From an uncultured Christensenellaceae bacterium (lineage in GTDB: Bacteria > Bacillota > Clostridia > Christensenellales > UBA3700), in the NCBI GenBank assembly GCA_944380275.1, contig CALWHB010000003.1:12901-76900 (forward strand): a stretch of DNA of 64,000 nt. The letters run 5' to 3'. The position numbers and the translations under genes were made by a program. The notes beneath the pieces were generated by a model. That model did not search any database. It saw only the letters and a list, made by a program, of their open reading frames with translations, and had not been told where the DNA came from. This document shows positions 1-64,000 of this stretch, in pieces. How positions within the stretch are numbered: position 1 is the stretch's first letter; each line of letters opens with the position of its first letter.

Positions 1-918
1 ATTAAAATATGATGCCTGGTCCTGGATGACTATCGTCTGTCCGTCAACCGTACCGCTGTAAATACCGTTTGAAGTAACCTGGTCTATCACTTCTTTGTAT
101 TTTGTGGCAGCATCCTCTGCCTTTGTCTTGTCATTTTCAGCAATTGTTATTCTCATTGCTATATATTCGCTTGCCGTAAGACCTGCGCTTGTCTTGGTAA
201 TTCCTTTTACGGTAACGTAACCGTCAAAGGTTTCAAGCTGACTTTGCAGAGATTCAAGCAATGAAATGAAATCTGCAAACGTCATATTCGTAGACGTGGA
301 AACAAAAGTAGTCGAACGGGACGCAAGCGATTTTGAAGTGGAAATCATCGTTTCCAGCTTTTTGTTGAGTTCATATGCAATCTCGACATAATCGCTTGAA
401 CTGAAATCGGCAAAAGCCTGTTCGTTTTCAGTAGTAATGCTTGTAGAAGTGTTTTTAAGATTGTATGCCTCAATAAAATTAGTAATAATCTGATTGAGTA
501 TCTGTGTACATTTCGCCTCGCTGAGTCCGGCAATTTCGCTCATCGTTACCGTATAGCTGCTGGGAACAAACTGCGTTTCCGTATCAGTCTGATTTGAATA
601 AACGATAGGGGTAATTGAAATAGCTGCTCTTATCCCATCGACGTAAGATGGGATTTCTTCTTCTTTCATACCCAAATCAGTAAGAGCCTTGGTAATATTT
701 TCGGAAGAATTGAGCGTAACAAGCATGTCGTCGTCTACCGTACTCACAAAACCTATCTTTGCGCGGTACTCGTTTGTCGTTCCCACCGTTTTGACGATAG
801 CCGCAACAGAACCGAAGACAATAGCCGCGACCAGAACGTAGATGAGCATCGTAAGCCAACCCCTTTTGAAGACTTCCGTCATCTGCTTTAGCGTAAATTC
901 CTTTTTGTCGTCCTGCAT
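1..918 (-). CDS. Membrane-anchored protein with Wzz/CpsC-like (polysaccharide chain-length determinant) layout; C-terminal part lies beyond the window
   Basis: Absent from the ORF track because no stop lies in the window. ATG at 918..916 is preceded by SD GGAGG (minus strand tcGGAGGttaaaATG). I checked every in-frame triplet from 918 to 1 and found no stop. Translation MQDDKKEFTLKQMTEVFKRGWLTMLIYVLVAAIVFGSVAAIVKTV... gives a short cytoplasmic head, one TM helix and a long hydrophilic domain. Confidence 0.5.
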   Translation of the reverse strand, partial: MQDDKKEFTLKQMTEVFKRGWLTMLIYVLVAAIVFGSVAAIVKTVGTTNEYRAKIGFVSTVDDDMLVTLNSSENITKALTDLGMKEEEIPSYVDGIRAAISITPIVYSNQTDTETQFVPSSYTVTMSEIAGLSEAKCTQILNQIITNFIEAYNLKNTSTSITTENEQAFADFSSSDYVEIAYELNKKLETMISTSKSLASRSTTFVSTSTNMTFADFISLLESLQSQLETFDGYVTVKGITKTSAGLTASEYIAMRITIAENDKTKAEDAATKYKEVIDQVTSNGIYSGTVDGQTIVIQDQASYFN

Positions 919-1085
919 TTTAACCTCCGAACGTATACGCGGGCGCATTATAAATACATTTATAAAAACCGCGCTAACTACATTGTAAAACAAAATTCAC
1001 ATTTTGTCGACAATATTTTATGCAATTTTACATAATTATATTTAAATACACACAAACCTGCAACCGAAGGCGAAAAAAGACTGTT

Positions 1086-1691
1086 TTAAACATCCTTGCG
1101 CACAGAAAACGCGCAGCCGCAGTAATTTTGCCTGTAAAGTCCGGCATTTTCAGAAAGCCGTATTGATTTGAGATAACCGTCTTTTTTCTTAAAGTCGGAC
1201 GGAAAAAACGGTATGTCGTAACGCTTTGCAATTATCTCCCCTATCCCGTTGACGATTTCAGCGTTTTTATGAGGACTTACCGTAAGCGTCGTACAGAAAG
1301 TGTCAAATCCCTTTTCTTTTGCAAGCCGAGCGCAATAATCAAGTCTTAGCTCAAAGCACTTCTCGCATCTTTTGCCGCCTTCTTCGCAGTTTTCAAGCCC
1401 TTTAACAGCGTCGTAAAACACTTTGGGGTTATAATCGCAGATTATATATTTTACTCCGGAAGTAAAATCGTCGATATACCTTTTCTGTTCCGCGGCGCGG
1501 AGTTCATACTCTTCTTCAGGCGCAATATTCGGATTATAAAAAAGCACGGTTACGTCGAATACCTCTTTCAGGTAATCGATGCAAGCCGTACTGCAGGGTC
1601 CGCAGCAGCTGTGCAGGAGCATGCTCTGCCTTTTCCCTTCTTTCAAAAGTGCGCATTTTATTTCTTCCGCGCGCCTGAAATAGTTATTCAA
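1086..1691 (-). CDS. queH: Epoxyqueuosine reductase QueH (DUF208)
   Basis: LLHSCCGPCS motif, plus the CEKC and NYCGC cysteine motifs typical of QueH, in a ~200 aa protein. TTG start overlaps the upstream stop (TTGA at 1691..1688). Confidence 0.85.
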   Translation of the reverse strand: MNNYFRRAEEIKCALLKEGKRQSMLLHSCCGPCSTACIDYLKEVFDVTVLFYNPNIAPEEEYELRAAEQKRYIDDFTSGVKYIICDYNPKVFYDAVKGLENCEEGGKRCEKCFELRLDYCARLAKEKGFDTFCTTLTVSPHKNAEIVNGIGEIIAKRYDIPFFPSDFKKKDGYLKSIRLSENAGLYRQNYCGCAFSVRKDV

Positions 1692-2869
1692 AACGCCTCC
1701 TCCAACAGTTTCACTAAAGTCGTAAAGTTGTTGTGAGGGTCTGTTCCCTTATATCTGTTTATTACCGCGTCTGCAAGTTTTACAAAATCCGACTGTTCAA
1801 GCCCCACCTCTCTGAGTTTTGAGGGGATTTCTGCAAGCGAAACCACCTTTTCCCAAAACTCTTTAAGTGTATCTATAGCCACTATTTCTCTCGACTTTGC
1901 GTTGGAAAGCGCATACTGTTCTTCTCCCACGACAGGCATCAACACGCTTTTGAAAACGCGGTCTTTGTTGACTTTCTCTTTGTAATAAACGGGAAATATT
2001 ATCGAAAGTATCTGCAAAGGCGACAACGACGTCTTTATTGAAAGCTCATTTGTCATATCCCTCAAAAGGCTTTCCTCTATCCCGTAATATGCTATACCTG
2101 CATTGATTACGGAAGAATATATGCTTATGCGGTAATCAGAATTGGAATTGTGCCTCATTGCCGGCAGCAACTCGTTTATTACGGTATGAATCGCACCGGT
2201 TGCATACGCGAGAGCCATAGGATTGCCGGCGTTGTCGACAAAACCTTTTACGCCCATGGCAAGTGCTCCCAACCCGGCTGTAGCCATAACCTTTGCAGGC
2301 ATTATATCCGTAAGTCTTACGTCAAGTATGACCGCACTTGCCCTCGTCAGCACGCTGTTGAAGTTATAAAAAAAGTTGTTTTTCTCGTCGAAAATATAAG
2401 CACGGTCGGTTGCCTCTATGCCCGAAGGAATTTCTGTCGGCAATATAAACAGAGGCAAGTCTGCATAAACGGCGTTTTCAGCATCCATTTCCGTTTTATG
2501 GTTGAAGTATACAAAATCCCCCACACCCTGTAACAACATGAGTTTTGCAACTTTGGCACATTGTATGACGTTATCTCCCCCCAACGCAATTATTCCGTCG
2601 CAGCCGTGCGCCTTGTACATGGTTATGATATCGTCGCAATTTTTTGGACAAGTTCTTTCCGTAACCTTAAAGTACGTCGCACCGAAATCTATTATATCGT
2701 TATCCATTGCCTTTCTGACTTCTTTTACAAAACCCAGCCTATAAGACCTTTCATCGGATATAAAAAGCGGACGCGTACAGTCGCGTTCTCTCAGTTCAAA
2801 AGGAAGATTGTCGAGAGCGTGGTCCCCGCAAAGTATTTTTACGTCATTTGAAAAACTGAAGGTACTCAT
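1688..2869 (-). CDS. Iron-containing alcohol dehydrogenase (Fe-ADH) fold protein, paralogue B, with degenerate cofactor and metal motifs
   Basis: 393 aa with Fe-ADH-like landmarks (IIALGGDNVIQCAKVAK; AVILDVRLTDIMPAKVMATAGLGALAMGVKGFV). GGGS is replaced by GGDN, and the Asp/His ligand positions read G and M. SD AAGGAG precedes the ATG at 2869; overlap with the upstream stop is TAATG. Confidence 0.6.
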   Translation of the reverse strand: MSTFSFSNDVKILCGDHALDNLPFELRERDCTRPLFISDERSYRLGFVKEVRKAMDNDIIDFGATYFKVTERTCPKNCDDIITMYKAHGCDGIIALGGDNVIQCAKVAKLMLLQGVGDFVYFNHKTEMDAENAVYADLPLFILPTEIPSGIEATDRAYIFDEKNNFFYNFNSVLTRASAVILDVRLTDIMPAKVMATAGLGALAMGVKGFVDNAGNPMALAYATGAIHTVINELLPAMRHNSNSDYRISIYSSVINAGIAYYGIEESLLRDMTNELSIKTSLSPLQILSIIFPVYYKEKVNKDRVFKSVLMPVVGEEQYALSNAKSREIVAIDTLKEFWEKVVSLAEIPSKLREVGLEQSDFVKLADAVINRYKGTDPHNNFTTLVKLLEEAF

Positions 2870-4053
2870 TACATCACGCTCCTTAAAATCAAATATACGT
2901 CCTCTTTCGTAACGTTTCTGGGATTGGTAACAAGTGCGTAAGATTTCATCGTTTCCTCAACCGTTTTGTTTATCATTTCTTCGTCTGCACCGAGAGCTGA
3001 AAGCGAAACGGGTAATCCGTTTTCCTCAAACAATTCTTTTATCATTTTCTCTGAAGTTTCTATCAGAGTACGCGCCCTGTCCTGCACGGGAGTTGCGGCG
3101 TATTTGTCATCCCCGACTATATAGTACAATGCCTGAGCGTAATCCTTTTCAACGACCTGAATATTATATCTCATACACGCTGCAAAGACGATACCCATAC
3201 ATATATAGTTGTCAGAACCTGTAACGTTTGCCAGCGCACCGGCTATCGCATGCGCTACTCCTGCCGAAGTGCATGAATAACACGCTCCCGCAAGCAGACC
3301 GGCTCTCTGAAGACCGAGTACGGCCTGCACGTCCATCGGGTCGTTCACGACCTTGAAAACGTTGTCCCTTATCTCTCTTATCGCAATCAGATTCATGCAT
3401 TTGGTAAGTGTTATCGCCTGTTTGCTTACAAATTCTTCTACGTTTTTCGCAAAAGACTCCAAAGCTCCCGCAATCGTGGTGGGAGCGTCAAAAACAGAAG
3501 TCAACGAAGGGTCGACAATGCAGTAATCGGGCGCACACAAAGGCGAAACACACTCAAAAGTATTATTATCGTCGTCCTTTACGAGAACGCTTGAAGTTAC
3601 GGCATTGCTGATGCCGACGCTGGTGGGAACGACAACGAGAGGAATATTTATTTTTTTTCTGGCAATGTTTATTCCCTTTACGTCTTCAAACCTCGCTACC
3701 TGTCCGCTGAGCAACATCCTGAGAGCTTTAGCCGTATTGACTACTTTGTAATCGCCGCATGCGATTATGCAGTCGCAGTTGTTTACTCTGTAGATATCCC
3801 TCATCTCTCTCAAACTCGCAAGGCAAACCGTCTTTTCTGAATTCACGTATAACGCACCCGTTCTTACTTTTACGGCGTTGACTGCCTTTCTGACCTCGTC
3901 TACCGCGCTGCTCTTCTCAACGTCGTCGCACAGAAAAAACGCATTGCTCAACCCCATAGAAGGCAACTTTGATACGGAATCGGCAAGACAGCCGACACCT
4001 GCGGTACATTTTGAAGGATTGTAAAATTCATAATAAAAACCGCTGTTCTTCAT
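2869..4053 (-). CDS. Fe-ADH fold protein, paralogue A, with degenerate cofactor and metal motifs
   Basis: Start moved from TTG 4068 to ATG 4053 (SD GGGAGG 7 nt upstream, 1 nt after the upstream TGA). Motifs: DCIIACGDYKVVNTAKAL (GGGS becomes GDYK); TTIAGALESFAKNVEEFVS (D to E, H to K); GVAHAIAGALANVTGSDNYICMG...MRYN (only the first His is kept). Confidence 0.6.
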   Translation of the reverse strand: MKNSGFYYEFYNPSKCTAGVGCLADSVSKLPSMGLSNAFFLCDDVEKSSAVDEVRKAVNAVKVRTGALYVNSEKTVCLASLREMRDIYRVNNCDCIIACGDYKVVNTAKALRMLLSGQVARFEDVKGINIARKKINIPLVVVPTSVGISNAVTSSVLVKDDDNNTFECVSPLCAPDYCIVDPSLTSVFDAPTTIAGALESFAKNVEEFVSKQAITLTKCMNLIAIREIRDNVFKVVNDPMDVQAVLGLQRAGLLAGACYSCTSAGVAHAIAGALANVTGSDNYICMGIVFAACMRYNIQVVEKDYAQALYYIVGDDKYAATPVQDRARTLIETSEKMIKELFEENGLPVSLSALGADEEMINKTVEETMKSYALVTNPRNVTKEDVYLILRSVM

Positions 4054-4054
4054 A

Positions 4055-4549
4055 TCAAAACCTCCCAAACAGCGTAAAGAAACGCACTTTGTGAACTCCG
4101 GCAGTACGGGGCAACAATGCCCTGTCGTATTTCTTGAGCATCCTCTTTGTAAGGATATAAGAACCGACTATATCGAACATATGCGACACCGTCATCATAC
4201 CCGAAATATCTCCGGATATCAGAAAAGCCGATTGAGCAAGACACTTTGAAAAAGATTTCTTGCCGGTAACGAAACCAAACGCCCCTTCTATATTTTTAAA
4301 ACACACATCGACATCAGGTTTTGCGATAAGCTCGTTGCCGGTTTTTGCCATAAATGAACCTTCGTTTTTTATCAGAGTGACAGACGCGCCGTCAGGCAAC
4401 ACCCTGAGTCTGAACACAAATCTGTCCGGCAACATACCGACGTATTTTCTGAAGTCGTCGTCGTATTTGTAGCAACAGGATACGCCCCTTGCAAAAAAGA
4501 ACATATTGAAAGTCGTTATCCATCTTTTAATCAGCTTTTTACCTTTCAT
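4055..4549 (-). CDS. SCP2 (sterol carrier protein 2)-like domain protein
   Basis: 164 aa. The segment DVDVCFKNIEGAFGFVTGKKSFSKCLAQSAFLISGDISGMMTVSHMFDIV matches the C-terminal SCP2 signature (...tGk.s....l..g.l.i.GD......l..lf). SD GGGGTGA. First gene of the coupled operon. Confidence 0.5.
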   Translation of the reverse strand: MKGKKLIKRWITTFNMFFFARGVSCCYKYDDDFRKYVGMLPDRFVFRLRVLPDGASVTLIKNEGSFMAKTGNELIAKPDVDVCFKNIEGAFGFVTGKKSFSKCLAQSAFLISGDISGMMTVSHMFDIVGSYILTKRMLKKYDRALLPRTAGVHKVRFFTLFGRF

Positions 4550-4573
4550 ATTTCACCCCGTCGGTTTGACTAA

Positions 4574-4602
4574 AGTATAGCACAGCAATGTGTCCGTGTC
4601 TA
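4574..4602 (-). promoter_or_regulatory. Candidate sigma-70 promoter of the SCP2-like/ADH-like/queH operon
   Basis: Minus strand reads TAGACA-17 nt-TATACT about 25 nt upstream of ATG 4549. The leader is too short for a preQ1 riboswitch. Confidence 0.4.
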
Positions 4603-4696
4603 TACTCTGCGGATTGCCTGAACCATTGTTTACAATGATTTTACTTGCACATAATAACGTAAAAACAACCGTTTCGTACGGCGCAAGGAGGAAGAA

Positions 4697-4843
4697 ATGG
4701 CATACAGAAAACGCATAATCGACAAAAGTATCGATGCCGCCGTCAAAGCGTACAAAGCAGACGACAAGCGTTACGACCCGACGGGAAGTTACACGGGAAG
4801 AGGCGGCAAAGACGGACCCAATCAGGACGCTGACGACCTTTAA
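4697..4843 (+). CDS. Small charged hypothetical protein (48 aa)
   Basis: Below the ORF-track size cutoff. Strong SD AAGGAGG lies 6 nt before the ATG. Translation is MAYRKRIIDKSIDAAVKAYKADDKRYDPTGSYTGRGGKDGPNQDADDL. A candidate TTTACA-17-TAATAA promoter lies at 4629..4657, and a hairpin terminator follows. Confidence 0.5.
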   Translation: MAYRKRIIDKSIDAAVKAYKADDKRYDPTGSYTGRGGKDGPNQDADDL

Positions 4844-4868
4844 CAGTCTATGCGGATGATACTAAAAT

Positions 4869-4900
4869 AAAAACGGAGGACCGGACTTCCTCCGTTTTTA
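4869..4900. terminator. Rho-independent terminator, bidirectional
   Basis: AAACGGAGGA-ccggact-TCCTCCGTTT with an A-run and a T-run, lying between the convergent small ORF (+) and DUF2804 (-). Confidence 0.7.
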
Positions 4901-4934
4901 TCCGTATATGCTGAACGTTACGTAATTTATCTAA

Positions 4935-5966
4935 TCACCATTTGTTCACGACTTTTTCTGCAAACCCTCTGCATTTTTCGATTTCAATCACAGAACCGTC
5001 GTCAAGTCTTACGTACCCGGAGAACTCGCCGAATACCTGATGCTGACAAGTGGCTATCACCGCAAGATTCATAGCGTCGTACCTGTCTATTATCGGCTTA
5101 AAACGCATAAACAGTCTGTCCTCGTCATCCTTTATCGTCCACTCTCTCATAAAATCGTCTTTGCCGTCTGTCTGAGGTATATTGAAAACGACGTTGCCGA
5201 GTTTATGCGCTATACCGTCAGTAAAGAACATGTTCTCGCTTGCCTGCGACGTGTCACCGAACCCGTACCCAAGATTGAAACCTATAGTATGCCCGTTTCT
5301 GAGTCTGCATTGCATGCTGCCCCAGTACCAGACATTTTTATAAGTCCAGACTCCTCTGCCCCAGTCAAGCGTACCGAGAGCGGAAGACGGCTTGAATTCA
5401 TACCTGTCATCTCCTATCTCGTAATATCCTTCTGCCGTCATGCAGTTGAGTTTTGCATTGTAATAGAAAGCGTGTTCGTCCTCTTTAAAAGGCGTTGCGA
5501 TAACCATGGCGTCGCGCGGAGGGTCGCTCAGTTTTATTTTTGCCTTGAGCGTATCCGTACCGTTCCACTTTTTGTATACGCACTCAATCTCTCTTTTGCC
5601 TTTATCGTTGCGGAAATAAAGTTTAAGCTGCCCTGACTCAAACTTTACGTCCCCGTCCTCATAAGTATTGGGAAACCCGTACTTTCCGAAAGGAAACACC
5701 ACAACCTTGGACGTGGTGCGGCAAGCGGGTTTCTCAAGGTCGATTACACTCACGCTCATAAGTCCGGCATATCCTATGTCGGAAAGGGTAAAAGCTATAC
5801 TCCTCTTTCCGTCCGAAACGATATAATAATCCCACTCTTTTATTCTCCATTTGCTTGCCGCGATATATTTGCGGTCGTATCTGCGCGCGAGAGTAGTAGA
5901 ATATCCTGCCTGCAACAGCCTGCCTTCGTCGTCAAGAAGTCTGCCTTTTGTAAGTTTGTTCTGCAT
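4935..5966 (-). CDS. DUF2804 family protein
   Basis: 343 aa with KEWDYYIV and LDWGRGVWTYKNVWYWGS motifs that I associate with DUF2804. SD GAGGTGA. Confidence 0.6.
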   Translation of the reverse strand: MQNKLTKGRLLDDEGRLLQAGYSTTLARRYDRKYIAASKWRIKEWDYYIVSDGKRSIAFTLSDIGYAGLMSVSVIDLEKPACRTTSKVVVFPFGKYGFPNTYEDGDVKFESGQLKLYFRNDKGKREIECVYKKWNGTDTLKAKIKLSDPPRDAMVIATPFKEDEHAFYYNAKLNCMTAEGYYEIGDDRYEFKPSSALGTLDWGRGVWTYKNVWYWGSMQCRLRNGHTIGFNLGYGFGDTSQASENMFFTDGIAHKLGNVVFNIPQTDGKDDFMREWTIKDDEDRLFMRFKPIIDRYDAMNLAVIATCQHQVFGEFSGYVRLDDGSVIEIEKCRGFAEKVVNKW

Positions 5967-6060
5967 ATTTCACCTCATTTCAATTTTAAGTCATTGCACC
6001 CTGAAAAGTCAACCTCGCAAAATCGCTCCCGTTAAATTTTGTCTTGCGGTTGCTCGTCGC

Positions 6061-6089
6061 TTGCCTTTTCACTCCGACTTTCATATAAT
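6061..6089 (+). promoter_or_regulatory. Candidate promoter that would give a leaderless MFS transcript
   Basis: TTGCCT (6061-6066), 17-nt spacer, TATAAT (6084-6089). The predicted transcription start site (TSS) at ~6096 coincides with ATG 6097. Confidence 0.4.
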
Positions 6090-6096
6090 GATACAG

Positions 6097-7371
6097 ATGA
6101 AAGCGGAACTTACATACAAACACACGTTTTCCGGCTGCATGACCGGATTCATAGTGCAAGCAATAAACAACAATCTTACTCCTCTGCTATTCGTCGTGTT
6201 TCAGGACGAATTCGGACTTAATCTTTCTCTTCTCAGCTCTGTAATCCTCGTAAATTTTCTCACTCAGCTGTGTGTTGACGCATTTGCGGGTAAAATTACA
6301 GACAAACTCGGTTTCAGATTTTCAGTAACTGCCGCAATGGCGACTTCTGCTCTCGGTCTTGTCCTCCTGGGCCTTCTTCCCCTTGTATGGAGCAATACTT
6401 TTGCCGCACTGATGATTGCAACCGTGGTTTTTGCAATAGGCGGCGGTCTGATAGAGGTCGTCGTAAGTCCTCTTACCGAACTTCTTCCGTTGGGAGAAAA
6501 AAAGAGTACGATGGCTTTCCTTCACTCCTTTTACTGTTGGGGACAAACAGCTGTCGTATTGCTTTCAACTCTGTTTATAAAGATTTTCGACTCGTCGTTG
6601 TGGTACGTACTCCCGTTTGTATGGTCTGTAGTGCCTATAGGTAATATGATATGGTTCTTCTTCGTCCCTATGGCACATAACATCCCCGAGGAAAAGCGTA
6701 CCCCTCTTATATCGTTGCTCAAAGATAAACGATTCCTGCTCGCTCTTGTCGTAATGACATGTGCCGGAGCAAGTGAACTGACTGTTTCTCAATGGTCTTC
6801 TCTGTTTGCGGAAAAAGGACTGGGCGTTTCGAAATTTTTAGGAGATTTATTGGGTCCGTGTCTGTTTGCCGCACTTATGGGTACGGGCAGACTGCTATTT
6901 GGACTGTTCGGAGCAAAGTTCAATCTGCTGCGCGTACTGAAAATTCTCGCCGCAGGCTGCCTGGCTTGCTATATAGCTATGGTATTTGTCCCCGTGGCAG
7001 TTATATCTCTGCTCGCGTGCGGACTTACCGGACTTACCGTAAGTCTGCTGTGGCCGGGTACGATTAGCAATACCAGCGCGCGTTTCCCTTACGGTGGGAC
7101 CGCAATGTTCGGTCTTTGCGCTCTTTTCGGCGACCTGGGATGTGCCGCAGGTCCCGGCATTGCCGGACTTGTCGCAGACGCTATAAGTAATTCTCCTGAA
7201 ATGCTGAAACTTGCCGAAAATACCGGACTGAGTGCAGAACAGATAGGCCTTAGAGGCGGTATCCTCGTGGGCACGATATTCCCTGTTCTTCTTCTGATTT
7301 GCCTCTTTGCAATCGGAACCATGGACAAGCATCCGCATAAGACAGCCGAACAAAACCCGGCTGATATTTAA
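6097..7371 (+). CDS. MFS transporter
   Basis: About 12 hydrophobic segments starting MKAELTYKHTFSGCMTGFIVQAINN. The ORF-track N-terminal extension from 5851 overlaps DUF2804 and looks non-protein-like. The ATG at 6088 is an alternative start. Confidence 0.8.
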   Translation: MKAELTYKHTFSGCMTGFIVQAINNNLTPLLFVVFQDEFGLNLSLLSSVILVNFLTQLCVDAFAGKITDKLGFRFSVTAAMATSALGLVLLGLLPLVWSNTFAALMIATVVFAIGGGLIEVVVSPLTELLPLGEKKSTMAFLHSFYCWGQTAVVLLSTLFIKIFDSSLWYVLPFVWSVVPIGNMIWFFFVPMAHNIPEEKRTPLISLLKDKRFLLALVVMTCAGASELTVSQWSSLFAEKGLGVSKFLGDLLGPCLFAALMGTGRLLFGLFGAKFNLLRVLKILAAGCLACYIAMVFVPVAVISLLACGLTGLTVSLLWPGTISNTSARFPYGGTAMFGLCALFGDLGCAAGPGIAGLVADAISNSPEMLKLAENTGLSAEQIGLRGGILVGTIFPVLLLICLFAIGTMDKHPHKTAEQNPADI

Positions 7372-7380
7372 AATTATCGA

Positions 7381-7415
7381 AAAAAACCTCCCCGAAGACT
7401 GAAGGGAGGTTTTTA
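7381..7415. terminator. Bidirectional rho-independent terminator
   Basis: AAAAAACCTCCC-cgaagactgaa-GGGAGGTTTTT between the convergent MFS (+) and AraC (-) genes. Confidence 0.8.
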
Positions 7416-7461
7416 TATTCGTTTTGCGTACATCGGATAAAAGGATTTATAAAACCCCTTT

Positions 7462-8343
7462 TCAGTTATCTGAAACGTCTTCTTGACTGCGATTATCCGA
7501 TACCGAGGAATATTTTTTGCGATAATCGCTTGCACAAATACCGCAATGTTCTCTGAAAGCGTTTGAAAAATAATGCTGGTCTGCAAAACGCAGCCTTTCG
7601 GCAATTTCCGTAATGCTGATATCGGTATTTCTGAGATATAGCTGAGCGAGTTTCAGTTTTCTGTCTGTATAATACTTGTAAGGAGTGCATCCGTACTGGT
7701 CTTTAAATTGCCTTATTATGTAATTAGGAGAATAATGCAGCCTTTCAGCTATATCTTCAATGGCTACAGCACTCTCTACGTTGTCATCGAGAATCGACTT
7801 TACCGCAAGAGCTATCCTGTTGCACTTCCTGCGTTTTAAATTTTTGATTGTTGTCATCGCGTCGCAAAGCAAAAATACGACATTGTCGACAAATCCTGTA
7901 TAATTGAGCGGAACTTCTTCTGCAAACGACCTCAATCTCGCAAAAAAATGCGAAAGGTCGCAATTCTCAAAATAATACTCGCCTTTTGGCAGATAGCAAT
8001 CGATAAGCGCATCCGCAAACGCTCCGTCTATTATAACCCAGTCTTTTTTCCATGGATTCCCTGCATCGGGATAATACAGATGTCTGCTGCCTTTTGTCAG
8101 AATCATCACTCCTCCCGCCTGAGGTCTGTACTTCTTGCCGTTTATCTCAAAATAACCGCAACCTTCTCTTATAAATTCAATCGCGCTGATTCCTGAATTC
8201 TGCCTTTCTACCCTGTAAGACTTATCGCTGTACAGAGTACAATCCGTAAACCCTATCATATTGACGTTGAGAGGTTCGCTTTCGTCGTTGTATTTCCAAA
8301 GGTCGATGGCTTTGTCGCAATCGAAAAATTTTTCTCCCGTCAT
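7462..8343 (-). CDS. AraC family transcriptional regulator (cupin sensor domain plus two HTH motifs)
   Basis: C-terminal segment IEDIAERLHYSPNYIIRQFKDQYGCTPYKYYTDRKLKLAQLYLRNTDISITEIAERLRFADQHYFSNAFREHCG is a classic AraC HTH pair. It is divergent from the glycosidase gene. Confidence 0.9.
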   Translation of the reverse strand: MTGEKFFDCDKAIDLWKYNDESEPLNVNMIGFTDCTLYSDKSYRVERQNSGISAIEFIREGCGYFEINGKKYRPQAGGVMILTKGSRHLYYPDAGNPWKKDWVIIDGAFADALIDCYLPKGEYYFENCDLSHFFARLRSFAEEVPLNYTGFVDNVVFLLCDAMTTIKNLKRRKCNRIALAVKSILDDNVESAVAIEDIAERLHYSPNYIIRQFKDQYGCTPYKYYTDRKLKLAQLYLRNTDISITEIAERLRFADQHYFSNAFREHCGICASDYRKKYSSVSDNRSQEDVSDN

Positions 8344-8371
8344 AATTTTCCTATTTACAAAAATAATATTT

Positions 8372-8392
8372 ATGCTATTATTATAATAGCAT
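8372..8392. promoter_or_regulatory. Perfect 21-bp palindrome (candidate operator) in the AraC/GH36 divergent region
   Basis: ATGCTATTAT-T-ATAATAGCAT. It carries TATAAT on both strands and lies 29-49 nt upstream of the AraC ATG. Confidence 0.4.
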
Positions 8393-8521
8393 TGTTAAAC
8401 GGATTTTGCAAGGACTAATCCGTGTGGGAATCCTAAAGTACATAGTTTGAATTACTGACTTTTCCTGCATATTTTTAAAAATCACGTTTGATAATGCTCA
8501 CAATTTAAAGGAGAATTCATT

Positions 8522-10282
8522 ATGCAGAAAAAAGCAGTCGCGCTAAGCGGCGTAAAAACACAATTATTCGGCACTGTCGACTTTGACTATGTATGCAAAA
8601 ACGGCGACGTAAAAATAAGCACGGTATGCGACGGCGACGTAATGACGGTAACGGCAGACTGTTCAAGCCCTTCAGAACTCTCTTATCTCAGGATGACTAC
8701 TGATTTCTCTTACGGCAAGGATTGCAAAGTATTCGTAAACGGCTTTCAGTCCTGGACCGACAGTATGGAATATCCCGCAGCTGCCAGACAGTACACACCT
8801 TCTTCTCTGATGAACAAATTCGTATACGGCAAATTTGCGCGCAACAACGGGCTGTCCTGCTCAGGAGATTATGCAATATACAAGCCCGTACACACCGCAG
8901 GAAGGTTTTACGGTTTCTCGTACGGATACGTAAGACGCGGCGACGTGATAACTCTCGTAGGGTCGCTTGACGACAGCACGGGATACACAATATTCGACTT
9001 CGACACGGTAAACGGAAAACTGCGCATAACAGTCGACCTGAAAGGCAGAATCCTTGAAACAGGCAAAAACACGCTTGCTAAAATCACCGGCATATCCGGC
9101 GGATACGACGAAACCTTTGACAGATATTTTGCCGCAATGGGAATAAAATGCCGTCCTTGTCCTCTCAAAAAAGGATATACGACCTGGTACAACTACTACA
9201 CGAACATCGACGCACAGATAATCGACCGTGACTTACATGCGCTGAGCGAGTGCGGCATAAAAACAGACGTATTCCAGATTGACGACGGCTATCAGCGTAC
9301 CGTAGGTGACTGGCTTGAGCTTAAACCGGGATTTTATTCTGTACTTAACGACATAAACAAGGACAAAAGCGAAAACGGACACGACGTCGCTCAGATAGAC
9401 GAAAACGAGGGCATGAAACCCATCGCGGATATGATTCACTCAAAAGGTATGCTGGCTGGAATCTGGCTTGCCCCCTTCGCGGTTACGCCTTTCTCCGAAA
9501 TATATAAAAAGCATAAAGACTGGCTGATAAAAGACGAAAAAGACAGACCGGTACGTGCCGGTGCAAACTGGGGCGGATTTTACGCTCTTGACATATACAA
9601 CGAAGAAGTACGCGCGCATCTCAAAAACGTATTCGACGTCGTACTCAACAAATGGGGTTACGACCTCGTAAAACTCGATTTCCTTTACGCTGCCGGATTT
9701 ATGCCTTACAGAGGCAAATGCCGTGCAAAGATAATGTACGACGCCATGGACCTGCTCAGAGAGTGTGTGAGCGACAAACTGATACTCGGTTGCGGTGTTC
9801 CCCTTATGCCCGCTTTCGGCAAGGTGGATTACTGCCGTATCGGAGCGGACATATCTCTGAAATGGCATAAAAATGATTTCGATACGAGAGAAGGCGTTTC
9901 CACTTCTCACGCAGTCGCAAACTCTGCTTTCCGCAGGCATCTCGACGGCAGAGCTTTCGGCAACGACCCGGACGTATTCCTGCTGCGAAACGGAAATCTC
10001 GATATGACGTTCAGACAAAAATCCGCACTTGCAGAAATAAACAAGCTGTTCGGCAGCGTTCTGTTCACATCTGACAACGTCGCAGAATACAACGACCTGC
10101 AAAAAAAGACTCTTTCGCACGTATTCAACGGCAGACGCGCTCAGATAAACGACGTAAGTATGAACGAGAAGTTCGTTCTGTCCGTGCGCTATGATTACGG
10201 CGATGGCGAAAAGGAGCTTGATATCGCGCTTTACAGCGGCATTGTAAACAAAGGCGAGAATAACTTCAGCATAGCGGACTGA
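8522..10282 (+). CDS. GH36-type alpha-galactosidase (TmGalA-like subgroup)
   Basis: 586 aa. FQIDDGYQ, GIWLAPF, VKLDFLY (putative nucleophile Asp) and GCGVPLMP motifs resemble the short GH36 alpha-galactosidases. SD AAGGAG. Adjacent to an AraC regulator. Confidence 0.7.
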   Translation: MQKKAVALSGVKTQLFGTVDFDYVCKNGDVKISTVCDGDVMTVTADCSSPSELSYLRMTTDFSYGKDCKVFVNGFQSWTDSMEYPAAARQYTPSSLMNKFVYGKFARNNGLSCSGDYAIYKPVHTAGRFYGFSYGYVRRGDVITLVGSLDDSTGYTIFDFDTVNGKLRITVDLKGRILETGKNTLAKITGISGGYDETFDRYFAAMGIKCRPCPLKKGYTTWYNYYTNIDAQIIDRDLHALSECGIKTDVFQIDDGYQRTVGDWLELKPGFYSVLNDINKDKSENGHDVAQIDENEGMKPIADMIHSKGMLAGIWLAPFAVTPFSEIYKKHKDWLIKDEKDRPVRAGANWGGFYALDIYNEEVRAHLKNVFDVVLNKWGYDLVKLDFLYAAGFMPYRGKCRAKIMYDAMDLLRECVSDKLILGCGVPLMPAFGKVDYCRIGADISLKWHKNDFDTREGVSTSHAVANSAFRRHLDGRAFGNDPDVFLLRNGNLDMTFRQKSALAEINKLFGSVLFTSDNVAEYNDLQKKTLSHVFNGRRAQINDVSMNEKFVLSVRYDYGDGEKELDIALYSGIVNKGENNFSIAD

Positions 10283-10489
10283 CACGGCAAAACGTCTTAA
10301 AACGCGTCTGACGAGAGGCGTAAAATCCCGTTGTTTTCTCTCTCCGCGCTTTAGTCGCCCTGTGTGCTTTTATGACAAACCGTCAGTTTATCAATAGTCT
10401 TGCCTGAGTGCAAAATGATTTTTCAATATCGGTTCGGTTATCCAATCCTTGAACGACCGGTAAAGAAAAACACGGCAAATTGATACATC

Positions 10490-10526
10490 AAAAAATACCT
10501 CCCCGTCAGGAGAGGTATTTTTATTT
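10490..10526. terminator. Bidirectional rho-independent terminator
   Basis: AAAAAATACCTCCCCgtcaGGAGAGGTATTTTTATTTTT between the convergent GH36 gene (+) and the giant operon (-). Confidence 0.75.
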
Positions 10527-10563
10527 TTGTCATCAACGGTTTTTCGTCTTTTTGAAAAGCTCG

Positions 10564-13500
10564 TTAAGCCAGGAATCCGTCATTATCGTGAACGGCATTT
10601 CTCTTGCGCTTTTTAATTACAGCGGCAACTATTACTCCTGCAACGGAGGCAAGTATAAGCACTCCGCATACGCAGCAAACCGCTATCACCGCAGCGTTGA
10701 TTTCGCCGTCCTTATTTCCTTCCCCGCTACCGTTGTCCCCGTTAAGCAAAGCGTTGAACTGAGCTACCAGCGCGTCATATTCAGCCTGAATTTCGCTCCT
10801 GTCTTCTTCTGCGATATTCTCATAGTAAGCGAGTATCTCGTCGTAAGCCTCCTGCTTTTCCACACTGAGTCCACCTTCTTTTATATTGCTAATCATCTGC
10901 GACAACACGTCAGGGTCAGCTGTTGTGGTTACCGCTTTCATAGAGGTCTTGCTCGTAAATCCTGCATAAGCTACGTATATCGAATAGTTGGAAGTTGCAC
11001 TGAGTCCGGTTACGATTATGGTATCACTTGCGTTGCTCATCTCGACCCATGAACCTCTGAGTCCTATTCTGTATGCGTAAACTCCCTCTTTTTCCAATAT
11101 GATTGTCGCCGTATTGTAACTCGTCTTTATCTCTTTGATTACCGGCGCGCTTTCGGGTTCGACGCTGAAAGAGCCCATCTCTACCGTATACTCGTAACAA
11201 TCTGCGTTGCGGTTGAACTCTACGTTCACAGAAGTGAAATAGTCCTTCATCTGATATACGCCGAACGCAAGCTGTTCGCTGTAACCGTCCTTGAGCGTTA
11301 CGGAAGAAACTTTTGCGGTATCTCCGCTTGCAAGGTTCTTGTTTGCCTTAATTGTTACATTTGCCGCAGCAGGTCTGACACCGAAACCTACGGTTGCACT
11401 TGCGGTAAACACGACTTTGAGTTTTTCAACCGTATAGGTAAACGTCGCGCTGCCGCTGCTGCTGACGTTACTTACGGTAACGGTAGCCGTATAAACTCCC
11501 GCCTTTGCGTTTTTAATCGTGGACATATCGTAAACATCGGTACCGTTGGTGTAGACGATTGAAGTTGCGCCGTAACCTTCGGGAAGTCCCGTGATGTCGA
11601 TACCCTGCACAGAGCCGTAAACGTCGCTGTCGTCAGAAATCCACTCTCTAATCTTTTCTTCGTCAAGGACTACCGCCTCTATAACAACGGTAACGTAAGC
11701 GCAATCATCGTTTACGAAATAGTTGTCATCAGAAAGCACCGCTTTTGCCATATGCGTTCCTACCGCATACGGAGCGTCAATAACTCCGCCTTCTGAATTA
11801 ACATACTCGCAAATCGCGGTAACGCCTTCGGCACCTTCAACCAGAAGAACTATTCCGGCAGGTTTGCCGTCGTAAGTCTTTGTAAGAACTCCTTCTACCG
11901 GTTCTTCTCCGTCAAGCGTCCAGACGACGTCAAGTCCGACTTTCGCCACGCTAAGACTGACATAACCGGACCATGCCTTGTAATTTCCTTCAGGTATGCT
12001 TACCTTAAGGCTGTACTCACCCGCGTCTGAAATCGCAAAGTCCTCGCTGTCTTTATACGTTACCACATAATCTACCGTTTCGCCGAAGATACCGCTGACC
12101 TGCCATACGGCATTTTCTTTAGTCCATACCTTATCGCCGTAATTACTGCTGAGCGCGGTAAACTTTGCCTTAATATCGTCTGTTACAGATACAGGCGTAA
12201 TCACAAATCTGACTTCATTTGCGTTGACGACGGTAATCGCGCAGGAATCGACAAAATTGTCTTTGGCAAGCGCGCTGACCGTAATAGCATAGCTGCCCGC
12301 AGACCTGTCAAAGTCCACGATATTATAAGCGAAGTCTACCATATTTGCGGGGTCATAATCTCCCTGTGCCGCGCCGCTGACTTCGTTCACGTAATAGTCA
12401 TAAGTCATATTATAGCTGACATACTCGTTTGCGTCCGTCGCATTGCCGAAAACTCCGTAAGGCACGCTCAGAGAATCGAACTCAAACGTTATCGTCATGG
12501 GAAGTATCAGCAAAGCAAGTTCCTGCTTAGTGTTTTTATAAGTAGCCGACGCATAGTTTTCATTTTCAGGAGTAAAGGTTACCATAAGATAATAAGGAGA
12601 GGTCTTACCTGCCTCTTTCCTTACGGTAACGGGCAATATCGCGTTTCCGTCTGAATCTGTCAGTTTATTCGTATAAGCAGAATCAGTATAATAAGCAACG
12701 CTGAAAGTTCCCAGTCCTTCAATCGTAATGTCATCCAGTGCCGCCACGTCGGCATTGTATGAGAAAGAGTACTGAGCATCGCTGCCTATGCCTTCTATGA
12801 CGAAATCTATCGTATGCGACTTTCCGTCGAAATAATACGAACGGCTGCCGGGGTCGGAAGTCAGAACGGGAGTCGCTTTGTTCACGGTAATATCAGCCTC
12901 AAGAACAAGCGCATAATAGCTTGTATCCTCTCCGAGAGGCGTATATTCGGACACCAGGCTCTCGTCGCTCACCTGGGTATTCTTCTTATCAAAGAGTACC
13001 GTCGCCCTGACGCTGTATTCTCCTGCGTTTACTACGCCCTCATAAGAAACCATTTCTCCGCTGCTCTTGAGGCAGTATTCATATCCAATGCCCTCGAGTA
13101 CGGCGTTCTGGACGAGTCCGCTGATTACGATTGTCTTGAGAGTGCTGTCGTAAGTGAACGTCATGTTGTCCATGCTCACTGCGTCTACCCTTACGAAAAT
13201 CTTATCTATCGTGAAGGTATCTGCAAGCAGCGTGCCTGAAACAGGATTCTCATAGTTTGCCATATCGCTTACGGACACGGTAACTTTGTAAACGCCTGAA
13301 TTTATCGGTGCGTCGACCGGTGTGCCGCTCTCGTCTGTGAACGTTACGTTGACGGTAGCATCCGTAACCGCCTCGTTGCCCATACCGAGAATCGCAACGG
13401 AAGATTTGACGTAATCTGTCATATCCGTTCCGTCATAAAGCCTGTTGGTCGAAGTCAGTGTATAACTGAGATAGGTAGAAGGAGCTTTTGTTACCGAAAC

Positions 13501-16500
13501 GGTTACTGCGTTTTCAAGTACAGAATTTCCTCCCCCTGCTATTTCATAATTCAGATTGTCTGCAAGGATTACGTTTATCGTATATTCCCCGGCATTTCTG
13601 ACAAAATTGACTTTTTTATCTCCGGAATAATATTCTATGTTGAGATAATTTTCAAGTCCGACGTAAGCGTCGAGTTTGTTTCCTATAATCATATCAAGCG
13701 AGTAACTCTGATTTGTCGCGTTATACTCAAACGTGCCTCCTCCGAAATCAGAAGTTATCTTCTCAATCTGTTTTTTATTTACGGTAACGGTTACCGTTAC
13801 GGGGTCAGCGGTATAATTGTTGCCCTCATACGAAACGACAATTGTATATTTTCCCGCGTTCCATGTGTCGTCCCAGTTTACAACGGTTCCCGTAATTGAC
13901 GTATCGTCGCCTGCATACGCTTTGATAACGATTTTGCCTTCGTCCGGTTCAAATCCTATCGTGGCAATTGTCGCGTCGATAGCAGTCTTTTCATCTCCGT
14001 AAGCATAAACGTATTCGTTCTGCGTTACGGCAATCTGTGTGGGCGCAGGCAGGATTGTCAGCGTTGCGGTATAAGACTGCGCTACATAATTTGCCGCATC
14101 TTCACCCTCAACGGAAAGCACTTTGACGTAAGTCCCTGCGTTTCTAATCTCAGAGTTGTCAAATACTATTTCCAGGATATCCTCGTTGATTACTCCTTCT
14201 ATTCTCGCCGTCGGGGTCCAGGTTTCGGCATTGTAAACGACGCTGTTGCCGGTTTCAAGAGAATCTCCCGACTGCCATCCCTCAAAGAACACGGTAACCG
14301 CTTTGGGGGAAACAAACAGCCTTGACGTATCCGCAAAAGATATATCATAATTAGTTCCCGGCTGTGCGCTTACGAGAGTAGCAGAAAAATCTACGTAATC
14401 CGAAAGATTGTATCCCTCCTCGTTTACGGTGAGTCTGTCGAGAGAGGTAACGCCTTCTTTGTAGACTCCGATGATATTGTTGAGAGTATCGCCGTAAATA
14501 AGACTTCCGCCTGATATGCTGCCGGTAAACGTCGGGAGCGAACTTGCGCCGTAAGTAACGCTGATGTCATCCACGGTAACCGTAATAGAACGCTTTGTAA
14601 CCGTAAGTTTACCGCTTTCCGAAGTCGTATTCACAGTATAGTTCTGATTATCCGCACTGACGGTAATATCATAACTTCCCACGACGAGTATGCCGCTCTG
14701 AACAGAGAAGTTCACCTTGAGCTGAGCAGCGTTCTCATAATCGTTCCATACCGTAACCCCGTCATCGCTGTATACTGTATAGTCGCTGAACAACACTTCT
14801 TCTCCGTAAACAGAAGATACGTCGCCTGCTTTGATGTATATGGTTTTTCTCACCACGTTAAGAACGCCCGGTATTACGTTGAACGTATAATTTGCCGTGT
14901 TTCCGTCAGTTACCGCAACGACCTCGCCGTAAAGCGGATAGCTGCCTACCGTTGAATAACGCTCTGCATTGGTAAAATAATTTATCTGCAATTCTATTGC
15001 GTTGTCGTCAGAGGTATATTTTGCGTTTCCGAGAGAAATTTCGTCGCCGTAAACTATTTTTACCTCACTGCCGTCCAGCGTTACGTTTACCGCCTTTGGA
15101 GTAATCGTGAAATAAAGCGCCCTTGTAACATAATTGTCGTCAGCACCGAATACGTATCTGAACATTGCCATATAATCGCCTGCGTCCGAAGGTCTTCCCG
15201 TGAGCTGATTGTCATACTCTCCGCTCTCGCTCTTTGAATACCATACAACCTCATCCACGTTCTCCTCTTCGTTGCCGCCGTAACTGCCCTTTGCAACAAT
15301 TTCGGGCGACTGTCCGAAGACGTAAGACGCAATCGTCGTCTGCTCTCCGTTCACCGTAATAGTAATGCTTGCGTCAAGTACGTTTACGATAATCGTAACG
15401 GGTTCAAACACGTAATTGTCAGAGTCGATGTTACCGACGGTAACTGTCGTCTTGAACACTGCCTTTCCGTCTGCAAAACTGAGCGTATCTGATTCAACGT
15501 CTGCAACGAAAGTCTGATGATTCAGACTGGAATTGTCATAAACGCCTGTATCGTCAACAAGCAGCAAATCTATCGACGGCAGGTAGTCCGCTATCGTCGT
15601 AACGGGAATTTCATCCTGCTTTATTACCGTAACGAACTGAGTATCCGAGCCGATAAGTGTAAGCGTGTATTTTTCTATACTGAACGAAACGGTTTTCTGA
15701 GCCGACTCATAGTTGGAGCTTGCCGCAACAGAAACTGTAAACGTGTACAGTCCCGCGTTGACTGCGGTATTATCAATCGCTTTATCGCCCTCCACCGTGA
15801 ACGTAACCTCGCCGTAAGCATCGTTTTCAATCTGCGTACCTATGCTGTATGACGGGGTCTGAGCCTTTCCGGAATAGACGAGGCTCTGATTGTCCTCGAC
15901 ATCAATTGTCAGCTGGGCTTTCTGTACGGTAAGAAGATAGGGAACTTCACAAGCGTTGTAGTTGTTTGTTCCTGCAAATACCAGCGTAATTTCATAATTT
16001 GTCGCACCTTTTATTTCGGCACTCTGATTTACCGTTACATAATTTCTGAGAGAAGACGCGTCTGCCATACCGGGAGCGGAAATGCTGTATTCCGCCTCTC
16101 TCTCAAGACCGTTGTATACGATGCTCTGTACGGGCGTTATAACAACGTCGGCTTTATTGACGGTAAACTGCGTCGTCGCCGTCGCCTGCTTATACGCACT
16201 TCCCTCTGCAACGGTTATTTCAACCTCGTAAACGTCTGCGTTTACAGGGCTTTCAACAGATTTGTTATAAGTTATCACGACGTCGCCGGTAAGGTCTGCC
16301 ATATTTTCTTCCTGCGCAACGCCTACGAGCGTATAAACTATGTTCTTCGGTGTGCCGTCATAAACTGCCTCTACGCTATCGAATCTGATTTCCGCAATCT
16401 CTGCTTTTTCGATTGTGAAAGTTCCGTTGACGATATTTCCCACTTTATAGTTGGAATTGGCAAATGCTGCCGTTGCGACATAATCCGCAGGCATAATCGC

Positions 16501-19500
16501 CTCTGCTCCGCCATTGTAACTCATTTCGACAGCCGCATCTTCGCCGTCAAGCACTCCTGCGGTTCCGTCCTGAGTCTGCAAAGCGAAATCAAGCACTTTG
16601 TTAGTATTGTCGTAAATAAGACTTTCTGCGAGCGTAAGCGTAACGTCTACCGACCTCTGCTCTATCACAAGTCCCGTCGTTCCGTCGACGTAAAGTTCGC
16701 TGCCGTTTACTATTATTCTGCCTATCTTGTATTTGCCCGTTTCAGGAGTTATTTTTATAAGATAGTTGCCCGCGTTGACTACGTTCTGATATATCTGCCC
16801 GTCTTTTTCGTACTCAAGCGTGTACACCTTGTCTACGCCTATACGCACGTTTTCGTCAAGCGTCATCTGCGCGTTGTGAGCATAAGTGCCGTCGTATATG
16901 CCGCCCGTCGCGCTGAGCGTACCGTTGATTTCGCGTTCGTTTATTTTCAGATTGCCTGAACTTACGGCAAAATCATAGTCGTTTGCAATAACCTGAGCAG
17001 CCCCTTCTACAAGAGCCGATTCAACCGTTGTCGGGTAATTCCCCGCAACGGTAAGCGCGTTGACGTCGGGATTTTCCGTCTTTACAGTAAAGACAAAACT
17101 GTCTTTATCATTTCCTACCCAGCTGCCGCTTGCCGTAACTACCGCAGAATTAAGAACCTCTGCCGGGTCATTGCCATATGTGGATTCAACCGTTCCGGCA
17201 GAAAGCTGTATAGATACTTTACTTATAGTAAAATCCGTTACGTTGATGGGCAGACTTATATTGTCCGTAAGTACGTTTTCTGCACTTCCGCCGTAAGTTA
17301 CCTTCGCAGTAGCCGTATAATTGCCGGCGTGATACGGCAGATTGGAATAGAACATGTCGTCAGACGGCGCGCTGTAAGAAACCACAACACCGAAAGACGA
17401 CGGATTGCAAAGTTCGTTTCCTTGCAGGAACCCGTCAAATCTCGCTGTTACACTCTTTGGCGAACCGTCGTATTTCAAGCCATCGGTTCCTTCCCATACA
17501 AGAGTCGCCTGGAAGGGATTTACCGTGATTGTCTTTGAAGTATAACTTTCCTTGACTGCGCAGTAGTAATATGAGCCGTCCTTTTCTATAAATTTTTTCT
17601 GAAGATTAGACGGTTTGTTGTATGTAAGCGTATAATTTCCGCTGTCGCCCGAACCTTCAAATTTATATCCGCTGACGGCATAGCTCTTTTCACTCGCGTT
17701 GGTAATCGTGCTTGAAGAAGAAAGCGTAAAGTTGGACGCTCCGCCAATTATTCCTTCAAGTTCGCTTGCGCTGAAATTGACCTTATTGCCCGTACCGTAA
17801 TCAGAATCGTAACCCACGAACGCAGGAACGTAAAGATAATTGCCGTTGTACGTGTAGGAATAGGCACTACCGCTGCCGGTATAACCGTCGTCGTATCTGT
17901 CTGTGCCGTCATATGCCTTTGACATATCAAAGTCCATATACAGATATGAACCGTATATTGCTGAAACGCTGAAGGCAGTCGCATCGTTGCCTGTGGGATT
18001 GGACGAGGTGAACGTGGACGTACCAATCTTGTTGGCAGTCGCTCCTATATCGGGATTAACGGTAGAATCGTATCCGGTATACATTGCCGGAACGTAAACG
18101 CTGCCGTTGCCGAAATTGTTATATGTTTTAGTATATATAGAATACAAATCGTAAGCGGTGTCCGACCCCTGCTTTATCTGATACACAAAGTTCTTCTCGC
18201 TCTGATTAGAAACCTTATAATACATACCTCTTATATTGTTTGCGTCGTCTGCAGTGGTATTTTCGTTGTATGAATATGAACCGTCCATAGCGGTATTGCG
18301 CGCAAATATAAACTCGTTGCCAAGCGTCGAAGCGTCAACGAGAGTGTAAGTCCAGTTCCACCTTATCCAACTGTTTTTAGCCTCGTCTATTCCTGCAATC
18401 TCATGTATCGCAAACGGATGATGAGTCTTAATCGTCTGCGCCATAGCTGAAGTCATATAAACGTTGTTGAGCACGACTGTCTTTCCCCTGTACATCGCGC
18501 CTATACCGTAAGAATCTCTCATTTCGCTCGCGTTTGTATAGGAAGAAGTATTCTTGTCGCCGTAGTCGTGGTCGATAGAGTCCGTAGCGGTAGAACAAGC
18601 CCAGTTCGCTACGCCGCCCGTCGAAAGGTAATTGGATTTTACCGCGCCACCAGATTTTGTCAGGTTGATATAGACACCGTTTACTTCGAGCCCAGCATTA
18701 GCAGCCTTTGACAGCCAGCCCACGAGACCACCTGTTAAAACTGTTGCATAGCCGTTTTTTTGAACTACCCCTGCCCAGTTTTTACTACTATATGTGTGTG
18801 CCTCAGATTCAAGCGAACCGCTTCCGAGAAGAGAAATTTTTCTGAGATAGACCCTTCCGTTTCCGATTTGTCCAACAAAACCTCCTGTATTTATCATAAG
18901 TCTGTTAGAATTCGAGCTGTTCTGCTGACCGACGTTGATAAGAGTGCCGTTGTAAGTCACGTTGGTATAAGATATGACGCCGCCGGTTGCAAACGCTGTA
19001 ACGCCGCCGAAGATGTTCGCCATATTATCGCCGCCCCACGCGTTTCCTTCATTTCCTACCGCAGCGGCGTTATTCTGCAACCTGAGATTACCTGTATAAG
19101 TAACTGTACAATTGTGAATAAGACCGCCAGACATTCCGCCCGCTATACCGCCTATTCTTGCCATATATGCGCTTTCCCCGTCAGGCTGATTGGATTTTCC
19201 CGCATTGCCGGTATTGAATCCGAACAATGAGCCGCCGCTCGCAGCGTTGATTACGACGTTGAGATCCTTTATCGTACCGGTAAGATATTTGACGAGAAAA
19301 CCGTACGTTCCGTCTCCGTTCTGAAAATTGTATACCGCGTTTGAAGGCATATTGATTGTTACAGTGTGTCCGTTGCCGTACAGCACGCCGCCGAAAGTAC
19401 CGTTTGCAGCCGCTGACGTATTTCCCGTCGATGCCGTATACGATATATCCCCCGTGAGATAATGCTTTCCGTTGCCTTTCAAAGCACTATCCAACGAAGA

Positions 19501-19782
19501 CGCATTAGTAACGGGCGACGCACCTGAAACGACGTTGTTCGTAATAAAATCGTCATTGTCGATTTCACCCGGTTTAAGCACGCTGGACGTTACGTCAAGC
19601 TTTGAATACATCTCGTCGTCCGTCGTGATTTCACTTGTTGCCAGAACGTTCTGAACATTTCCCGTTTCTGTCAAAGTCTGAATTTTTTCAGGCATTGATA
19701 TCACAGAAACCGCAATGAACGCAATCAACAATATTGTCGCTACGATGGCTGAATAAACCAAATTCTTCTTTGTCTTACTCAT
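10564..19782 (-). CDS. Giant membrane-anchored surface protein (3,072 aa): GLUG-like region, MBG-domain repeat array, FN3, coiled coil, C-terminal TM anchor
   Basis: N-terminal signal/anchor is LVYSAIVATILLIAFIAVSVISMP. GLUG-like repeats: IGGIAGGMSGGLIHNCTVTY, TGGFVGQIGNGRV, TGGLVGWLSKA. Many MBG-type units: ...YDGTPK..., TYGASSLPTFTGSISGGSLIYGDTL...NYDISF. FN3: PVIKEIKTSYNTATIILE...SATSNYSIYVAY. C-terminus is AAVIAVCCVCGVLILASVAGVIVAAVIKKRKR with no LPXTG. SD GGAGAGAGGA. Confidence 0.85.
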   Translation of the reverse strand: MSKTKKNLVYSAIVATILLIAFIAVSVISMPEKIQTLTETGNVQNVLATSEITTDDEMYSKLDVTSSVLKPGEIDNDDFITNNVVSGASPVTNASSLDSALKGNGKHYLTGDISYTASTGNTSAAANGTFGGVLYGNGHTVTINMPSNAVYNFQNGDGTYGFLVKYLTGTIKDLNVVINAASGGSLFGFNTGNAGKSNQPDGESAYMARIGGIAGGMSGGLIHNCTVTYTGNLRLQNNAAAVGNEGNAWGGDNMANIFGGVTAFATGGVISYTNVTYNGTLINVGQQNSSNSNRLMINTGGFVGQIGNGRVYLRKISLLGSGSLESEAHTYSSKNWAGVVQKNGYATVLTGGLVGWLSKAANAGLEVNGVYINLTKSGGAVKSNYLSTGGVANWACSTATDSIDHDYGDKNTSSYTNASEMRDSYGIGAMYRGKTVVLNNVYMTSAMAQTIKTHHPFAIHEIAGIDEAKNSWIRWNWTYTLVDASTLGNEFIFARNTAMDGSYSYNENTTADDANNIRGMYYKVSNQSEKNFVYQIKQGSDTAYDLYSIYTKTYNNFGNGSVYVPAMYTGYDSTVNPDIGATANKIGTSTFTSSNPTGNDATAFSVSAIYGSYLYMDFDMSKAYDGTDRYDDGYTGSGSAYSYTYNGNYLYVPAFVGYDSDYGTGNKVNFSASELEGIIGGASNFTLSSSSTITNASEKSYAVSGYKFEGSGDSGNYTLTYNKPSNLQKKFIEKDGSYYYCAVKESYTSKTITVNPFQATLVWEGTDGLKYDGSPKSVTARFDGFLQGNELCNPSSFGVVVSYSAPSDDMFYSNLPYHAGNYTATAKVTYGGSAENVLTDNISLPINVTDFTISKVSIQLSAGTVESTYGNDPAEVLNSAVVTASGSWVGNDKDSFVFTVKTENPDVNALTVAGNYPTTVESALVEGAAQVIANDYDFAVSSGNLKINEREINGTLSATGGIYDGTYAHNAQMTLDENVRIGVDKVYTLEYEKDGQIYQNVVNAGNYLIKITPETGKYKIGRIIVNGSELYVDGTTGLVIEQRSVDVTLTLAESLIYDNTNKVLDFALQTQDGTAGVLDGEDAAVEMSYNGGAEAIMPADYVATAAFANSNYKVGNIVNGTFTIEKAEIAEIRFDSVEAVYDGTPKNIVYTLVGVAQEENMADLTGDVVITYNKSVESPVNADVYEVEITVAEGSAYKQATATTQFTVNKADVVITPVQSIVYNGLEREAEYSISAPGMADASSLRNYVTVNQSAEIKGATNYEITLVFAGTNNYNACEVPYLLTVQKAQLTIDVEDNQSLVYSGKAQTPSYSIGTQIENDAYGEVTFTVEGDKAIDNTAVNAGLYTFTVSVAASSNYESAQKTVSFSIEKYTLTLIGSDTQFVTVIKQDEIPVTTIADYLPSIDLLLVDDTGVYDNSSLNHQTFVADVESDTLSFADGKAVFKTTVTVGNIDSDNYVFEPVTIIVNVLDASITITVNGEQTTIASYVFGQSPEIVAKGSYGGNEEENVDEVVWYSKSESGEYDNQLTGRPSDAGDYMAMFRYVFGADDNYVTRALYFTITPKAVNVTLDGSEVKIVYGDEISLGNAKYTSDDNAIELQINYFTNAERYSTVGSYPLYGEVVAVTDGNTANYTFNVIPGVLNVVRKTIYIKAGDVSSVYGEEVLFSDYTVYSDDGVTVWNDYENAAQLKVNFSVQSGILVVGSYDITVSADNQNYTVNTTSESGKLTVTKRSITVTVDDISVTYGASSLPTFTGSISGGSLIYGDTLNNIIGVYKEGVTSLDRLTVNEEGYNLSDYVDFSATLVSAQPGTNYDISFADTSRLFVSPKAVTVFFEGWQSGDSLETGNSVVYNAETWTPTARIEGVINEDILEIVFDNSEIRNAGTYVKVLSVEGEDAANYVAQSYTATLTILPAPTQIAVTQNEYVYAYGDEKTAIDATIATIGFEPDEGKIVIKAYAGDDTSITGTVVNWDDTWNAGKYTIVVSYEGNNYTADPVTVTVTVNKKQIEKITSDFGGGTFEYNATNQSYSLDMIIGNKLDAYVGLENYLNIEYYSGDKKVNFVRNAGEYTINVILADNLNYEIAGGGNSVLENAVTVSVTKAPSTYLSYTLTSTNRLYDGTDMTDYVKSSVAILGMGNEAVTDATVNVTFTDESGTPVDAPINSGVYKVTVSVSDMANYENPVSGTLLADTFTIDKIFVRVDAVSMDNMTFTYDSTLKTIVISGLVQNAVLEGIGYEYCLKSSGEMVSYEGVVNAGEYSVRATVLFDKKNTQVSDESLVSEYTPLGEDTSYYALVLEADITVNKATPVLTSDPGSRSYYFDGKSHTIDFVIEGIGSDAQYSFSYNADVAALDDITIEGLGTFSVAYYTDSAYTNKLTDSDGNAILPVTVRKEAGKTSPYYLMVTFTPENENYASATYKNTKQELALLILPMTITFEFDSLSVPYGVFGNATDANEYVSYNMTYDYYVNEVSGAAQGDYDPANMVDFAYNIVDFDRSAGSYAITVSALAKDNFVDSCAITVVNANEVRFVITPVSVTDDIKAKFTALSSNYGDKVWTKENAVWQVSGIFGETVDYVVTYKDSEDFAISDAGEYSLKVSIPEGNYKAWSGYVSLSVAKVGLDVVWTLDGEEPVEGVLTKTYDGKPAGIVLLVEGAEGVTAICEYVNSEGGVIDAPYAVGTHMAKAVLSDDNYFVNDDCAYVTVVIEAVVLDEEKIREWISDDSDVYGSVQGIDITGLPEGYGATSIVYTNGTDVYDMSTIKNAKAGVYTATVTVSNVSSSGSATFTYTVEKLKVVFTASATVGFGVRPAAANVTIKANKNLASGDTAKVSSVTLKDGYSEQLAFGVYQMKDYFTSVNVEFNRNADCYEYTVEMGSFSVEPESAPVIKEIKTSYNTATIILEKEGVYAYRIGLRGSWVEMSNASDTIIVTGLSATSNYSIYVAYAGFTSKTSMKAVTTTADPDVLSQMISNIKEGGLSVEKQEAYDEILAYYENIAEEDRSEIQAEYDALVAQFNALLNGDNGSGEGNKDGEINAAVIAVCCVCGVLILASVAGVIVAAVIKKRKRNAVHDNDGFLA
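11160..17540 (-). repeat. Protein-level array of roughly two dozen diverged MBG (YGX/YDG-type) domains
   Basis: A unit of ~75-95 aa recurs, with Y-[DG]-G-[TS]-x-[KP] near its start, a G-x-Y motif in its middle and N-Y near its end. The copies are diverged, and I saw no long identical DNA repeats by eye. Confidence 0.6.
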
Positions 19783-19798
19783 AATCCTCTCTCCTACT

Positions 19799-22700
19799 TT
19801 ATCTGATTTCTACCGCATATGCCTGCAAGAAGGTACCGTTCAGTCCTTCGAAAGCAGCTATTTTTCCGTATTCTTCGTATATAGCGAGGTCAAAACCGAT
19901 GTATACGAACGCTTTGTCCTGCAACTGAGTTACCGCAACGGGCATTTTTAACTGCAGCCCGTTTTCAAACACGACCGTTGCCGACGTGTATGTTTCTCCC
20001 GCGACGACATAATTCTGAGTCATTGCGTCGTCGAAGTAAACTGCTTTTATTACGTTTCTGTTTACCGTAACGGTAACGTCCCCGTCCTCATAGAACCAAC
20101 CTGCGCCTTCGTATTTCGACTCGTCCGTCCTTACCGTCGCGTCGAATACGCTGCCTGAATTGTATCCCCAGTCCGGATTGCCGCTTACGATAGTCTTAAC
20201 GTCAATCGTTTCTGTCTTCCCGTCTGTATACGTCGCCGTCGCCTTTGACGGGAAAGGATTGTATTTCTCGTCGCCGGTCGACAGATACAGATAATACATA
20301 TACGGGTCGATACTCAGCACGCCGCTTTCCTTCTGCCCCTCGTAAACGAGAGCGTTTCTGCTTTTTGCGTCAAGACTCAGCCTGAGCGTAACAGTCTGTT
20401 TCAGAGCATTTTCAACAGGCTCCAAGGTTACGCCGTCAGCCGCAATTTTCTTGTCTATCGTAAACGTTACGTCAACAGTCGCCGCAGACAAATCAGTCCT
20501 CGGTCGCGATATAAGTGCGTCAAGCGCGCTCATATCCCAGGTTATCCCCTCTGTCAGCAGTTCAGGTATAAACGTACCGTCAGCATAATAGAGGTTGAAT
20601 CTGCCTATAAGCTGGTCGATTATAGACTCTTTTCCGGCATCCGTTCCTCCGTCCTTGAAGTCGAGGTCGTACCAGGAAATATTCACTGTCTGGTCAAAAA
20701 CCGTACTGTCGTAATAGTTGACGGTTACCGGATATCTCGAACCGTTCGCAAAAGTAAGATAAGCCGTCTTGCTGCCGCCTTTCACGCTGTCGGCTCCCGC
20801 GCCTGTAAGCGTTACCGAAACCCCGTCGGTAAAGTACTTGACTTTCTCCCCTGAATACGTCGTTACCGTGATGTAATCGGGCAAGGATTCGTAAACGTGC
20901 AGATTAATCGGGTCCACCGTTCTCACACAGTCCGCGCCTCCGCTCGCAACGTTCTTAACTTTAAACGTTATGTTCATTGAACTTGCCGTGCCGTCGCTGT
21001 AATTTGCGGTCGCTTTTATCGTATGCGTGCCTGCGCTGTTCATAATGCTCTTAAGCACGTCTTTCGTAAACGCATTTCCGTTGTAAGTCAGAGAAATGCT
21101 GCCTCTCTTGACAGACGTGCCTTTCTGATATACAGCCGTGCCGTAATCACTGAAGTATCTTGTCCAGTATTCGTCCACAGCCGCCTGATACCCGTTGTTC
21201 GAAGAGTACATATAGGGATTGAAGGTGATGTTCTGCGAGAGATTGCCCCAGTCTACGACTCCTTCTGTACCGCTCAGCGTATAGGAAGAATCTCCTACCG
21301 CTCCCGACTTGTTGTAAATCTGGATTTCGTTGCCGAAACGGTAGTTGTTCGTGCGGAATCCCTCTGTGGAGTAATAGCTGAATCCGCTACGCCACATCCT
21401 GCCCTTACCGCCGTAATAACAATCGTTGTAAGAGCCGTATTCATAACTGTAAGAATATACATTAAGATTGTCGGGTCCGCTGTCGACTACATTGAACAGC
21501 GTCCTTACCGTCTGTGTCAGTACCTTGCCGGTATTCTGCCACTCACCCGTATTTTCGTCGAGGGTATACTGCTCTACCTTAGCACCGGTATCCGTACCGG
21601 TAAAGGATACGTTTGCAAGCGTTCCTTCGATAAAGTTGACGTTGATTTCAGCCTCGTTGTAAACCGCAAACGGCAACAATCTCTTGACTATTCTGTGCAG
21701 GTTCTGCGCCGTACGGTCGTATTTTACTACACCGCTGACAGCAGACAGTGCGCCGTTGATTCCGCTAAGAGCGTCGTCTACGATGTGCGGCAGCTGTCTG
21801 ATGATGCTGTCCCATACGCTGTAAGGAGTAGTGTCGGGGGATACCGCGCTTACGGTGTTGGACGCCGCAACGCGGTCCCACCACATATAAGCAAGATAGT
21901 TCTTGTTGAATCTGATATTGCCCAGCTGGAGAGTCGTCATATCGATAATCGTATCCGCGCCGAATATACAGTTCATCACGCCGTCAATCATCTTATTCAG
22001 CTCATACGGGTCGAGTTTTACGTTTATGTTACCGACTCCCGTCGACAGGAGGTTTATAGTAATACCCGGACGGAGCAAAGCCTCCAGGTTGAGGTCTGCA
22101 AACACTTTCGCTATTCCCGTCACCTCTTCTTCAGTTCCTGTATCCTGCGAAGGAGCAGAAGGCTCTGACGGAGTTTCTTCCTGCCCTAAGTTGTTTGCTG
22201 CGTCGTAAACTTGCTTTATAAGATTTTCTACGGTAGGAGCAAGCATACCGAGGATATCGAGGTCAAGCGAGATACCTGAACTAAGATAAGACGCTATGTC
22301 AATCTGTATGAGTCCTATCAGTCCGCCCACGACCGTGAAATATCCGTTGCCAAGATATATCGTTGCTTTGCCGTTTGCATAATCCAGATAGAAGTGCAAC
22401 ATCGCCTTCTTGCTGCCCGTACCGTGAGTATAATATTCAGACTCGTCTATATCGTAAACCGAAAGCAACATCGCGCTGTGTCCTATCGCGCCCACGGTCG
22501 CGCCGCAGTTGTCAAGCGTTACCGGTCCGTTTATCTTGTTGAGTTCAAGCCTTGTGTACTGGTTGTCAGGCTCGCTGCTGTCAACTACCGTACCAACGGT
22601 GTTTGTCTTTAAGTCGAGAGCGAGTGCAAGTTCAAACCCGTCGAGGAACTGCTTGACTACCTGTCCTCCGTCCACTTCTTCAGAAGTCGTATCAAGAGTT

Positions 22701-25700
22701 ACAAACTTGCTCGTGTCTTCGGGTTTGTATCTGTCGGGTTTGCCGTTGAATCCGAGGGTGAGAGCTATCGTTGCGTCGCTGCCCATGTTGATGTATGCCT
22801 CTATCTGCTCTCCGGCAAGGTCGATGCCAAGTCCAGCCTCAAGTACGAAATCTATATCAAATCCCAGCGCACGGAAAATCTGACTCATAACGTCGCTGGT
22901 TATGTCTGCCACAACCTTGCTGTCTGTAATCTTAATTGCAGAAAGCAGATATCTGATTATGTCATTGCTGCCCACCGCGAGCGTTCCCGTTTCTCCGCCC
23001 TCTGCAAACATCGCCGCGCTTTCTGCCGCGTTCTCAGCCTCAGCCGCAATATCCTTGCCGTAGAACAAATCGTTGAGAATATCCGATATGATAATGGGAT
23101 TTATTCCCGCCAGCGTTTCGTCAAGCAAATTGAACAGTACCGGTACAAGCGGAGAACCTGCAACGTGTATGTCGACAAGTCCCAGACCTCCCAAAGCTAT
23201 ATACAGGTCTTCCCAGTCACCGTAAATTCCCAATACAGTCTTGTTGTTCACCGTACCGTGCATAACGATTTCAAGCATAAGCTGGCGGGTTTCAATATTC
23301 CAGTTGAGCAGCACTTCGAGGTCGTAATACAGCTCGTCGAATTCAATCTGCACGGGTATGTTCAGATTTACACCGAGTTTTTGCAGCAACCCTGAAATAA
23401 GACTGTTTATATCCACTTCGCTCGACTCTGCGTCCACGGTAAGATTGGCTTTTATCGAATTGTTGCCCAGCGTCTGTTTGAGCGTTGCAATCAAATCGTC
23501 GTTGTAATCCTTATAATTCTCTGCCTTGCTCCTTAGATAACTGTCGAGAGCAGCGACGTCTATACCGAACTCAAGCGCATCGGAAGGTATTTCAATCGTC
23601 AAATCCAACGCGTTGCGTTCTCCGTCCGTCGTGGGCAGCAATACTCCTCCGACGGATATCGACAATCCGTTGCCCAGTCTTATGCCTGCGTTAAGGTCGA
23701 AAGCAGACAAGTCTATACCAAGGTCGACTCCCATATCGCCGAGAACGGCAATTATCGCGCCGAGAGCAGCGGTTACGGCTATCTCGTTCTCGCTTATTCC
23801 CACAACTATTTCGCCGTGTTCGTCATCAAGCGGCGTCATCACGGTACTTTCTCCCGTTTCACTTGTAACAACCGCAACGGGCTGACTCTGCTCTTCTGCA
23901 GTATTGCCAAGCTGATTAAGCTTTGCAACCACAGCACCGAGAAGGTCGAAATCCACCTTGAATACAGGGAACGTGATGCCCAGGAGCTTTATTCCGCTCG
24001 CATCGATATAGAGCGTGTCGTCGTATGCGTAAAGTCCTATCAGCACGCTGCCTGCCTTAACAAGGTTGCTCGCGCCCAGATTGAGGTCTTTTTCAGCGAC
24101 GATTTCAATGCTTGCCATGCCGTTTCTGCCGCCGGCGGTTCCGTCATCGGAATATGCCTTAAGGCTTACCTTGAGGGCAAGTTCTATATCCGTATCTTCG
24201 TTAAACGTCCACAAAAGCTGCGTGCCTTCAAGCGCGCTTACACCGAATTTTGCCAGCAGCTCCGCCACGTTGTAAGTTCCTTTCTTAAAAGAAACCGAGA
24301 GATTAAGCTTGAAGTTTATATCCGCAAGATTGTCGATAACGTCGCGTATGACAGTACCCGTATCCGTCGCGTCTATTTCGTAATGGTCATACAGGAATAT
24401 AGCGGGTATGTAAGCATCTGAAACAATCATACCGTTGCTGAGTGCCGCGTTTACGCTCATTGAAATAAGAGCGTCCTCTTTCTCTCCGAACAGCGTCGCA
24501 TCGAACGCAACGGTTCCCGAAAGAATTCCCAGATTTGCACTGAGGTCGAAAAGGTCAGAACCGAGGTCTATCTGCTTGCCTGTCAGAGCAAATATGATTT
24601 CCTGCAAAAGCTGAGTGGACAGAGCGAGTTTTATGTTGGTATTCTCAAGCAATACTACGCCGAGCAGCTGTGCTATCCATGCGTTTTCCCCGCCGGATGC
24701 TCCGCTCTCTCCTTCTGTTTCGCCGTCCGTTTCTCCTTCTGTAGCGTCAAGAACTACTGCCTTTTCCTCCGCTCCCGAAGAATTCCCGAAGAGATTTCCC
24801 AGAATTTCGTTGAGGTCGAGTCCCTGCAAGCTGTCGATGGCACCGGTGAGCGTTTCGCTCAGTTGTTCTATCAATCCGACGTTGCTCACCTTTACGCTGA
24901 ACAGTCCTACGCCCGACAAGTCTGCCACAAGTTCTCCTCCGTACAGATATACTCCGACAAGTATGTTGCCGGCATTTCTGACCTCAAACATCATCGTCAG
25001 AGTTTTGGTTACGGAGTTAAGGTTCCATTGCAGAGCAAGCTGCAACTGTTTATTGAAATCGCCGGTTTCTACGGCTATCGGCACGCTTATACCGTTTCCT
25101 CCCGTCGCAACGGAAATTATGTTGTTGACAAGTTCGTTCAGATAATATTTGCCCGCATTGAAATCTACGTTGAGGTCTATCAGCATCGAACCGGTAAACA
25201 GATTATCCGCAATTCCCTTGAGTATGTCAGAATACGTCTTGTCGTATCCGCTGATTCTGCCGCCCACGTAATCGTTGAGGGTTTCGTAAAGAGTCTTGTC
25301 GCCTGCTGCGATATCCGCAGTGGACGCCTTAAGACTGAGCGCAAAGTCGGACGGTTCTCCGCTCACCGTCTGCATAACGTTTCCTTCAACGTCAAGGCTG
25401 AAGGTGTACACACCTTTACCCTGAGAATCGTCGCGTACAAGACTTATCTCTGCATTGATTCCTCCCAAAGCAGACAGTATCTTGTCTGCTGTCGCCGCAG
25501 AATCTCCCGTAAGGAAGTTCGCAAGCAACGCGCCTATCGCGCTCATAGTCGCTGAAAGTTGCAACTTGTTACGCGCAATTATCAGAGAAATGTTGCCGCC
25601 GTCGCCGCCAGCAAGCGCGAGTGCCTGAGCCTGTGAACCGTTTCCGCTCTGCTCTCCGTTCGCAAACAGTCCAGAAATAGCAGATTCAACCGTATTGTAG

Positions 25701-28700
25701 AGGAAGGACGGCAGGTCGAAATTGTCAACCTTGAATACGGGAAGATTAAGTCCCAGCACCTCAAGTGCGGTTGCATCTATATAAAGACTTCCGTCCTTTA
25801 TATAAACCGCAAGCAATGCCTCTCCTGCAGGTATCACCGTAATGCCTTCGCCTCCGCCTACCGTCGTACCCAACGACAGCGGCTGATTTGCGACGATTTC
25901 AAGAGCCATTACGCCATCGACAATGCCACCTGACTGACGTATCGCGCTGTTGAATCTGATTGAAAGGTCTATGGTGGGCTGTCCGAAAGATACGACAAGC
26001 GACGCATCTGAGGGAAGTCCCAGCGTCGTGAGGTCGACGAATTTGCCCACGAGTCCGAGTATATTGTACTCTCCCGGTGTAAAGTCGAGAGTAACGTCCG
26101 CTTTAAGAGAAATACCTTCAAGAAGACCCGTAACGTATTGTTGTAAATCCTCTTCTGACGTGAATACGAGTACCCCTTCAGCGTCCACATAACGGGTATA
26201 TTCGCTTGTCAGAGCGGAAAGCGACCAGCCTTCCATATATCCGAAGTATTCGCCGTAAGCACTGAGTCCTTTTACAAGGTAAGCCCTGAGGTCTTCGATA
26301 TCGTTCTGTCCGTCAGGGACAAAACCGTCGTCACCGTACGCCCTGAGCAGGTCGAGTGCAAAACCGTAATCTATGCTTTCGTCATCCGTTCTGCCTATAG
26401 CAAGTCCTATACCAAGCGACAATGCGCCGCCGATATCCGCAATGACGTCGACTTTTCCTTCAGTTACGTCAATCGCTCCCGATACGGATACGAAATCCAC
26501 GTCTATTCCCAGCGAAGACAATATGGTCGCTATCATCTCGCGCGTGATATCAATATTAATTAAAGCGTCGCAAGCAGAAATTCCTCCCAGCAAGGATATA
26601 ATGTCTATCGCCGTACCGCTTTGCTCTCCGCCATCGCCCGTTCCGGGTTCAGCGGGAGTTTCATCGGTCGTTCCGTCAGGTGTTTCCTCAGGCGTATCGG
26701 CAGGATTGAGCAGATTCTCGAACAGTGTGTTCAAATCAGCGTTCTCTATTCCGTCTACAGCCTTATTGACAGCGTCTTCGATAATCTTTATGATGCCCGT
26801 GTCGCGCAACAGGAAACTGCCGAAGTCCATTACCGTAACCACTATCGTTTCGCCGCAGGCGCGCGCACTCAGCAGAACGTTGCCGTCGCCTTCCGTAAGT
26901 ACTACGGCATATTCTCCTCTCTCTGCATTGAGTGCAACGAGAAGACCGACTTTTCCGCCGGTAATTTCAACGTCTATGTCGGTATCCGGCAGCCACTTCT
27001 CTACAAATTGCTCCACAAACTCGCTGAGAGCCGCCTGGTCTTTTGAGTCAACTTCGATTTCTGCACTCAGCGACATCTTGCCTACGGTGCCGAGAAGTGC
27101 TTTTATTACGTTCGACTGTGCGTCCGCAAGATTTGCCGTTTCCGCCTTGATTTCTTGTTCTATTTCGTCCGAAAGTCCGCTGACTCCGGTCTTGAAACCC
27201 TCCTTTCCGACAGTTATTCCCAATCCGAGTCCCATAGCATCGTATCCTTCGCTTGCCGCTACGGACGCATTTGCACCTATATTCAGACCGTTGCCGTCAA
27301 GCGACGCGTCAAGAACCACATTAAGTCCTTCTGGCAACGCAAACTGCACCCCGAAGGCGTTCAGTACGGACGCCACCGCGGCAAGTGTCAGTTTTGCCCT
27401 GAAGGAATCGGAATTTATTATTATCTCGCTCGCCTCGGCTGTGATTTCTGAATTCATACTGAGAGGCGTCGCACTGCCGTCAGCGTTCAGCCTTGAAAGA
27501 GTCTGCTCTTCGCCCGTGCCGAAAAGTCCCGAAACGTCGAATTTGAGTTGTATATCCAACGTCTTCATCAGGTTATCTATTACGGACGAAAGGTCTATTT
27601 CCGCCTTAAATGCAGGCAGATTCACGCCGAAAAGACTAATGCCAGAAAGGTCCGCGTATCCCGTACCGTCCTCTGACAGATACACTGCTATCAGTTTGCC
27701 TGCAGGCAGTATTTTGTCCGCACCCAGATTGAAATCTTCTTCAAGCGTAATCACGACGCTCGCGTTTATTTTATTCGTCGCCGCGTCGAGAGCCGCTTTC
27801 ACGGTAAGTCTTGCCTTTACTGCGCTGTCGGCGGTTACCGTCCACGGAGTAACGACGCCTCCGGCGTTTTCAACCCCGAACAAAGACACGAGGTCCATTA
27901 TATTGTATTTGCCTTGTGAAAGCGTAAGATTTATTCCTGTATCGACATATACGCCGGAAAGTACAGAACCTACCAGTTCTTTTACCGAATAAGTATATTT
28001 GCTTTCGTCGCCGACCTGCGCGTCAACGTAATCCGAAATATCCTCGTATCCTTCAAATTCAGGCGATTTACCTATGCTGAAACTGTCAAAACAAAGCGAC
28101 GCTTTTATTCCGCCCGCGAGATTTGCGTCCGCGTCTATTTGAGCAAGCCCGTCTGCGTTGAGTTTGATTCCCAGATTTATTGCGCCGAATTCAGGCACTT
28201 TTACAGACGTCTGCCCTATTGCATTGAGGAACGCAGACAAAAACTCGTCGTCCACTTTGAAATTGAGTATGCTGTATTTACCGTCCTCATCGGTGCCGTC
28301 AGTAACGCTGACTTTGCTGCCGTCAACGCCGAAAACTCCCACGAGAACTTTTATAAAGTTCAATGCTCCGCCTGAAACATAATAATTGCCCTCACTGCCA
28401 GAAAGCGCGACGACTCCGTTTTTGTCCAACTTCGCATTGCCGTTGAGAGCGCGTCCTTCGGTAAAGAAAACGCTGTCAATCGCATCTGTAACTACGTTTT
28501 TGACCTGGGAAATAAGTTCTTTGAGGTCGACTCCTATCTTTACTCCCTTTCCGCCGTAAATACCGCCCAGAGTCTTAGCTATGTCGACGTAAAGATTGCC
28601 TTCTTTGTAATATGCACCGATAAACGGAACAAGCGTGCCGTCCTCTTTCTTTTCGTAAAGTTCCAGCACTATATAGTTTTCGTCGCCCTCTCCTTTCTGC

Positions 28701-29944
28701 GCTATGTCGAGCGATGTCCTGAGATTGAGTCTGTAATCGAGTCCCGAAGAAAGAACCAAAGCCCCTTCTGCAAATGCCTGTTTGCCCGTAATCGCGTTGA
28801 GCAGCGCGCCGAGGTCTGCATTTGTGTTGTTAACAGAAAGGTCCACGCCGAGGTCTATATTGCCGAGAGAAATCTGCTGATAACCGACAAGTTCTGACGG
28901 CGCGACGATTTCTACTTCTCCTTCCTTGTAAAAACCTGCTCTCGTGGTTGAAAATTCAAAATATTGCGCCCCTTCGTACTGCGCATCCGACGTTACGGAG
29001 CTGAGCTTGCCCGTCGTATTGTCAAGTGCGACGTTGAGGTTTATCTTCATATCGGGAAGTATTCCCTTGAACCAGTCTATAAAACCGGAAGTCTTTATGT
29101 TGAGTCCCGCGCCTTGGAGAATAGAATCGAGATTGATTAGATTGAGAAGGCTCACTATACCCTGCAAGCCCTTGGGATTGATTTCTATGCGATAAACGGT
29201 GTTGTTGCCTTCTATCTGGGCAGATGTAGTGGTGAACATCGTAAACAACATACCCAGTATGGTATCCATGTCCATACCCACGATGTCAAGACCGCCGAGA
29301 AGGTTGCCGAGAACTTCAGGCACTCTGTCCGCCACCTGAAGTATGTAGTTCATATCGAAGTCTTCAAGCGCGACGCCGCCCATATCCGGGGACCAGACGT
29401 AAAAGACGCCGTCCATCACGTACACGCCTACCGCCTTATTTCCGTTGCCGTCTGAAAACTCTATTGCGAGAGTGTACTTTTCTTCGCTTGTTACGTTTGC
29501 CTTAAGTGCGATTCCCGTAACGTTGCCGTCAGCATCCTTACCGCTGCCCTCAAAAGCGAAACTCAATGCGCCTTCCTTCTGGAATCCGGCTATGATTGCC
29601 TTGAGAGCGTTCAGCGTCGTTACCGCCGACGACTCAAGCCACAAAGCTTTGAGCGATAAGCTCTCTGTTGGAGTAATAATCCCGCTGTAAGTATTCTTAC
29701 CGTCTGACCAGCCGGCAAAAACGTAACCTTTCTTTGTGGGAATATACAAACTGAGGTCGATTTCCTGCCCCGCCGTCATATTGACGTTGTAGCCGGTTTC
29801 TCCTCCCAGTTCGCCTCCGTCAAAGTCAAACGTAACGTTTACATATTTCGTCTTGTTGTCGCAAGCTGCAAGTCCTGCGGAAAGTACAAAGACGAGTATG
29901 AACGCAAGTATGACCAACGTCGTTGATTTTTTGAACCTGCTCAT
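19799..29944 (-). CDS. Giant surface lipoprotein (3,381 aa): Listeria-Bacteroides repeat, nine copies of an unassigned ~290-aa module, C-terminal Big_4-like Ig domains
   Basis: Start moved from GTG 29953 to ATG 29944 (SD AGAGGTGA). Lipobox is FVLSAGLAAC-DNK. Flg_new-type repeat: YVNVTFDFDGGELGG...KKGYVFAGWSDG. C-terminal units of the type LPDYITVTTYSGEKVKYF and PFPSKATATYTDGKTETIDVKTI. The stop lies 16 nt before the next ATG. Confidence 0.85.
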   Translation of the reverse strand: MSRFKKSTTLVILAFILVFVLSAGLAACDNKTKYVNVTFDFDGGELGGETGYNVNMTAGQEIDLSLYIPTKKGYVFAGWSDGKNTYSGIITPTESLSLKALWLESSAVTTLNALKAIIAGFQKEGALSFAFEGSGKDADGNVTGIALKANVTSEEKYTLAIEFSDGNGNKAVGVYVMDGVFYVWSPDMGGVALEDFDMNYILQVADRVPEVLGNLLGGLDIVGMDMDTILGMLFTMFTTTSAQIEGNNTVYRIEINPKGLQGIVSLLNLINLDSILQGAGLNIKTSGFIDWFKGILPDMKINLNVALDNTTGKLSSVTSDAQYEGAQYFEFSTTRAGFYKEGEVEIVAPSELVGYQQISLGNIDLGVDLSVNNTNADLGALLNAITGKQAFAEGALVLSSGLDYRLNLRTSLDIAQKGEGDENYIVLELYEKKEDGTLVPFIGAYYKEGNLYVDIAKTLGGIYGGKGVKIGVDLKELISQVKNVVTDAIDSVFFTEGRALNGNAKLDKNGVVALSGSEGNYYVSGGALNFIKVLVGVFGVDGSKVSVTDGTDEDGKYSILNFKVDDEFLSAFLNAIGQTSVKVPEFGAINLGIKLNADGLAQIDADANLAGGIKASLCFDSFSIGKSPEFEGYEDISDYVDAQVGDESKYTYSVKELVGSVLSGVYVDTGINLTLSQGKYNIMDLVSLFGVENAGGVVTPWTVTADSAVKARLTVKAALDAATNKINASVVITLEEDFNLGADKILPAGKLIAVYLSEDGTGYADLSGISLFGVNLPAFKAEIDLSSVIDNLMKTLDIQLKFDVSGLFGTGEEQTLSRLNADGSATPLSMNSEITAEASEIIINSDSFRAKLTLAAVASVLNAFGVQFALPEGLNVVLDASLDGNGLNIGANASVAASEGYDAMGLGLGITVGKEGFKTGVSGLSDEIEQEIKAETANLADAQSNVIKALLGTVGKMSLSAEIEVDSKDQAALSEFVEQFVEKWLPDTDIDVEITGGKVGLLVALNAERGEYAVVLTEGDGNVLLSARACGETIVVTVMDFGSFLLRDTGIIKIIEDAVNKAVDGIENADLNTLFENLLNPADTPEETPDGTTDETPAEPGTGDGGEQSGTAIDIISLLGGISACDALINIDITREMIATILSSLGIDVDFVSVSGAIDVTEGKVDVIADIGGALSLGIGLAIGRTDDESIDYGFALDLLRAYGDDGFVPDGQNDIEDLRAYLVKGLSAYGEYFGYMEGWSLSALTSEYTRYVDAEGVLVFTSEEDLQQYVTGLLEGISLKADVTLDFTPGEYNILGLVGKFVDLTTLGLPSDASLVVSFGQPTIDLSIRFNSAIRQSGGIVDGVMALEIVANQPLSLGTTVGGGEGITVIPAGEALLAVYIKDGSLYIDATALEVLGLNLPVFKVDNFDLPSFLYNTVESAISGLFANGEQSGNGSQAQALALAGGDGGNISLIIARNKLQLSATMSAIGALLANFLTGDSAATADKILSALGGINAEISLVRDDSQGKGVYTFSLDVEGNVMQTVSGEPSDFALSLKASTADIAAGDKTLYETLNDYVGGRISGYDKTYSDILKGIADNLFTGSMLIDLNVDFNAGKYYLNELVNNIISVATGGNGISVPIAVETGDFNKQLQLALQWNLNSVTKTLTMMFEVRNAGNILVGVYLYGGELVADLSGVGLFSVKVSNVGLIEQLSETLTGAIDSLQGLDLNEILGNLFGNSSGAEEKAVVLDATEGETDGETEGESGASGGENAWIAQLLGVVLLENTNIKLALSTQLLQEIIFALTGKQIDLGSDLFDLSANLGILSGTVAFDATLFGEKEDALISMSVNAALSNGMIVSDAYIPAIFLYDHYEIDATDTGTVIRDVIDNLADINFKLNLSVSFKKGTYNVAELLAKFGVSALEGTQLLWTFNEDTDIELALKVSLKAYSDDGTAGGRNGMASIEIVAEKDLNLGASNLVKAGSVLIGLYAYDDTLYIDASGIKLLGITFPVFKVDFDLLGAVVAKLNQLGNTAEEQSQPVAVVTSETGESTVMTPLDDEHGEIVVGISENEIAVTAALGAIIAVLGDMGVDLGIDLSAFDLNAGIRLGNGLSISVGGVLLPTTDGERNALDLTIEIPSDALEFGIDVAALDSYLRSKAENYKDYNDDLIATLKQTLGNNSIKANLTVDAESSEVDINSLISGLLQKLGVNLNIPVQIEFDELYYDLEVLLNWNIETRQLMLEIVMHGTVNNKTVLGIYGDWEDLYIALGGLGLVDIHVAGSPLVPVLFNLLDETLAGINPIIISDILNDLFYGKDIAAEAENAAESAAMFAEGGETGTLAVGSNDIIRYLLSAIKITDSKVVADITSDVMSQIFRALGFDIDFVLEAGLGIDLAGEQIEAYINMGSDATIALTLGFNGKPDRYKPEDTSKFVTLDTTSEEVDGGQVVKQFLDGFELALALDLKTNTVGTVVDSSEPDNQYTRLELNKINGPVTLDNCGATVGAIGHSAMLLSVYDIDESEYYTHGTGSKKAMLHFYLDYANGKATIYLGNGYFTVVGGLIGLIQIDIASYLSSGISLDLDILGMLAPTVENLIKQVYDAANNLGQEETPSEPSAPSQDTGTEEEVTGIAKVFADLNLEALLRPGITINLLSTGVGNINVKLDPYELNKMIDGVMNCIFGADTIIDMTTLQLGNIRFNKNYLAYMWWDRVAASNTVSAVSPDTTPYSVWDSIIRQLPHIVDDALSGINGALSAVSGVVKYDRTAQNLHRIVKRLLPFAVYNEAEINVNFIEGTLANVSFTGTDTGAKVEQYTLDENTGEWQNTGKVLTQTVRTLFNVVDSGPDNLNVYSYSYEYGSYNDCYYGGKGRMWRSGFSYYSTEGFRTNNYRFGNEIQIYNKSGAVGDSSYTLSGTEGVVDWGNLSQNITFNPYMYSSNNGYQAAVDEYWTRYFSDYGTAVYQKGTSVKRGSISLTYNGNAFTKDVLKSIMNSAGTHTIKATANYSDGTASSMNITFKVKNVASGGADCVRTVDPINLHVYESLPDYITVTTYSGEKVKYFTDGVSVTLTGAGADSVKGGSKTAYLTFANGSRYPVTVNYYDSTVFDQTVNISWYDLDFKDGGTDAGKESIIDQLIGRFNLYYADGTFIPELLTEGITWDMSALDALISRPRTDLSAATVDVTFTIDKKIAADGVTLEPVENALKQTVTLRLSLDAKSRNALVYEGQKESGVLSIDPYMYYLYLSTGDEKYNPFPSKATATYTDGKTETIDVKTIVSGNPDWGYNSGSVFDATVRTDESKYEGAGWFYEDGDVTVTVNRNVIKAVYFDDAMTQNYVVAGETYTSATVVFENGLQLKMPVAVTQLQDKAFVYIGFDLAIYEEYGKIAAFEGLNGTFLQAYAVEIR
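22300..29435 (-). repeat. Nine diverged copies of a 270-345 aa protein module of unknown family, alternating between A and B subtypes
   Basis: Core motifs sit at ~29391, 28590, 27645, 26810, 25775, 24925, 23995, 23200 and 22350. Examples: LLAVYIKDGSLYIDATALEVLGLNLPVFKVDNFD, LIGLYAYDDTLYIDASGIKLLGITFPVFKVDFD, LIAVYLSEDGTGYADLSGISLFGVNLPAFKAEID. Confidence 0.6.
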
Positions 29945-30756
29945 AGTTCTCACCTCTCACATAACGGTTATGCCACTCAGTAGCGCAACGCACACGCGTA
30001 CGGATACGCGTATATTCACATATATATAAATTGTAACACAAGGTTTGTATTATTTCAAACATATTTATCTACTTGAATAAGCGTTTATTTAACGATTCAA
30101 CACAAAATATTCCAAAAAATATACATCTTTTAGGAATTTACATTATAGTTTATGTGATAAAAACTTTATATTTTGTCCATATTAAAATCCGTATTTTATA
30201 TAAGGATATTTTTATTAAAGCAATCAAACAACGATGATTTTTGCATGCAAAAGCAAAAAAAAACAACTTTTTACCGCTCTTTATTCTGAGTATTTTCTCA
30301 TACGCACGCCCGCGATAACCGTAAGTGTTTATTTAATTTTCACAAAAATTCTATATCTTTTTTTCGATTTATTTTTTGAATATTATGTATTTTATGTTGC
30401 ATAATATTTCATTTGTAAAATTTTTACTGTTTACATATTTTTAAATCGGAAATCAAATGCATGCTTAAGAATTATTGTATTGTCTACTTTCTCGATATCA
30501 TATCGCCAAATTCCGGTACTGCCGTTTTCCAGTCAGACCTGACTCTTTTCTCTTTAATCTGCCGCTACAGTTATAATATGATGCATTTTAATTCATTTTA
30601 AGCCTCGTTTGTGCCTTAATTTTTAGTTTGCCTTTTACTTGCCGCCGTGTATTTCACCGTTTTAAATTATTCCGGTCCGGTAAACAAATAATTTTACATG
30701 TCGCTCGTACCCATGATTTTTATAATTCTTATTCTCTCCGTCTAAAATTTTTTTAT

Positions 30757-30797
30757 AAAAAAGGCTTATGCCGATTTCTCCGCATAAGCCTTTTTTA
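30757..30797 (-). terminator. Rho-independent terminator of the CoA-transferase gene
   Basis: AAGGCTTATGC-cgatttctcc-GCATAAGCCTT flanked by A- and T-runs, 20 nt past the stop. Confidence 0.8.
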
Positions 30798-30815
30798 TTA
30801 TCGCATTTTATTTTT

Positions 30816-32126
30816 TCAGAAAATCAGACCGACTTTTCTTGCGTCAGCCCTCAGTTGCTCTCTGAACATAGGATGCGCAACCGAAATGATTTTTTCAACT
30901 CTCTCTTTTATATTGGTACCTCTCAATGATACAACTCCGTATTCCGTGGCAAGAAAATCTATATCGTTTCTGGACAGAGATACTGCCGCTCCCGCTTTGA
31001 GCTGGCAAACGATTTTGGATTTTTCTTCCCTCTCTCCCGTGTGATGATTTTTCACCATAGCCGTAGAATACAGCACAATGAACGATTTACCGTTCTTGGA
31101 CATCTGCGCGCCGATAGCGGTATCTGCCTGTCCTCCCGTTCCGCTGAACTGAGTAGACCCCAACGACTCGCTGCAACACTGTCCAGTAAGGTCCACTTCA
31201 AGCGTCGTGTTTACTGATATCTGATTATCGTTTTGAGATATTATATAGGGGTCGTTCACTTCTGCACAATTTCTGACCTCTATACCTATGTTGTCGTCCA
31301 TAAACTCGTACAGTTTTTTATTGCCCAGCGCAAAAGCGGTTACTACCTTGCCTTTATTGCGCTGTTTTCTGCTGCCGTTGACAACGCCCGCCTCAATAAG
31401 GTCCACCATACCTGTCGTAAGCATTTCGGTATGTATACCCAGGTCGTGTTTTGTCATAAGTGCCTGAGCAAACGCATTTGGAATTCCGCCTATTCCCAGC
31501 TGGATACAGTCGCCGTCGTTGACGTAATCGGCAACGAGTTTTCCTATGATTTTATCCTTTTCGTTGGGTTCAATGTCCGGAATTTCAGGCAATTCGTAAT
31601 TTGTTTCAAGAATATAATCCACCTGCGAAACGTGTATGTCGCAATCGCCGAACACTCTCGGTACGTTGGGGTTCGCCTCTATTATTACGAGGTCGGCTGC
31701 CTCTATCATTGCCTTTTCGTACACGTTTGAAAGACCGATTGACATATAACCGTGCTTGTCAGGCATACTTGCGTTGACGACGACTATGTCGGGATGAGCC
31801 GCCCACAGTCTTTTGCTTGCGGCAAGATGCAGATGATTGGGAATAAAAGAGAGATTGCCGTGCGCATGCGCTTTGCGCTGTTTCGCAGAATAGAACCAAC
31901 TCTCTATCTTGAAAGAGTCTGCATATATCGGTTTTGTATAATCATATTCGCTTACCGAAAGACAATTTGTTACCCTTACGTTTTTTACTTTGTCGGCAAT
32001 AGTATGCAACGCTCCGAGAAAACACTTTGCCTCAGCCGCGCCGAGTCCTGTAACGATATTGCATCCGTCTTTTACCAGCGACAATGCCTTTTCCAGGTCA
32101 ATGACTTTTGGTTTGTAATCGTACAT
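30816..32126 (-). CDS. Acetyl-CoA hydrolase/transferase family CoA-transferase (butyryl-CoA:acetate or 4-hydroxybutyrate CoA-transferase-like)
   Basis: Start moved to ATG 32126 (SD GGGGGA). LGIHTEMLTTG (catalytic Glu context) and SGTGGQADTAIGA (GGQxD motif), in a ~436 aa protein. Confidence 0.85.
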   Translation of the reverse strand: MYDYKPKVIDLEKALSLVKDGCNIVTGLGAAEAKCFLGALHTIADKVKNVRVTNCLSVSEYDYTKPIYADSFKIESWFYSAKQRKAHAHGNLSFIPNHLHLAASKRLWAAHPDIVVVNASMPDKHGYMSIGLSNVYEKAMIEAADLVIIEANPNVPRVFGDCDIHVSQVDYILETNYELPEIPDIEPNEKDKIIGKLVADYVNDGDCIQLGIGGIPNAFAQALMTKHDLGIHTEMLTTGMVDLIEAGVVNGSRKQRNKGKVVTAFALGNKKLYEFMDDNIGIEVRNCAEVNDPYIISQNDNQISVNTTLEVDLTGQCCSESLGSTQFSGTGGQADTAIGAQMSKNGKSFIVLYSTAMVKNHHTGEREEKSKIVCQLKAGAAVSLSRNDIDFLATEYGVVSLRGTNIKERVEKIISVAHPMFREQLRADARKVGLIF

Positions 32127-32218
32127 CTCATATCCCCCGATGTATATCTGTTTATTCCATTTTGCATTATACGGCATTTATTATCAACTGTTTTTTACGA
32201 CAAATACCGAAATACTAC

Positions 32219-32250
32219 AAAAAGCTCCCCAAACGTAAAGTTTGAGGAGC
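32219..32250 (-). terminator. Rho-independent terminator of degV
   Basis: Minus strand reads GCTCCTCAAAC-tttac-GTTTGGGGAGC-TTTTT. Confidence 0.7.
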
Positions 32251-32264
32251 AGTATTCAATCAAA

Positions 32265-33152
32265 TCAGTCTTCCTGGGTATCGTTCTTCTCCACCTTATC
32301 GGCACCGAGGAAGAACAGTGCCACAACTCCCGCTCCCGCATGCGAACCGATAACAGGACCGATAAAATCTATTACAACACAGTCAAGTCCGAATCTTTTC
32401 TCTATCTCGCTCTTTACGTAAAGAGCGTCCTCGTAGCAATCGCCGTGTCCGATGAAAATTTGTTTCTGCTCGCTTGCGGGCAGCATCTTTTCCTCCATTT
32501 TATCCACGAGAGCCTTGAGCGATTTCTTGCGGGAAACAACCTTACCAATCGGTATAAGTTTTCCTTTTTTATTGACATAAAGCACAGGCTTTATGTTGGC
32601 AAGAGAACCTATAAACGCAGCCGTCTTCGTTACTCTTCCCAGTCTTGCAAGATGCTTGAGGTCGTCTACCGTAAAATAAGAACACAAATGTGCCTGCGTT
32701 TCTTCAACGTATTTGCACAACTCTTCAAATCCTGCACCTTCTGCTCTCTTCTTAAGAGTGTACCATACGAGAAGTCCTTCGCCCATACTTGCATTGTAGC
32801 TGTCTACCGCAGCAAGCTTACATCTGGGATATTTTTCGCGCAGTTCTTTGAATACTCTCACCGCATTGTCGTATGTTCCGGAAAGTCCTGAAGAGAATAC
32901 GACATAAAGCACGTCTTTGCCTTCTTTAAGCAGCGGCTCGACATATTTGAGTATCGTCGCCTCGTCTACCATACGAGTGTTCGTTTTTCTTCCTGCGCGC
33001 ATAAAGTCATAAAACTCTTTTGCGGGAAGAGTTTTAGTTTCTCCGTCGAAGTCCTCATCGTCAAGCATAAATCCCATAGGGAGTACGGTAAAATCCTTCT
33101 CGTAAAACTGTTTTGGAAAATCTGTGGTTGCGTCAGTTACGATATGAGTCAT
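32265..33152 (-). CDS. DegV family fatty-acid-binding protein
   Basis: Start moved to ATG 33152 (SD AGGAGG). MTHIVTDATTDFP...VVFSSGLSGTYDNA...IGPVIGSHAGAGVVALFF is typical of DegV. Confidence 0.9.
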   Translation of the reverse strand: MTHIVTDATTDFPKQFYEKDFTVLPMGFMLDDEDFDGETKTLPAKEFYDFMRAGRKTNTRMVDEATILKYVEPLLKEGKDVLYVVFSSGLSGTYDNAVRVFKELREKYPRCKLAAVDSYNASMGEGLLVWYTLKKRAEGAGFEELCKYVEETQAHLCSYFTVDDLKHLARLGRVTKTAAFIGSLANIKPVLYVNKKGKLIPIGKVVSRKKSLKALVDKMEEKMLPASEQKQIFIGHGDCYEDALYVKSEIEKRFGLDCVVIDFIGPVIGSHAGAGVVALFFLGADKVEKNDTQED

Positions 33153-33179
33153 ATTGCCTCCTAAATATGTGTCAAATAA

Positions 33180-33216
33180 TAGACAAGTGTGAAGTTTTAA
33201 TCTATAATAATTATAG
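33180..33216 (+). promoter_or_regulatory. Candidate tetR promoter with overlapping palindromic operator
   Basis: TAGACA (33180-85), 17 nt, TATAAT (33203-08). The 7+1+7 palindrome CTATAAT-A-ATTATAG lies at 33202..33216. A second inverted repeat, CCGCGTA-ttgttt-TACGCGG, lies at 33233..33252. Confidence 0.45.
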
Positions 33217-33326
33217 AACAAATTCGCGCACTCCGCGTATTGTTTTACGCGGATATTTACTCAATTATTGCTCATTACGATACACTGTTACGCGTTTTGT
33301 CAATTTTTTAACAAGGAGTCCTTTAT

Positions 33327-33881
33327 ATGCCAAAAGACAGAAGAATAAGAAAGACGCAGAGAGCGATAATAACCGCCACCGTACAGCTGCTCAACACTGT
33401 TCCGATAAATAAGCTGTCCATAAAAGAAATCTGCTCTCTCGCTGACGTGAGCCGCAGCACTTTTTATCTGCACTATTACGACGCTACCGACGTGATAGAA
33501 CAGGTTCACAACGACATAATCGCAAATATTACCAGCGTTCTCGACAAGTTTGATTTTGCTACTATCCTTACGAATCCCGAACCTTTCCTGAGGCACGTAT
33601 TCGATTTTCTGCAAAACGACCTCGACCTTTATATAAATCTTCTGCAGAACAACTTTCACTCTGACTTCCGTCGCAAGCTGAAAGGTCTGCTTGAGAACAA
33701 AATACTTCAGGAAAACTCATACCGTTACCGCGACAGGACGATGTTTGAATATTCGGTATGTTTTCTTATTTCGGGTCTTGTCGAAACCATCTGCGACAAT
33801 CTTCAGGATATAGGAACTCCTAAGAGCGCTTTCCTGCTCCAGTCGCTTACAAACCACGTAAAAGGCGGTTTTTCAGTATAA
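33327..33881 (+). CDS. TetR/AcrR family transcriptional regulator
   Basis: N-terminal HTH is RKTQRAIITATVQLLNTVPINKLSIKEICSLADVSRSTFYLHYYD. SD AAGGAG. Divergent from degV. Confidence 0.9.
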   Translation: MPKDRRIRKTQRAIITATVQLLNTVPINKLSIKEICSLADVSRSTFYLHYYDATDVIEQVHNDIIANITSVLDKFDFATILTNPEPFLRHVFDFLQNDLDLYINLLQNNFHSDFRRKLKGLLENKILQENSYRYRDRTMFEYSVCFLISGLVETICDNLQDIGTPKSAFLLQSLTNHVKGGFSV

Positions 33882-34061
33882 TTTGTTTCTCCGTCAGGAC
33901 AAAAGCGCGGCTCCTGCCGTAATAGGCACGCTCTCCCTGTGAACGGCTTTAAAGCCGAGTAAGATTCAAAATCGATTGCGGTTATGCCGTTTACCGGGCA
34001 AAAATGTGTTTTGCACTGCAATGCCGCAGACAACTGAATATCAACAGGTATTATCAAAAAC

Positions 34062-34095
34062 AAAAACTCCGTTTCAAAGCGGAGTTTTTATTTTC
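34062..34095 (+). terminator. Rho-independent terminator
   Basis: AAAACTCCG-tttcaaag-CGGAGTTTTTATTTT. Confidence 0.75.
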
Positions 34096-34281
34096 TTTGT
34101 CTTATTATGTTATGCTTTCTTTTTTTTGAAATTCATTAATCTGCAAAACCTGAATTATACCAGAGCAGAATAATGCGATATTGTCCCGGTTTTATATCTG
34201 ATTTTCTTGCGTAAGAGCTTTTGTGAAGACAAGCTCAAAGCCTCTTAACGCGATACGCAAGACTTATCGTATATTTGAGCT

Positions 34282-35700
34282 TTAATCTTCTTTTATCACT
34301 CTCTTTTTCTCAAGGGCTTTTTCTATCTCCTCTTTCTTTCTGCCTACGAGGTCATAAGCAAGAAGAGGCAATGTGGATACAAACAGACTAACCGCCGGAA
34401 TAAGCGTGAGCAGCATAAATATCGCAGTGCGGGTTCCCGGTGTCTGTTGCTGAATCATGGTTACCCCGTTTTCGGTAATCGGCTGAACGTAATCCGCTAT
34501 TTCCAGGACAAGCGGTATCGCACCTGCAGAAAACGCCGCACTCAGTTTGCCCACGAAAGATATACATGAGGACGCAAGTCCTTCTGCACGTATATCCAGC
34601 TTATACTGAAGATAGTCAATGCACTCTCCCACCATAGAGAAGGTTATCACGTTGTAAATGCCCAGAGGCAGACCGCTTAAGAAGAAGAAAGGCAACGCGA
34701 TATAATAATTGTATTTTGTCAGCGAGCCTATCACAAAGAACAATCCCAGTACCGCACCTGAAAATACGCCGGCACCCAGAGCTATTCTGCGAGTATTGTA
34801 CTTCTTGAGCAGTTTAGGCATTATTATCATGGACGGAAACATACCTATTCCTATCAGAGCCGCGCCCAGTATCTGCCTCATATCGTACACGAAAGCGGTG
34901 AAGGAATTGGCGGTTTCGTAATAAGCGAACACATAATCAGCTGCGTAAGTATAAGACGCCTGAATCATGTATCTGCCGAAACTGAGCAGCCCGAACAGCA
35001 TTACGAGAACGAGCGGTTTGCACTTGCCTATAACGGCAAACGACTGTTTTACGCTCAGCTTTTCCTTTTGCGGCTCTATTCTCTCTCTCGTAAAAAAGAA
35101 AGTTAAAGAAAACGGCACTATCGCGATTGCCGCAAAGAGTATCGCCCCTGCCATAAGTCCTTTTCTGAGTCCCAGCAGATTGTCGCCTATGAGCAGAGCC
35201 ACAATCGCCACGGGCAACGCGCCGCCTATACTGTTGAGCGTACGCGCAAAAGAAAGAAACTTATCTCTTTCCGCAACATTGGGAGTCATGGCGTAAGGCA
35301 AGCCCCAGAAAGGCACGTCGCATACCGCATAAGCAACACCCCAGACCATATACGTTATCGAGGCGTATATCATCTTTCCAGTCATGTCCAGACCGAAATC
35401 GATAAAAAGGAAAACGCTGAGAAGTGAAACTATAAACGGAGCAAACAACAGATATTGCCTCATCTTGCCGAATCTCGAACGGGTATTGTCGACCAACACG
35501 CCCATAAGCGGGTCGCCTATCGCAAACACAAGGCGCGCCACCCACATAAGTCCCATTACGAAAAGCAACTCAAGACCAAGCACGTCCGTGTAGAACCTGC
35601 TCAGCCACGAAGTCATCATCGCATACATCGCTCCCTGTCCCAGAGCGGCAATACCGTACCACGATTTTTCCGTTCTCGACAGATAAGTTTTGTTTTCCAA
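34282..35700 (-). CDS. Glycoside-pentoside-hexuronide (GPH) family MFS sugar:cation symporter
   Basis: 472 aa with about 12 TM segments. N-terminus LSRTEKSWYGIAALGQGAMYAMMTSWLSRFYTDVLGL is GPH-like. TTG start with SD AAGGAG. Confidence 0.8.
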   Translation of the reverse strand: MENKTYLSRTEKSWYGIAALGQGAMYAMMTSWLSRFYTDVLGLELLFVMGLMWVARLVFAIGDPLMGVLVDNTRSRFGKMRQYLLFAPFIVSLLSVFLFIDFGLDMTGKMIYASITYMVWGVAYAVCDVPFWGLPYAMTPNVAERDKFLSFARTLNSIGGALPVAIVALLIGDNLLGLRKGLMAGAILFAAIAIVPFSLTFFFTRERIEPQKEKLSVKQSFAVIGKCKPLVLVMLFGLLSFGRYMIQASYTYAADYVFAYYETANSFTAFVYDMRQILGAALIGIGMFPSMIIMPKLLKKYNTRRIALGAGVFSGAVLGLFFVIGSLTKYNYYIALPFFFLSGLPLGIYNVITFSMVGECIDYLQYKLDIRAEGLASSCISFVGKLSAAFSAGAIPLVLEIADYVQPITENGVTMIQQQTPGTRTAIFMLLTLIPAVSLFVSTLPLLAYDLVGRKKEEIEKALEKKRVIKED

Positions 35701-35759
35701 ATAAAATCTCCTTTATGCGCCTGCGTTGAAAATTGTAACACTATTTTACTGACAACGCA

Positions 35760-35790
35760 AACGAAAACGCGGCATTAAAGATTTGCCGCA
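35760..35790 (-). terminator. Candidate terminator after glpK
   Basis: Minus strand reads GCGGCA-aatctttaa-TGCCGC-GTTTTCGTTT. Confidence 0.5.
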
Positions 35791-35798
35791 CGGCAGAC

Positions 35799-37280
35799 TC
35801 AGCGGAATTTCGTTCTCGCTATACTGTCCGCCCACCCCATAAGCAAGTCGTTTCTCTTCTTCCTCGACATTGTCGGAGAGAAAATCCTCTCCACGCCCAC
35901 GTTTTCTCTTATTTCGTCCTCGTCTTTCCAGTACCCGGTATTCAATCCGGCAAGATAAGCGACGCCGAGAGCGGTTGTTTCTATTATTTTAGGTCTTACC
36001 ACATTGCAGTCGAGTATATCCGCCTGAAATTGCATAAGGAAGTTATTTGCGCACGCACCGCCGTCCACGCTGAGAGCGTCAATCCTGCACCCTGCGTCGC
36101 TCTGCATCGCATGCATCACGTCAACCACCTGATATGCGATAGATTCGAGAGCAGCTCTTACTATATGCGCCCTCGAAGTGCCTCTCGTGATTCCCGTAAT
36201 CAGTCCTCTCGCCTTTGCGTCCCAGTGCGGCGCGCCCAGTCCTACGAAGGCGGGTACGAGATAAACCCCTCCGGTATCCTTGACGCTGAGCGCAATCTCC
36301 TCGGTCTGCGGAGAAGAATCTATTATCTTAAGCTCGTCGCGCAGCCATTGTATAACAGCCCCGCCCACGAATACGCTGCCTTCAAGAACATACTGCGGTT
36401 TCTGCCCGTCCCTGCTCGCAGCTACCGTCGTAACCAGTCCGCGTTTTGACTCTATCGGTTCGTCGCCCGTATTCATAAGCACGAAACAACCGGTGCCGTA
36501 CGTATTCTTTATGCTGCCTTTTTTTGTGCATAGGTGTCCGTAAAGCGCGGCTTGCTGGTCGCCTGCGACGCCGCATACGGGTATCTCTGCACCCGTGATT
36601 TCCTTTGAGGTATTGCCGTACGCGTGCCCCGAAGGATAAACCTCAGGAAACATGCCTTCAGGCACGTCGAACATTTCTATCAGGTCCTCGTCCCACTTCA
36701 TCTCGTGGATATTGAAGAGCATTGTCCTGCTTGCATTGGTATAGTCGGTTGCGAATATTTTGCCGGCAGAAAGGCACCACATTACGTATGTATCCATAGT
36801 ACCGAACAACAATTCTCCTCTTTCAGCCCGTTCTTTCGCGCCCTTAACGTTCTGAAGAATCCATCTTATTTTGGTCGCGCTGAAATACGCGTCAATCTGC
36901 AAGCCGGTCTTTGAATAAATCAGCTTTTCAAGCCCCGCCTCTTTAAGTTTGTCGCAATAGTCGGACGTGCGTCTGCACTGCCATACAATCGCGTTGTATA
37001 CGGGTTTGCCCGTATCTTTATCCCAGACAACTACTGTTTCGCGCTGATTGGTGATGCCTATGCACTCCACGTTTTCTGCACCAACTTTTTCGAGAACGGC
37101 TCTGACGACCTCTTTTACGCCCGCGATTATTTCCTCCGGGTCGTGTTCCACCCAGCCAGCCTTGGGATAAATCTGAGTAAACTCCTTTTGCGCCTTGGCT
37201 ATAATATTGCCTTTTTTATCGAAAACAATAGCCCTCGAACTGGTAGTTCCCTGGTCTATCGACATCACATACTTTGCCAT
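35799..37280 (-). CDS. glpK: Glycerol kinase
   Basis: Start moved to ATG 37280 (SD AGAGGTGGGA). [21 protein letters not shown]... shows full-length GlpK-type motifs. Confidence 0.95.
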
Positions 37281-37305
37281 AATCCCACCTCTTATCAATT
37301 TCGGG

Positions 37306-37665
37306 TCAGCGAGCCGACACGTTCTTTGTCGCAATAAAATCGACACCCGTACCCAGTACGTCTTTCACAACGACGTCGCCGATTTTTACGGGAGCATTTA
37401 CGCTCACGCCTTTCAGCGCGTCAAGTGCATCGAATATCTTTGACTTTTCTATCGCGTCTTTAGTCTTCACGCTGAGCATAGCGACGTCGCCGCCTTCGAC
37501 TCTTACGACAGAAGTTACCATGCGCTTAGGACATACGACCTCTTCTTTGCCGTATTTCGCGCCTCTCGGACAAGTATTTCCGCTGACTTTTACGTCAGCG
37601 AGGTCGCTGTCGTCAACCATCAGTCTGCATCCCATAGGACAACATATACAAATCATCTCTCTCAT
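37306..37665 (-). CDS. DUF1667 domain protein (Cys-rich small subunit of the clostridial-type glycerol-3-phosphate dehydrogenase cluster)
   Basis: Start moved to ATG 37665 (ATGA overlap with the upstream stop). [18 protein letters not shown]...[12 protein letters not shown]. Confidence 0.8.
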
Positions 37666-38924
37666 TTTTCCACCGCCTTCAGACAAACGACTGCCTGTTT
37701 GGAATTTTTCAATGCCCGTGTTTGTTTTTCGTTCAATGTAATAGTTTCCATTTCGCCGGGAGTTACTATCATACACTTCTTTGAGTATACTTCTCCGCCG
37801 TCGCAGACAACGCAAAGTCTTACGTTTTTAAACACGTTGCCGACGCGCATTTTGAGTTTGAGATTACCTTCGCCCTCTCTGTGAACAAACTGCGGCACGA
37901 CGTATCTTACCCCGTCTTTCGCCTCTATCGCAACGCTTTCTCCCGATGCTTTTTCTCCTTTTATATATGCCGCGGCGCGTTTGCCTGCCCACTCGCTCTC
38001 TTCGCTGACGAAGTCGACAAGGTCATGCACATGAAGTACGTTTCCGCACGCAAAAATACCGTCCGTCTGCGTCATCATATCGTCGTCAACTACTGCGCCG
38101 CCCGTTACCGGACTGAGATTGACGTCAGCCATTTTGGACAGTTCGTTTTCGGGAAGAAGTCCTACGCTGAGCAACAGCGTGTCGCATTTTATTTCCTGTT
38201 CCGTTCCCTTTATGGGATTGAGTTTTGCGTCAACCTGCGCGATTACGACCGAAGACACCCTGCCCTTTCCCTTTATTTCGACTACCGTATGCGAGAACAT
38301 AAGCGGTATGTCAAAGTCGTTAAGACATTGCACTATGTTTCTGTTGAGCCCCGAAGAATAAGGCATCAGTTCCACGACCGCCTTTACCTTAGCTCCCTGG
38401 AAAGTCATACGGCGCGCCATAATGAGTCCTATGTCGCCGCTGCCCAGAATAACTACTTCTTTGCCGGGCATATAGCCGTCGATGTTGATGAGTTTCTGCG
38501 CCGTTCCCGCGCTGAATATACCAGCCGCGCGACAGCCTGCGATATTTATCGCGCCTCTCGGTCTTTCTCTGCAGCCGCAAGCAAGTATGATTGCCTTTGC
38601 CTCGTAAATCTGCAAGCCGTCCTTTTCGTTTGCGCAGGTAACTCTCTTGTTCTTGTCTATGCTGAGTACCGTCGTACCCAGTTTATACTCAATACCTCTT
38701 TCTTTCACCTGGTCAATGTAACGCGACGCATATTCCGGTCCAGTAAGTTCTTCTTTGAAAGTATGCAGACCGAACCCGTTGTGTATACACTGATTGAGTA
38801 TCCCCCCCAGCTTGTCCTCTCTTTCAAGTATCAGAATATCTCTTTCGCCCGCGTCGTACGCACTTTTTGCTGCCGCAAGTCCTGCAGGACCGCCTCCGAT
38901 TATAATCAGATTCTTCTTGCTCAT
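37662..38924 (-). CDS. NAD(P)/FAD-dependent (pyridine nucleotide-disulfide family) oxidoreductase
   Basis: Two dinucleotide-binding motifs, LIIIGGGPAGLAAA and VVILGSGDIGLIMA. ATG 38924 overlaps the upstream TGA. Confidence 0.8.
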   Translation of the reverse strand: MSKKNLIIIGGGPAGLAAAKSAYDAGERDILILEREDKLGGILNQCIHNGFGLHTFKEELTGPEYASRYIDQVKERGIEYKLGTTVLSIDKNKRVTCANEKDGLQIYEAKAIILACGCRERPRGAINIAGCRAAGIFSAGTAQKLINIDGYMPGKEVVILGSGDIGLIMARRMTFQGAKVKAVVELMPYSSGLNRNIVQCLNDFDIPLMFSHTVVEIKGKGRVSSVVIAQVDAKLNPIKGTEQEIKCDTLLLSVGLLPENELSKMADVNLSPVTGGAVVDDDMMTQTDGIFACGNVLHVHDLVDFVSEESEWAGKRAAAYIKGEKASGESVAIEAKDGVRYVVPQFVHREGEGNLKLKMRVGNVFKNVRLCVVCDGGEVYSKKCMIVTPGEMETITLNEKQTRALKNSKQAVVCLKAVEK

Positions 38925-40351
38925 CACTCTACCCTCCCGACTATAATTTCGGAGCCCTTGCCGCTCTTTGTAACCTCTGTCATATCTATGCCGCGTTCAC
39001 GCGCGATAATCTCCATTACGCGTTCTGAACAAAAACCGCTCTGACATCTGCCCATACCCGCGCGGGTACGCCTCTTCACGCCGTCAAGGTCCTTTGCTCC
39101 CACCGGGCGGTTTATGCTGTCGACTATCTCGCCCTCGGTAACCACTTCGCAACGGCACACTATTCTGCCGTAAAGCGGATTCTTTTTTATGATTTCCGCC
39201 CTCTCTTTTTCAGTCATGGTTGCAAAACACGGGATACCCTTTCTGACGGGATTGAAAGACGGATTTTCTTTGAGAGAAAGTCTTGAAGAAATCTCTTTTG
39301 CCGCATGGACCGCGATTGCAGGCGCGGCGGTAAGTCCCGGACTTTCTATGCCTACCAGATTGTACATAGGCTTGTCCTCTGCCCAGCCTATCACGAAATC
39401 GCCCGCGTCCGCGTGCGCTCTGAGTCCCGTAAACTGCGTAATCACCTGCTTTTTTGTAAGCGACGGCACGGTTATACATGCCTTTTCAAATGCCTCAGCA
39501 AGCCCGTCGTACGTCGTGTCCTTGCAATCTTTGTCTTCTATATCGACTGCAGTGGGTCCCAAAAGTATGTTGCCGTGCACGCTTGGCACCACCAGTATAC
39601 CTTTGCCCATAGCCGTAGGCAACTGGAACAGCGTCGTCCCGGTCAGATAGCCCGCCGTCTTGTCAAGCAGCATATATTCTCCCTTTCTGGGTACGATTTT
39701 GTATTTCTTTTCACACAGGGAATTGTTGAGTTCGTCGCTGTAAAGACCGGCGCAGTTGACCACAACGTCTGCGTCGTAACAATCGCCGTCCTCGCAGACG
39801 ACGCGCAGTTTTCTGCCGTTCTGCGCGACGGACGCGACTTTCTTTTCAAAAACGAATTTCACGCCGTTGTCCGCGGCGTTTTCTGCGTAAGCTATCGTCA
39901 TTTCGTACGGGCTGACTATGCCTGAAGAAGGACACCACAACGCGCCTTTTACTTCTTTTGAAACGTAAGGCTCTCTCTGTCTGACTTCGTCGCCGGTAAC
40001 GACTTTTACGTCCAGGACGCCGTTCTCCATGCCCTGGTCGTACAGCTTTTTCAGACCGTCCCACTTGTCGTCGTCAAAACACAGAACGTATGCGCCGTTG
40101 CGCCTGAACGGAAAATCCAGTTCTTTTGACAACTTGTCAAACATAGCGTTTCCAGCAACGTTGAATTTCGCCTTCAGCGTGCCGGGTTTTGCGTCAAAAC
40201 CGCCGTGCACGACGCCCGAATTTGCCTTACTTGTACCGCAGGCAACGTCGTTTGCCTTTTCAAGAACGGTTACTTTTGCGTCGTAACGGCTGAGTTCTCT
40301 TGCGATAGAACAGCCTATTACGCCCGCTCCGATAATGATAATATCGCTCAT
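38924..40351 (-). CDS. FAD-dependent glycerol-3-phosphate dehydrogenase/oxidase-like protein with C-terminal BFD-like [2Fe-2S] domain
   Basis: Start moved to ATG 40351 (SD AAGGGG). MSDIIIIGAGVIGCSIARELS...; C-terminal CRCEVVTEGEI...RTRAGMGRCQSGFC. Confidence 0.85.
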   Translation of the reverse strand: MSDIIIIGAGVIGCSIARELSRYDAKVTVLEKANDVACGTSKANSGVVHGGFDAKPGTLKAKFNVAGNAMFDKLSKELDFPFRRNGAYVLCFDDDKWDGLKKLYDQGMENGVLDVKVVTGDEVRQREPYVSKEVKGALWCPSSGIVSPYEMTIAYAENAADNGVKFVFEKKVASVAQNGRKLRVVCEDGDCYDADVVVNCAGLYSDELNNSLCEKKYKIVPRKGEYMLLDKTAGYLTGTTLFQLPTAMGKGILVVPSVHGNILLGPTAVDIEDKDCKDTTYDGLAEAFEKACITVPSLTKKQVITQFTGLRAHADAGDFVIGWAEDKPMYNLVGIESPGLTAAPAIAVHAAKEISSRLSLKENPSFNPVRKGIPCFATMTEKERAEIIKKNPLYGRIVCRCEVVTEGEIVDSINRPVGAKDLDGVKRRTRAGMGRCQSGFCSERVMEIIARERGIDMTEVTKSGKGSEIIVGRVE

Positions 40352-40378
40352 ATTTTGCCCCTTTTGTTTACTGAATTC

Positions 40379-40407
40379 ATTATAGCACACGCAAATGAGG
40401 ATTTCAA
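40379..40407 (-). promoter_or_regulatory. Candidate sigma-70 promoter of the glycerol operon
   Basis: Minus strand reads TTGAAA-17 nt-TATAAT, about 28 nt upstream of ATG 40351. Confidence 0.55.
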
Positions 40408-40410
40408 TAT

Positions 40411-40441
40411 ATAAAAAGACGCGCAGATATACCGCGCGTCC
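40411..40441 (-). terminator. Rho-independent terminator of the GH20 operon
   Basis: Minus strand reads GACGCGC-ggtatatct-GCGCGTC-TTTTTATAT. Confidence 0.7.
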
Positions 40442-40498
40442 GATAATACACTTAAACAACGGTGTTGTGCCGTTAAATTTCTGTCTGTACGGTCGAAA

Positions 40499-42106
40499 TC
40501 AATATTTGTTGTCGTTTTTCTCGTATTCTACGTTCTCGTTGCCGCCGTACCAGGTGCGTATGGTCTTTACCCTCGTAAACGGATTGGGCTGACGGTAAAT
40601 CTCTTCCCCGGCATAATTCAGCCCGTACATATCAAGCAACGGCACGTAATCCTTTACCCTTTGCAAAAACTTTTTGTAATTCTTAGGTCCGCCGTACCAG
40701 GAAACTTCCGCAAGAGCCTCCATACGCGGGAACAGCTGAAACTCCAGCTTTGACGGTGAAGAAATCCACTCTGTCCACAATGCACCCTCTATTCCTTTGA
40801 CGTTGTTGTCGTACATTGAAATGAATCCTTCGAAATAAGGATTGAACATATACGTGTTCCTCAACGGATAGAGCGCGTACGGCATATCGAAATAGAAGTA
40901 TTTATGCTTGCTTATTACTACGTTGCCGCCCTTCTTCACGTGTTTGATTACTTTGCAGTCGCGTTGCGGAGTCCAGTACTGAACGATTACGTCCTTTTCA
41001 AGGTTGTCGCCTTCGAGAACCTCGTTCCATCCTATAAGTCTTTTGCCCTTGCTCCTGACATAACCTGCAACTTTGTTTATAAACCAGCCTTGCAACTGTT
41101 TTTCGTTTTTGAGTCCCAGGGACTTTATCATTTCCTGGCAGGCAGGACAGTTCTTCCACTCATCCTTGGGAGCCTCATCTCCGCCGATATGGAAATAAGG
41201 TGCAGGGAAAAGCTCGCATATCTCATCCAGAATATCGCGAATAAATTCCATCGTACGCGGTTTGCCGAGGCATGCACTTCTGTTCCAGTCTTTTATGCCC
41301 TGAGAAAGCGGAATTTTCCCGCCAAAGAAATATTGAACGTCCCTTTTTATTTCTCTGCATCCCAGCCACGGATACGCAGCCATCGCCGCCGCAAGGTGCG
41401 CCGGCATATCGATTTCCGGAATTACGGAAATCCCTCGTTCTGCCGCATAAGCCACGATTTCTTTTATCTTTTCCTGAGTATAGAAACCGCTTACGGGTAC
41501 GTCGTCTACGTCTGTGGACTGCCAGCCGTGTATCTGAGATTTTTCTCTCTTAGACCCCAGTTGTGTAAGCAGAGGATATTTTTTTATCTCTATTCTCCAC
41601 CCCTGGTCATCTGTGAGATGCCAGTGCAGCACGTTGAGTTTGTGCATACACATTACGTCAAGGAGTTTTTTGACCTCATCCTCTCCAAAAAAGTGTCTTG
41701 CCTCGTCAAGCAACAGTCCGCGCCACTTATATCTGGGATAATCGTTTATTTTTCCGCACGGAGCAACCGTATTCGCTTTAGGTGTACCCAGCATCGCTCC
41801 GACCCGTATGGTCTGAACCGCATAAAGCGCACCGGCAGCGTCGCCCGCCTCTATTTTTACGCCGTTTTCATCGACGTCAATACGGTAGCTCTGAGGAGAA
41901 AGTTCTGCAGAAAATCCTATTTTCAGTATGTTTTCTCCGTCTTTTTTCAGCTCCTTCCCCAGTCCTTTTTGCAGAATATCGGTAATCACGGGAGCTGTAA
42001 GCGCAAACTTTTGGTCTATCTCCAGACCGTCAATGCGTGCCAAATCGAAAGTTCCGCCTTTTTTTGCGAGAACAAACGATTGAGGCCTTGGTATTATTTC
42101 CTTCAT
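40499..42106 (-). CDS. Beta-N-acetylhexosaminidase (GH20)
   Basis: HWHLTDDQGWRIEIKKYP and HIGGDEAP catalytic-region motifs. No signal peptide, so probably cytoplasmic. SD AAGGAG. Confidence 0.9.
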   Translation of the reverse strand: MKEIIPRPQSFVLAKKGGTFDLARIDGLEIDQKFALTAPVITDILQKGLGKELKKDGENILKIGFSAELSPQSYRIDVDENGVKIEAGDAAGALYAVQTIRVGAMLGTPKANTVAPCGKINDYPRYKWRGLLLDEARHFFGEDEVKKLLDVMCMHKLNVLHWHLTDDQGWRIEIKKYPLLTQLGSKREKSQIHGWQSTDVDDVPVSGFYTQEKIKEIVAYAAERGISVIPEIDMPAHLAAAMAAYPWLGCREIKRDVQYFFGGKIPLSQGIKDWNRSACLGKPRTMEFIRDILDEICELFPAPYFHIGGDEAPKDEWKNCPACQEMIKSLGLKNEKQLQGWFINKVAGYVRSKGKRLIGWNEVLEGDNLEKDVIVQYWTPQRDCKVIKHVKKGGNVVISKHKYFYFDMPYALYPLRNTYMFNPYFEGFISMYDNNVKGIEGALWTEWISSPSKLEFQLFPRMEALAEVSWYGGPKNYKKFLQRVKDYVPLLDMYGLNYAGEEIYRQPNPFTRVKTIRTWYGGNENVEYEKNDNKY

Positions 42107-42121
42107 AAGTTTTTCTCCTTT

Positions 42122-42823
42122 TTATTCACTCCATGTCGGGACGGTGATTTTGGGACCTCCGAACGAAATGCTTACGTAAAAACTTTCTGCAGAATCGCCG
42201 ATATAACTCAGCTTGTCGTTTATGATTCTTATCGTCAGCTCAGAATACTGAGAAAGCGGACTGCTTTCTTTTGTTACTTTCGCGTCCATATAAACGACTT
42301 TACCCGTACGGGAAACCGATTTTATCTGCAATTCTTCTGCGGTAAGTCCGTCAAGCAATGCCGCGACGCTGTTCATGTTGTATCCGGCAATTTTTGTATC
42401 GTTGAGATACTCTTCAAGAGTGCAGGGAGCAACCTTCCACTTGTCCTCTTCCCAGTATACCTTGCCGGTAACGTAATCGCTTTCCGTCGCTGTCTTTGAG
42501 TCAGCGTCTTTTTTAAGACTCCTGCCGTAATACGTATCGTCGTAAACCGTCTTCAGTACGTCGCCTTGAGCAATCGTGAACTTCGCGGTTCCGCCCTGCA
42601 CGTTAAGCCCGTATTGTACGAATTTGCCGTTGGAAGAACTGTTATCGTTGTATCTGTATTTTATGTAATAAGTATCGCTGTCGAGTGCGTTTTGTATGCT
42701 TTGAGCAAGTATTTCTCTGCCTTCTTGTTCTGTAAGGGTCTGACTACACCCGGTAAAACAAACCGTAACGGTTGCGGTTATAATCACTATCGCGCAAAGC
42801 GCAAGTAAAATTCGTTTTCTCAT
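42122..42823 (-). CDS. Lipoprotein of unknown function
   Basis: Signal peptide plus lipobox (ITATVTVCFTGC-SQT). ATGA overlap with the upstream transporter stop. SD GGAGGGGAGG. Confidence 0.7.
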   Translation of the reverse strand: MRKRILLALCAIVIITATVTVCFTGCSQTLTEQEGREILAQSIQNALDSDTYYIKYRYNDNSSSNGKFVQYGLNVQGGTAKFTIAQGDVLKTVYDDTYYGRSLKKDADSKTATESDYVTGKVYWEEDKWKVAPCTLEEYLNDTKIAGYNMNSVAALLDGLTAEELQIKSVSRTGKVVYMDAKVTKESSPLSQYSELTIRIINDKLSYIGDSAESFYVSISFGGPKITVPTWSE

Positions 42824-44376
42824 ATTTCCGCCTCCCCTCCCTCTTCGGGAGCAACTGTTTGGTCTGCGGAGCCGTCTGTAAATCCTTCTTCGTTGAGATG
42901 CTCCTGACTTGAAAGCACACTTGCGTCGCCGTACCCGTCAAGTACGTTCTGTTCGTGCGCACGGCGTTTGAGGTCTTCTATCATGCGTTCCTGGTCCTTT
43001 TCTGTCATATTCCAGAATAAGAACGGCACCGCATGCAGCACCGCGCCTATTACGGCAAGCAAACCCATCGCGGAAAGCATCGGAGAACGCACCGCCTCGT
43101 CGTAAAGCACGTCGTAATCGTTTATCAGACCGTAATACTCATACATCAACGGCAGTATGTAGTTGGTACCCATTGCAACGAGAGAATTGATAATTGCAAA
43201 GTTCTGTGAGAATCCCTCAAGACGGTCCCCTGTCTTCCACTGCTGGTAATCCAGTGCGTCTGCGCTCATTGCGGGAGTAGTTATTATCTGAACCGCCGTA
43301 CCCCAGAAAGAGACATAGCACATTATCGCAAATACGTAGAAGTTATTGTTGTAGAATATCAGCGGTACCATCGACAACGCTATCGCGCCGTCTGTCAGAA
43401 GTACGGTATTCTTCTTGCCGATTTTCTTTATTACAAAAGGTCCTATGACCATACCCACGAGTGACGCCGTACCTATTACAAGACTGGCCGCAGACTGTAT
43501 TACTTCGTTCTGCAACATATATATGTACGCCCATGCCATACTTCCGGTAATAGCCGCTCTTGCAAAAGTAAACCACGTCGCGACATTGTTAATCCAGAAA
43601 TATCTGTTCTGACAAATTTTTATAAAACCGTCCTTGAATTTTACCTTCTGAACCTGTCTGCGCGGAACTATAATGCGTTCTTTTGTTCCGAAATAAGCGA
43701 AGAAACCCAGTCCGCATCCGAGGAAGGAGAACACGGGAAAAATTACCTTATAGAAGTTCTGGTCGACCTGTCCGAGTTCAAATGCCTTCGCGATAAGCGG
43801 AAAAACCGCGCCCGTAATAGTGGGTGCAAGGCTGTAAATAACAGAACTTATCGATATAATCTTAGCGCGTTCGTTGGTATTGGGCGTCATCAGCTGAACA
43901 AGCTGCGTGTACATACCCAGGTAGAACTGATATATAAAGTTCATTACCATATACAACGCGCCCACGCATATCAATATTGTCTGCTTGCTCCATGATTGCG
44001 GTATGAACGCCGTCAAAGACATCAGCAATGCACACGGAGGCCCCAGCCACAGCAGATAAGGTCTTGCCTTGCCCTGATTGCCCGGCGTATTGTCTATGAG
44101 CCAACTTTTAAAAGGCTGAATCACGATTGAGATAATCGTGTTTATCATAAGCAATAACGCAAGGTCTGTCGGCTTGAGTCCGTATACAGTACCTATAAGC
44201 AAACAGTTAGCCTGCAGCAATATCTGAGATGCGATTGCTACGATAAACTGAACGCCCATACCGCCAACGGAATAAGCGATAATCTCTTTGTTCCCGACGT
44301 AATTGCCTTCGGCAGGCTTTTTCCAGCACCTGAAAAAGTCTTTGACAACTTCTCCCGCTTTGTTGATAATCTGCAT
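42820..44376 (-). CDS. MFS/GPH-like transporter with acidic C-terminal tail
   Basis: 518 aa with about 12 hydrophobic segments. GNKEIIAYSVGGMGVQFIV is GPH-like. First gene of the operon with the lipoprotein and GH20. Confidence 0.75.
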   Translation of the reverse strand: MQIINKAGEVVKDFFRCWKKPAEGNYVGNKEIIAYSVGGMGVQFIVAIASQILLQANCLLIGTVYGLKPTDLALLLMINTIISIVIQPFKSWLIDNTPGNQGKARPYLLWLGPPCALLMSLTAFIPQSWSKQTILICVGALYMVMNFIYQFYLGMYTQLVQLMTPNTNERAKIISISSVIYSLAPTITGAVFPLIAKAFELGQVDQNFYKVIFPVFSFLGCGLGFFAYFGTKERIIVPRRQVQKVKFKDGFIKICQNRYFWINNVATWFTFARAAITGSMAWAYIYMLQNEVIQSAASLVIGTASLVGMVIGPFVIKKIGKKNTVLLTDGAIALSMVPLIFYNNNFYVFAIMCYVSFWGTAVQIITTPAMSADALDYQQWKTGDRLEGFSQNFAIINSLVAMGTNYILPLMYEYYGLINDYDVLYDEAVRSPMLSAMGLLAVIGAVLHAVPFLFWNMTEKDQERMIEDLKRRAHEQNVLDGYGDASVLSSQEHLNEEGFTDGSADQTVAPEEGGEAEI

Positions 44377-44412
44377 ATTTTCCCCTTTTACGGCTGTTCA
44401 ACCGCCTTGTAT

Positions 44413-44442
44413 ATTATACATCATCGCACACGGCGTTGTAAA
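44413..44442 (-). promoter_or_regulatory. Candidate sigma-70 promoter of the transporter/lipoprotein/GH20 operon
   Basis: Minus strand reads TTTACA-18 nt-TATAAT, about 37 nt upstream of ATG 44376. Confidence 0.5.
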
Positions 44443-44592
44443 TACCGCTTTTGGATTTTTTATGAGTCGCAGAAATCCCGATAACGTGAAACAATTTTAT
44501 ACTTTATATAATAAGCTTTTTTGCACTTAGTTTGATAAAAAATACGTTTTGTGTGCTTTTGCGCATTTTCCCGATTTAACAACTCAGCTGAT

Positions 44593-45423
44593 TTATTCTT
44601 TCCCGTCCGTTTCGCCCTCTGAATTGTTTTCGCTAAGACCGGCATTTTTCGTTGCAGCCTGTGTATTGCTCTCTTTTCCGGCGTCTTCCGCCGCAATGTT
44701 CACATTATTCCCTTTTACCGTTTCAAAAGACTTGCCCTGTTCTTCAGGAAAATCCTCTCCCAACAAGTCCCCGAATATCTGTCTTGTCGACAACACGCAA
44801 AGGTGCGTCCTGTCATAATCGCATACTTCGTACAATCTGCCGTCAAATTCTTCGATATGCACTGATGCTCCGCACGCGATACACTTCGCGTTGCAAATGA
44901 GTTGATAGAGTTTTCCTTTGCTGGTTATATAAGGAGCTTTGCCGTAACTGACTTTTTTCACAGCACGAACACTCTTGTTCATCGCGCTGAAAACCCTCGC
45001 GCTGTACGACCTTTCAGCAAACGCCGCACCGAATCCGGCAAGCAGCAGCAACAGAACAAAACATATTACGGCGCGCAAAGTCCTGGACATAACTCCTTCG
45101 GTAAATCTTATCATAACCACCAGTCCCGCAAGCGCGGCAGCAGTGATAATAAGATAAAGTACGCTCAGCAAAACGCATTTTGTAAATACTTTGCGCGTTT
45201 CTCCCACTTCTTTTATTTCAAGACCCTCTGTACCCGCCGGTACGGCAAGCAGTACGTCTTGTTCCGTGAGATAAGATTTTTTTATGATTTCGGCGGTTTC
45301 ACGCTCTCTTTCACGCTTTCTTTCGCTCCATGTAGGCTTACGTTTTTTCTTCTGAGCCGCGCCGCAATACCTGCAGAACTCAGAACCTTCTTCTATTTCT
45401 TTACCGCAAACTCTGCATTTCAT
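44593..45423 (-). CDS. Zinc-ribbon membrane protein, hypothetical
   Basis: N-terminal MKCRVCGKEIEEGSEFCRYCG zinc ribbon, a basic linker, two TM helices, a second Cys cluster (CNAKCIACG...CDYDRTHLC) and an acidic tail. ATGA overlap with the upstream gene. Confidence 0.65.
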   Translation of the reverse strand: MKCRVCGKEIEEGSEFCRYCGAAQKKKRKPTWSERKRERERETAEIIKKSYLTEQDVLLAVPAGTEGLEIKEVGETRKVFTKCVLLSVLYLIITAAALAGLVVMIRFTEGVMSRTLRAVICFVLLLLLAGFGAAFAERSYSARVFSAMNKSVRAVKKVSYGKAPYITSKGKLYQLICNAKCIACGASVHIEEFDGRLYEVCDYDRTHLCVLSTRQIFGDLLGEDFPEEQGKSFETVKGNNVNIAAEDAGKESNTQAATKNAGLSENNSEGETDGKE

Positions 45424-46208
45424 TTTCCTTTCACCGCCGCTTTGTTTTTGTCGTTGTTTTTGTCAGCCCTGATTCTCTTTGAGAGAAAAATGCCTGAAAT
45501 TACTGCAGCAGCTGCGGTAACGACAAGCGCAAGCCAGGGTGCGCCTCCCGCAGTGATGACGAATTCTTTAGTGCTTTGCAGACACATTACCAAGCCTATT
45601 GCCAGCCTTGCCGCACTAAAAACCGTCATTGCCGCAGTACCGGCGAAAAATACAACATCGTCGCCTTTTTTCCTTCTGACAAGCAATACCGTCGTCATTA
45701 TCATATATCCCAGCGATACGGCAAGATAAACCGCCTCTGTTATATAAATAACGACATAAGCGTCGTCAAGAAGTTCCAGCTTACTCTGCGGATAAGACGC
45801 TATAAGCTGTTTGGCTATATCCTGCACTATAGTGCTGTCTTTGAGCAGTGGCAGATTTTTTATCGTATAATCGACCGCCCCGTCGTAACCTTCAACCGGA
45901 GCAAAAAGTACGGTGACCGCGCTTTTCCCGAATCTGAGCTGAGAGGAATCCACGTCTGCAAGCAGATTTTCTCCGTTTTCGTCCTCGTATTCTATATTAG
46001 CCTGTATGGTAAAGGAATTTATAAACAAAAACACGACAAGCAGAACCAAAGCCGCTGCCGCAACTATCGCCCAGCGATTGTCTTTTTTTTCGCTTACCGT
46101 CTTTACTGCGTCTGTTATCTGTGAGCTTTTAGCCTGAGCTTTCTTTTTTCCTCTGCTTGCCATATTCAGAACCCTTGAAATTATTTCCGCGTCATAATTT
46201 TTTGCCAC
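45420..46208 (-). CDS. Polytopic membrane protein, hypothetical
   Basis: GTG start. Basic N-terminus, TM1, a ~100 aa extracytoplasmic domain, three further TM helices and a Lys-rich tail. Confidence 0.6.
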   Translation of the reverse strand: MAKNYDAEIISRVLNMASRGKKKAQAKSSQITDAVKTVSEKKDNRWAIVAAAALVLLVVFLFINSFTIQANIEYEDENGENLLADVDSSQLRFGKSAVTVLFAPVEGYDGAVDYTIKNLPLLKDSTIVQDIAKQLIASYPQSKLELLDDAYVVIYITEAVYLAVSLGYMIMTTVLLVRRKKGDDVVFFAGTAAMTVFSAARLAIGLVMCLQSTKEFVITAGGAPWLALVVTAAAAVISGIFLSKRIRADKNNDKNKAAVKGK

Positions 46209-46328
46209 GGCAATAAATATTATAAACTATCACGTGAATATTTTCAATGATTTGCACGGATAATTTGCCGGCGATTATACAAACTAACGACAAGGCTTAT
46301 AGCCAAATCTCGACAAAAGGAGGCTGTC

Positions 46329-46574
46329 ATGATAACCGTAATAGCTTTGTTGCTGCTTATAGTCGGCGCGCTTAACTGGTTGAGCGTGGGAATCTTCGAT
46401 TTCAATTTCATCAACTGGATATTCACGTCCGAGGCTTACGTCGGCGCACGTATACTCTATGCGATAGTCGGCATCGCGGGTATCTGGACTATCGTATATC
46501 TTATATACAATAAGTTCAACCCCAAGAGAATCAACGCTATCGAAAAAGGCGCAAAAACACACGACCACGAATAA
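46329..46574 (+). CDS. DUF378 (YuzA-like) small membrane protein
   Basis: LLLIVGALNWLSVGIFDFNFINWIF...YAIVGIAGIW matches the DUF378 signature. SD AAGGAGG. Confidence 0.85.
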   Translation: MITVIALLLLIVGALNWLSVGIFDFNFINWIFTSEAYVGARILYAIVGIAGIWTIVYLIYNKFNPKRINAIEKGAKTHDHE

Positions 46575-46597
46575 AACCTATGCGTTTGATTCAATGA

Positions 46598-46631
46598 CAA
46601 AACACGGTTCCGCAATACGGAACCGTGTTTA
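46598..46631. terminator. Bidirectional rho-independent terminator
   Basis: AAACACGGTTCCG-caata-CGGAACCGTGTTT between convergent genes. Confidence 0.8.
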
Positions 46632-46664
46632 ACTATACGCCTTTAACCTACACGGGTACGAAAA

Positions 46665-47147
46665 TTATAATTGCATAACATAGACGGCGAGAACGCTTTG
46701 AGATACACACATCGCGGTACGCGCAAATCCGGAGAGCAAAGCATCTCCTCCCGAAGACTCCGCAAGCATACATATTTTCATGGATGCATCGTTGCACAGC
46801 AGAAATGTTTTCTTGAGGGCGCGCCTTACTCCCGACGAACCGAACTGTTCCGCCCCGGAAATCTTTCTGCCGCCGCCGAGTGCAGAATACAGTCCGTTCA
46901 ATGCGTCTGCCGCATATCTCAGAAGTTTCTTTTCTTCTGCAGTCGTAGCGTAATCCAGAAGAAACACACATCCCTGAGCTGCCGAAAAACAACTTTGCGC
47001 AGCACGGTGTGCGTCGTCTGTCAGATATACGGGCAAAGCCATCCTTGCGTCTGCTCTTTCTTCAGAAGTCTTTGCCTTTCCAAGCTCTTCGTTTATCTTT
47101 GCACACTCTTCGTCGCCAGTCAGTCTGTAATCGTCGTATTCTGCCAT
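46665..47147 (-). CDS. Hypothetical protein (160 aa, probably helical)
   Basis: Start moved to ATG 47147 (SD GGAGCGGAGG). No family recognised. Confidence 0.5.
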   Translation of the reverse strand: MAEYDDYRLTGDEECAKINEELGKAKTSEERADARMALPVYLTDDAHRAAQSCFSAAQGCVFLLDYATTAEEKKLLRYAADALNGLYSALGGGRKISGAEQFGSSGVRRALKKTFLLCNDASMKICMLAESSGGDALLSGFARTAMCVSQSVLAVYVMQL

Positions 47148-47287
47148 AACAACCTCCGCTCCTTGCAATAATACGCCCGTAAACACGTGAATATGCACGA
47201 TACTTTTGCTTTTGCTCTTTATAAACATATTTAAACGGCGCGCGCAAGCACTTGCATTTTTTTACCTTCTATACTATAATATTTCGT

Positions 47288-48946
47288 ATGGACAATAAGA
47301 TTTTGACGCCCTTACAGATATGGCAGGATTACGACCCGGAGGCTGCTCCTCTTCAGATTTCCTTTACAGACTTCCGCAAACAGAACGGACGCATATCTTT
47401 CAAGGCGTTTTTTAACGGCGACAACTTCGCCGACGGCGCGCCGCGTATTTTCGTAAGCGGCTCGTACCCCACTTCGGTTTCGCCAAAAATCGTAGTATAT
47501 ATCAAAGACCTTGCCGGAACGCCCCCTCCGCCTAAATTCGTTCAGGCTTTTATAGACGGCGGTTTCGGTTTTGTGTCCTTCGACTACAATGCCGACAACG
47601 CTGATGCCACTACCCGTTCACGTTATCCTGAAAGCGTCAGATACGGAGAATCCGCTTTTTGCGAATCTCATCTTTCCGTTGCAGAGCCGACAGCAAAGGA
47701 CAGTTGCCAGTATCTGTGGACTACCGTTACGCGCAGGGTAATCACCCTTGTAAAAACCCTTTCAAAAGACTGCAAAATCGTGCTTATCGGTGCGCGAGAG
47801 GGAGCGGATATGCTGTGGCAGACAGCGGCAATGGACAAACGCGTCGACGCTGCTGTTTCGATAAACAATGCGGGATGGAGAGAGTACGACGAATTATTCA
47901 GGTTTGACGAAAACGCAGAACCTATCTCTATAAACGACGAACGTGAAAGATGGTTCGCCGGCTGTGCAAGCCAGACTTATGCGCGTTATGTCGAATGCCC
48001 CTGCCTTCTCGTATGCGGTTCAAACAATCCCATTACGAGTATCGACAGAGTAGAAAATACTCTTTCTCTAATAGAAAACGACCGCGTTTACTGCACAATA
48101 TGTCCCAATACGGGTCTTTTGTTGCCTCAGTACGCGCTGTCGACGCAGGTAAACTTCGTCGGATATTTCGACAGCAAGGCTCCTATATTAAAAAATTCAC
48201 CATCTCTCGAAATGCGTATAGAAGACGACCTCCTCGTCGCCGACATTTCGGTCGACGCTCCGCTTGCAGCAAAAGAAATATCCGTACTGTATGCCTTCGA
48301 CGAACTTGACGGCACTATCAGAAACTGGAACAAGATAATTCTGCCGCAGAACGGTTGCAAACGCTGCGAAATCCCCGTTGCCGAAAGAGCGCAATGCGCT
48401 TTCGCCTTTGTAAACGTCGAATATGACGACGGCACCGTACTCTCTTCTTTTGAAGACTATTTCAAGCTGCCTCAGAACGTTAAACGCGCGCTTATACGCA
48501 AAACTCATATAATTTACGAACGCAAAAACGGCGTCGGTTGTTTTGTCGCGGACAACTCCAATCATTATCTGTCATGCACTACGCCTTTCCTAAAGGCGGG
48601 AGCTTACGATATACTCGGTATAACCTGCGACGACGCGGACATAACTACTTACAGCGTAGGCGAAGACAAATATCTGAAGACAGACGAAAGCCTTCTTCAG
48701 TTCGACGCTTTCAGCCAGACCACCACTACAGTAGAAGTCAGAGTCTGCAACAAGGAAAACGGGAAAAAAGTCTATTATACGGCAATATGTACCGTAAACG
48801 GCGACGGAGAGTGGACGAAATGTTCTCTCTCCCCCTCGTCTTTCAAGACAAAAACTCTTTCTCCTCTCAAAGGCTGGAGCAATATAAAAAGCCTGTCTTT
48901 TCATAAAATCAACGGCGTGCTTTTTAAGAATATTCTGTGGGTATAG
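47288..48946 (+). CDS. Alpha/beta-hydrolase-like N-terminal domain plus beta-rich C-terminal domain, hypothetical
   Basis: Start moved to ATG 47288. The hydrolase-like strand-turn reads KIVLIGAREGADMLW where GxSxG is expected, and LLVCGSNNPITS where the acid Asp is expected. Confidence 0.55.
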   Translation: MDNKILTPLQIWQDYDPEAAPLQISFTDFRKQNGRISFKAFFNGDNFADGAPRIFVSGSYPTSVSPKIVVYIKDLAGTPPPPKFVQAFIDGGFGFVSFDYNADNADATTRSRYPESVRYGESAFCESHLSVAEPTAKDSCQYLWTTVTRRVITLVKTLSKDCKIVLIGAREGADMLWQTAAMDKRVDAAVSINNAGWREYDELFRFDENAEPISINDERERWFAGCASQTYARYVECPCLLVCGSNNPITSIDRVENTLSLIENDRVYCTICPNTGLLLPQYALSTQVNFVGYFDSKAPILKNSPSLEMRIEDDLLVADISVDAPLAAKEISVLYAFDELDGTIRNWNKIILPQNGCKRCEIPVAERAQCAFAFVNVEYDDGTVLSSFEDYFKLPQNVKRALIRKTHIIYERKNGVGCFVADNSNHYLSCTTPFLKAGAYDILGITCDDADITTYSVGEDKYLKTDESLLQFDAFSQTTTTVEVRVCNKENGKKVYYTAICTVNGDGEWTKCSLSPSSFKTKTLSPLKGWSNIKSLSFHKINGVLFKNILWV

Positions 48947-48949
48947 CGC

Positions 48950-49135
48950 ATGCAGTACAAAGTGGGAGATAAGGTCGTTACAAAAAAACCGCACCCCTGC
49001 GGAGGCAACGTATGGACTATAACGCGTACGGGAGCCGACGTCAGAATCGTATGCGACAAATGCGGCAGAACCGTACTTGTCGACGCCCTTAAGTTTGAAA
49101 AAAGCGTAAAGAAGATAATCGGAGAAAACAATTGA
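48950..49135 (+). CDS. DUF951 family protein
   Basis: VGDKVVTKKPHPCGGNVWTITRTGADVRIVCDKCGRTVLV is the DUF951 signature. Confidence 0.85.
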   Translation: MQYKVGDKVVTKKPHPCGGNVWTITRTGADVRIVCDKCGRTVLVDALKFEKSVKKIIGENN

Positions 49136-49686
49136 ACGGATTGCCCGGCTATAACGAACTGCAAAAAGAACGCAGAGCCAATATAATCAATATTTTCCTG
49201 AGCGCGATAATCGTAATTCTCGTGCTGGTCATTGTAACTCTGCTCTTTTTCGTTACTCCCATGACGGTTTCCGGCCGCTCAATGTATCCAACTTACAACG
49301 ACGGCGACAAAATCGTGCTGGCAAAGGTCGGATACAACATTGAGCGAGGCGACGTTGTGGTCTTCAAAATCCCAGGCAACGACGCCCCTCCGATTAAACG
49401 TGTTGTCGGACTTCCGGGCGACGTAATCTATTTTGACATAGACAAGATGGACTATACCGTGAACGGACAGCCGCTCGACGACTATGCCGCAACATACGGC
49501 TACGGCTCAGAATATTTTCTGACCACACAGCGCGAAGTTTATACCGCGCTTACGACCACGGGAATAACCGTGGGCGAAAATCAACTTTTCGTACTGGGCG
49601 ACAACCGCACTCTGTCAAAAGACAGCCACGTATACGGCTGCATCGAAAGCGAGTGGGTCGTCGGAAAAGTCGTATTAAGTTACTGA
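49132..49686 (+). CDS. lepB: Signal peptidase I
   Basis: SGRSMYPTY (catalytic Ser box), IKRVVGLPGD and GDNRTLSKDSH boxes. TTG start overlaps the DUF951 stop. Confidence 0.9.
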   Translation: MNGLPGYNELQKERRANIINIFLSAIIVILVLVIVTLLFFVTPMTVSGRSMYPTYNDGDKIVLAKVGYNIERGDVVVFKIPGNDAPPIKRVVGLPGDVIYFDIDKMDYTVNGQPLDDYAATYGYGSEYFLTTQREVYTALTTTGITVGENQLFVLGDNRTLSKDSHVYGCIESEWVVGKVVLSY

Positions 49687-49712
49687 AATCAATAAACTAC
49701 AAGAGGTACTAT

Positions 49713-50000
49713 ATGAAAGCTATCGTTTCCGTTATAGGAAAGGACAAAAAAGGCATCATCGCCAAAGTTTCAGGCGCGCTCTACGATATGGACGTCAATA
49801 TCGAAGACATATCTCAGACCATACTCCAGGAATATTTTACTATGATTATGTCTGTCGAAATCTGCGAAAACGCTCCCCGTTTCGACGTTATAAAATCAAA
49901 TCTTGACGAACTGGGACAAAAAATAGGCGTCCAGATTCAGATTCAGCTCAAGAGCATCTTTGACAGTATGCACAATATCTCTTTGTCAAAATCCAACTGA
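49713..50000 (+). CDS. ACT domain protein (UPF0237 family)
   Basis: Start moved to ATG 49713. [36 protein letters not shown]... Paired with UPF0210, as is typical. Confidence 0.85.
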
Positions 50001-50010
50001 GGAATTAGTT

Positions 50011-51360
50011 ATGTACTCCACAAGCGAAATATTAGAAACAATAAATATGGTGTCGCATCAGCACCTCGACGTCAGGACTATAACCCTGGGCGTATCTCTT
50101 TTCGACTGCATTACCGACAGCCCGAAACGCACCGCAGAAAAGATTTATGACAAACTGATGAAAAAAGCAGGCAATCTTGTCAAAACCGGCAACGATATTT
50201 CAGGCGAAATAGGCGTTCCCATCGTGAACAAGCGCATCGCGGTTACCCCGGTAAGCCTTGTTTCGGCGTCCAGCAAAGGACACATGGAAATAATAAAAAC
50301 CCTCGATAAAGTAGCAGACGAAACCGGCATCGACTTTCTGGGCGGCTACTCGGCTCTCGTCCACAAAGCGATGACTCCTTACGAAAAAGAGTTCCTGCTG
50401 AGCATCCCGGAGGCTCTTTCGACCACAAAGAAGATATGCTCTTCTGTCAACGTCGCCACTTCAAAAGCAGGCATAAACATGGACGCGGTTAAACTTATGG
50501 GTAAAATAGTGAAGGACTGCGCTTACCTGACGCGCGACAACGACAGCATTGCGTGTGCAAAACTCGTGGTATTCGCAAACGCGGTCGAAGACAATCCGTT
50601 TATGGCGGGAGCGTTCCTCGGCAGCGGCGAAGACGACGCGGTGGTAAACGTTGGCGTATCCGGTCCCGGCGTGGTCAAAGTCGCTCTCGAACAGGTTGAC
50701 GGCGACCTCACTCAGGTCGCGGAAGTGATAAAACAGACCGCTTTCAAGATAACCCGCGTAGGTCAGCTTGTTGCCCGCGAGGCGGCAAACAGACTGGGCG
50801 TAAGTTACGGCATAGTGGACCTTTCCCTTGCTCCTACCCCCGTGGTAGGCGACAGTGTCGCGCATATTCTTGAAGAAATAGGACTGGAAAGCGTGGGCGC
50901 GTGCGGTACAACCGCAACTCTCGCCCTTCTCAACGACGCAGTTAAAAAAGGCGGCATTATGGCAAGTAACCACGTGGGAGGACTTTCGGGCGCGTTTATA
51001 CCGGTATCTGAAGACGCAGGTATGATAAAAGCGGCAGAAAACGGACTTCTTTCACTCGAAAAACTTGAGGCAATGACGGCGGTATGTTCCGTGGGACTTG
51101 ACATGATAGCAATCCCCGGCGACGTTTCTCCCGAAATCATTTCTGCTCTTATTGCCGACGAAATCGCTATCGGCGTCGTCAACACTAAGACTACCGCTGT
51201 CAGAGTAATCCCCGTATACGGCAAGAAGGAAGGCGAAACCGCCACCTTCGGCGGACTGCTGGGCGAGGCACCGATAATGCCTATAAACAGGAGCGACCCG
51301 TCCAAATTCGTAAACCGCGGCGGCAGAATACCTGCACCGTTGCACAGCAATAAAAACTAA
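50011..51360 (+). CDS. UPF0210 / PFL-like (DUF711) family protein
   Basis: Start moved to ATG 50011. [24 protein letters not shown]... in a ~450 aa protein. Confidence 0.9.
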
Positions 51361-51403
51361 ACGCTCTGCTTAGTAATGAACACCAAAAATTTTCTGCTCA
51401 ATC

Positions 51404-51431
51404 AAGGGCTGCCGAACGGCAGTCCTTTTTA
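51404..51431 (+). terminator. Rho-independent terminator
   Basis: GGGCTGCCG-aa-CGGCAGTCC-TTTTT. Confidence 0.7.
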
Positions 51432-51513
51432 TATTCACAGAATTTTTGTTTCCCCTTACTTTATCCCATCCGCACAAAACCGCGCGCTTTGCTTTTGGCT
51501 TTACAATGTACTC

Positions 51514-51539
51514 TTGTCAAAAAGCGTGGTTTTTGACAA
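51514..51539. promoter_or_regulatory. Perfect 10-bp inverted repeat upstream of rubrerythrin (operator or AU-rich hairpin)
   Basis: TTGTCAAAAA-gcgtgg-TTTTTGACAA, about 190 nt upstream of the rbr ATG. Confidence 0.3.
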
Positions 51540-51730
51540 GAGGAAACTAACGGCGCTTAAACACACGTTTTTTGTATGGACTTTCTTTATATAATGATAT
51601 AGGCGCGCAACTTATAAAGCAATTGTTAAAATCCGGATACTTATCCGCCGTTTACATACGCGTGATATTTTTTGCTTTGTGAGAATAAGACCTCCTTATT
51701 CAGGCAATACTCTACCCGACGGAGGTAATT

Positions 51731-52324
51731 ATGCAACTTAAAAACAGCGAAACTTTTAAAAATCTTGCCCGTGCTTTTGCGGGTGAGTGTATGGCAAAAG
51801 CACGTTACGATTATATCGTTTACGGCGCGAAACAGGAAGGCTACTCTGAAATGGCAAAAATCATAAAACAGGTGGCAAACCAGGAATTTCATCACTCCCG
51901 TATGTTCTACTCTTTTATCCAGACTGCAGACAAAGGCATCATTGATTCTGTCGGAATTGAGGCAGAATATCCGTTTAAAGAAAAATGGAACCTTGTCGAC
52001 AATCTGAAATTTGCGGCGGCAGACGAACTCGAAGAGGCAACGAGAATCTATCCGACTTTTGCAAAAACAGCACGCGATGAAGGTTTTGAAGATATAGCGG
52101 GACTTTTTGAAAACGTGGTACAGGTCGAAACCTGTCATAACAAACTGTTCACTGACCTTTACCAGCAGCTTTCTCAGGGCAAACTGTATTGCCGTCCTCA
52201 GCCGGTAAAGTGGAAGTGTGCCGACTGCGGCTATGAGGCAACGTCAAAAGCGGCATGGAAGGTCTGTCCTCTCTGCCAGGCAAAGCAGGGAGCCGTAATG
52301 CTGAAACTAAACGACAATAGCTGA
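51731..52324 (+). CDS. rbr: Rubrerythrin
   Basis: Diiron four-helix motifs (AGECMAKARY, NQEFHHSRMF, ADELEEA) plus a C-terminal rubredoxin-like WKCADCGY...CPLCQ. SD GGAGG. Confidence 0.9.
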   Translation: MQLKNSETFKNLARAFAGECMAKARYDYIVYGAKQEGYSEMAKIIKQVANQEFHHSRMFYSFIQTADKGIIDSVGIEAEYPFKEKWNLVDNLKFAAADELEEATRIYPTFAKTARDEGFEDIAGLFENVVQVETCHNKLFTDLYQQLSQGKLYCRPQPVKWKCADCGYEATSKAAWKVCPLCQAKQGAVMLKLNDNS

Positions 52325-52370
52325 TTTTTTTCATGCCCGTGTGCGTTAACGCACACAAATCCCCCTCACA

Positions 52371-52406
52371 ACAAAGACGGCAAATCGCCGTCTTTGTATT
52401 TTTTTG
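52371..52406 (+). terminator. Rho-independent terminator
   Basis: ACAAAGACGGC-aaat-GCCGTCTTTGT-ATTTTTTT. It is preceded by the 18-bp perfect palindrome GTGTGCGTTAACGCACAC at 52339..52356. Confidence 0.8.
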
Positions 52407-52541
52407 TATTGAATCGGACGTATTTATAAATTTGTTTTGCCTCCGCGAAAACAATGCTTTATCAGTGATATTTTTGCATTTTTGCTGTTTTTACAATTTT
52501 TTTACGCGGTTTTACAGATAATATGATATAATAATTATGTT

Positions 52542-53870
52542 ATGAAAAAGAAGTTGATTTTATCATCAATACTTATAGTGTTTACGCTTGCACTTCTTGC
52601 CGGCGTACTTTCGGGTTGCAGCAACATCACAGCACTTTTTGAAGTGAACGCTACCAACCTTGCCAACTATGCAAATTTTTCATACAGCAACGGCGACAAC
52701 AAAATCAACTTCTCGCTAAAAGCGTCGGGAGAGGCATGGGTCAAAATTTCATGGGACAGCGCAGTTGTTTTCAATGAAATTTTTCTCTATGAAAACGGCT
52801 CTAACGTAACGGGGTTTGAAATCTACGTCAACGACAAACTGGTCGCATCTCAGGACGAAATAGGCAAAATGAGAAACGTATACCTCGGCTCTACGACTGC
52901 TACTTCTATTACAGTCAAAGTTACTTCATGCTCCGGCACGTATAAACTCACCGACATAGGCATTTACAACCTGCCCAGGAACAGAGAATTTCACTCCACC
53001 GCTTTTGTAAGACTCAACGAAAACGGCGAACCTCTCGAAGGAGTTGACATTTCAAAAATCAAAAACTATACAGACTATATCCTGTATCCTCTGACAACTT
53101 TTGATTCAGAAGGCAATCTGAATATGGCAAGCTTTGGTCTGTCCGACGTCGTAAGGCAGATTCGCTCTTTCAATTACTCTGCAAAAATCCACATTGCGGT
53201 TATTCCCGAAGTAAGCGAAGAAATTTCAGAAAACGACGTGCGACACAGCGCGTTCAAGGATTATGCAGACACACTTGCCAAAAACGTTGCAGAGCTGATA
53301 AAGGATTCAGGGCTGGACGGAGCTGTTTTCGGCTTTGATTTCTCATTTGGCGAAAATCTGTTCGACTACGGGGTTTACAACGATTTTATATCCACTCTGC
53401 GCGGAAAGATAATGTCGCCCTACGAAATCGGTGTATTCATAAATCCGGACGCGATAATGTTCAATAAACAGTCCAAAAAACTGATTGACAACTTCTACGT
53501 GCTGACTCCCAACCTTGACGACAACAACGCCTGCACGTTTGCTCAGACTGTCTGCGAAACGCTTGAAACGCTCAAAAACAGCGATTTGCCTAAATCCAAA
53601 ACCTATCTGACTGTACCTTTTTACAGCTATAACAGCGAAACAGAAACCCTTTACGAATACGGGGATTACGCTGAACAACTTGGCGAATACGGCAACGTGA
53701 TTGAACTTGAAGACGGAAACAAGGTGCGTATCAACGGCTATTCCTTCGTGCGCGATATGGCAGCGTTCTGCTATGACTACGGCATTGCCGGTCTGCTCTC
53801 GGTATGTCCTCATTATGACACGACAGGCTCACTTTCCCTTGCAAACGCAATAAAAGAAACCCTGCAATAA
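52542..53870 (+). CDS. Lipoprotein with N-terminal CBM/discoidin-like domain and GH18-like TIM-barrel-like region; function uncertain
   Basis: Lipobox is LLAGVLSGC-SN. GLDGAVFGFDFSFGE sits where GH18 enzymes carry DGxDxDxE, so the motif is not intact. No SD precedes the start. Confidence 0.5.
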   Translation: MKKKLILSSILIVFTLALLAGVLSGCSNITALFEVNATNLANYANFSYSNGDNKINFSLKASGEAWVKISWDSAVVFNEIFLYENGSNVTGFEIYVNDKLVASQDEIGKMRNVYLGSTTATSITVKVTSCSGTYKLTDIGIYNLPRNREFHSTAFVRLNENGEPLEGVDISKIKNYTDYILYPLTTFDSEGNLNMASFGLSDVVRQIRSFNYSAKIHIAVIPEVSEEISENDVRHSAFKDYADTLAKNVAELIKDSGLDGAVFGFDFSFGENLFDYGVYNDFISTLRGKIMSPYEIGVFINPDAIMFNKQSKKLIDNFYVLTPNLDDNNACTFAQTVCETLETLKNSDLPKSKTYLTVPFYSYNSETETLYEYGDYAEQLGEYGNVIELEDGNKVRINGYSFVRDMAAFCYDYGIAGLLSVCPHYDTTGSLSLANAIKETLQ

Positions 53871-53903
53871 TTGTTTCAATTTATAAGCCGATTTAGTCTT
53901 ATG

Positions 53904-53931
53904 CAAACCCGACGATGTCGGGTTTTTGTTT
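53904..53931 (+). terminator. Rho-independent terminator
   Basis: AAACCCGAC-gat-GTCGGGTTTTTGTTTT. Confidence 0.8.
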
Positions 53932-54197
53932 TATTGTTTATTCTTTTCAATGTTATTTCGCACTCAAAAAGCTTTTGCTCTTATCCCTAAAGGATTTTTT
54001 ATAGATATATATTCATCTGTTGTGAACGGCTGTATAAATTTATAAATCGTAAACAAAACTACGCCGAAATATACATACTCAGAACCGCACTACCCGTTGA
54101 ACCGCATTAAATTCAAGCTGTGCTATATTGTACAATTTTGCGCGACAGAGCAAGATTGTTAAAAAATTGTTGATTCTGCGACTTTTTTCAAGCAAAT

Positions 54198-54226
54198 TTG
54201 ACAAGTCGCTTTATTTATTTTATAAT
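54198..54226 (+). promoter_or_regulatory. Consensus sigma-70 promoter of the Gx-transporter/rnf operon
   Basis: TTGACA (54198-54203), exactly 17 nt, then TATAAT (54221-54226). Both hexamers are perfect. Confidence 0.65.
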
Positions 54227-54259
54227 AAAAATATCCATAAAAAACAAAGGCAATATTAT

Positions 54260-54793
54260 ATGGGTTTGGGAACGAGGAAAATAGCGGGCGTATCGTTACT
54301 GCTCGCAATGAGTCTTATCGCTTTTATGCTGGAGAGTTTTTTGCCGCCTATGTTTATTCCGGGTGCCAAACTCGGACTTGGCAACGCGTTTTCCATGCTC
54401 GCCCTTATCCTGTATTCCCCTGCCGTCGCTTTTCTTATCGTAATTCTGCGTTGCGTACTGGGCAATCTGATAACCGGTTCTCTTTCTGCAATGATTTTCG
54501 GACTGTGCGCGGGTACGGTAAGTATTAGCGCAGGTATTTTGTTGTGGAAATTTGCTTTTCCTAAAATCAGTATGGTATGCATAAGCGTGTGTTGCGCGGT
54601 AATCCACAATATCGTGCAATGCGTCGTATTCTGCGCCGTTTCTCAGACGTGGGAGGCGGTTGTTTATCTGCCTTATCTCGTTATTCTCGGCGCGATAAGC
54701 GGATTTGCGGTGGGACTCGCCTGCGTGCTTATAGTAAAGCGCATCCCTTCGCGCATGTTCGCAAAGATAGGCGCGAACGTAACTTTGAACTGA
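54260..54793 (+). CDS. Gx transporter family protein (formerly 'heptaprenyl diphosphate synthase component I'-like)
   Basis: Start moved to ATG 54260. LESFLPPMFIPGAKLGLGNAFSMLALILY signature, with about 5 TM segments. Confidence 0.8.
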   Translation: MGLGTRKIAGVSLLLAMSLIAFMLESFLPPMFIPGAKLGLGNAFSMLALILYSPAVAFLIVILRCVLGNLITGSLSAMIFGLCAGTVSISAGILLWKFAFPKISMVCISVCCAVIHNIVQCVVFCAVSQTWEAVVYLPYLVILGAISGFAVGLACVLIVKRIPSRMFAKIGANVTLN

Positions 54794-54848
54794 AACTTTA
54801 ACCGCGAAAGCGGCAGACATTTATGTCAATAAATTTCCGGAGGTAACT

Positions 54849-56150
54849 GTGAAAGCAAGAAACGGCAAGTTTTTCAGTCGCGGCGTGCATTTCCGCGATA
54901 TGAAATTCATCAGTAAAGACTGCCCTATACGCAGACTGGACGCGCCGGAAGTCGTATCTATCGCTTTGCAGCAGCATATCGGCAAACCTGCTATGCCCGT
55001 CGTCGAAAAAGGCGACGCGGTAAAATGCGGACAGCTGATTGCAAAAGCGGACGGCTTTATAAGCGCAAACATTTACAGCAGCGTCGCAGGAACCGTTATT
55101 GCGATAGAAAAGCGCGCCAACCCCAGAGGCGGACTTGACACTCATATCGTAATAAAGCGCGACGACAATGCGGACGACGAATACGTTCCGCTCCCTCCCC
55201 TCGAGGAAAAGACAAAGCAGACTCTGATTGCCAGAATCGCAGAGGCAGGTATTGTAGGTATGGGCGGCGCGGGATTCCCCACGTCTGTAAAACTTTCGCC
55301 CAAAACCCCGGTAGACACTCTTATAATAAACGCCGCGGAGTGCGAGCCTTACCTGACCTGCGACTACCGTCTTATGGTGGAACATACCGACGAACTGGTA
55401 CAGGGATTCAGACTCCTCGCGCAGGCTCTCGGCGTAACTCACATAATCGTGGGCGTCGAAAAAAACAAGCCGGACGCGATAGAGCTTTTTGAAAAGTACG
55501 AAGACCTCGACGTGGTGATTCTGCGAAAGCGTTACCCGATGGGCAGCGAAAAACATCTGATTTATTGCTGCACGGGACGCAGAGTTCCGCCCGGAAAACT
55601 CCCGGCAGACGCAGGCTGCGTCGTTCAGAACATCGCGACTTCTTACGCCGTATACGAGGCGATAGAAAAGAATAAACCGCTGTTTGAACGCGTCGTTACC
55701 GTATCCGGTCAATGTGTGGAAAACCCGGCAAATCTCATAGTCAGATTCGGCACGAGTTTCGATTATATACTCGACAAATGCGGCGGCATAAAAGGCGACA
55801 TAGGCATGATTATCGACGGCGGTCCCATGATGGGCGCGACCATGCTCAGCACAGACTATTACACCCGCAAGACGGACAGCGGACTGTTGCTGCTGCCGGC
55901 AAGCGAAGTTTCGCTCAAGAACCCGACGCCGTGTATAAGCTGCGGCAGCTGCGCAAGAGCTTGTCCTATGCATCTGATGCCTATGGATATAGACTTCTAT
56001 ACCCTTGCCGGAGATTACGCAATGGCGCGCGACCGCGGCGGCGTACTCAACTGCATAGAGTGCGGCACCTGCTCTTACGTCTGCCCCGCAAACCGTGCGC
56101 TCGTCCAGAGCATACAGCTTTGCAAACAAAAACTCAGAGAGATGAAATAG
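54849..56150 (+). CDS. rnfC: Rnf electron transport complex subunit C
   Basis: GTG start after SD GGAGG. GMGGAGFPT NADH-binding motif and two CxxCxxCxxxCP ferredoxin motifs. Confidence 0.95.
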   Translation: MKARNGKFFSRGVHFRDMKFISKDCPIRRLDAPEVVSIALQQHIGKPAMPVVEKGDAVKCGQLIAKADGFISANIYSSVAGTVIAIEKRANPRGGLDTHIVIKRDDNADDEYVPLPPLEEKTKQTLIARIAEAGIVGMGGAGFPTSVKLSPKTPVDTLIINAAECEPYLTCDYRLMVEHTDELVQGFRLLAQALGVTHIIVGVEKNKPDAIELFEKYEDLDVVILRKRYPMGSEKHLIYCCTGRRVPPGKLPADAGCVVQNIATSYAVYEAIEKNKPLFERVVTVSGQCVENPANLIVRFGTSFDYILDKCGGIKGDIGMIIDGGPMMGATMLSTDYYTRKTDSGLLLLPASEVSLKNPTPCISCGSCARACPMHLMPMDIDFYTLAGDYAMARDRGGVLNCIECGTCSYVCPANRALVQSIQLCKQKLREMK

Positions 56151-56165
56151 GAGGGATAAAGGAAA

Positions 56166-57200
56166 ATGGAAAAAGTCATAGTATCCGACAGCCCTCATAT
56201 AAGAGGCAAGCGCACGACGAGAGGAATAATGCTTGACGTCATAATCGCCCTTCTTCCGGCGGCGATTATGGGCTGCGTATTCTTCGGGGTCGACGCGCTC
56301 GTTACGATTATTATCAGCGTTGCGGCAAGCGTTGCGACAGAGTTCGTCTACTGCCTGTGCCTCAAAAAGAAACCGCTGGACATAATCAAATCCTTTGACC
56401 TTACAAGCGTCGTAACGGGTCTTCTGCTTGCTATGTGTCTGCCTTCAAGCGTGCCGTGGTACGTGCCGCTGCTTTCTGCGGTATTTGCGATTGCGGCAGT
56501 CAAAATGCTGTTTGGCGGAACGGGTAAAAACGTCGTCAACCCCGCTATCACGGGCAGAGTTTTCGCGTTTATCGCTTTCCAGTCGGTAATGGTTTCGGGC
56601 TGGGTAGCTCCTTCGCTTTCCGCTCTCGACGGCAGCGTTTCGACGGGCGCGACTCAGCTGACTTCGATGCTGGGCGGCAACGGTTATTCGGTAAGTCTTC
56701 TCGATATGTTCCTCGGCACGGGCATGGCGGGCTGTATAGGCGAAACCTGCAAGCTCGCACTGCTTATCGGCGGAATTTACCTCGTCGCGCGCAAGGTCAT
56801 CAAATGGCAGTTCCCCGTGATTTACATAGTCGTCGAAGGCTTTGTCGCGGTCTGCCTTGCAAAATTCGATTTTGCGGCGTTCATGCCCTCGATACTTTCG
56901 GGAGGTCTGTTCCTCGGCGCGATATTCATGGCGACGGATTACGTTACCAGCCCCAACAGCACGGCAGGCAATTATGTATACTTCGTCGCGCTGGGCGTGC
57001 TTACGGCGGTACTCAGAGCGGCAACCAAAATCGAAGTCGTATCATTTGTGATACTTCTTATGAATCTGCTCGTTCCGCTTATTAACGCTTACATCCGTCC
57101 GCGTCCGTTCGGAGCACCCGGATTTATCGAACGCACCCGTGCGAAGATTGAGGCGAAAAAAGCGGCAAAAGCAACAAAAGAGGAGGGCGGAAAACAATGA
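56166..57200 (+). CDS. rnfD: Rnf complex subunit D
   Basis: Polytopic membrane protein with FMATDYVTSP and SGWVAP...STGATQLT motifs. Confidence 0.95.
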   Translation: MEKVIVSDSPHIRGKRTTRGIMLDVIIALLPAAIMGCVFFGVDALVTIIISVAASVATEFVYCLCLKKKPLDIIKSFDLTSVVTGLLLAMCLPSSVPWYVPLLSAVFAIAAVKMLFGGTGKNVVNPAITGRVFAFIAFQSVMVSGWVAPSLSALDGSVSTGATQLTSMLGGNGYSVSLLDMFLGTGMAGCIGETCKLALLIGGIYLVARKVIKWQFPVIYIVVEGFVAVCLAKFDFAAFMPSILSGGLFLGAIFMATDYVTSPNSTAGNYVYFVALGVLTAVLRAATKIEVVSFVILLMNLLVPLINAYIRPRPFGAPGFIERTRAKIEAKKAAKATKEEGGKQ

Positions 57201-57790
57201 CGGTCAAACAGTTTTTCAAAAGCCAGGCATTTAAATGCATTATCGTTCTTCTCGTAATCGCGCTGATTGCAGGCGGTCTTCTCGCCATCCTCAACGACGT
57301 CCTTTACGTAACCGAAGAAGAACGCACTATGAGAGCGATTGAAAAGGTCTACGGGCAGGAAATGCAGTATGAGGAAAAGCAATTCCCGGAAGAGGCTTAC
57401 TCCAACTCTTACGGCTCGATTTCAAAGGTTTATTTTCTTGAAAACGGCAATTATCTCGTGCAAAGCACGGGCGGCGAAGGCTACAAAGGCGGCACTATAA
57501 CGGTGTGGGTAGTCCTCAACTTTGACGGCACCTCTTTCAAAGGCATTGACAAAGTCGTGCAGGAGAGCTACGAAAAACAGACGCTGATGTCAAAGCTGTC
57601 TTACGACGTCTACTCTGCCCACAACGACGAAGTTACGGGCGAGGTCTATTTCACGACCAAAGACGACGGCATAAAGGTGGTTATCAGCGGCGCGACTTAT
57701 TCTACCAACGCGCTCAACAACGCCGTTGACTGCGCGCTGAAATTTGCTCACGAATATCTTGTAGAAAACGCAACACAGGAGGTGGAATAA
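57197..57790 (+). CDS. rnfG: Rnf complex subunit G (FMN-binding)
   Basis: N-terminal TM helix and the ISGATYST FMN-attachment motif. ATGA overlap with rnfD. Confidence 0.9.
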   Translation: MTVKQFFKSQAFKCIIVLLVIALIAGGLLAILNDVLYVTEEERTMRAIEKVYGQEMQYEEKQFPEEAYSNSYGSISKVYFLENGNYLVQSTGGEGYKGGTITVWVVLNFDGTSFKGIDKVVQESYEKQTLMSKLSYDVYSAHNDEVTGEVYFTTKDDGIKVVISGATYSTNALNNAVDCALKFAHEYLVENATQEVE

Positions 57791-57791
57791 T

Positions 57792-58526
57792 ATGACGGGA
57801 AAAAGATTTAAGACGATAGCATTTGACGGACTTCTCAAAAACAACCCGACTCTCCGCCTCGTACTGGGTACCTGCCCCACGCTGGCACTTTCTACTGCGG
57901 CGTTAAACGGCATAGGCATGGGTCTTGCGGTTACGTTTATTCTGATATGTTCCAACGTGCTTATTTCTCTGCTCAGAAAGACTATACCCAACGCGGTCAG
58001 AATCCCGGCTTTCGTTATCATTATCGCCACTTTCGTTACGATAGTGAGGATGGTGCTGGACAAATTCATACCGTCGCTTTACGACTCTATGGGCGTATAT
58101 CTGCCGCTCATAGTCGTAAACTGTATAATCCTGGGAAGAGCAGAATCCTTTGCAAGCAAAAACACGGTGCTTGACAGCGCGTGCGACGGTCTGTTTACCG
58201 GTCTCGGTTTTACCTGCGCCCTGACGCTTATAGGCGCGGTAAGAGAAATCCTCGGCGCAGGCGCGATATTCGGCGTCCGGCTGTGGGATTTCAAGATTGA
58301 GTTCTTCACCTCTTCCGCAGGCGCGTTCTTCGTATACGGACTTGCAATCGCGATTTTCAACGCGGTTTATTCAAAAGTGGAAAACGTCCGCCGCAGCAAG
58401 ACTTTTGCGCTGCGTATGCTGCCTAAGCCCGACGTTTCCGCACCCGACAACCTCGACCCCGACGCAAGCGGCGAGGCTGAAAAAGCAAATACGACTGCGG
58501 ACGTAACCGCAAAGGAGGTAAAGTGA
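57792..58526 (+). CDS. rnfE: Rnf complex subunit E
   Basis: NNPTLRLVLGTCPTLA...GVYLPLIVVNCIILGRAE. Confidence 0.95.
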   Translation: MTGKRFKTIAFDGLLKNNPTLRLVLGTCPTLALSTAALNGIGMGLAVTFILICSNVLISLLRKTIPNAVRIPAFVIIIATFVTIVRMVLDKFIPSLYDSMGVYLPLIVVNCIILGRAESFASKNTVLDSACDGLFTGLGFTCALTLIGAVREILGAGAIFGVRLWDFKIEFFTSSAGAFFVYGLAIAIFNAVYSKVENVRRSKTFALRMLPKPDVSAPDNLDPDASGEAEKANTTADVTAKEVK

Positions 58527-58527
58527 T

Positions 58528-59133
58528 ATGGGTACTTTCTTCACGATACTGATTATAGCGGTTTTCGTAAACAATTTCGTCGTCGTACAGTTTCTGGGCA
58601 TCTGCCCCTTCCTGGGCGTATCCAAAAAGACAAACAACGCACTGGGCATGGGCATTGCGGTTACGCTCGTAATGACGATAACCTGTCTTATCACCTATCC
58701 TATTTACGAGTATATCCTCACTCCGCTGGGACTGGAATACCTTGAAATAATCGTGTTCATATTCGTCATTGCGGCTCTCGTCCAGATGATTGAACGCGCA
58801 ATCAAGAGATTCTCCCCCTCCCTGTATCAGGCAATGGGTATCTACCTGCCGCTGATTACCACCAACTGCGCCGTACTGGGCGTTGCGGAACTGGTAATCG
58901 ACAAAGCGCAGATGATGAGCCTTCTGGGCATATCTTCAATGAATTTGGGCGTTGCAGTGCTTTACGGTCTGTTTGCAGGCGTAGGTTTTACCGTGTCAAT
59001 CGTCATAATGAGCGGTCTGAGAGAAAAAATCGACCACCTCAAAATGCCCGGTCCTATGAAGGGATTCCCCATCACCATGATGGCGGCGTGCTTTATGGCT
59101 ATGGGCTTTTACGTATTCAATATGATAGGCTGA
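58528..59133 (+). CDS. rnfA: Rnf complex subunit A
   Basis: NNFVVVQFLGICPFLGVS...GIYLPLITTNCAVLG. Confidence 0.95.
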   Translation: MGTFFTILIIAVFVNNFVVVQFLGICPFLGVSKKTNNALGMGIAVTLVMTITCLITYPIYEYILTPLGLEYLEIIVFIFVIAALVQMIERAIKRFSPSLYQAMGIYLPLITTNCAVLGVAELVIDKAQMMSLLGISSMNLGVAVLYGLFAGVGFTVSIVIMSGLREKIDHLKMPGPMKGFPITMMAACFMAMGFYVFNMIG

Positions 59134-59149
59134 GGAGGACTGACAAGAT

Positions 59150-59968
59150 ATGTTAAACGTTTTGATAAGTGCGGCGATACAATGGAATAAGGTAGGCATG
59201 GTCCTGGGCATTATAGCAGGACTTGCCGTGATATTCGCCGTACTCATACTTATAGTTACAAAGGTCTGCCATATAGAGGAAGACGAAAAGGTCGTCAAGA
59301 TACTCGAACACCTCGCAGGCGCAAACTGCGGCGGCTGCGGACACAGCGGCTGCGAAGGCTTTGCAAAGTGCCTCGCGTGCGGCAAAGCGTCGCTCGGCGA
59401 CTGCAAGGTTACTTCTGACGAAGAAAAGAAGATTATCGCAGAAATTGCCGGCTTAGAGTTTTCTTCAAGCGAACCCACCGTCGCAGTCGTCAAATGCAAC
59501 GGCGGAATCAATTGTACGGACAAATACGAGTATATCGGCAACGAAGGCTGCCCCAGCAAGAAAATGTATCTGGGCGGCTGCAAAATGTGTCCTCACGGCT
59601 GTCTGGGCGGCGGTACCTGCGCAGAAGTTTGTCCCGTGGGTGCAATAAAAGTAAAAGACGGCGTTGCCTTCGTGGACAAGACATTGTGTACTTCTTGCGG
59701 CGCATGCATGAATAAATGCCCTCAGCTGATAATTGAGCGCATCCCTGCGTCCGCTAAAGTATATTGCGCCTGCTCCACCACCTGTAAAGGCAAAGAAACC
59801 ATGTCTGTATGCAAAGTGGGTTGCATAGGCTGCGGACTTTGCGCAAGAACCTGCCCCAACGGAGCGATTACAATGGTAAACAACCTGCCTGTATTCGATT
59901 ATTCAAAATGTACGGGCTGTATGGAGTGTCTTAAAAAATGCCCCAGAAAAATTATCAAAGAACATTGA
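59150..59968 (+). CDS. rnfB: Rnf complex subunit B (polyferredoxin)
   Basis: N-terminal TM helix, the CGGCGHSGCEGFA cluster motif and several CxxCxxCxxxCP motifs. Confidence 0.95.
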   Translation: MLNVLISAAIQWNKVGMVLGIIAGLAVIFAVLILIVTKVCHIEEDEKVVKILEHLAGANCGGCGHSGCEGFAKCLACGKASLGDCKVTSDEEKKIIAEIAGLEFSSSEPTVAVVKCNGGINCTDKYEYIGNEGCPSKKMYLGGCKMCPHGCLGGGTCAEVCPVGAIKVKDGVAFVDKTLCTSCGACMNKCPQLIIERIPASAKVYCACSTTCKGKETMSVCKVGCIGCGLCARTCPNGAITMVNNLPVFDYSKCTGCMECLKKCPRKIIKEH

Positions 59969-59979
59969 TATAAGACAAC

Positions 59980-60014
59980 AAAAAAGCGGTTCCCTCAACG
60001 GAGCCGCTTTTTTC
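59980..60014. terminator. Rho-independent terminator (bidirectional position)
   Basis: AAAAAGCGGTTCC-ctcaac-GGAGCCGCTTTTTT between rnfB (+) and the minus-strand cluster. Confidence 0.75.
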
Positions 60015-60020
60015 TATATT

Positions 60021-60263
60021 TTACCTACCTCTTCTAATGTTTTGAATTTCGTCGACTATAGCTGAAAACATCAGCTTGCAAAACTCACATCTGTAATATC
60101 TGTAACAATTTTCAGATTGCACTTTTTCACCGCTTACACGCTGATTGAACGCTTCAATCTCTTCTAAAAACTTGTCTAAATCAGGCACCTTGCCCTTAAA
60201 ACGCTTGCGCGTATTGTATACCGTTCTTCTCATATTGTATCCTTCTGTCATTTTCTCAATCAA
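60021..60263 (-). CDS. Small basic hypothetical protein (80 aa) with C-x6-C-x2-C
   Basis: Overlaps the upstream gene's end by 8 nt. No family recognised, so coding status is uncertain. Confidence 0.45.
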   Translation of the reverse strand: MIEKMTEGYNMRRTVYNTRKRFKGKVPDLDKFLEEIEAFNQRVSGEKVQSENCYRYYRCEFCKLMFSAIVDEIQNIRRGR

Positions 60264-61311
60264 CGTCGTTTCGTTTAAGGCGGGAACAAACGACCAACTT
60301 ATAAACCGTATTCAAAACCAGAACGCAAAGCAGAATTATCAAAGCTGCAAGCGCGTTGCCGATTTCTACCAAAAGCCACGGAGTAAGCGTTATCGCCGTA
60401 AGCACTATGGCTTTTATAAGATATTTTACAACTATCATCAAATTCACCCTTACTTTACCTATAACGATATAAATAAACGGAGCAATCAACACCACAATAC
60501 CAGCTATTGAGTAAAGAGGAGCAATTACCTGTAATCTGGCAACATCTCCGGCATAAGCGGTGTACAACGGTATCGACAATAATATCCCGAACCATTGAAT
60601 CAGCGAAACTATAAAACTCGAAGTTACGCTGACGTCCGCGCCTCTGTAGGTGAAATAGGTATATAATTCCATACAGATTTCGACGACTATCACCGCCGAC
60701 AGCGCGGCATATACGAACTCATACAGCAGCAATGCCTTTATGTTCTCAAGCGAATATTGACCGAAACCCGTAAGAGCCGCAGTAAATACGATTATCGACG
60801 CAAAGACAAACAGCAGCTTAAAATAAGTCCTTCTGTAAGATATTTTGCGGTACTTTTTCACTTCTGTTCCGTAACTTGAAAAAACCAAGACGGCAAAAAT
60901 CAGACAAGCAAAAGCAACTACTGAATATATTCCTATTCCTATCCATTTACCGTCAATTCCGCTCTGTGAAAGGATATTCTTATCGCTGAATATTAAATAA
61001 CACATAAGCGATAAAAGATAGCCTACCGCCACACATAAAGACAGCACTTTGCCTTTGATTACGTTTTTCGCAAAATCAGGTGCAATTTCTCTATTCTCTG
61101 CTGCCCCTCCCGGATTTCCGTTTACCAGCTCGTCCACGGTAACATCCAGACAGTCGGCTATCGCAGACAAAGTATCAAGGTCAGGTTCGCTTATACCCCT
61201 TTCCCACTTGCTGACGGTTTTGTTTGAAACGTACAACTTGTCGGCAAGTTCTCTTTGGGACATCTTTTGGGTAATCCTCAAATAATAAAGGTTATTTGCG
61301 AATCTGTTCAT
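60256..61311 (-). CDS. Membrane-bound XRE-family (Cro/C1 HTH) one-component regulator, BcrR-like layout, about 8 TM helices
   Basis: Start moved from TTG 61326 to ATG 61311 (SD AGAGGG; 1 nt after the upstream TGA). YYLRITQKMSQRELADKLYVSNKTVSKWERGISEPDLDTLSAIADCLDVTVDELV is followed by a polytopic membrane domain. Confidence 0.8.
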   Translation of the reverse strand: MNRFANNLYYLRITQKMSQRELADKLYVSNKTVSKWERGISEPDLDTLSAIADCLDVTVDELVNGNPGGAAENREIAPDFAKNVIKGKVLSLCVAVGYLLSLMCYLIFSDKNILSQSGIDGKWIGIGIYSVVAFACLIFAVLVFSSYGTEVKKYRKISYRRTYFKLLFVFASIIVFTAALTGFGQYSLENIKALLLYEFVYAALSAVIVVEICMELYTYFTYRGADVSVTSSFIVSLIQWFGILLSIPLYTAYAGDVARLQVIAPLYSIAGIVVLIAPFIYIVIGKVRVNLMIVVKYLIKAIVLTAITLTPWLLVEIGNALAALIILLCVLVLNTVYKLVVCSRLKRNDVD

Positions 61312-61312
61312 C

Positions 61313-62539
61313 TCAACCCTCTTCAAATATTATCACGCCGTTCATACCGCCGCTTTGAGGCAGACTGCTTGTATATGCGAAATTCCCGAAGTAATCGTCA
61401 GTATGACTGTCTGCGGTATTTCCGTACATGAGCAGATAATATTTGTTTGTAAAATTCGCTCCCCAAGTACCGGATGCGACAACGGTATCTTCGTTATTCT
61501 CTTCAAAATTAGGATACCACAACATACCGGTTATCGAAATATCGTGCAATCCTATATAATATCCTGCCGATACGTTGTTATAGGTTCTGTACGTATGTAC
61601 GAACAAAGCAGAATAAGTTTTTCCATACGTCGCACTCAGCGGAGTCACTGAATATAAGGATTGAATCTGCTCTGTTTCGCCGTCGCCATCGCTGTCATAA
61701 TTTACAGGCGTACCACCGGAAATACTAATACCGTCAATAGAATTTGCCGTGCTCGGAGTATAATTAATGACTGAAGAAACGCCCGGCAAAAGTTCGTTGC
61801 CCGCGCTTGTACCCATATCGTGCGTAAGTGTTCCTACTGAAGGACTAATGTTATTATTGTAGCTGCGCGTTTTGACCTCAAGGCATCCGTTTGTAAGAGC
61901 ATTAAAATCAACAGAGAAACCTTCTACCTTATACTCGTTACTTACAGGCATTACGTAAACCTCGACGAATATATTGAAATAATTTACGCCGCTGTAAATG
62001 GTCTGATAATAATCAACGTAAGTGTAAATACCAGAAACAGCTATATAACTGCTTTGATTGTTAGCATAAATATAAAAAGTGGTACTGAGGAACATAGAGC
62101 CGTTCTGCCCCGCACCGGTCGACCTTGTCTGCGGTATTCTATCTGAATCGTCAAGCACTGAAAGATAATTGATATTATCTTTTTCAACGGTATTTTCGTC
62201 TGCCGAAATCGCCACGAGAGGGGTCTCCTTTATCTCGCCGTCGGCAACGCTGTATTTCATACCTATCATACCGTCTTCATCCGACGTTACGAGAAGTATT
62301 CCGCCTTCAAGAACATATTCTGTAAATTCTTCGCTATAAAGTTCAAACTGTTCGTCGGTGGCGACAAGCGACGGATGTGCGGAAAGATTTTCAAGCATTT
62401 CTTCTTCAAAATATTCTGCCTGATAATTTTCTTGTGCAAAGACTTTTACGCCTGCAATTGAAATTATTGCCACGAAAAGCAAAACTGCTACCATAACCAA
62501 TACTTTGGTTTTGAAAAGACTTCTCGATTGAGTATACAT
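61313..62539 (-). CDS. Secreted or membrane-anchored protein of unknown function (408 aa)
   Basis: N-terminal signal/anchor is VLVMVAVLLFVAIISIAGVKVFAQ. The mature part is rich in Tyr, Asn, Ser and Gly. SD AGGAGGAA. Confidence 0.7.
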   Translation of the reverse strand: MYTQSRSLFKTKVLVMVAVLLFVAIISIAGVKVFAQENYQAEYFEEEMLENLSAHPSLVATDEQFELYSEEFTEYVLEGGILLVTSDEDGMIGMKYSVADGEIKETPLVAISADENTVEKDNINYLSVLDDSDRIPQTRSTGAGQNGSMFLSTTFYIYANNQSSYIAVSGIYTYVDYYQTIYSGVNYFNIFVEVYVMPVSNEYKVEGFSVDFNALTNGCLEVKTRSYNNNISPSVGTLTHDMGTSAGNELLPGVSSVINYTPSTANSIDGISISGGTPVNYDSDGDGETEQIQSLYSVTPLSATYGKTYSALFVHTYRTYNNVSAGYYIGLHDISITGMLWYPNFEENNEDTVVASGTWGANFTNKYYLLMYGNTADSHTDDYFGNFAYTSSLPQSGGMNGVIIFEEG

Positions 62540-62629
62540 AACACTATTCCTCCTGCGTATAGTTTCATTTTACCACGATTTACGTTCTCAGGGGAATATT
62601 ATATGTCTACCAAACGGAGAATTTGAGTA

Positions 62630-62659
62630 ATTATAGTTGTTTTTAGCAAAAAAAGTCGA
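62630..62659 (-). promoter_or_regulatory. Candidate promoter of the 408-aa / XRE-membrane / small-protein operon
   Basis: Minus strand reads TCGACT-18 nt-TATAAT, about 90 nt upstream of ATG 62539. Confidence 0.4.
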
Positions 62660-62714
62660 ATTTTAAATTATAAATGCACGCATACGGGCGCAAAGCAAAC
62701 AAAATTGACTCAAT

Positions 62715-62948
62715 TCATTTTGACGCCCCGTCCTGCGATATGACCGTAAAAATCAAATCGCACAACTCTCTTCTGAGCAATGTGTATTCTCCTGCGTCGC
62801 CAGCCTTGAGCCTTGCGTCAGCTGCATGCTGGAGCGTTGCTATACGCGACAAAATGCCGCTGTCTTCTTTACCGCTTATCCTGCGGCTTTTGTGCTTTTC
62901 TCTTTTGTTGTTTCTGCGCAAAACTTTGCTTACGTCTATAATTTCCAT
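62715..62948 (-). CDS. Small basic hypothetical protein (77 aa)
   Basis: Start moved to ATG 62948 (SD GGGAGG). MEIIDVSKVLRRNNKREKHKSRRISGKED... No family recognised. Confidence 0.45.
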   Translation of the reverse strand: MEIIDVSKVLRRNNKREKHKSRRISGKEDSGILSRIATLQHAADARLKAGDAGEYTLLRRELCDLIFTVISQDGASK

Positions 62949-63094
62949 AAAAACCTCCCAATCACACAAACCGCATTATATAATTGTTAAAACTAAAACG
63001 TAAAGCGATTTTTTACCGCAATTTTTTTTGCGTGTAAAAAAGTTATATTTCGACACTTTTCGCACTTTCTGAAACAAAAAAACGTAAAATTTTG

Positions 63095-64000
63095 TCAGAC
63101 ACTTTTCGCACCTGAGCTTTTTTGCAACGATTGCTCATCTATGCCTTTCACTTTTTTCATTGCAACGGCGATAAATATAAATGCGAAAACCGATGTGGCT
63201 ACTTCTGCAACAATAAACGACCACCACACAAACGTCGGGTCGGAAGAACGTGTAAAAATATACGCAACAGGCAATAAAAACACAACAAGCCTCATTAATG
63301 ACAATACAAGCGGCATTATAGAATAGCCTAATCCCTGCAACACCCCCTGCACTGCAATGCTTACTCCCATAAAAACATAGCTTATCGTAGCAATTCTCAT
63401 TACTTTAACGCAAGCCTCTTCAAGCCGGACAGATTCATCTGTACCCGCCATCCCGAAAACCTTTGAGAGTTGCACAGCAAATATCTGAAACAATACGCTG
63501 ATAACTATGCTTACCAGTACCGTATCAGCAATGCCAAAAACCGCTCCTTGCGCAACCCTGCGCTTATCTCCCATACCATAATTGAAAGCAACCGCTGACA
63601 TTATTGCGTTGCTCATACCGAAAGAGGCAAACAAAGCTATCTGCTGAATTTTATAATATATTCCGAAAGCACCCTTGAGCAAATCTGCCATATCGCCGGC
63701 GACAGAAAGTATCAATGTAAAAGCAAACATCATTACTGACAAAAGGACCTGCATAACCGCTGCGGTTATTCCTACGGAATATATACCTTTTATTATCCTC
63801 CACGAAGGTTTGAGATACTTCAGAGAATTTTTAACTTCTTTGTTTTTGACGTAATGAAAAATCATCGCGGTAAGAAGTGAAACGACTTGACCTATTACCG
63901 TCGCCCATGCTGCACCTGCCACGCCCATATTGCAAGGATATATAAATAACCAGTCAAGAATTACGTTTGTCAGCGCACCAAGTATCTGCGAAAACATTGA
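63095..64000 (-). CDS. MATE family efflux transporter, C-terminal part (N-terminus lies beyond the window)
   Basis: VILDWLFIYPCNMGVAGAAWATVIGQVVSL and later TM segments are typical of the second MATE half. The frame is open to the window edge. Confidence 0.85.
   Translation of the reverse strand, partial: SMFSQILGALTNVILDWLFIYPCNMGVAGAAWATVIGQVVSLLTAMIFHYVKNKEVKNSLKYLKPSWRIIKGIYSVGITAAVMQVLLSVMMFAFTLILSVAGDMADLLKGAFGIYYKIQQIALFASFGMSNAIMSAVAFNYGMGDKRRVAQGAVFGIADTVLVSIVISVLFQIFAVQLSKVFGMAGTDESVRLEEACVKVMRIATISYVFMGVSIAVQGVLQGLGYSIMPLVLSLMRLVVFLLPVAYIFTRSSDPTFVWWSFIVAEVATSVFAFIFIAVAMKKVKGIDEQSLQKSSGAKSV

Follow-up and report, generated by a model that had tools for sequence, protein, structure and literature searches.

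What is the long repeat array that fills most of a giant gene in this locus, and what might it do at the cell surface? The window (the whole stretch of 64,000 nt that was analysed, from an uncultured gut Christensenellaceae bacterium) carries this gene on its minus strand. The listed ORF begins at a GTG at 29953; however, the ATG at 29944 is the likely true start. Amino-acid numbers below count from the GTG, and subtracting 3 gives the numbering in the 3,381-aa protein.

19799..29944, minus strand: gene of the predicted giant lipoprotein, from the ORF listing and translation; 3,381 aa from the ATG
29861..29944, minus strand: signal peptide with lipobox L-A-A-C, from the translation; the Cys is ORF residue 31
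29651..29839, minus strand: Listeria-Bacteroides repeat (Flg_new), aa 39-101; Pfam PF09479 E 8.8e-7, TIGR02543 E 5e-4

The N-terminus reads MSRFKK...LSAGLAAC and carries the lipobox pattern [LVI][ASTVI][GAS]C after the signal peptide. A database protein, P0001, is 100% identical to it over 3,381 aa, and we found 27 full-length orthologues with 49-70% identity and lengths of 3,363-3,400 aa. The L, A and C positions of the lipobox are nearly invariant among 28 orthologues, and the distant homologue P0031 has the lipobox LLLSAC. These data indicate that the giant protein is a bacterial lipoprotein, predicted to be lipid-anchored at its N-terminus.

To compare the protein with itself, chunks of it were BLASTed against a masked copy. 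We found matches shifted by ~600 and ~1210 aa, the best at E 1e-16, and hhalign on the 27-orthologue alignment gave E-values of 1e-16 to 1e-22 for pairs of subtype A and 6e-9 to 2e-12 for pairs of subtype B, which together put the internal repeat far above chance. A sequence-only reading had proposed a nine-fold module making up most of the protein. Its nine motif strings are all present within a few bases of where it placed them (starting at aa 176, 445, 754, 1035, 1380, 1665, 1971, 2240 and 2518, at intervals of 269-345 aa), and the array does cover ~2,450 of the 3,381 residues. By statistics, however, nine is an overcount: profile comparisons back eight copies of a conserved core of ~150 aa, six of them very strongly (E 1e-30 to 1e-51) and the two N-terminal copies more weakly (1e-8; 7e-7, partial).

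29243..29512, minus strand: core copy 1, partial (C-terminal half of the core), aa 148-237; B-core HMM iE 6.7e-7; hhalign 88%, E 3e-6
28469..28873, minus strand: core copy 2, aa 361-495; B-core HMM iE 1e-8, A-core HMM 5e-5; hhalign 96%, E 8e-9
27515..27982, minus strand: core copy 3, type A, aa 658-813; A-core HMM iE 3.5e-49
26705..27103, minus strand: core copy 4, type B, aa 951-1083; B-core HMM iE 8.5e-31
25664..26140, minus strand: core copy 5, type A, aa 1272-1430; A-core HMM iE 7e-42; pLDDT 75-93 (model 2)
24785..25219, minus strand: core copy 6, type B, aa 1579-1723; B-core HMM iE 2e-46; pLDDT 61-86 (model 2)
23909..24334, minus strand: core copy 7, type A, aa 1874-2015; A-core HMM iE 5e-51
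23063..23485, minus strand: core copy 8, type B, aa 2157-2297; B-core HMM iE 2.4e-43
22190..22951, minus strand: terminal short unit, aa 2335-2588, housing a possible, statistically unsupported ninth core

At the terminal unit, aa 2330-2401 match positions 6-68 of the unit HMM, the unit start (iE 2.4e-5). The stretch that would hold a ninth core (aa ~2400-2600) has two short motifs at plausible spacing, with the motif of the earlier reading at aa 2518-2539; neither the core HMM (E 0.03-0.16) nor hhalign (E 0.07-0.13) gives it significance, and a ninth significant copy was rejected on these E-values. The array thus appears to consist of eight supported copies and one possible copy. The copies are only ~20-25% identical to one another at the protein level, and the residues most conserved between them are Gly, Tyr, Pro, Leu and one Asp.

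When we compared core A with core B by hhalign using a deeper 45-row profile, we obtained a probability of 98.5% and an E-value of 1.7e-15, which indicates that the two subtypes are homologous. The subtype motifs of the sequence-only reading are all present (G-[KET]-Y-N-[IV]-x-x-L three times and LP-x-FK twice for A, L-x-W-N-[LI] twice for B). Its alternation of A and B holds in copies 3-8; however, copies 1 and 2 both score nearer B. The A/B supermodule, put at ~580 aa, measures ~600 aa, and copies 3-8 form three clean supermodules. Each module (~270-345 aa) comprises the ~150-aa conserved core and a more variable spacer of ~130 aa, a helix plus beta-meander. Clear homology between the two spacer halves was rejected, as their alignment is confined to a strand-helix motif of 25 residues (E 4.6e-4, probability 33%). 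The units are hydrophobic, with GRAVY of +0.22 to +0.33 and only ~4.5-6.4% Lys+Arg. The linkers between supermodules are acidic and predicted to be disordered from low pLDDT and composition, and the three acidic linkers named earlier were found in place.

26621..26704, minus strand: acidic Thr/Glu/Pro/Gly linker 1, aa 1084-1111; pI 4.05, GRAVY -1.6; pLDDT <50 (model 1)
24689..24769, minus strand: acidic linker 2, aa 1729-1755, from composition; pLDDT 24-29 (model 1)
22952..23017, minus strand: weaker Ala/Glu-rich linker 3, aa 2313-2334, from sequence and composition
22118..22189, minus strand: acidic linker 4, aa 2589-2612, from sequence and composition

Two AlphaFold2 models were made. Model 1 spans aa 1105-2304 with orthologues only in the alignment, and at a mean pLDDT of 50 its Foldseek search was uninformative. 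Model 2, of one supermodule, is of medium confidence (its mean pLDDT is 68.8, and core A lies at 75-93). In model 2, the predicted core has the topology beta-alpha-alpha-beta6/7-alpha, in which 7-8 antiparallel strands make up an amphipathic sheet, a pair of short helices follows strand 1 and a long helix forms the C-terminal end. The earlier speculation of a large beta-rich unit with an alternating hydrophobic pattern fits in part, since the strands do show the pattern; however, the modelled module is alpha/beta, not all-beta, with roughly one third of its residues helical. A continuous stacked fibre or a single long groove, also suggested earlier, is unlikely because the array is broken up by acidic linkers predicted to be disordered and by loops of low confidence, and the model suggests beads on a string as the better picture.

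Searches for a known family bore out the claim that the module has none, as Pfam, NCBIfam, PDB profile and Foldseek searches returned no significant credible match. Across the giant lipoprotein, Pfam-A 2025 and NCBIfam 2026 gave the Listeria-Bacteroides repeat as the sole real match. This repeat lies outside the array, and the array matches at E <= 1 are sub-threshold and single-copy (DUF6547 0.047; DUF4899 0.16). PDB sequence-profile searches with several module alignments found nothing meaningful, and the deepest profile had no match at E <= 10. Using the supermodule model, we found no Foldseek match in the PDB at E <= 1e-3 and none reaching TM 0.4; against BFVD (viral structures), the single match at E <= 1e-3 (E 5.9e-4) has a TM of <= 0.10, and nothing was meaningful. 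Literature searches found no earlier description of the protein or the module. We conclude from these comparisons that the module represents an undescribed, well-delimited domain family, absent from Pfam and NCBIfam. Solving the structure of one supermodule would be worthwhile because no structural relative was detected.

How widely the family occurs was scanned among 1.84 billion (1.84e9) representatives, and we found 76 clusters, nearly all of giant Clostridia proteins. Full-length members are all giants of 2,000-7,800 aa, and the shorter matches are probably gene fragments. The number of cores per protein ranges from 2 to 13 across the family (patterns AB, BAB, ABABAB and BAAAAAAAAAB), and in most of the patterns the array ends in a B copy. 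This range is seen only among distant members; the number is constant in the 27 close orthologues (3,363-3,400 aa). Such differences show, at the level of sequence, a module that duplicates as an independent unit. While core number varies, the lipoprotein N-terminus and a C-terminal region of ~770 aa are constant across the family.

19802..22117, minus strand: constant C-terminal region, 772 aa; BLASTP 25-30% identity over its full length to distant members

These 772 aa have no Pfam match and no PDB sequence match, and these searches identified no adhesive or binding domain there. In relatives, Big_4 is found in the C-terminal region and nothing else recognisable. Some relatives also seem, by eye, to have FN3-like inserts between units.

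Directly downstream lies a second giant gene.

10564..19782, minus strand: partner gene, 3,072 aa; N-terminal TM segment, many MBG-like repeats and C-terminal TM anchor, from the translation

The gap between the two genes is 16 nt, contains AGGAG (a ribosome-binding site) and has no terminator. Of 8 related Christensenellaceae loci, 7 have a partner orthologue immediately downstream, and the remaining one breaks off within the first gene. Each of the five distant families examined (six loci) has one or two giant genes in this position; phmmer and tblastn gave no significant match between the partner protein and these downstream giants, and a shared motif was seen by eye only. Taken together, this arrangement indicates that the partner gene is co-transcribed with the giant lipoprotein gene, as predicted from the sequence. 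The resulting two-gene cassette amounts to about 6,450 residues, and it is conserved in genomes of both related Christensenellaceae and other Clostridia.

We favor, with a probability of roughly 0.5, the reading that the array is a new set of stalk or spacer modules in a giant surface protein that acts with its partner in adhesion or aggregation. The region would encode the central array of a cell-surface protein lipid-anchored at its N-terminus, in which an A and a B module together form a ~600-aa supermodule and acidic disordered linkers connect one supermodule to the next. The result would be a long, jointed stalk that may hold the constant C-terminal region tens of nanometres off the membrane, and the stalk protein and the co-transcribed MBG-repeat giant would act jointly in surface adhesion or cell aggregation. 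The repeat statistics, the conserved lipobox, the supermodule model, the disordered linkers, the variable copy number, the constant C-terminal region and the operon all argue for a stalk. Against it, the units are unusually hydrophobic for a stalk and have an alpha/beta build in place of the all-beta Ig-like domains that stalks usually have; both traits hint that they do more than act as spacers. The 27 close orthologues also share one copy number and show no trace of the fast changes in length that characterise periscope proteins.

Fibrillar adhesins and periscope proteins are defined by an anchor, a tandem stalk that varies and a distal region that stays constant (PMC9210967, PMC8201768). 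Like SasG/Aap and Sgo_0707 with its SHIRT repeats, the protein has an anchor at one end (here the lipobox), a long tandem array of one domain type (here eight significant cores), a constant non-repeat distal region and a repeat number that differs between homologues. In contrast to these proteins, the anchor here is an N-terminal lipid and not an LPXTG motif, the repeated unit is a 270-345-aa alpha/beta module of two alternating subtypes and not a small all-beta domain, close orthologues have the same length, and Pfam and PDB searches identified no adhesive domain. Periscope proteins vary in repeat number between strains through near-identical DNA repeats, and we found no such variation in the 27 orthologues (3,363-3,400 aa). 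Recombination-driven length switching is unlikely here because the copies are only ~20-25% identical.

To our knowledge, no surface molecule behind the flocs of Christensenellaceae is known. These bacteria are among the most heritable in the human gut and the most consistently linked to leanness, and they form dense flocs that host methanogen growth (PMC7002349). The two-gene cassette is ~6,450 residues of surface protein conserved in related genomes, which makes it a concrete candidate for cell-cell contact in Christensenellaceae. The module in turn would add to Pfam and NCBIfam a new domain family of 76 clusters with 2-13 copies per protein.

A less likely alternative gives each core a pocket for binding hydrophobic ligands and a fold that is either helix-grip (SRPBCC/Bet v 1-like) or LolA/LppX-like, so that the array would be a multi-site device capturing or shuttling surface lipids, sterols, bile-acid-like molecules or glycolipids. 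The core was compared with the element order of the Bet v 1/START helix-grip, and its order of a strand, two short helices, six-seven strands and a long C-terminal helix is that of the helix-grip (beta-alpha-alpha-beta6-alpha), which fits both predicted cores at the level of secondary structure. The amphipathic strands, positive GRAVY and few basic residues are also in keeping with a pocket, and the amphipathic sheet with its long C-terminal helix and the tandem di-domain arrangement resemble ARO/CYC proteins such as BexL (PDB 4xrw). This di-domain SRPBCC cyclase gave the best Foldseek E-value in the PDB (3.3e-3) at a probability of 0.25 and a TM of 0.06-0.10. LolA 9azz_C is the only high-probability match (0.93); however, its E-value of 0.027 and TM of 0.36 by target and 0.13 by query fall under any accepted threshold. 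RseB and LppX (2byo, E 0.16) appear in the weaker list from model 1. LppX/LprG-type carriers are lipoproteins too, and they share an open sheet plus helices; in contrast, each of them has just one domain (~170-230 aa) in place of a giant array. Against ligand binding, no Foldseek match reaches E 1e-3 or TM 0.4, 45 unit sequences gave no Pfam match to START, Polyketide_cyc, Bet_v_1, LolA or related families, and the conserved Gly, Tyr, Pro, Leu and Asp look structural rather than like a ligand site. The array differs from SRPBCC proteins further (no sequence-profile match; Foldseek E 3e-3, TM 0.10) in having an extra ~130-aa spacer per core, in being extracellular and in its 2-13 copies.

A bolder version, which we regard as doubtful, holds that each ~150-aa core has a pocket-forming fold that is itself new and related to helix-grip or LolA folds only very remotely, if at all. 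In place of a passive stalk, the lipid-anchored array and its giant partner would then be a new surface apparatus of Christensenellaceae and related Clostridia that binds hydrophobic molecules such as lipids, sterols or bile-acid derivatives, or relays them between the membrane and the environment or partner cells.

It is very unlikely that the modules stack end to end into one hydrophobic groove, a bridge-like lipid conduit across the envelope comparable to AsmA/TamB/YhdP or VPS13. Like those proteins, this one is very long, repetitive, hydrophobic and membrane-tethered, and the sequence-only reading had speculated in this direction. In contrast to their one uninterrupted beta groove, we find separate alpha/beta modules whose joints are disordered: every ~600 aa there are acidic linkers and loops of low confidence, and about one third of residues are helical, unlike beta-taco grooves. 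AsmA, DUF490 and Chorein have no Pfam match in the protein or the unit sequences, the FN3-like inserts noted by eye would fall between units, and 2-13 copies are not tuned to a fixed envelope width.

We give equally little credence to the module being a diverged known adhesin repeat. A Listeria-Bacteroides repeat does occur in the protein and Big_4 in the C-terminal region of relatives; however, the repeat region has no HMM match to Ig-like/Big, FN3, cadherin, Rib, MBG or PbH1 (beta-helix) repeats, no Pfam or NCBIfam family matches in the array even at E <= 0.1-1 apart from the single-copy DUFs, no PDB sequence or fold match was found, and a 270-345-aa unit with long helices is unlike all-beta repeats of 70-110 aa. 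A reading in which the array carries out the activity of an offensive or membrane-active protein (a contact-dependent toxin, or pore-forming or membrane-inserting modules) is likewise highly improbable: the hydrophobic composition and long amphipathic hairpins would suit it, and giant genes elsewhere have reportedly been linked to inter-bacterial attack (bioRxiv 10.1101/2023.11.21.568195), but neither the protein nor its neighbours gave a toxin, immunity, secretion-system or MACPF/aerolysin-like match, and the protein is predicted to be lipid-anchored to the cell that makes it.

A consensus scan also picked out two candidate transcription signals.

30030..30058, minus strand: promoter-like site TTGAAA, 17-nt spacer, TG-TACAAT; ~85 nt upstream of the ATG
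10498..10513, minus strand: terminator-like hairpin with T run, weak evidence

The promoter-like site is also weak evidence, since such sites are no more numerous in the region than in shuffles; it has 10 of 12 consensus matches and an extended -10. The hairpin lies just after the partner gene.

The repeat array is encoded in one of two adjacent giant genes:

19799..29953, minus strand: lipoprotein ORF (ORF listing), enclosing the whole repeat array
10564..19782, minus strand: partner gene of 3,072 aa, starting 16 nt after the lipoprotein gene

The ATG at 29944 is likely the true start of the lipoprotein and gives 3,381 aa, a product identical to the metagenome protein P0001 in a public collection; our residue numbers run from the GTG at 29953, and protein numbering is these values minus 3. 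The translation begins with a lipoprotein signal (…LSAGLAAC) whose lipobox positions are nearly invariant among 28 orthologues, and only one family match occurs in the entire lipoprotein, to the Listeria-Bacteroides repeat (aa 39-101; Pfam E 8.8e-7; also NCBIfam). The distant homologue P0031 is also headed by a lipoprotein N-terminus with this repeat. After the array comes a 772-aa C-terminal region that is conserved throughout the family, with 25-30% identity from end to end.

The sequence-only reading had claimed nine modules of ~290 aa, and we found all nine of its motif strings in place, spaced 269-345 aa apart, together with the acidic linkers it had described. These disordered linkers split the array into five units, within which core HMMs detect eight copies:

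aa 105-519, minus strand: unit U1
aa 520-1083, minus strand: unit U2
aa 1112-1728, minus strand: unit U3
aa 1756-2312, minus strand: unit U4
aa 2335-2588, minus strand: unit U5
aa 148-237, minus strand: weaker N-terminal core, C-terminal half of the core only (core HMM, 7e-7)
aa 361-495, minus strand: weaker N-terminal core (core HMM, 1e-8)
aa 658-813, 951-1083, 1272-1430, 1579-1723, 1874-2015 and 2157-2297, minus strand: six strong cores (core HMM, E 1e-30 to 1e-51)

The periodicity is not due to chance by self-BLAST, hhalign or core HMMs. In chunked self-BLAST, alignments recurred ~600 and ~1210 aa apart, the best at E 1e-16; in hhalign comparisons on the 27-orthologue alignment, E ran from 1e-16 to 1e-22 among A-type stretches and from 6e-9 to 2e-12 among B-type ones. 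In this alignment A and B were weakly related (best 92%, E 8e-7); when their ~150-aa conserved cores were compared in the deeper 45-row unit alignment A5, they aligned with a probability of 98.5% (E 1.7e-15), so the two subtypes are homologous. The proposed ninth copy (aa ~2400-2600) was not significant by core HMM or hhalign (E 0.03-0.13); it has two short motifs at plausible spacing, and aa 2330-2401, just before it, align with the first part of a unit (E 2.4e-5). Judged by profile statistics, the copy count is eight supported plus one possible. The proposed alternation of A and B is strict in copies 3-8, which form three clean supermodules of ~600 aa. Each module consists of a conserved core and then a ~130-aa spacer, and the two kinds of spacer have only a 25-residue strand-helix motif in common (E 4.6e-4).

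A first AlphaFold2 run (1,200 aa, orthologues only) was poor, with a mean pLDDT of 50. A second run on one supermodule (aa 1112-1728), using the 45-row alignment with paralogous units and distant homologues, gave a mean pLDDT of 68.8 and a pTM of 0.56; pLDDT was 75-93 in core A and 61-86 in core B, and the first 100 residues are poorly determined. Both cores are predicted to have the same element order: one long strand is followed by a pair of short helices, by another six or seven strands that include a 12-15-residue hairpin, and by a long C-terminal helix. At the level of predicted secondary structure only, this order equals that in helix-grip (Bet v 1/START) folds. The module had been proposed to be a beta-rich unit; the model instead predicts alpha/beta, not all-beta. 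The "core motif" first noticed corresponds to the last hairpin and final strand of the predicted sheet. Hydrophobic residues alternate along the predicted strands, as expected of a sheet with one face covered.

The module had been matched to no recognisable family, and database searches bear this out. Pfam-A (2025 copy) and NCBIfam (2026) gave no match in the array, with the whole protein or with 45 single unit sequences. Searches of PDB sequences with three profiles and the C-terminal region gave nothing meaningful; A5, the deepest profile, had no match at all up to E 10, and among the other queries the lowest E was 0.39. Foldseek with the better model found nothing in the PDB at E <= 1e-3, the least-bad matches being the di-domain SRPBCC aromatase/cyclase 4xrw (E 3.3e-3, TM 0.06-0.10) and LolA 9azz_C (probability 0.93, E 0.027, TM 0.36 by target), and a viral structure library gave nothing meaningful. 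The module represents a domain family not yet described, with no detectable structural relative; the protein itself is of a kind already known, the giant repetitive surface protein.

The family is small: among 1.84 billion representative proteins, the unit profile matched only 76 clusters at E <= 1e-3 (47 of them at <= 1e-30), nearly all giants of 2,000-7,800 aa. Uncultured Christensenellaceae/Christensenella genomes are the source of the close relatives, and the distant relatives with names are "hypothetical protein [Clostridia bacterium]". Proteins carry 2 to 13 cores in patterns such as AB, BAB, ABABAB, AABABAB… and BAAAAAAAAAB, indicating that the module duplicates as an independent ~270-290-aa unit. 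The distant homologues P0031 (5,393 aa) and P0032 (7,116 aa) have 12-13 core copies each; by eye, FN3-like stretches lie between their units.

The 16-nt gap between the lipoprotein and partner genes contains AGGAG and no terminator; a promoter-like site 5' of the lipoprotein gene and a terminator-like hairpin 3' of the partner gene have weak consensus evidence. The partner protein carries about 20 MBG-like repeats (sole Pfam match MBG_3, E 0.0017), an N-terminal TM segment and, at the C-terminus, a coiled segment, a TM anchor and a KKRKR tail. It also has a Gly-rich region, in which GLUG-like motifs are visible by eye (no Pfam match). The partner is directly downstream in 7 of 8 close loci, the eighth ending inside the lipoprotein gene, and all five distant families examined (six loci, L009-L014) have one or two giant genes with an N-terminal TM 2-23 nt downstream, about 1,900-2,400 aa where complete and some with MBG matches. 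Phmmer and tblastn detected no significant similarity between these giants and the window partner; by eye, all share the motif 'I-S-N..L..F…G-Y-L-T-x-D-I' as well as an N-terminal TM.

The lipoprotein is lipid-anchored at its N-terminus; flexible acidic joints interrupt its array, which is built from varying numbers of one new module, its C-terminal region is constant, and its giant membrane-anchored operon partner is conserved. We infer that the array most likely would serve as a stalk with joints, or as a spacer, in an apparatus for surface adhesion or aggregation (probability about 0.5). Fibrillar adhesins have a like architecture of anchor, repeat stalk and distal region, in which the stalk projects the distal functional region (PMC9210967, PMC8201768). 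The lipoprotein lacks the rapid length variation of periscope proteins: its copies are only 20-25% identical to each other, and its 27 orthologues have the same length. The main rival, distinctly less probable, is that the cores are pocket-forming domains that bind hydrophobic ligands, which would fit their helix-grip-like topology, the GRAVY of the units (+0.22 to +0.33) with few basic residues, and the weak Foldseek leanings to SRPBCC and LolA/LppX, although none of these matches is significant. The linkers, helices and variable copy number speak against a continuous bridge-like lipid groove, and the module's size, its helices and the total lack of matches against a diverged known adhesin repeat. 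An undescribed module in a conserved two-giant-gene cassette is a finding we grade as solid but moderate; its importance would be much higher if the cores had a new fold for ligand binding, or if Christensenella flocculation with methanogens (PMC7002349) depended on the cassette.

Regulator genes next to the cassette vary by lineage. The window cassette has none directly upstream; three families (L009, L010/L011 and L013) carry a response regulator immediately upstream, accompanied in two of the three by a HisKA histidine kinase, and L012 has a SigI/RsgI-like pair (Sigma70_r2/r4 and RsgI_M) about 2-5 kb upstream of the homologue. The genes upstream in the window are metabolic, with no obvious link to the cassette:

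30816-44376, minus strand: acetyl-CoA hydrolase/transferase, DegV, two MFS_2 transporters, FGGY kinase, two FAD oxidoreductases (a BFD 2Fe-2S domain in one of them), GH20 hexosaminidase

G+C is 0.38 at 30001-32000, just upstream of the giant gene, and 0.48-0.50 inside it. Long antisense ORFs within this gene (plus strand, 21023-22168, 23816-24421, 24863-25555 and 26373-27992; up to 539 aa) most likely only shadow the coding strand and are not genes.
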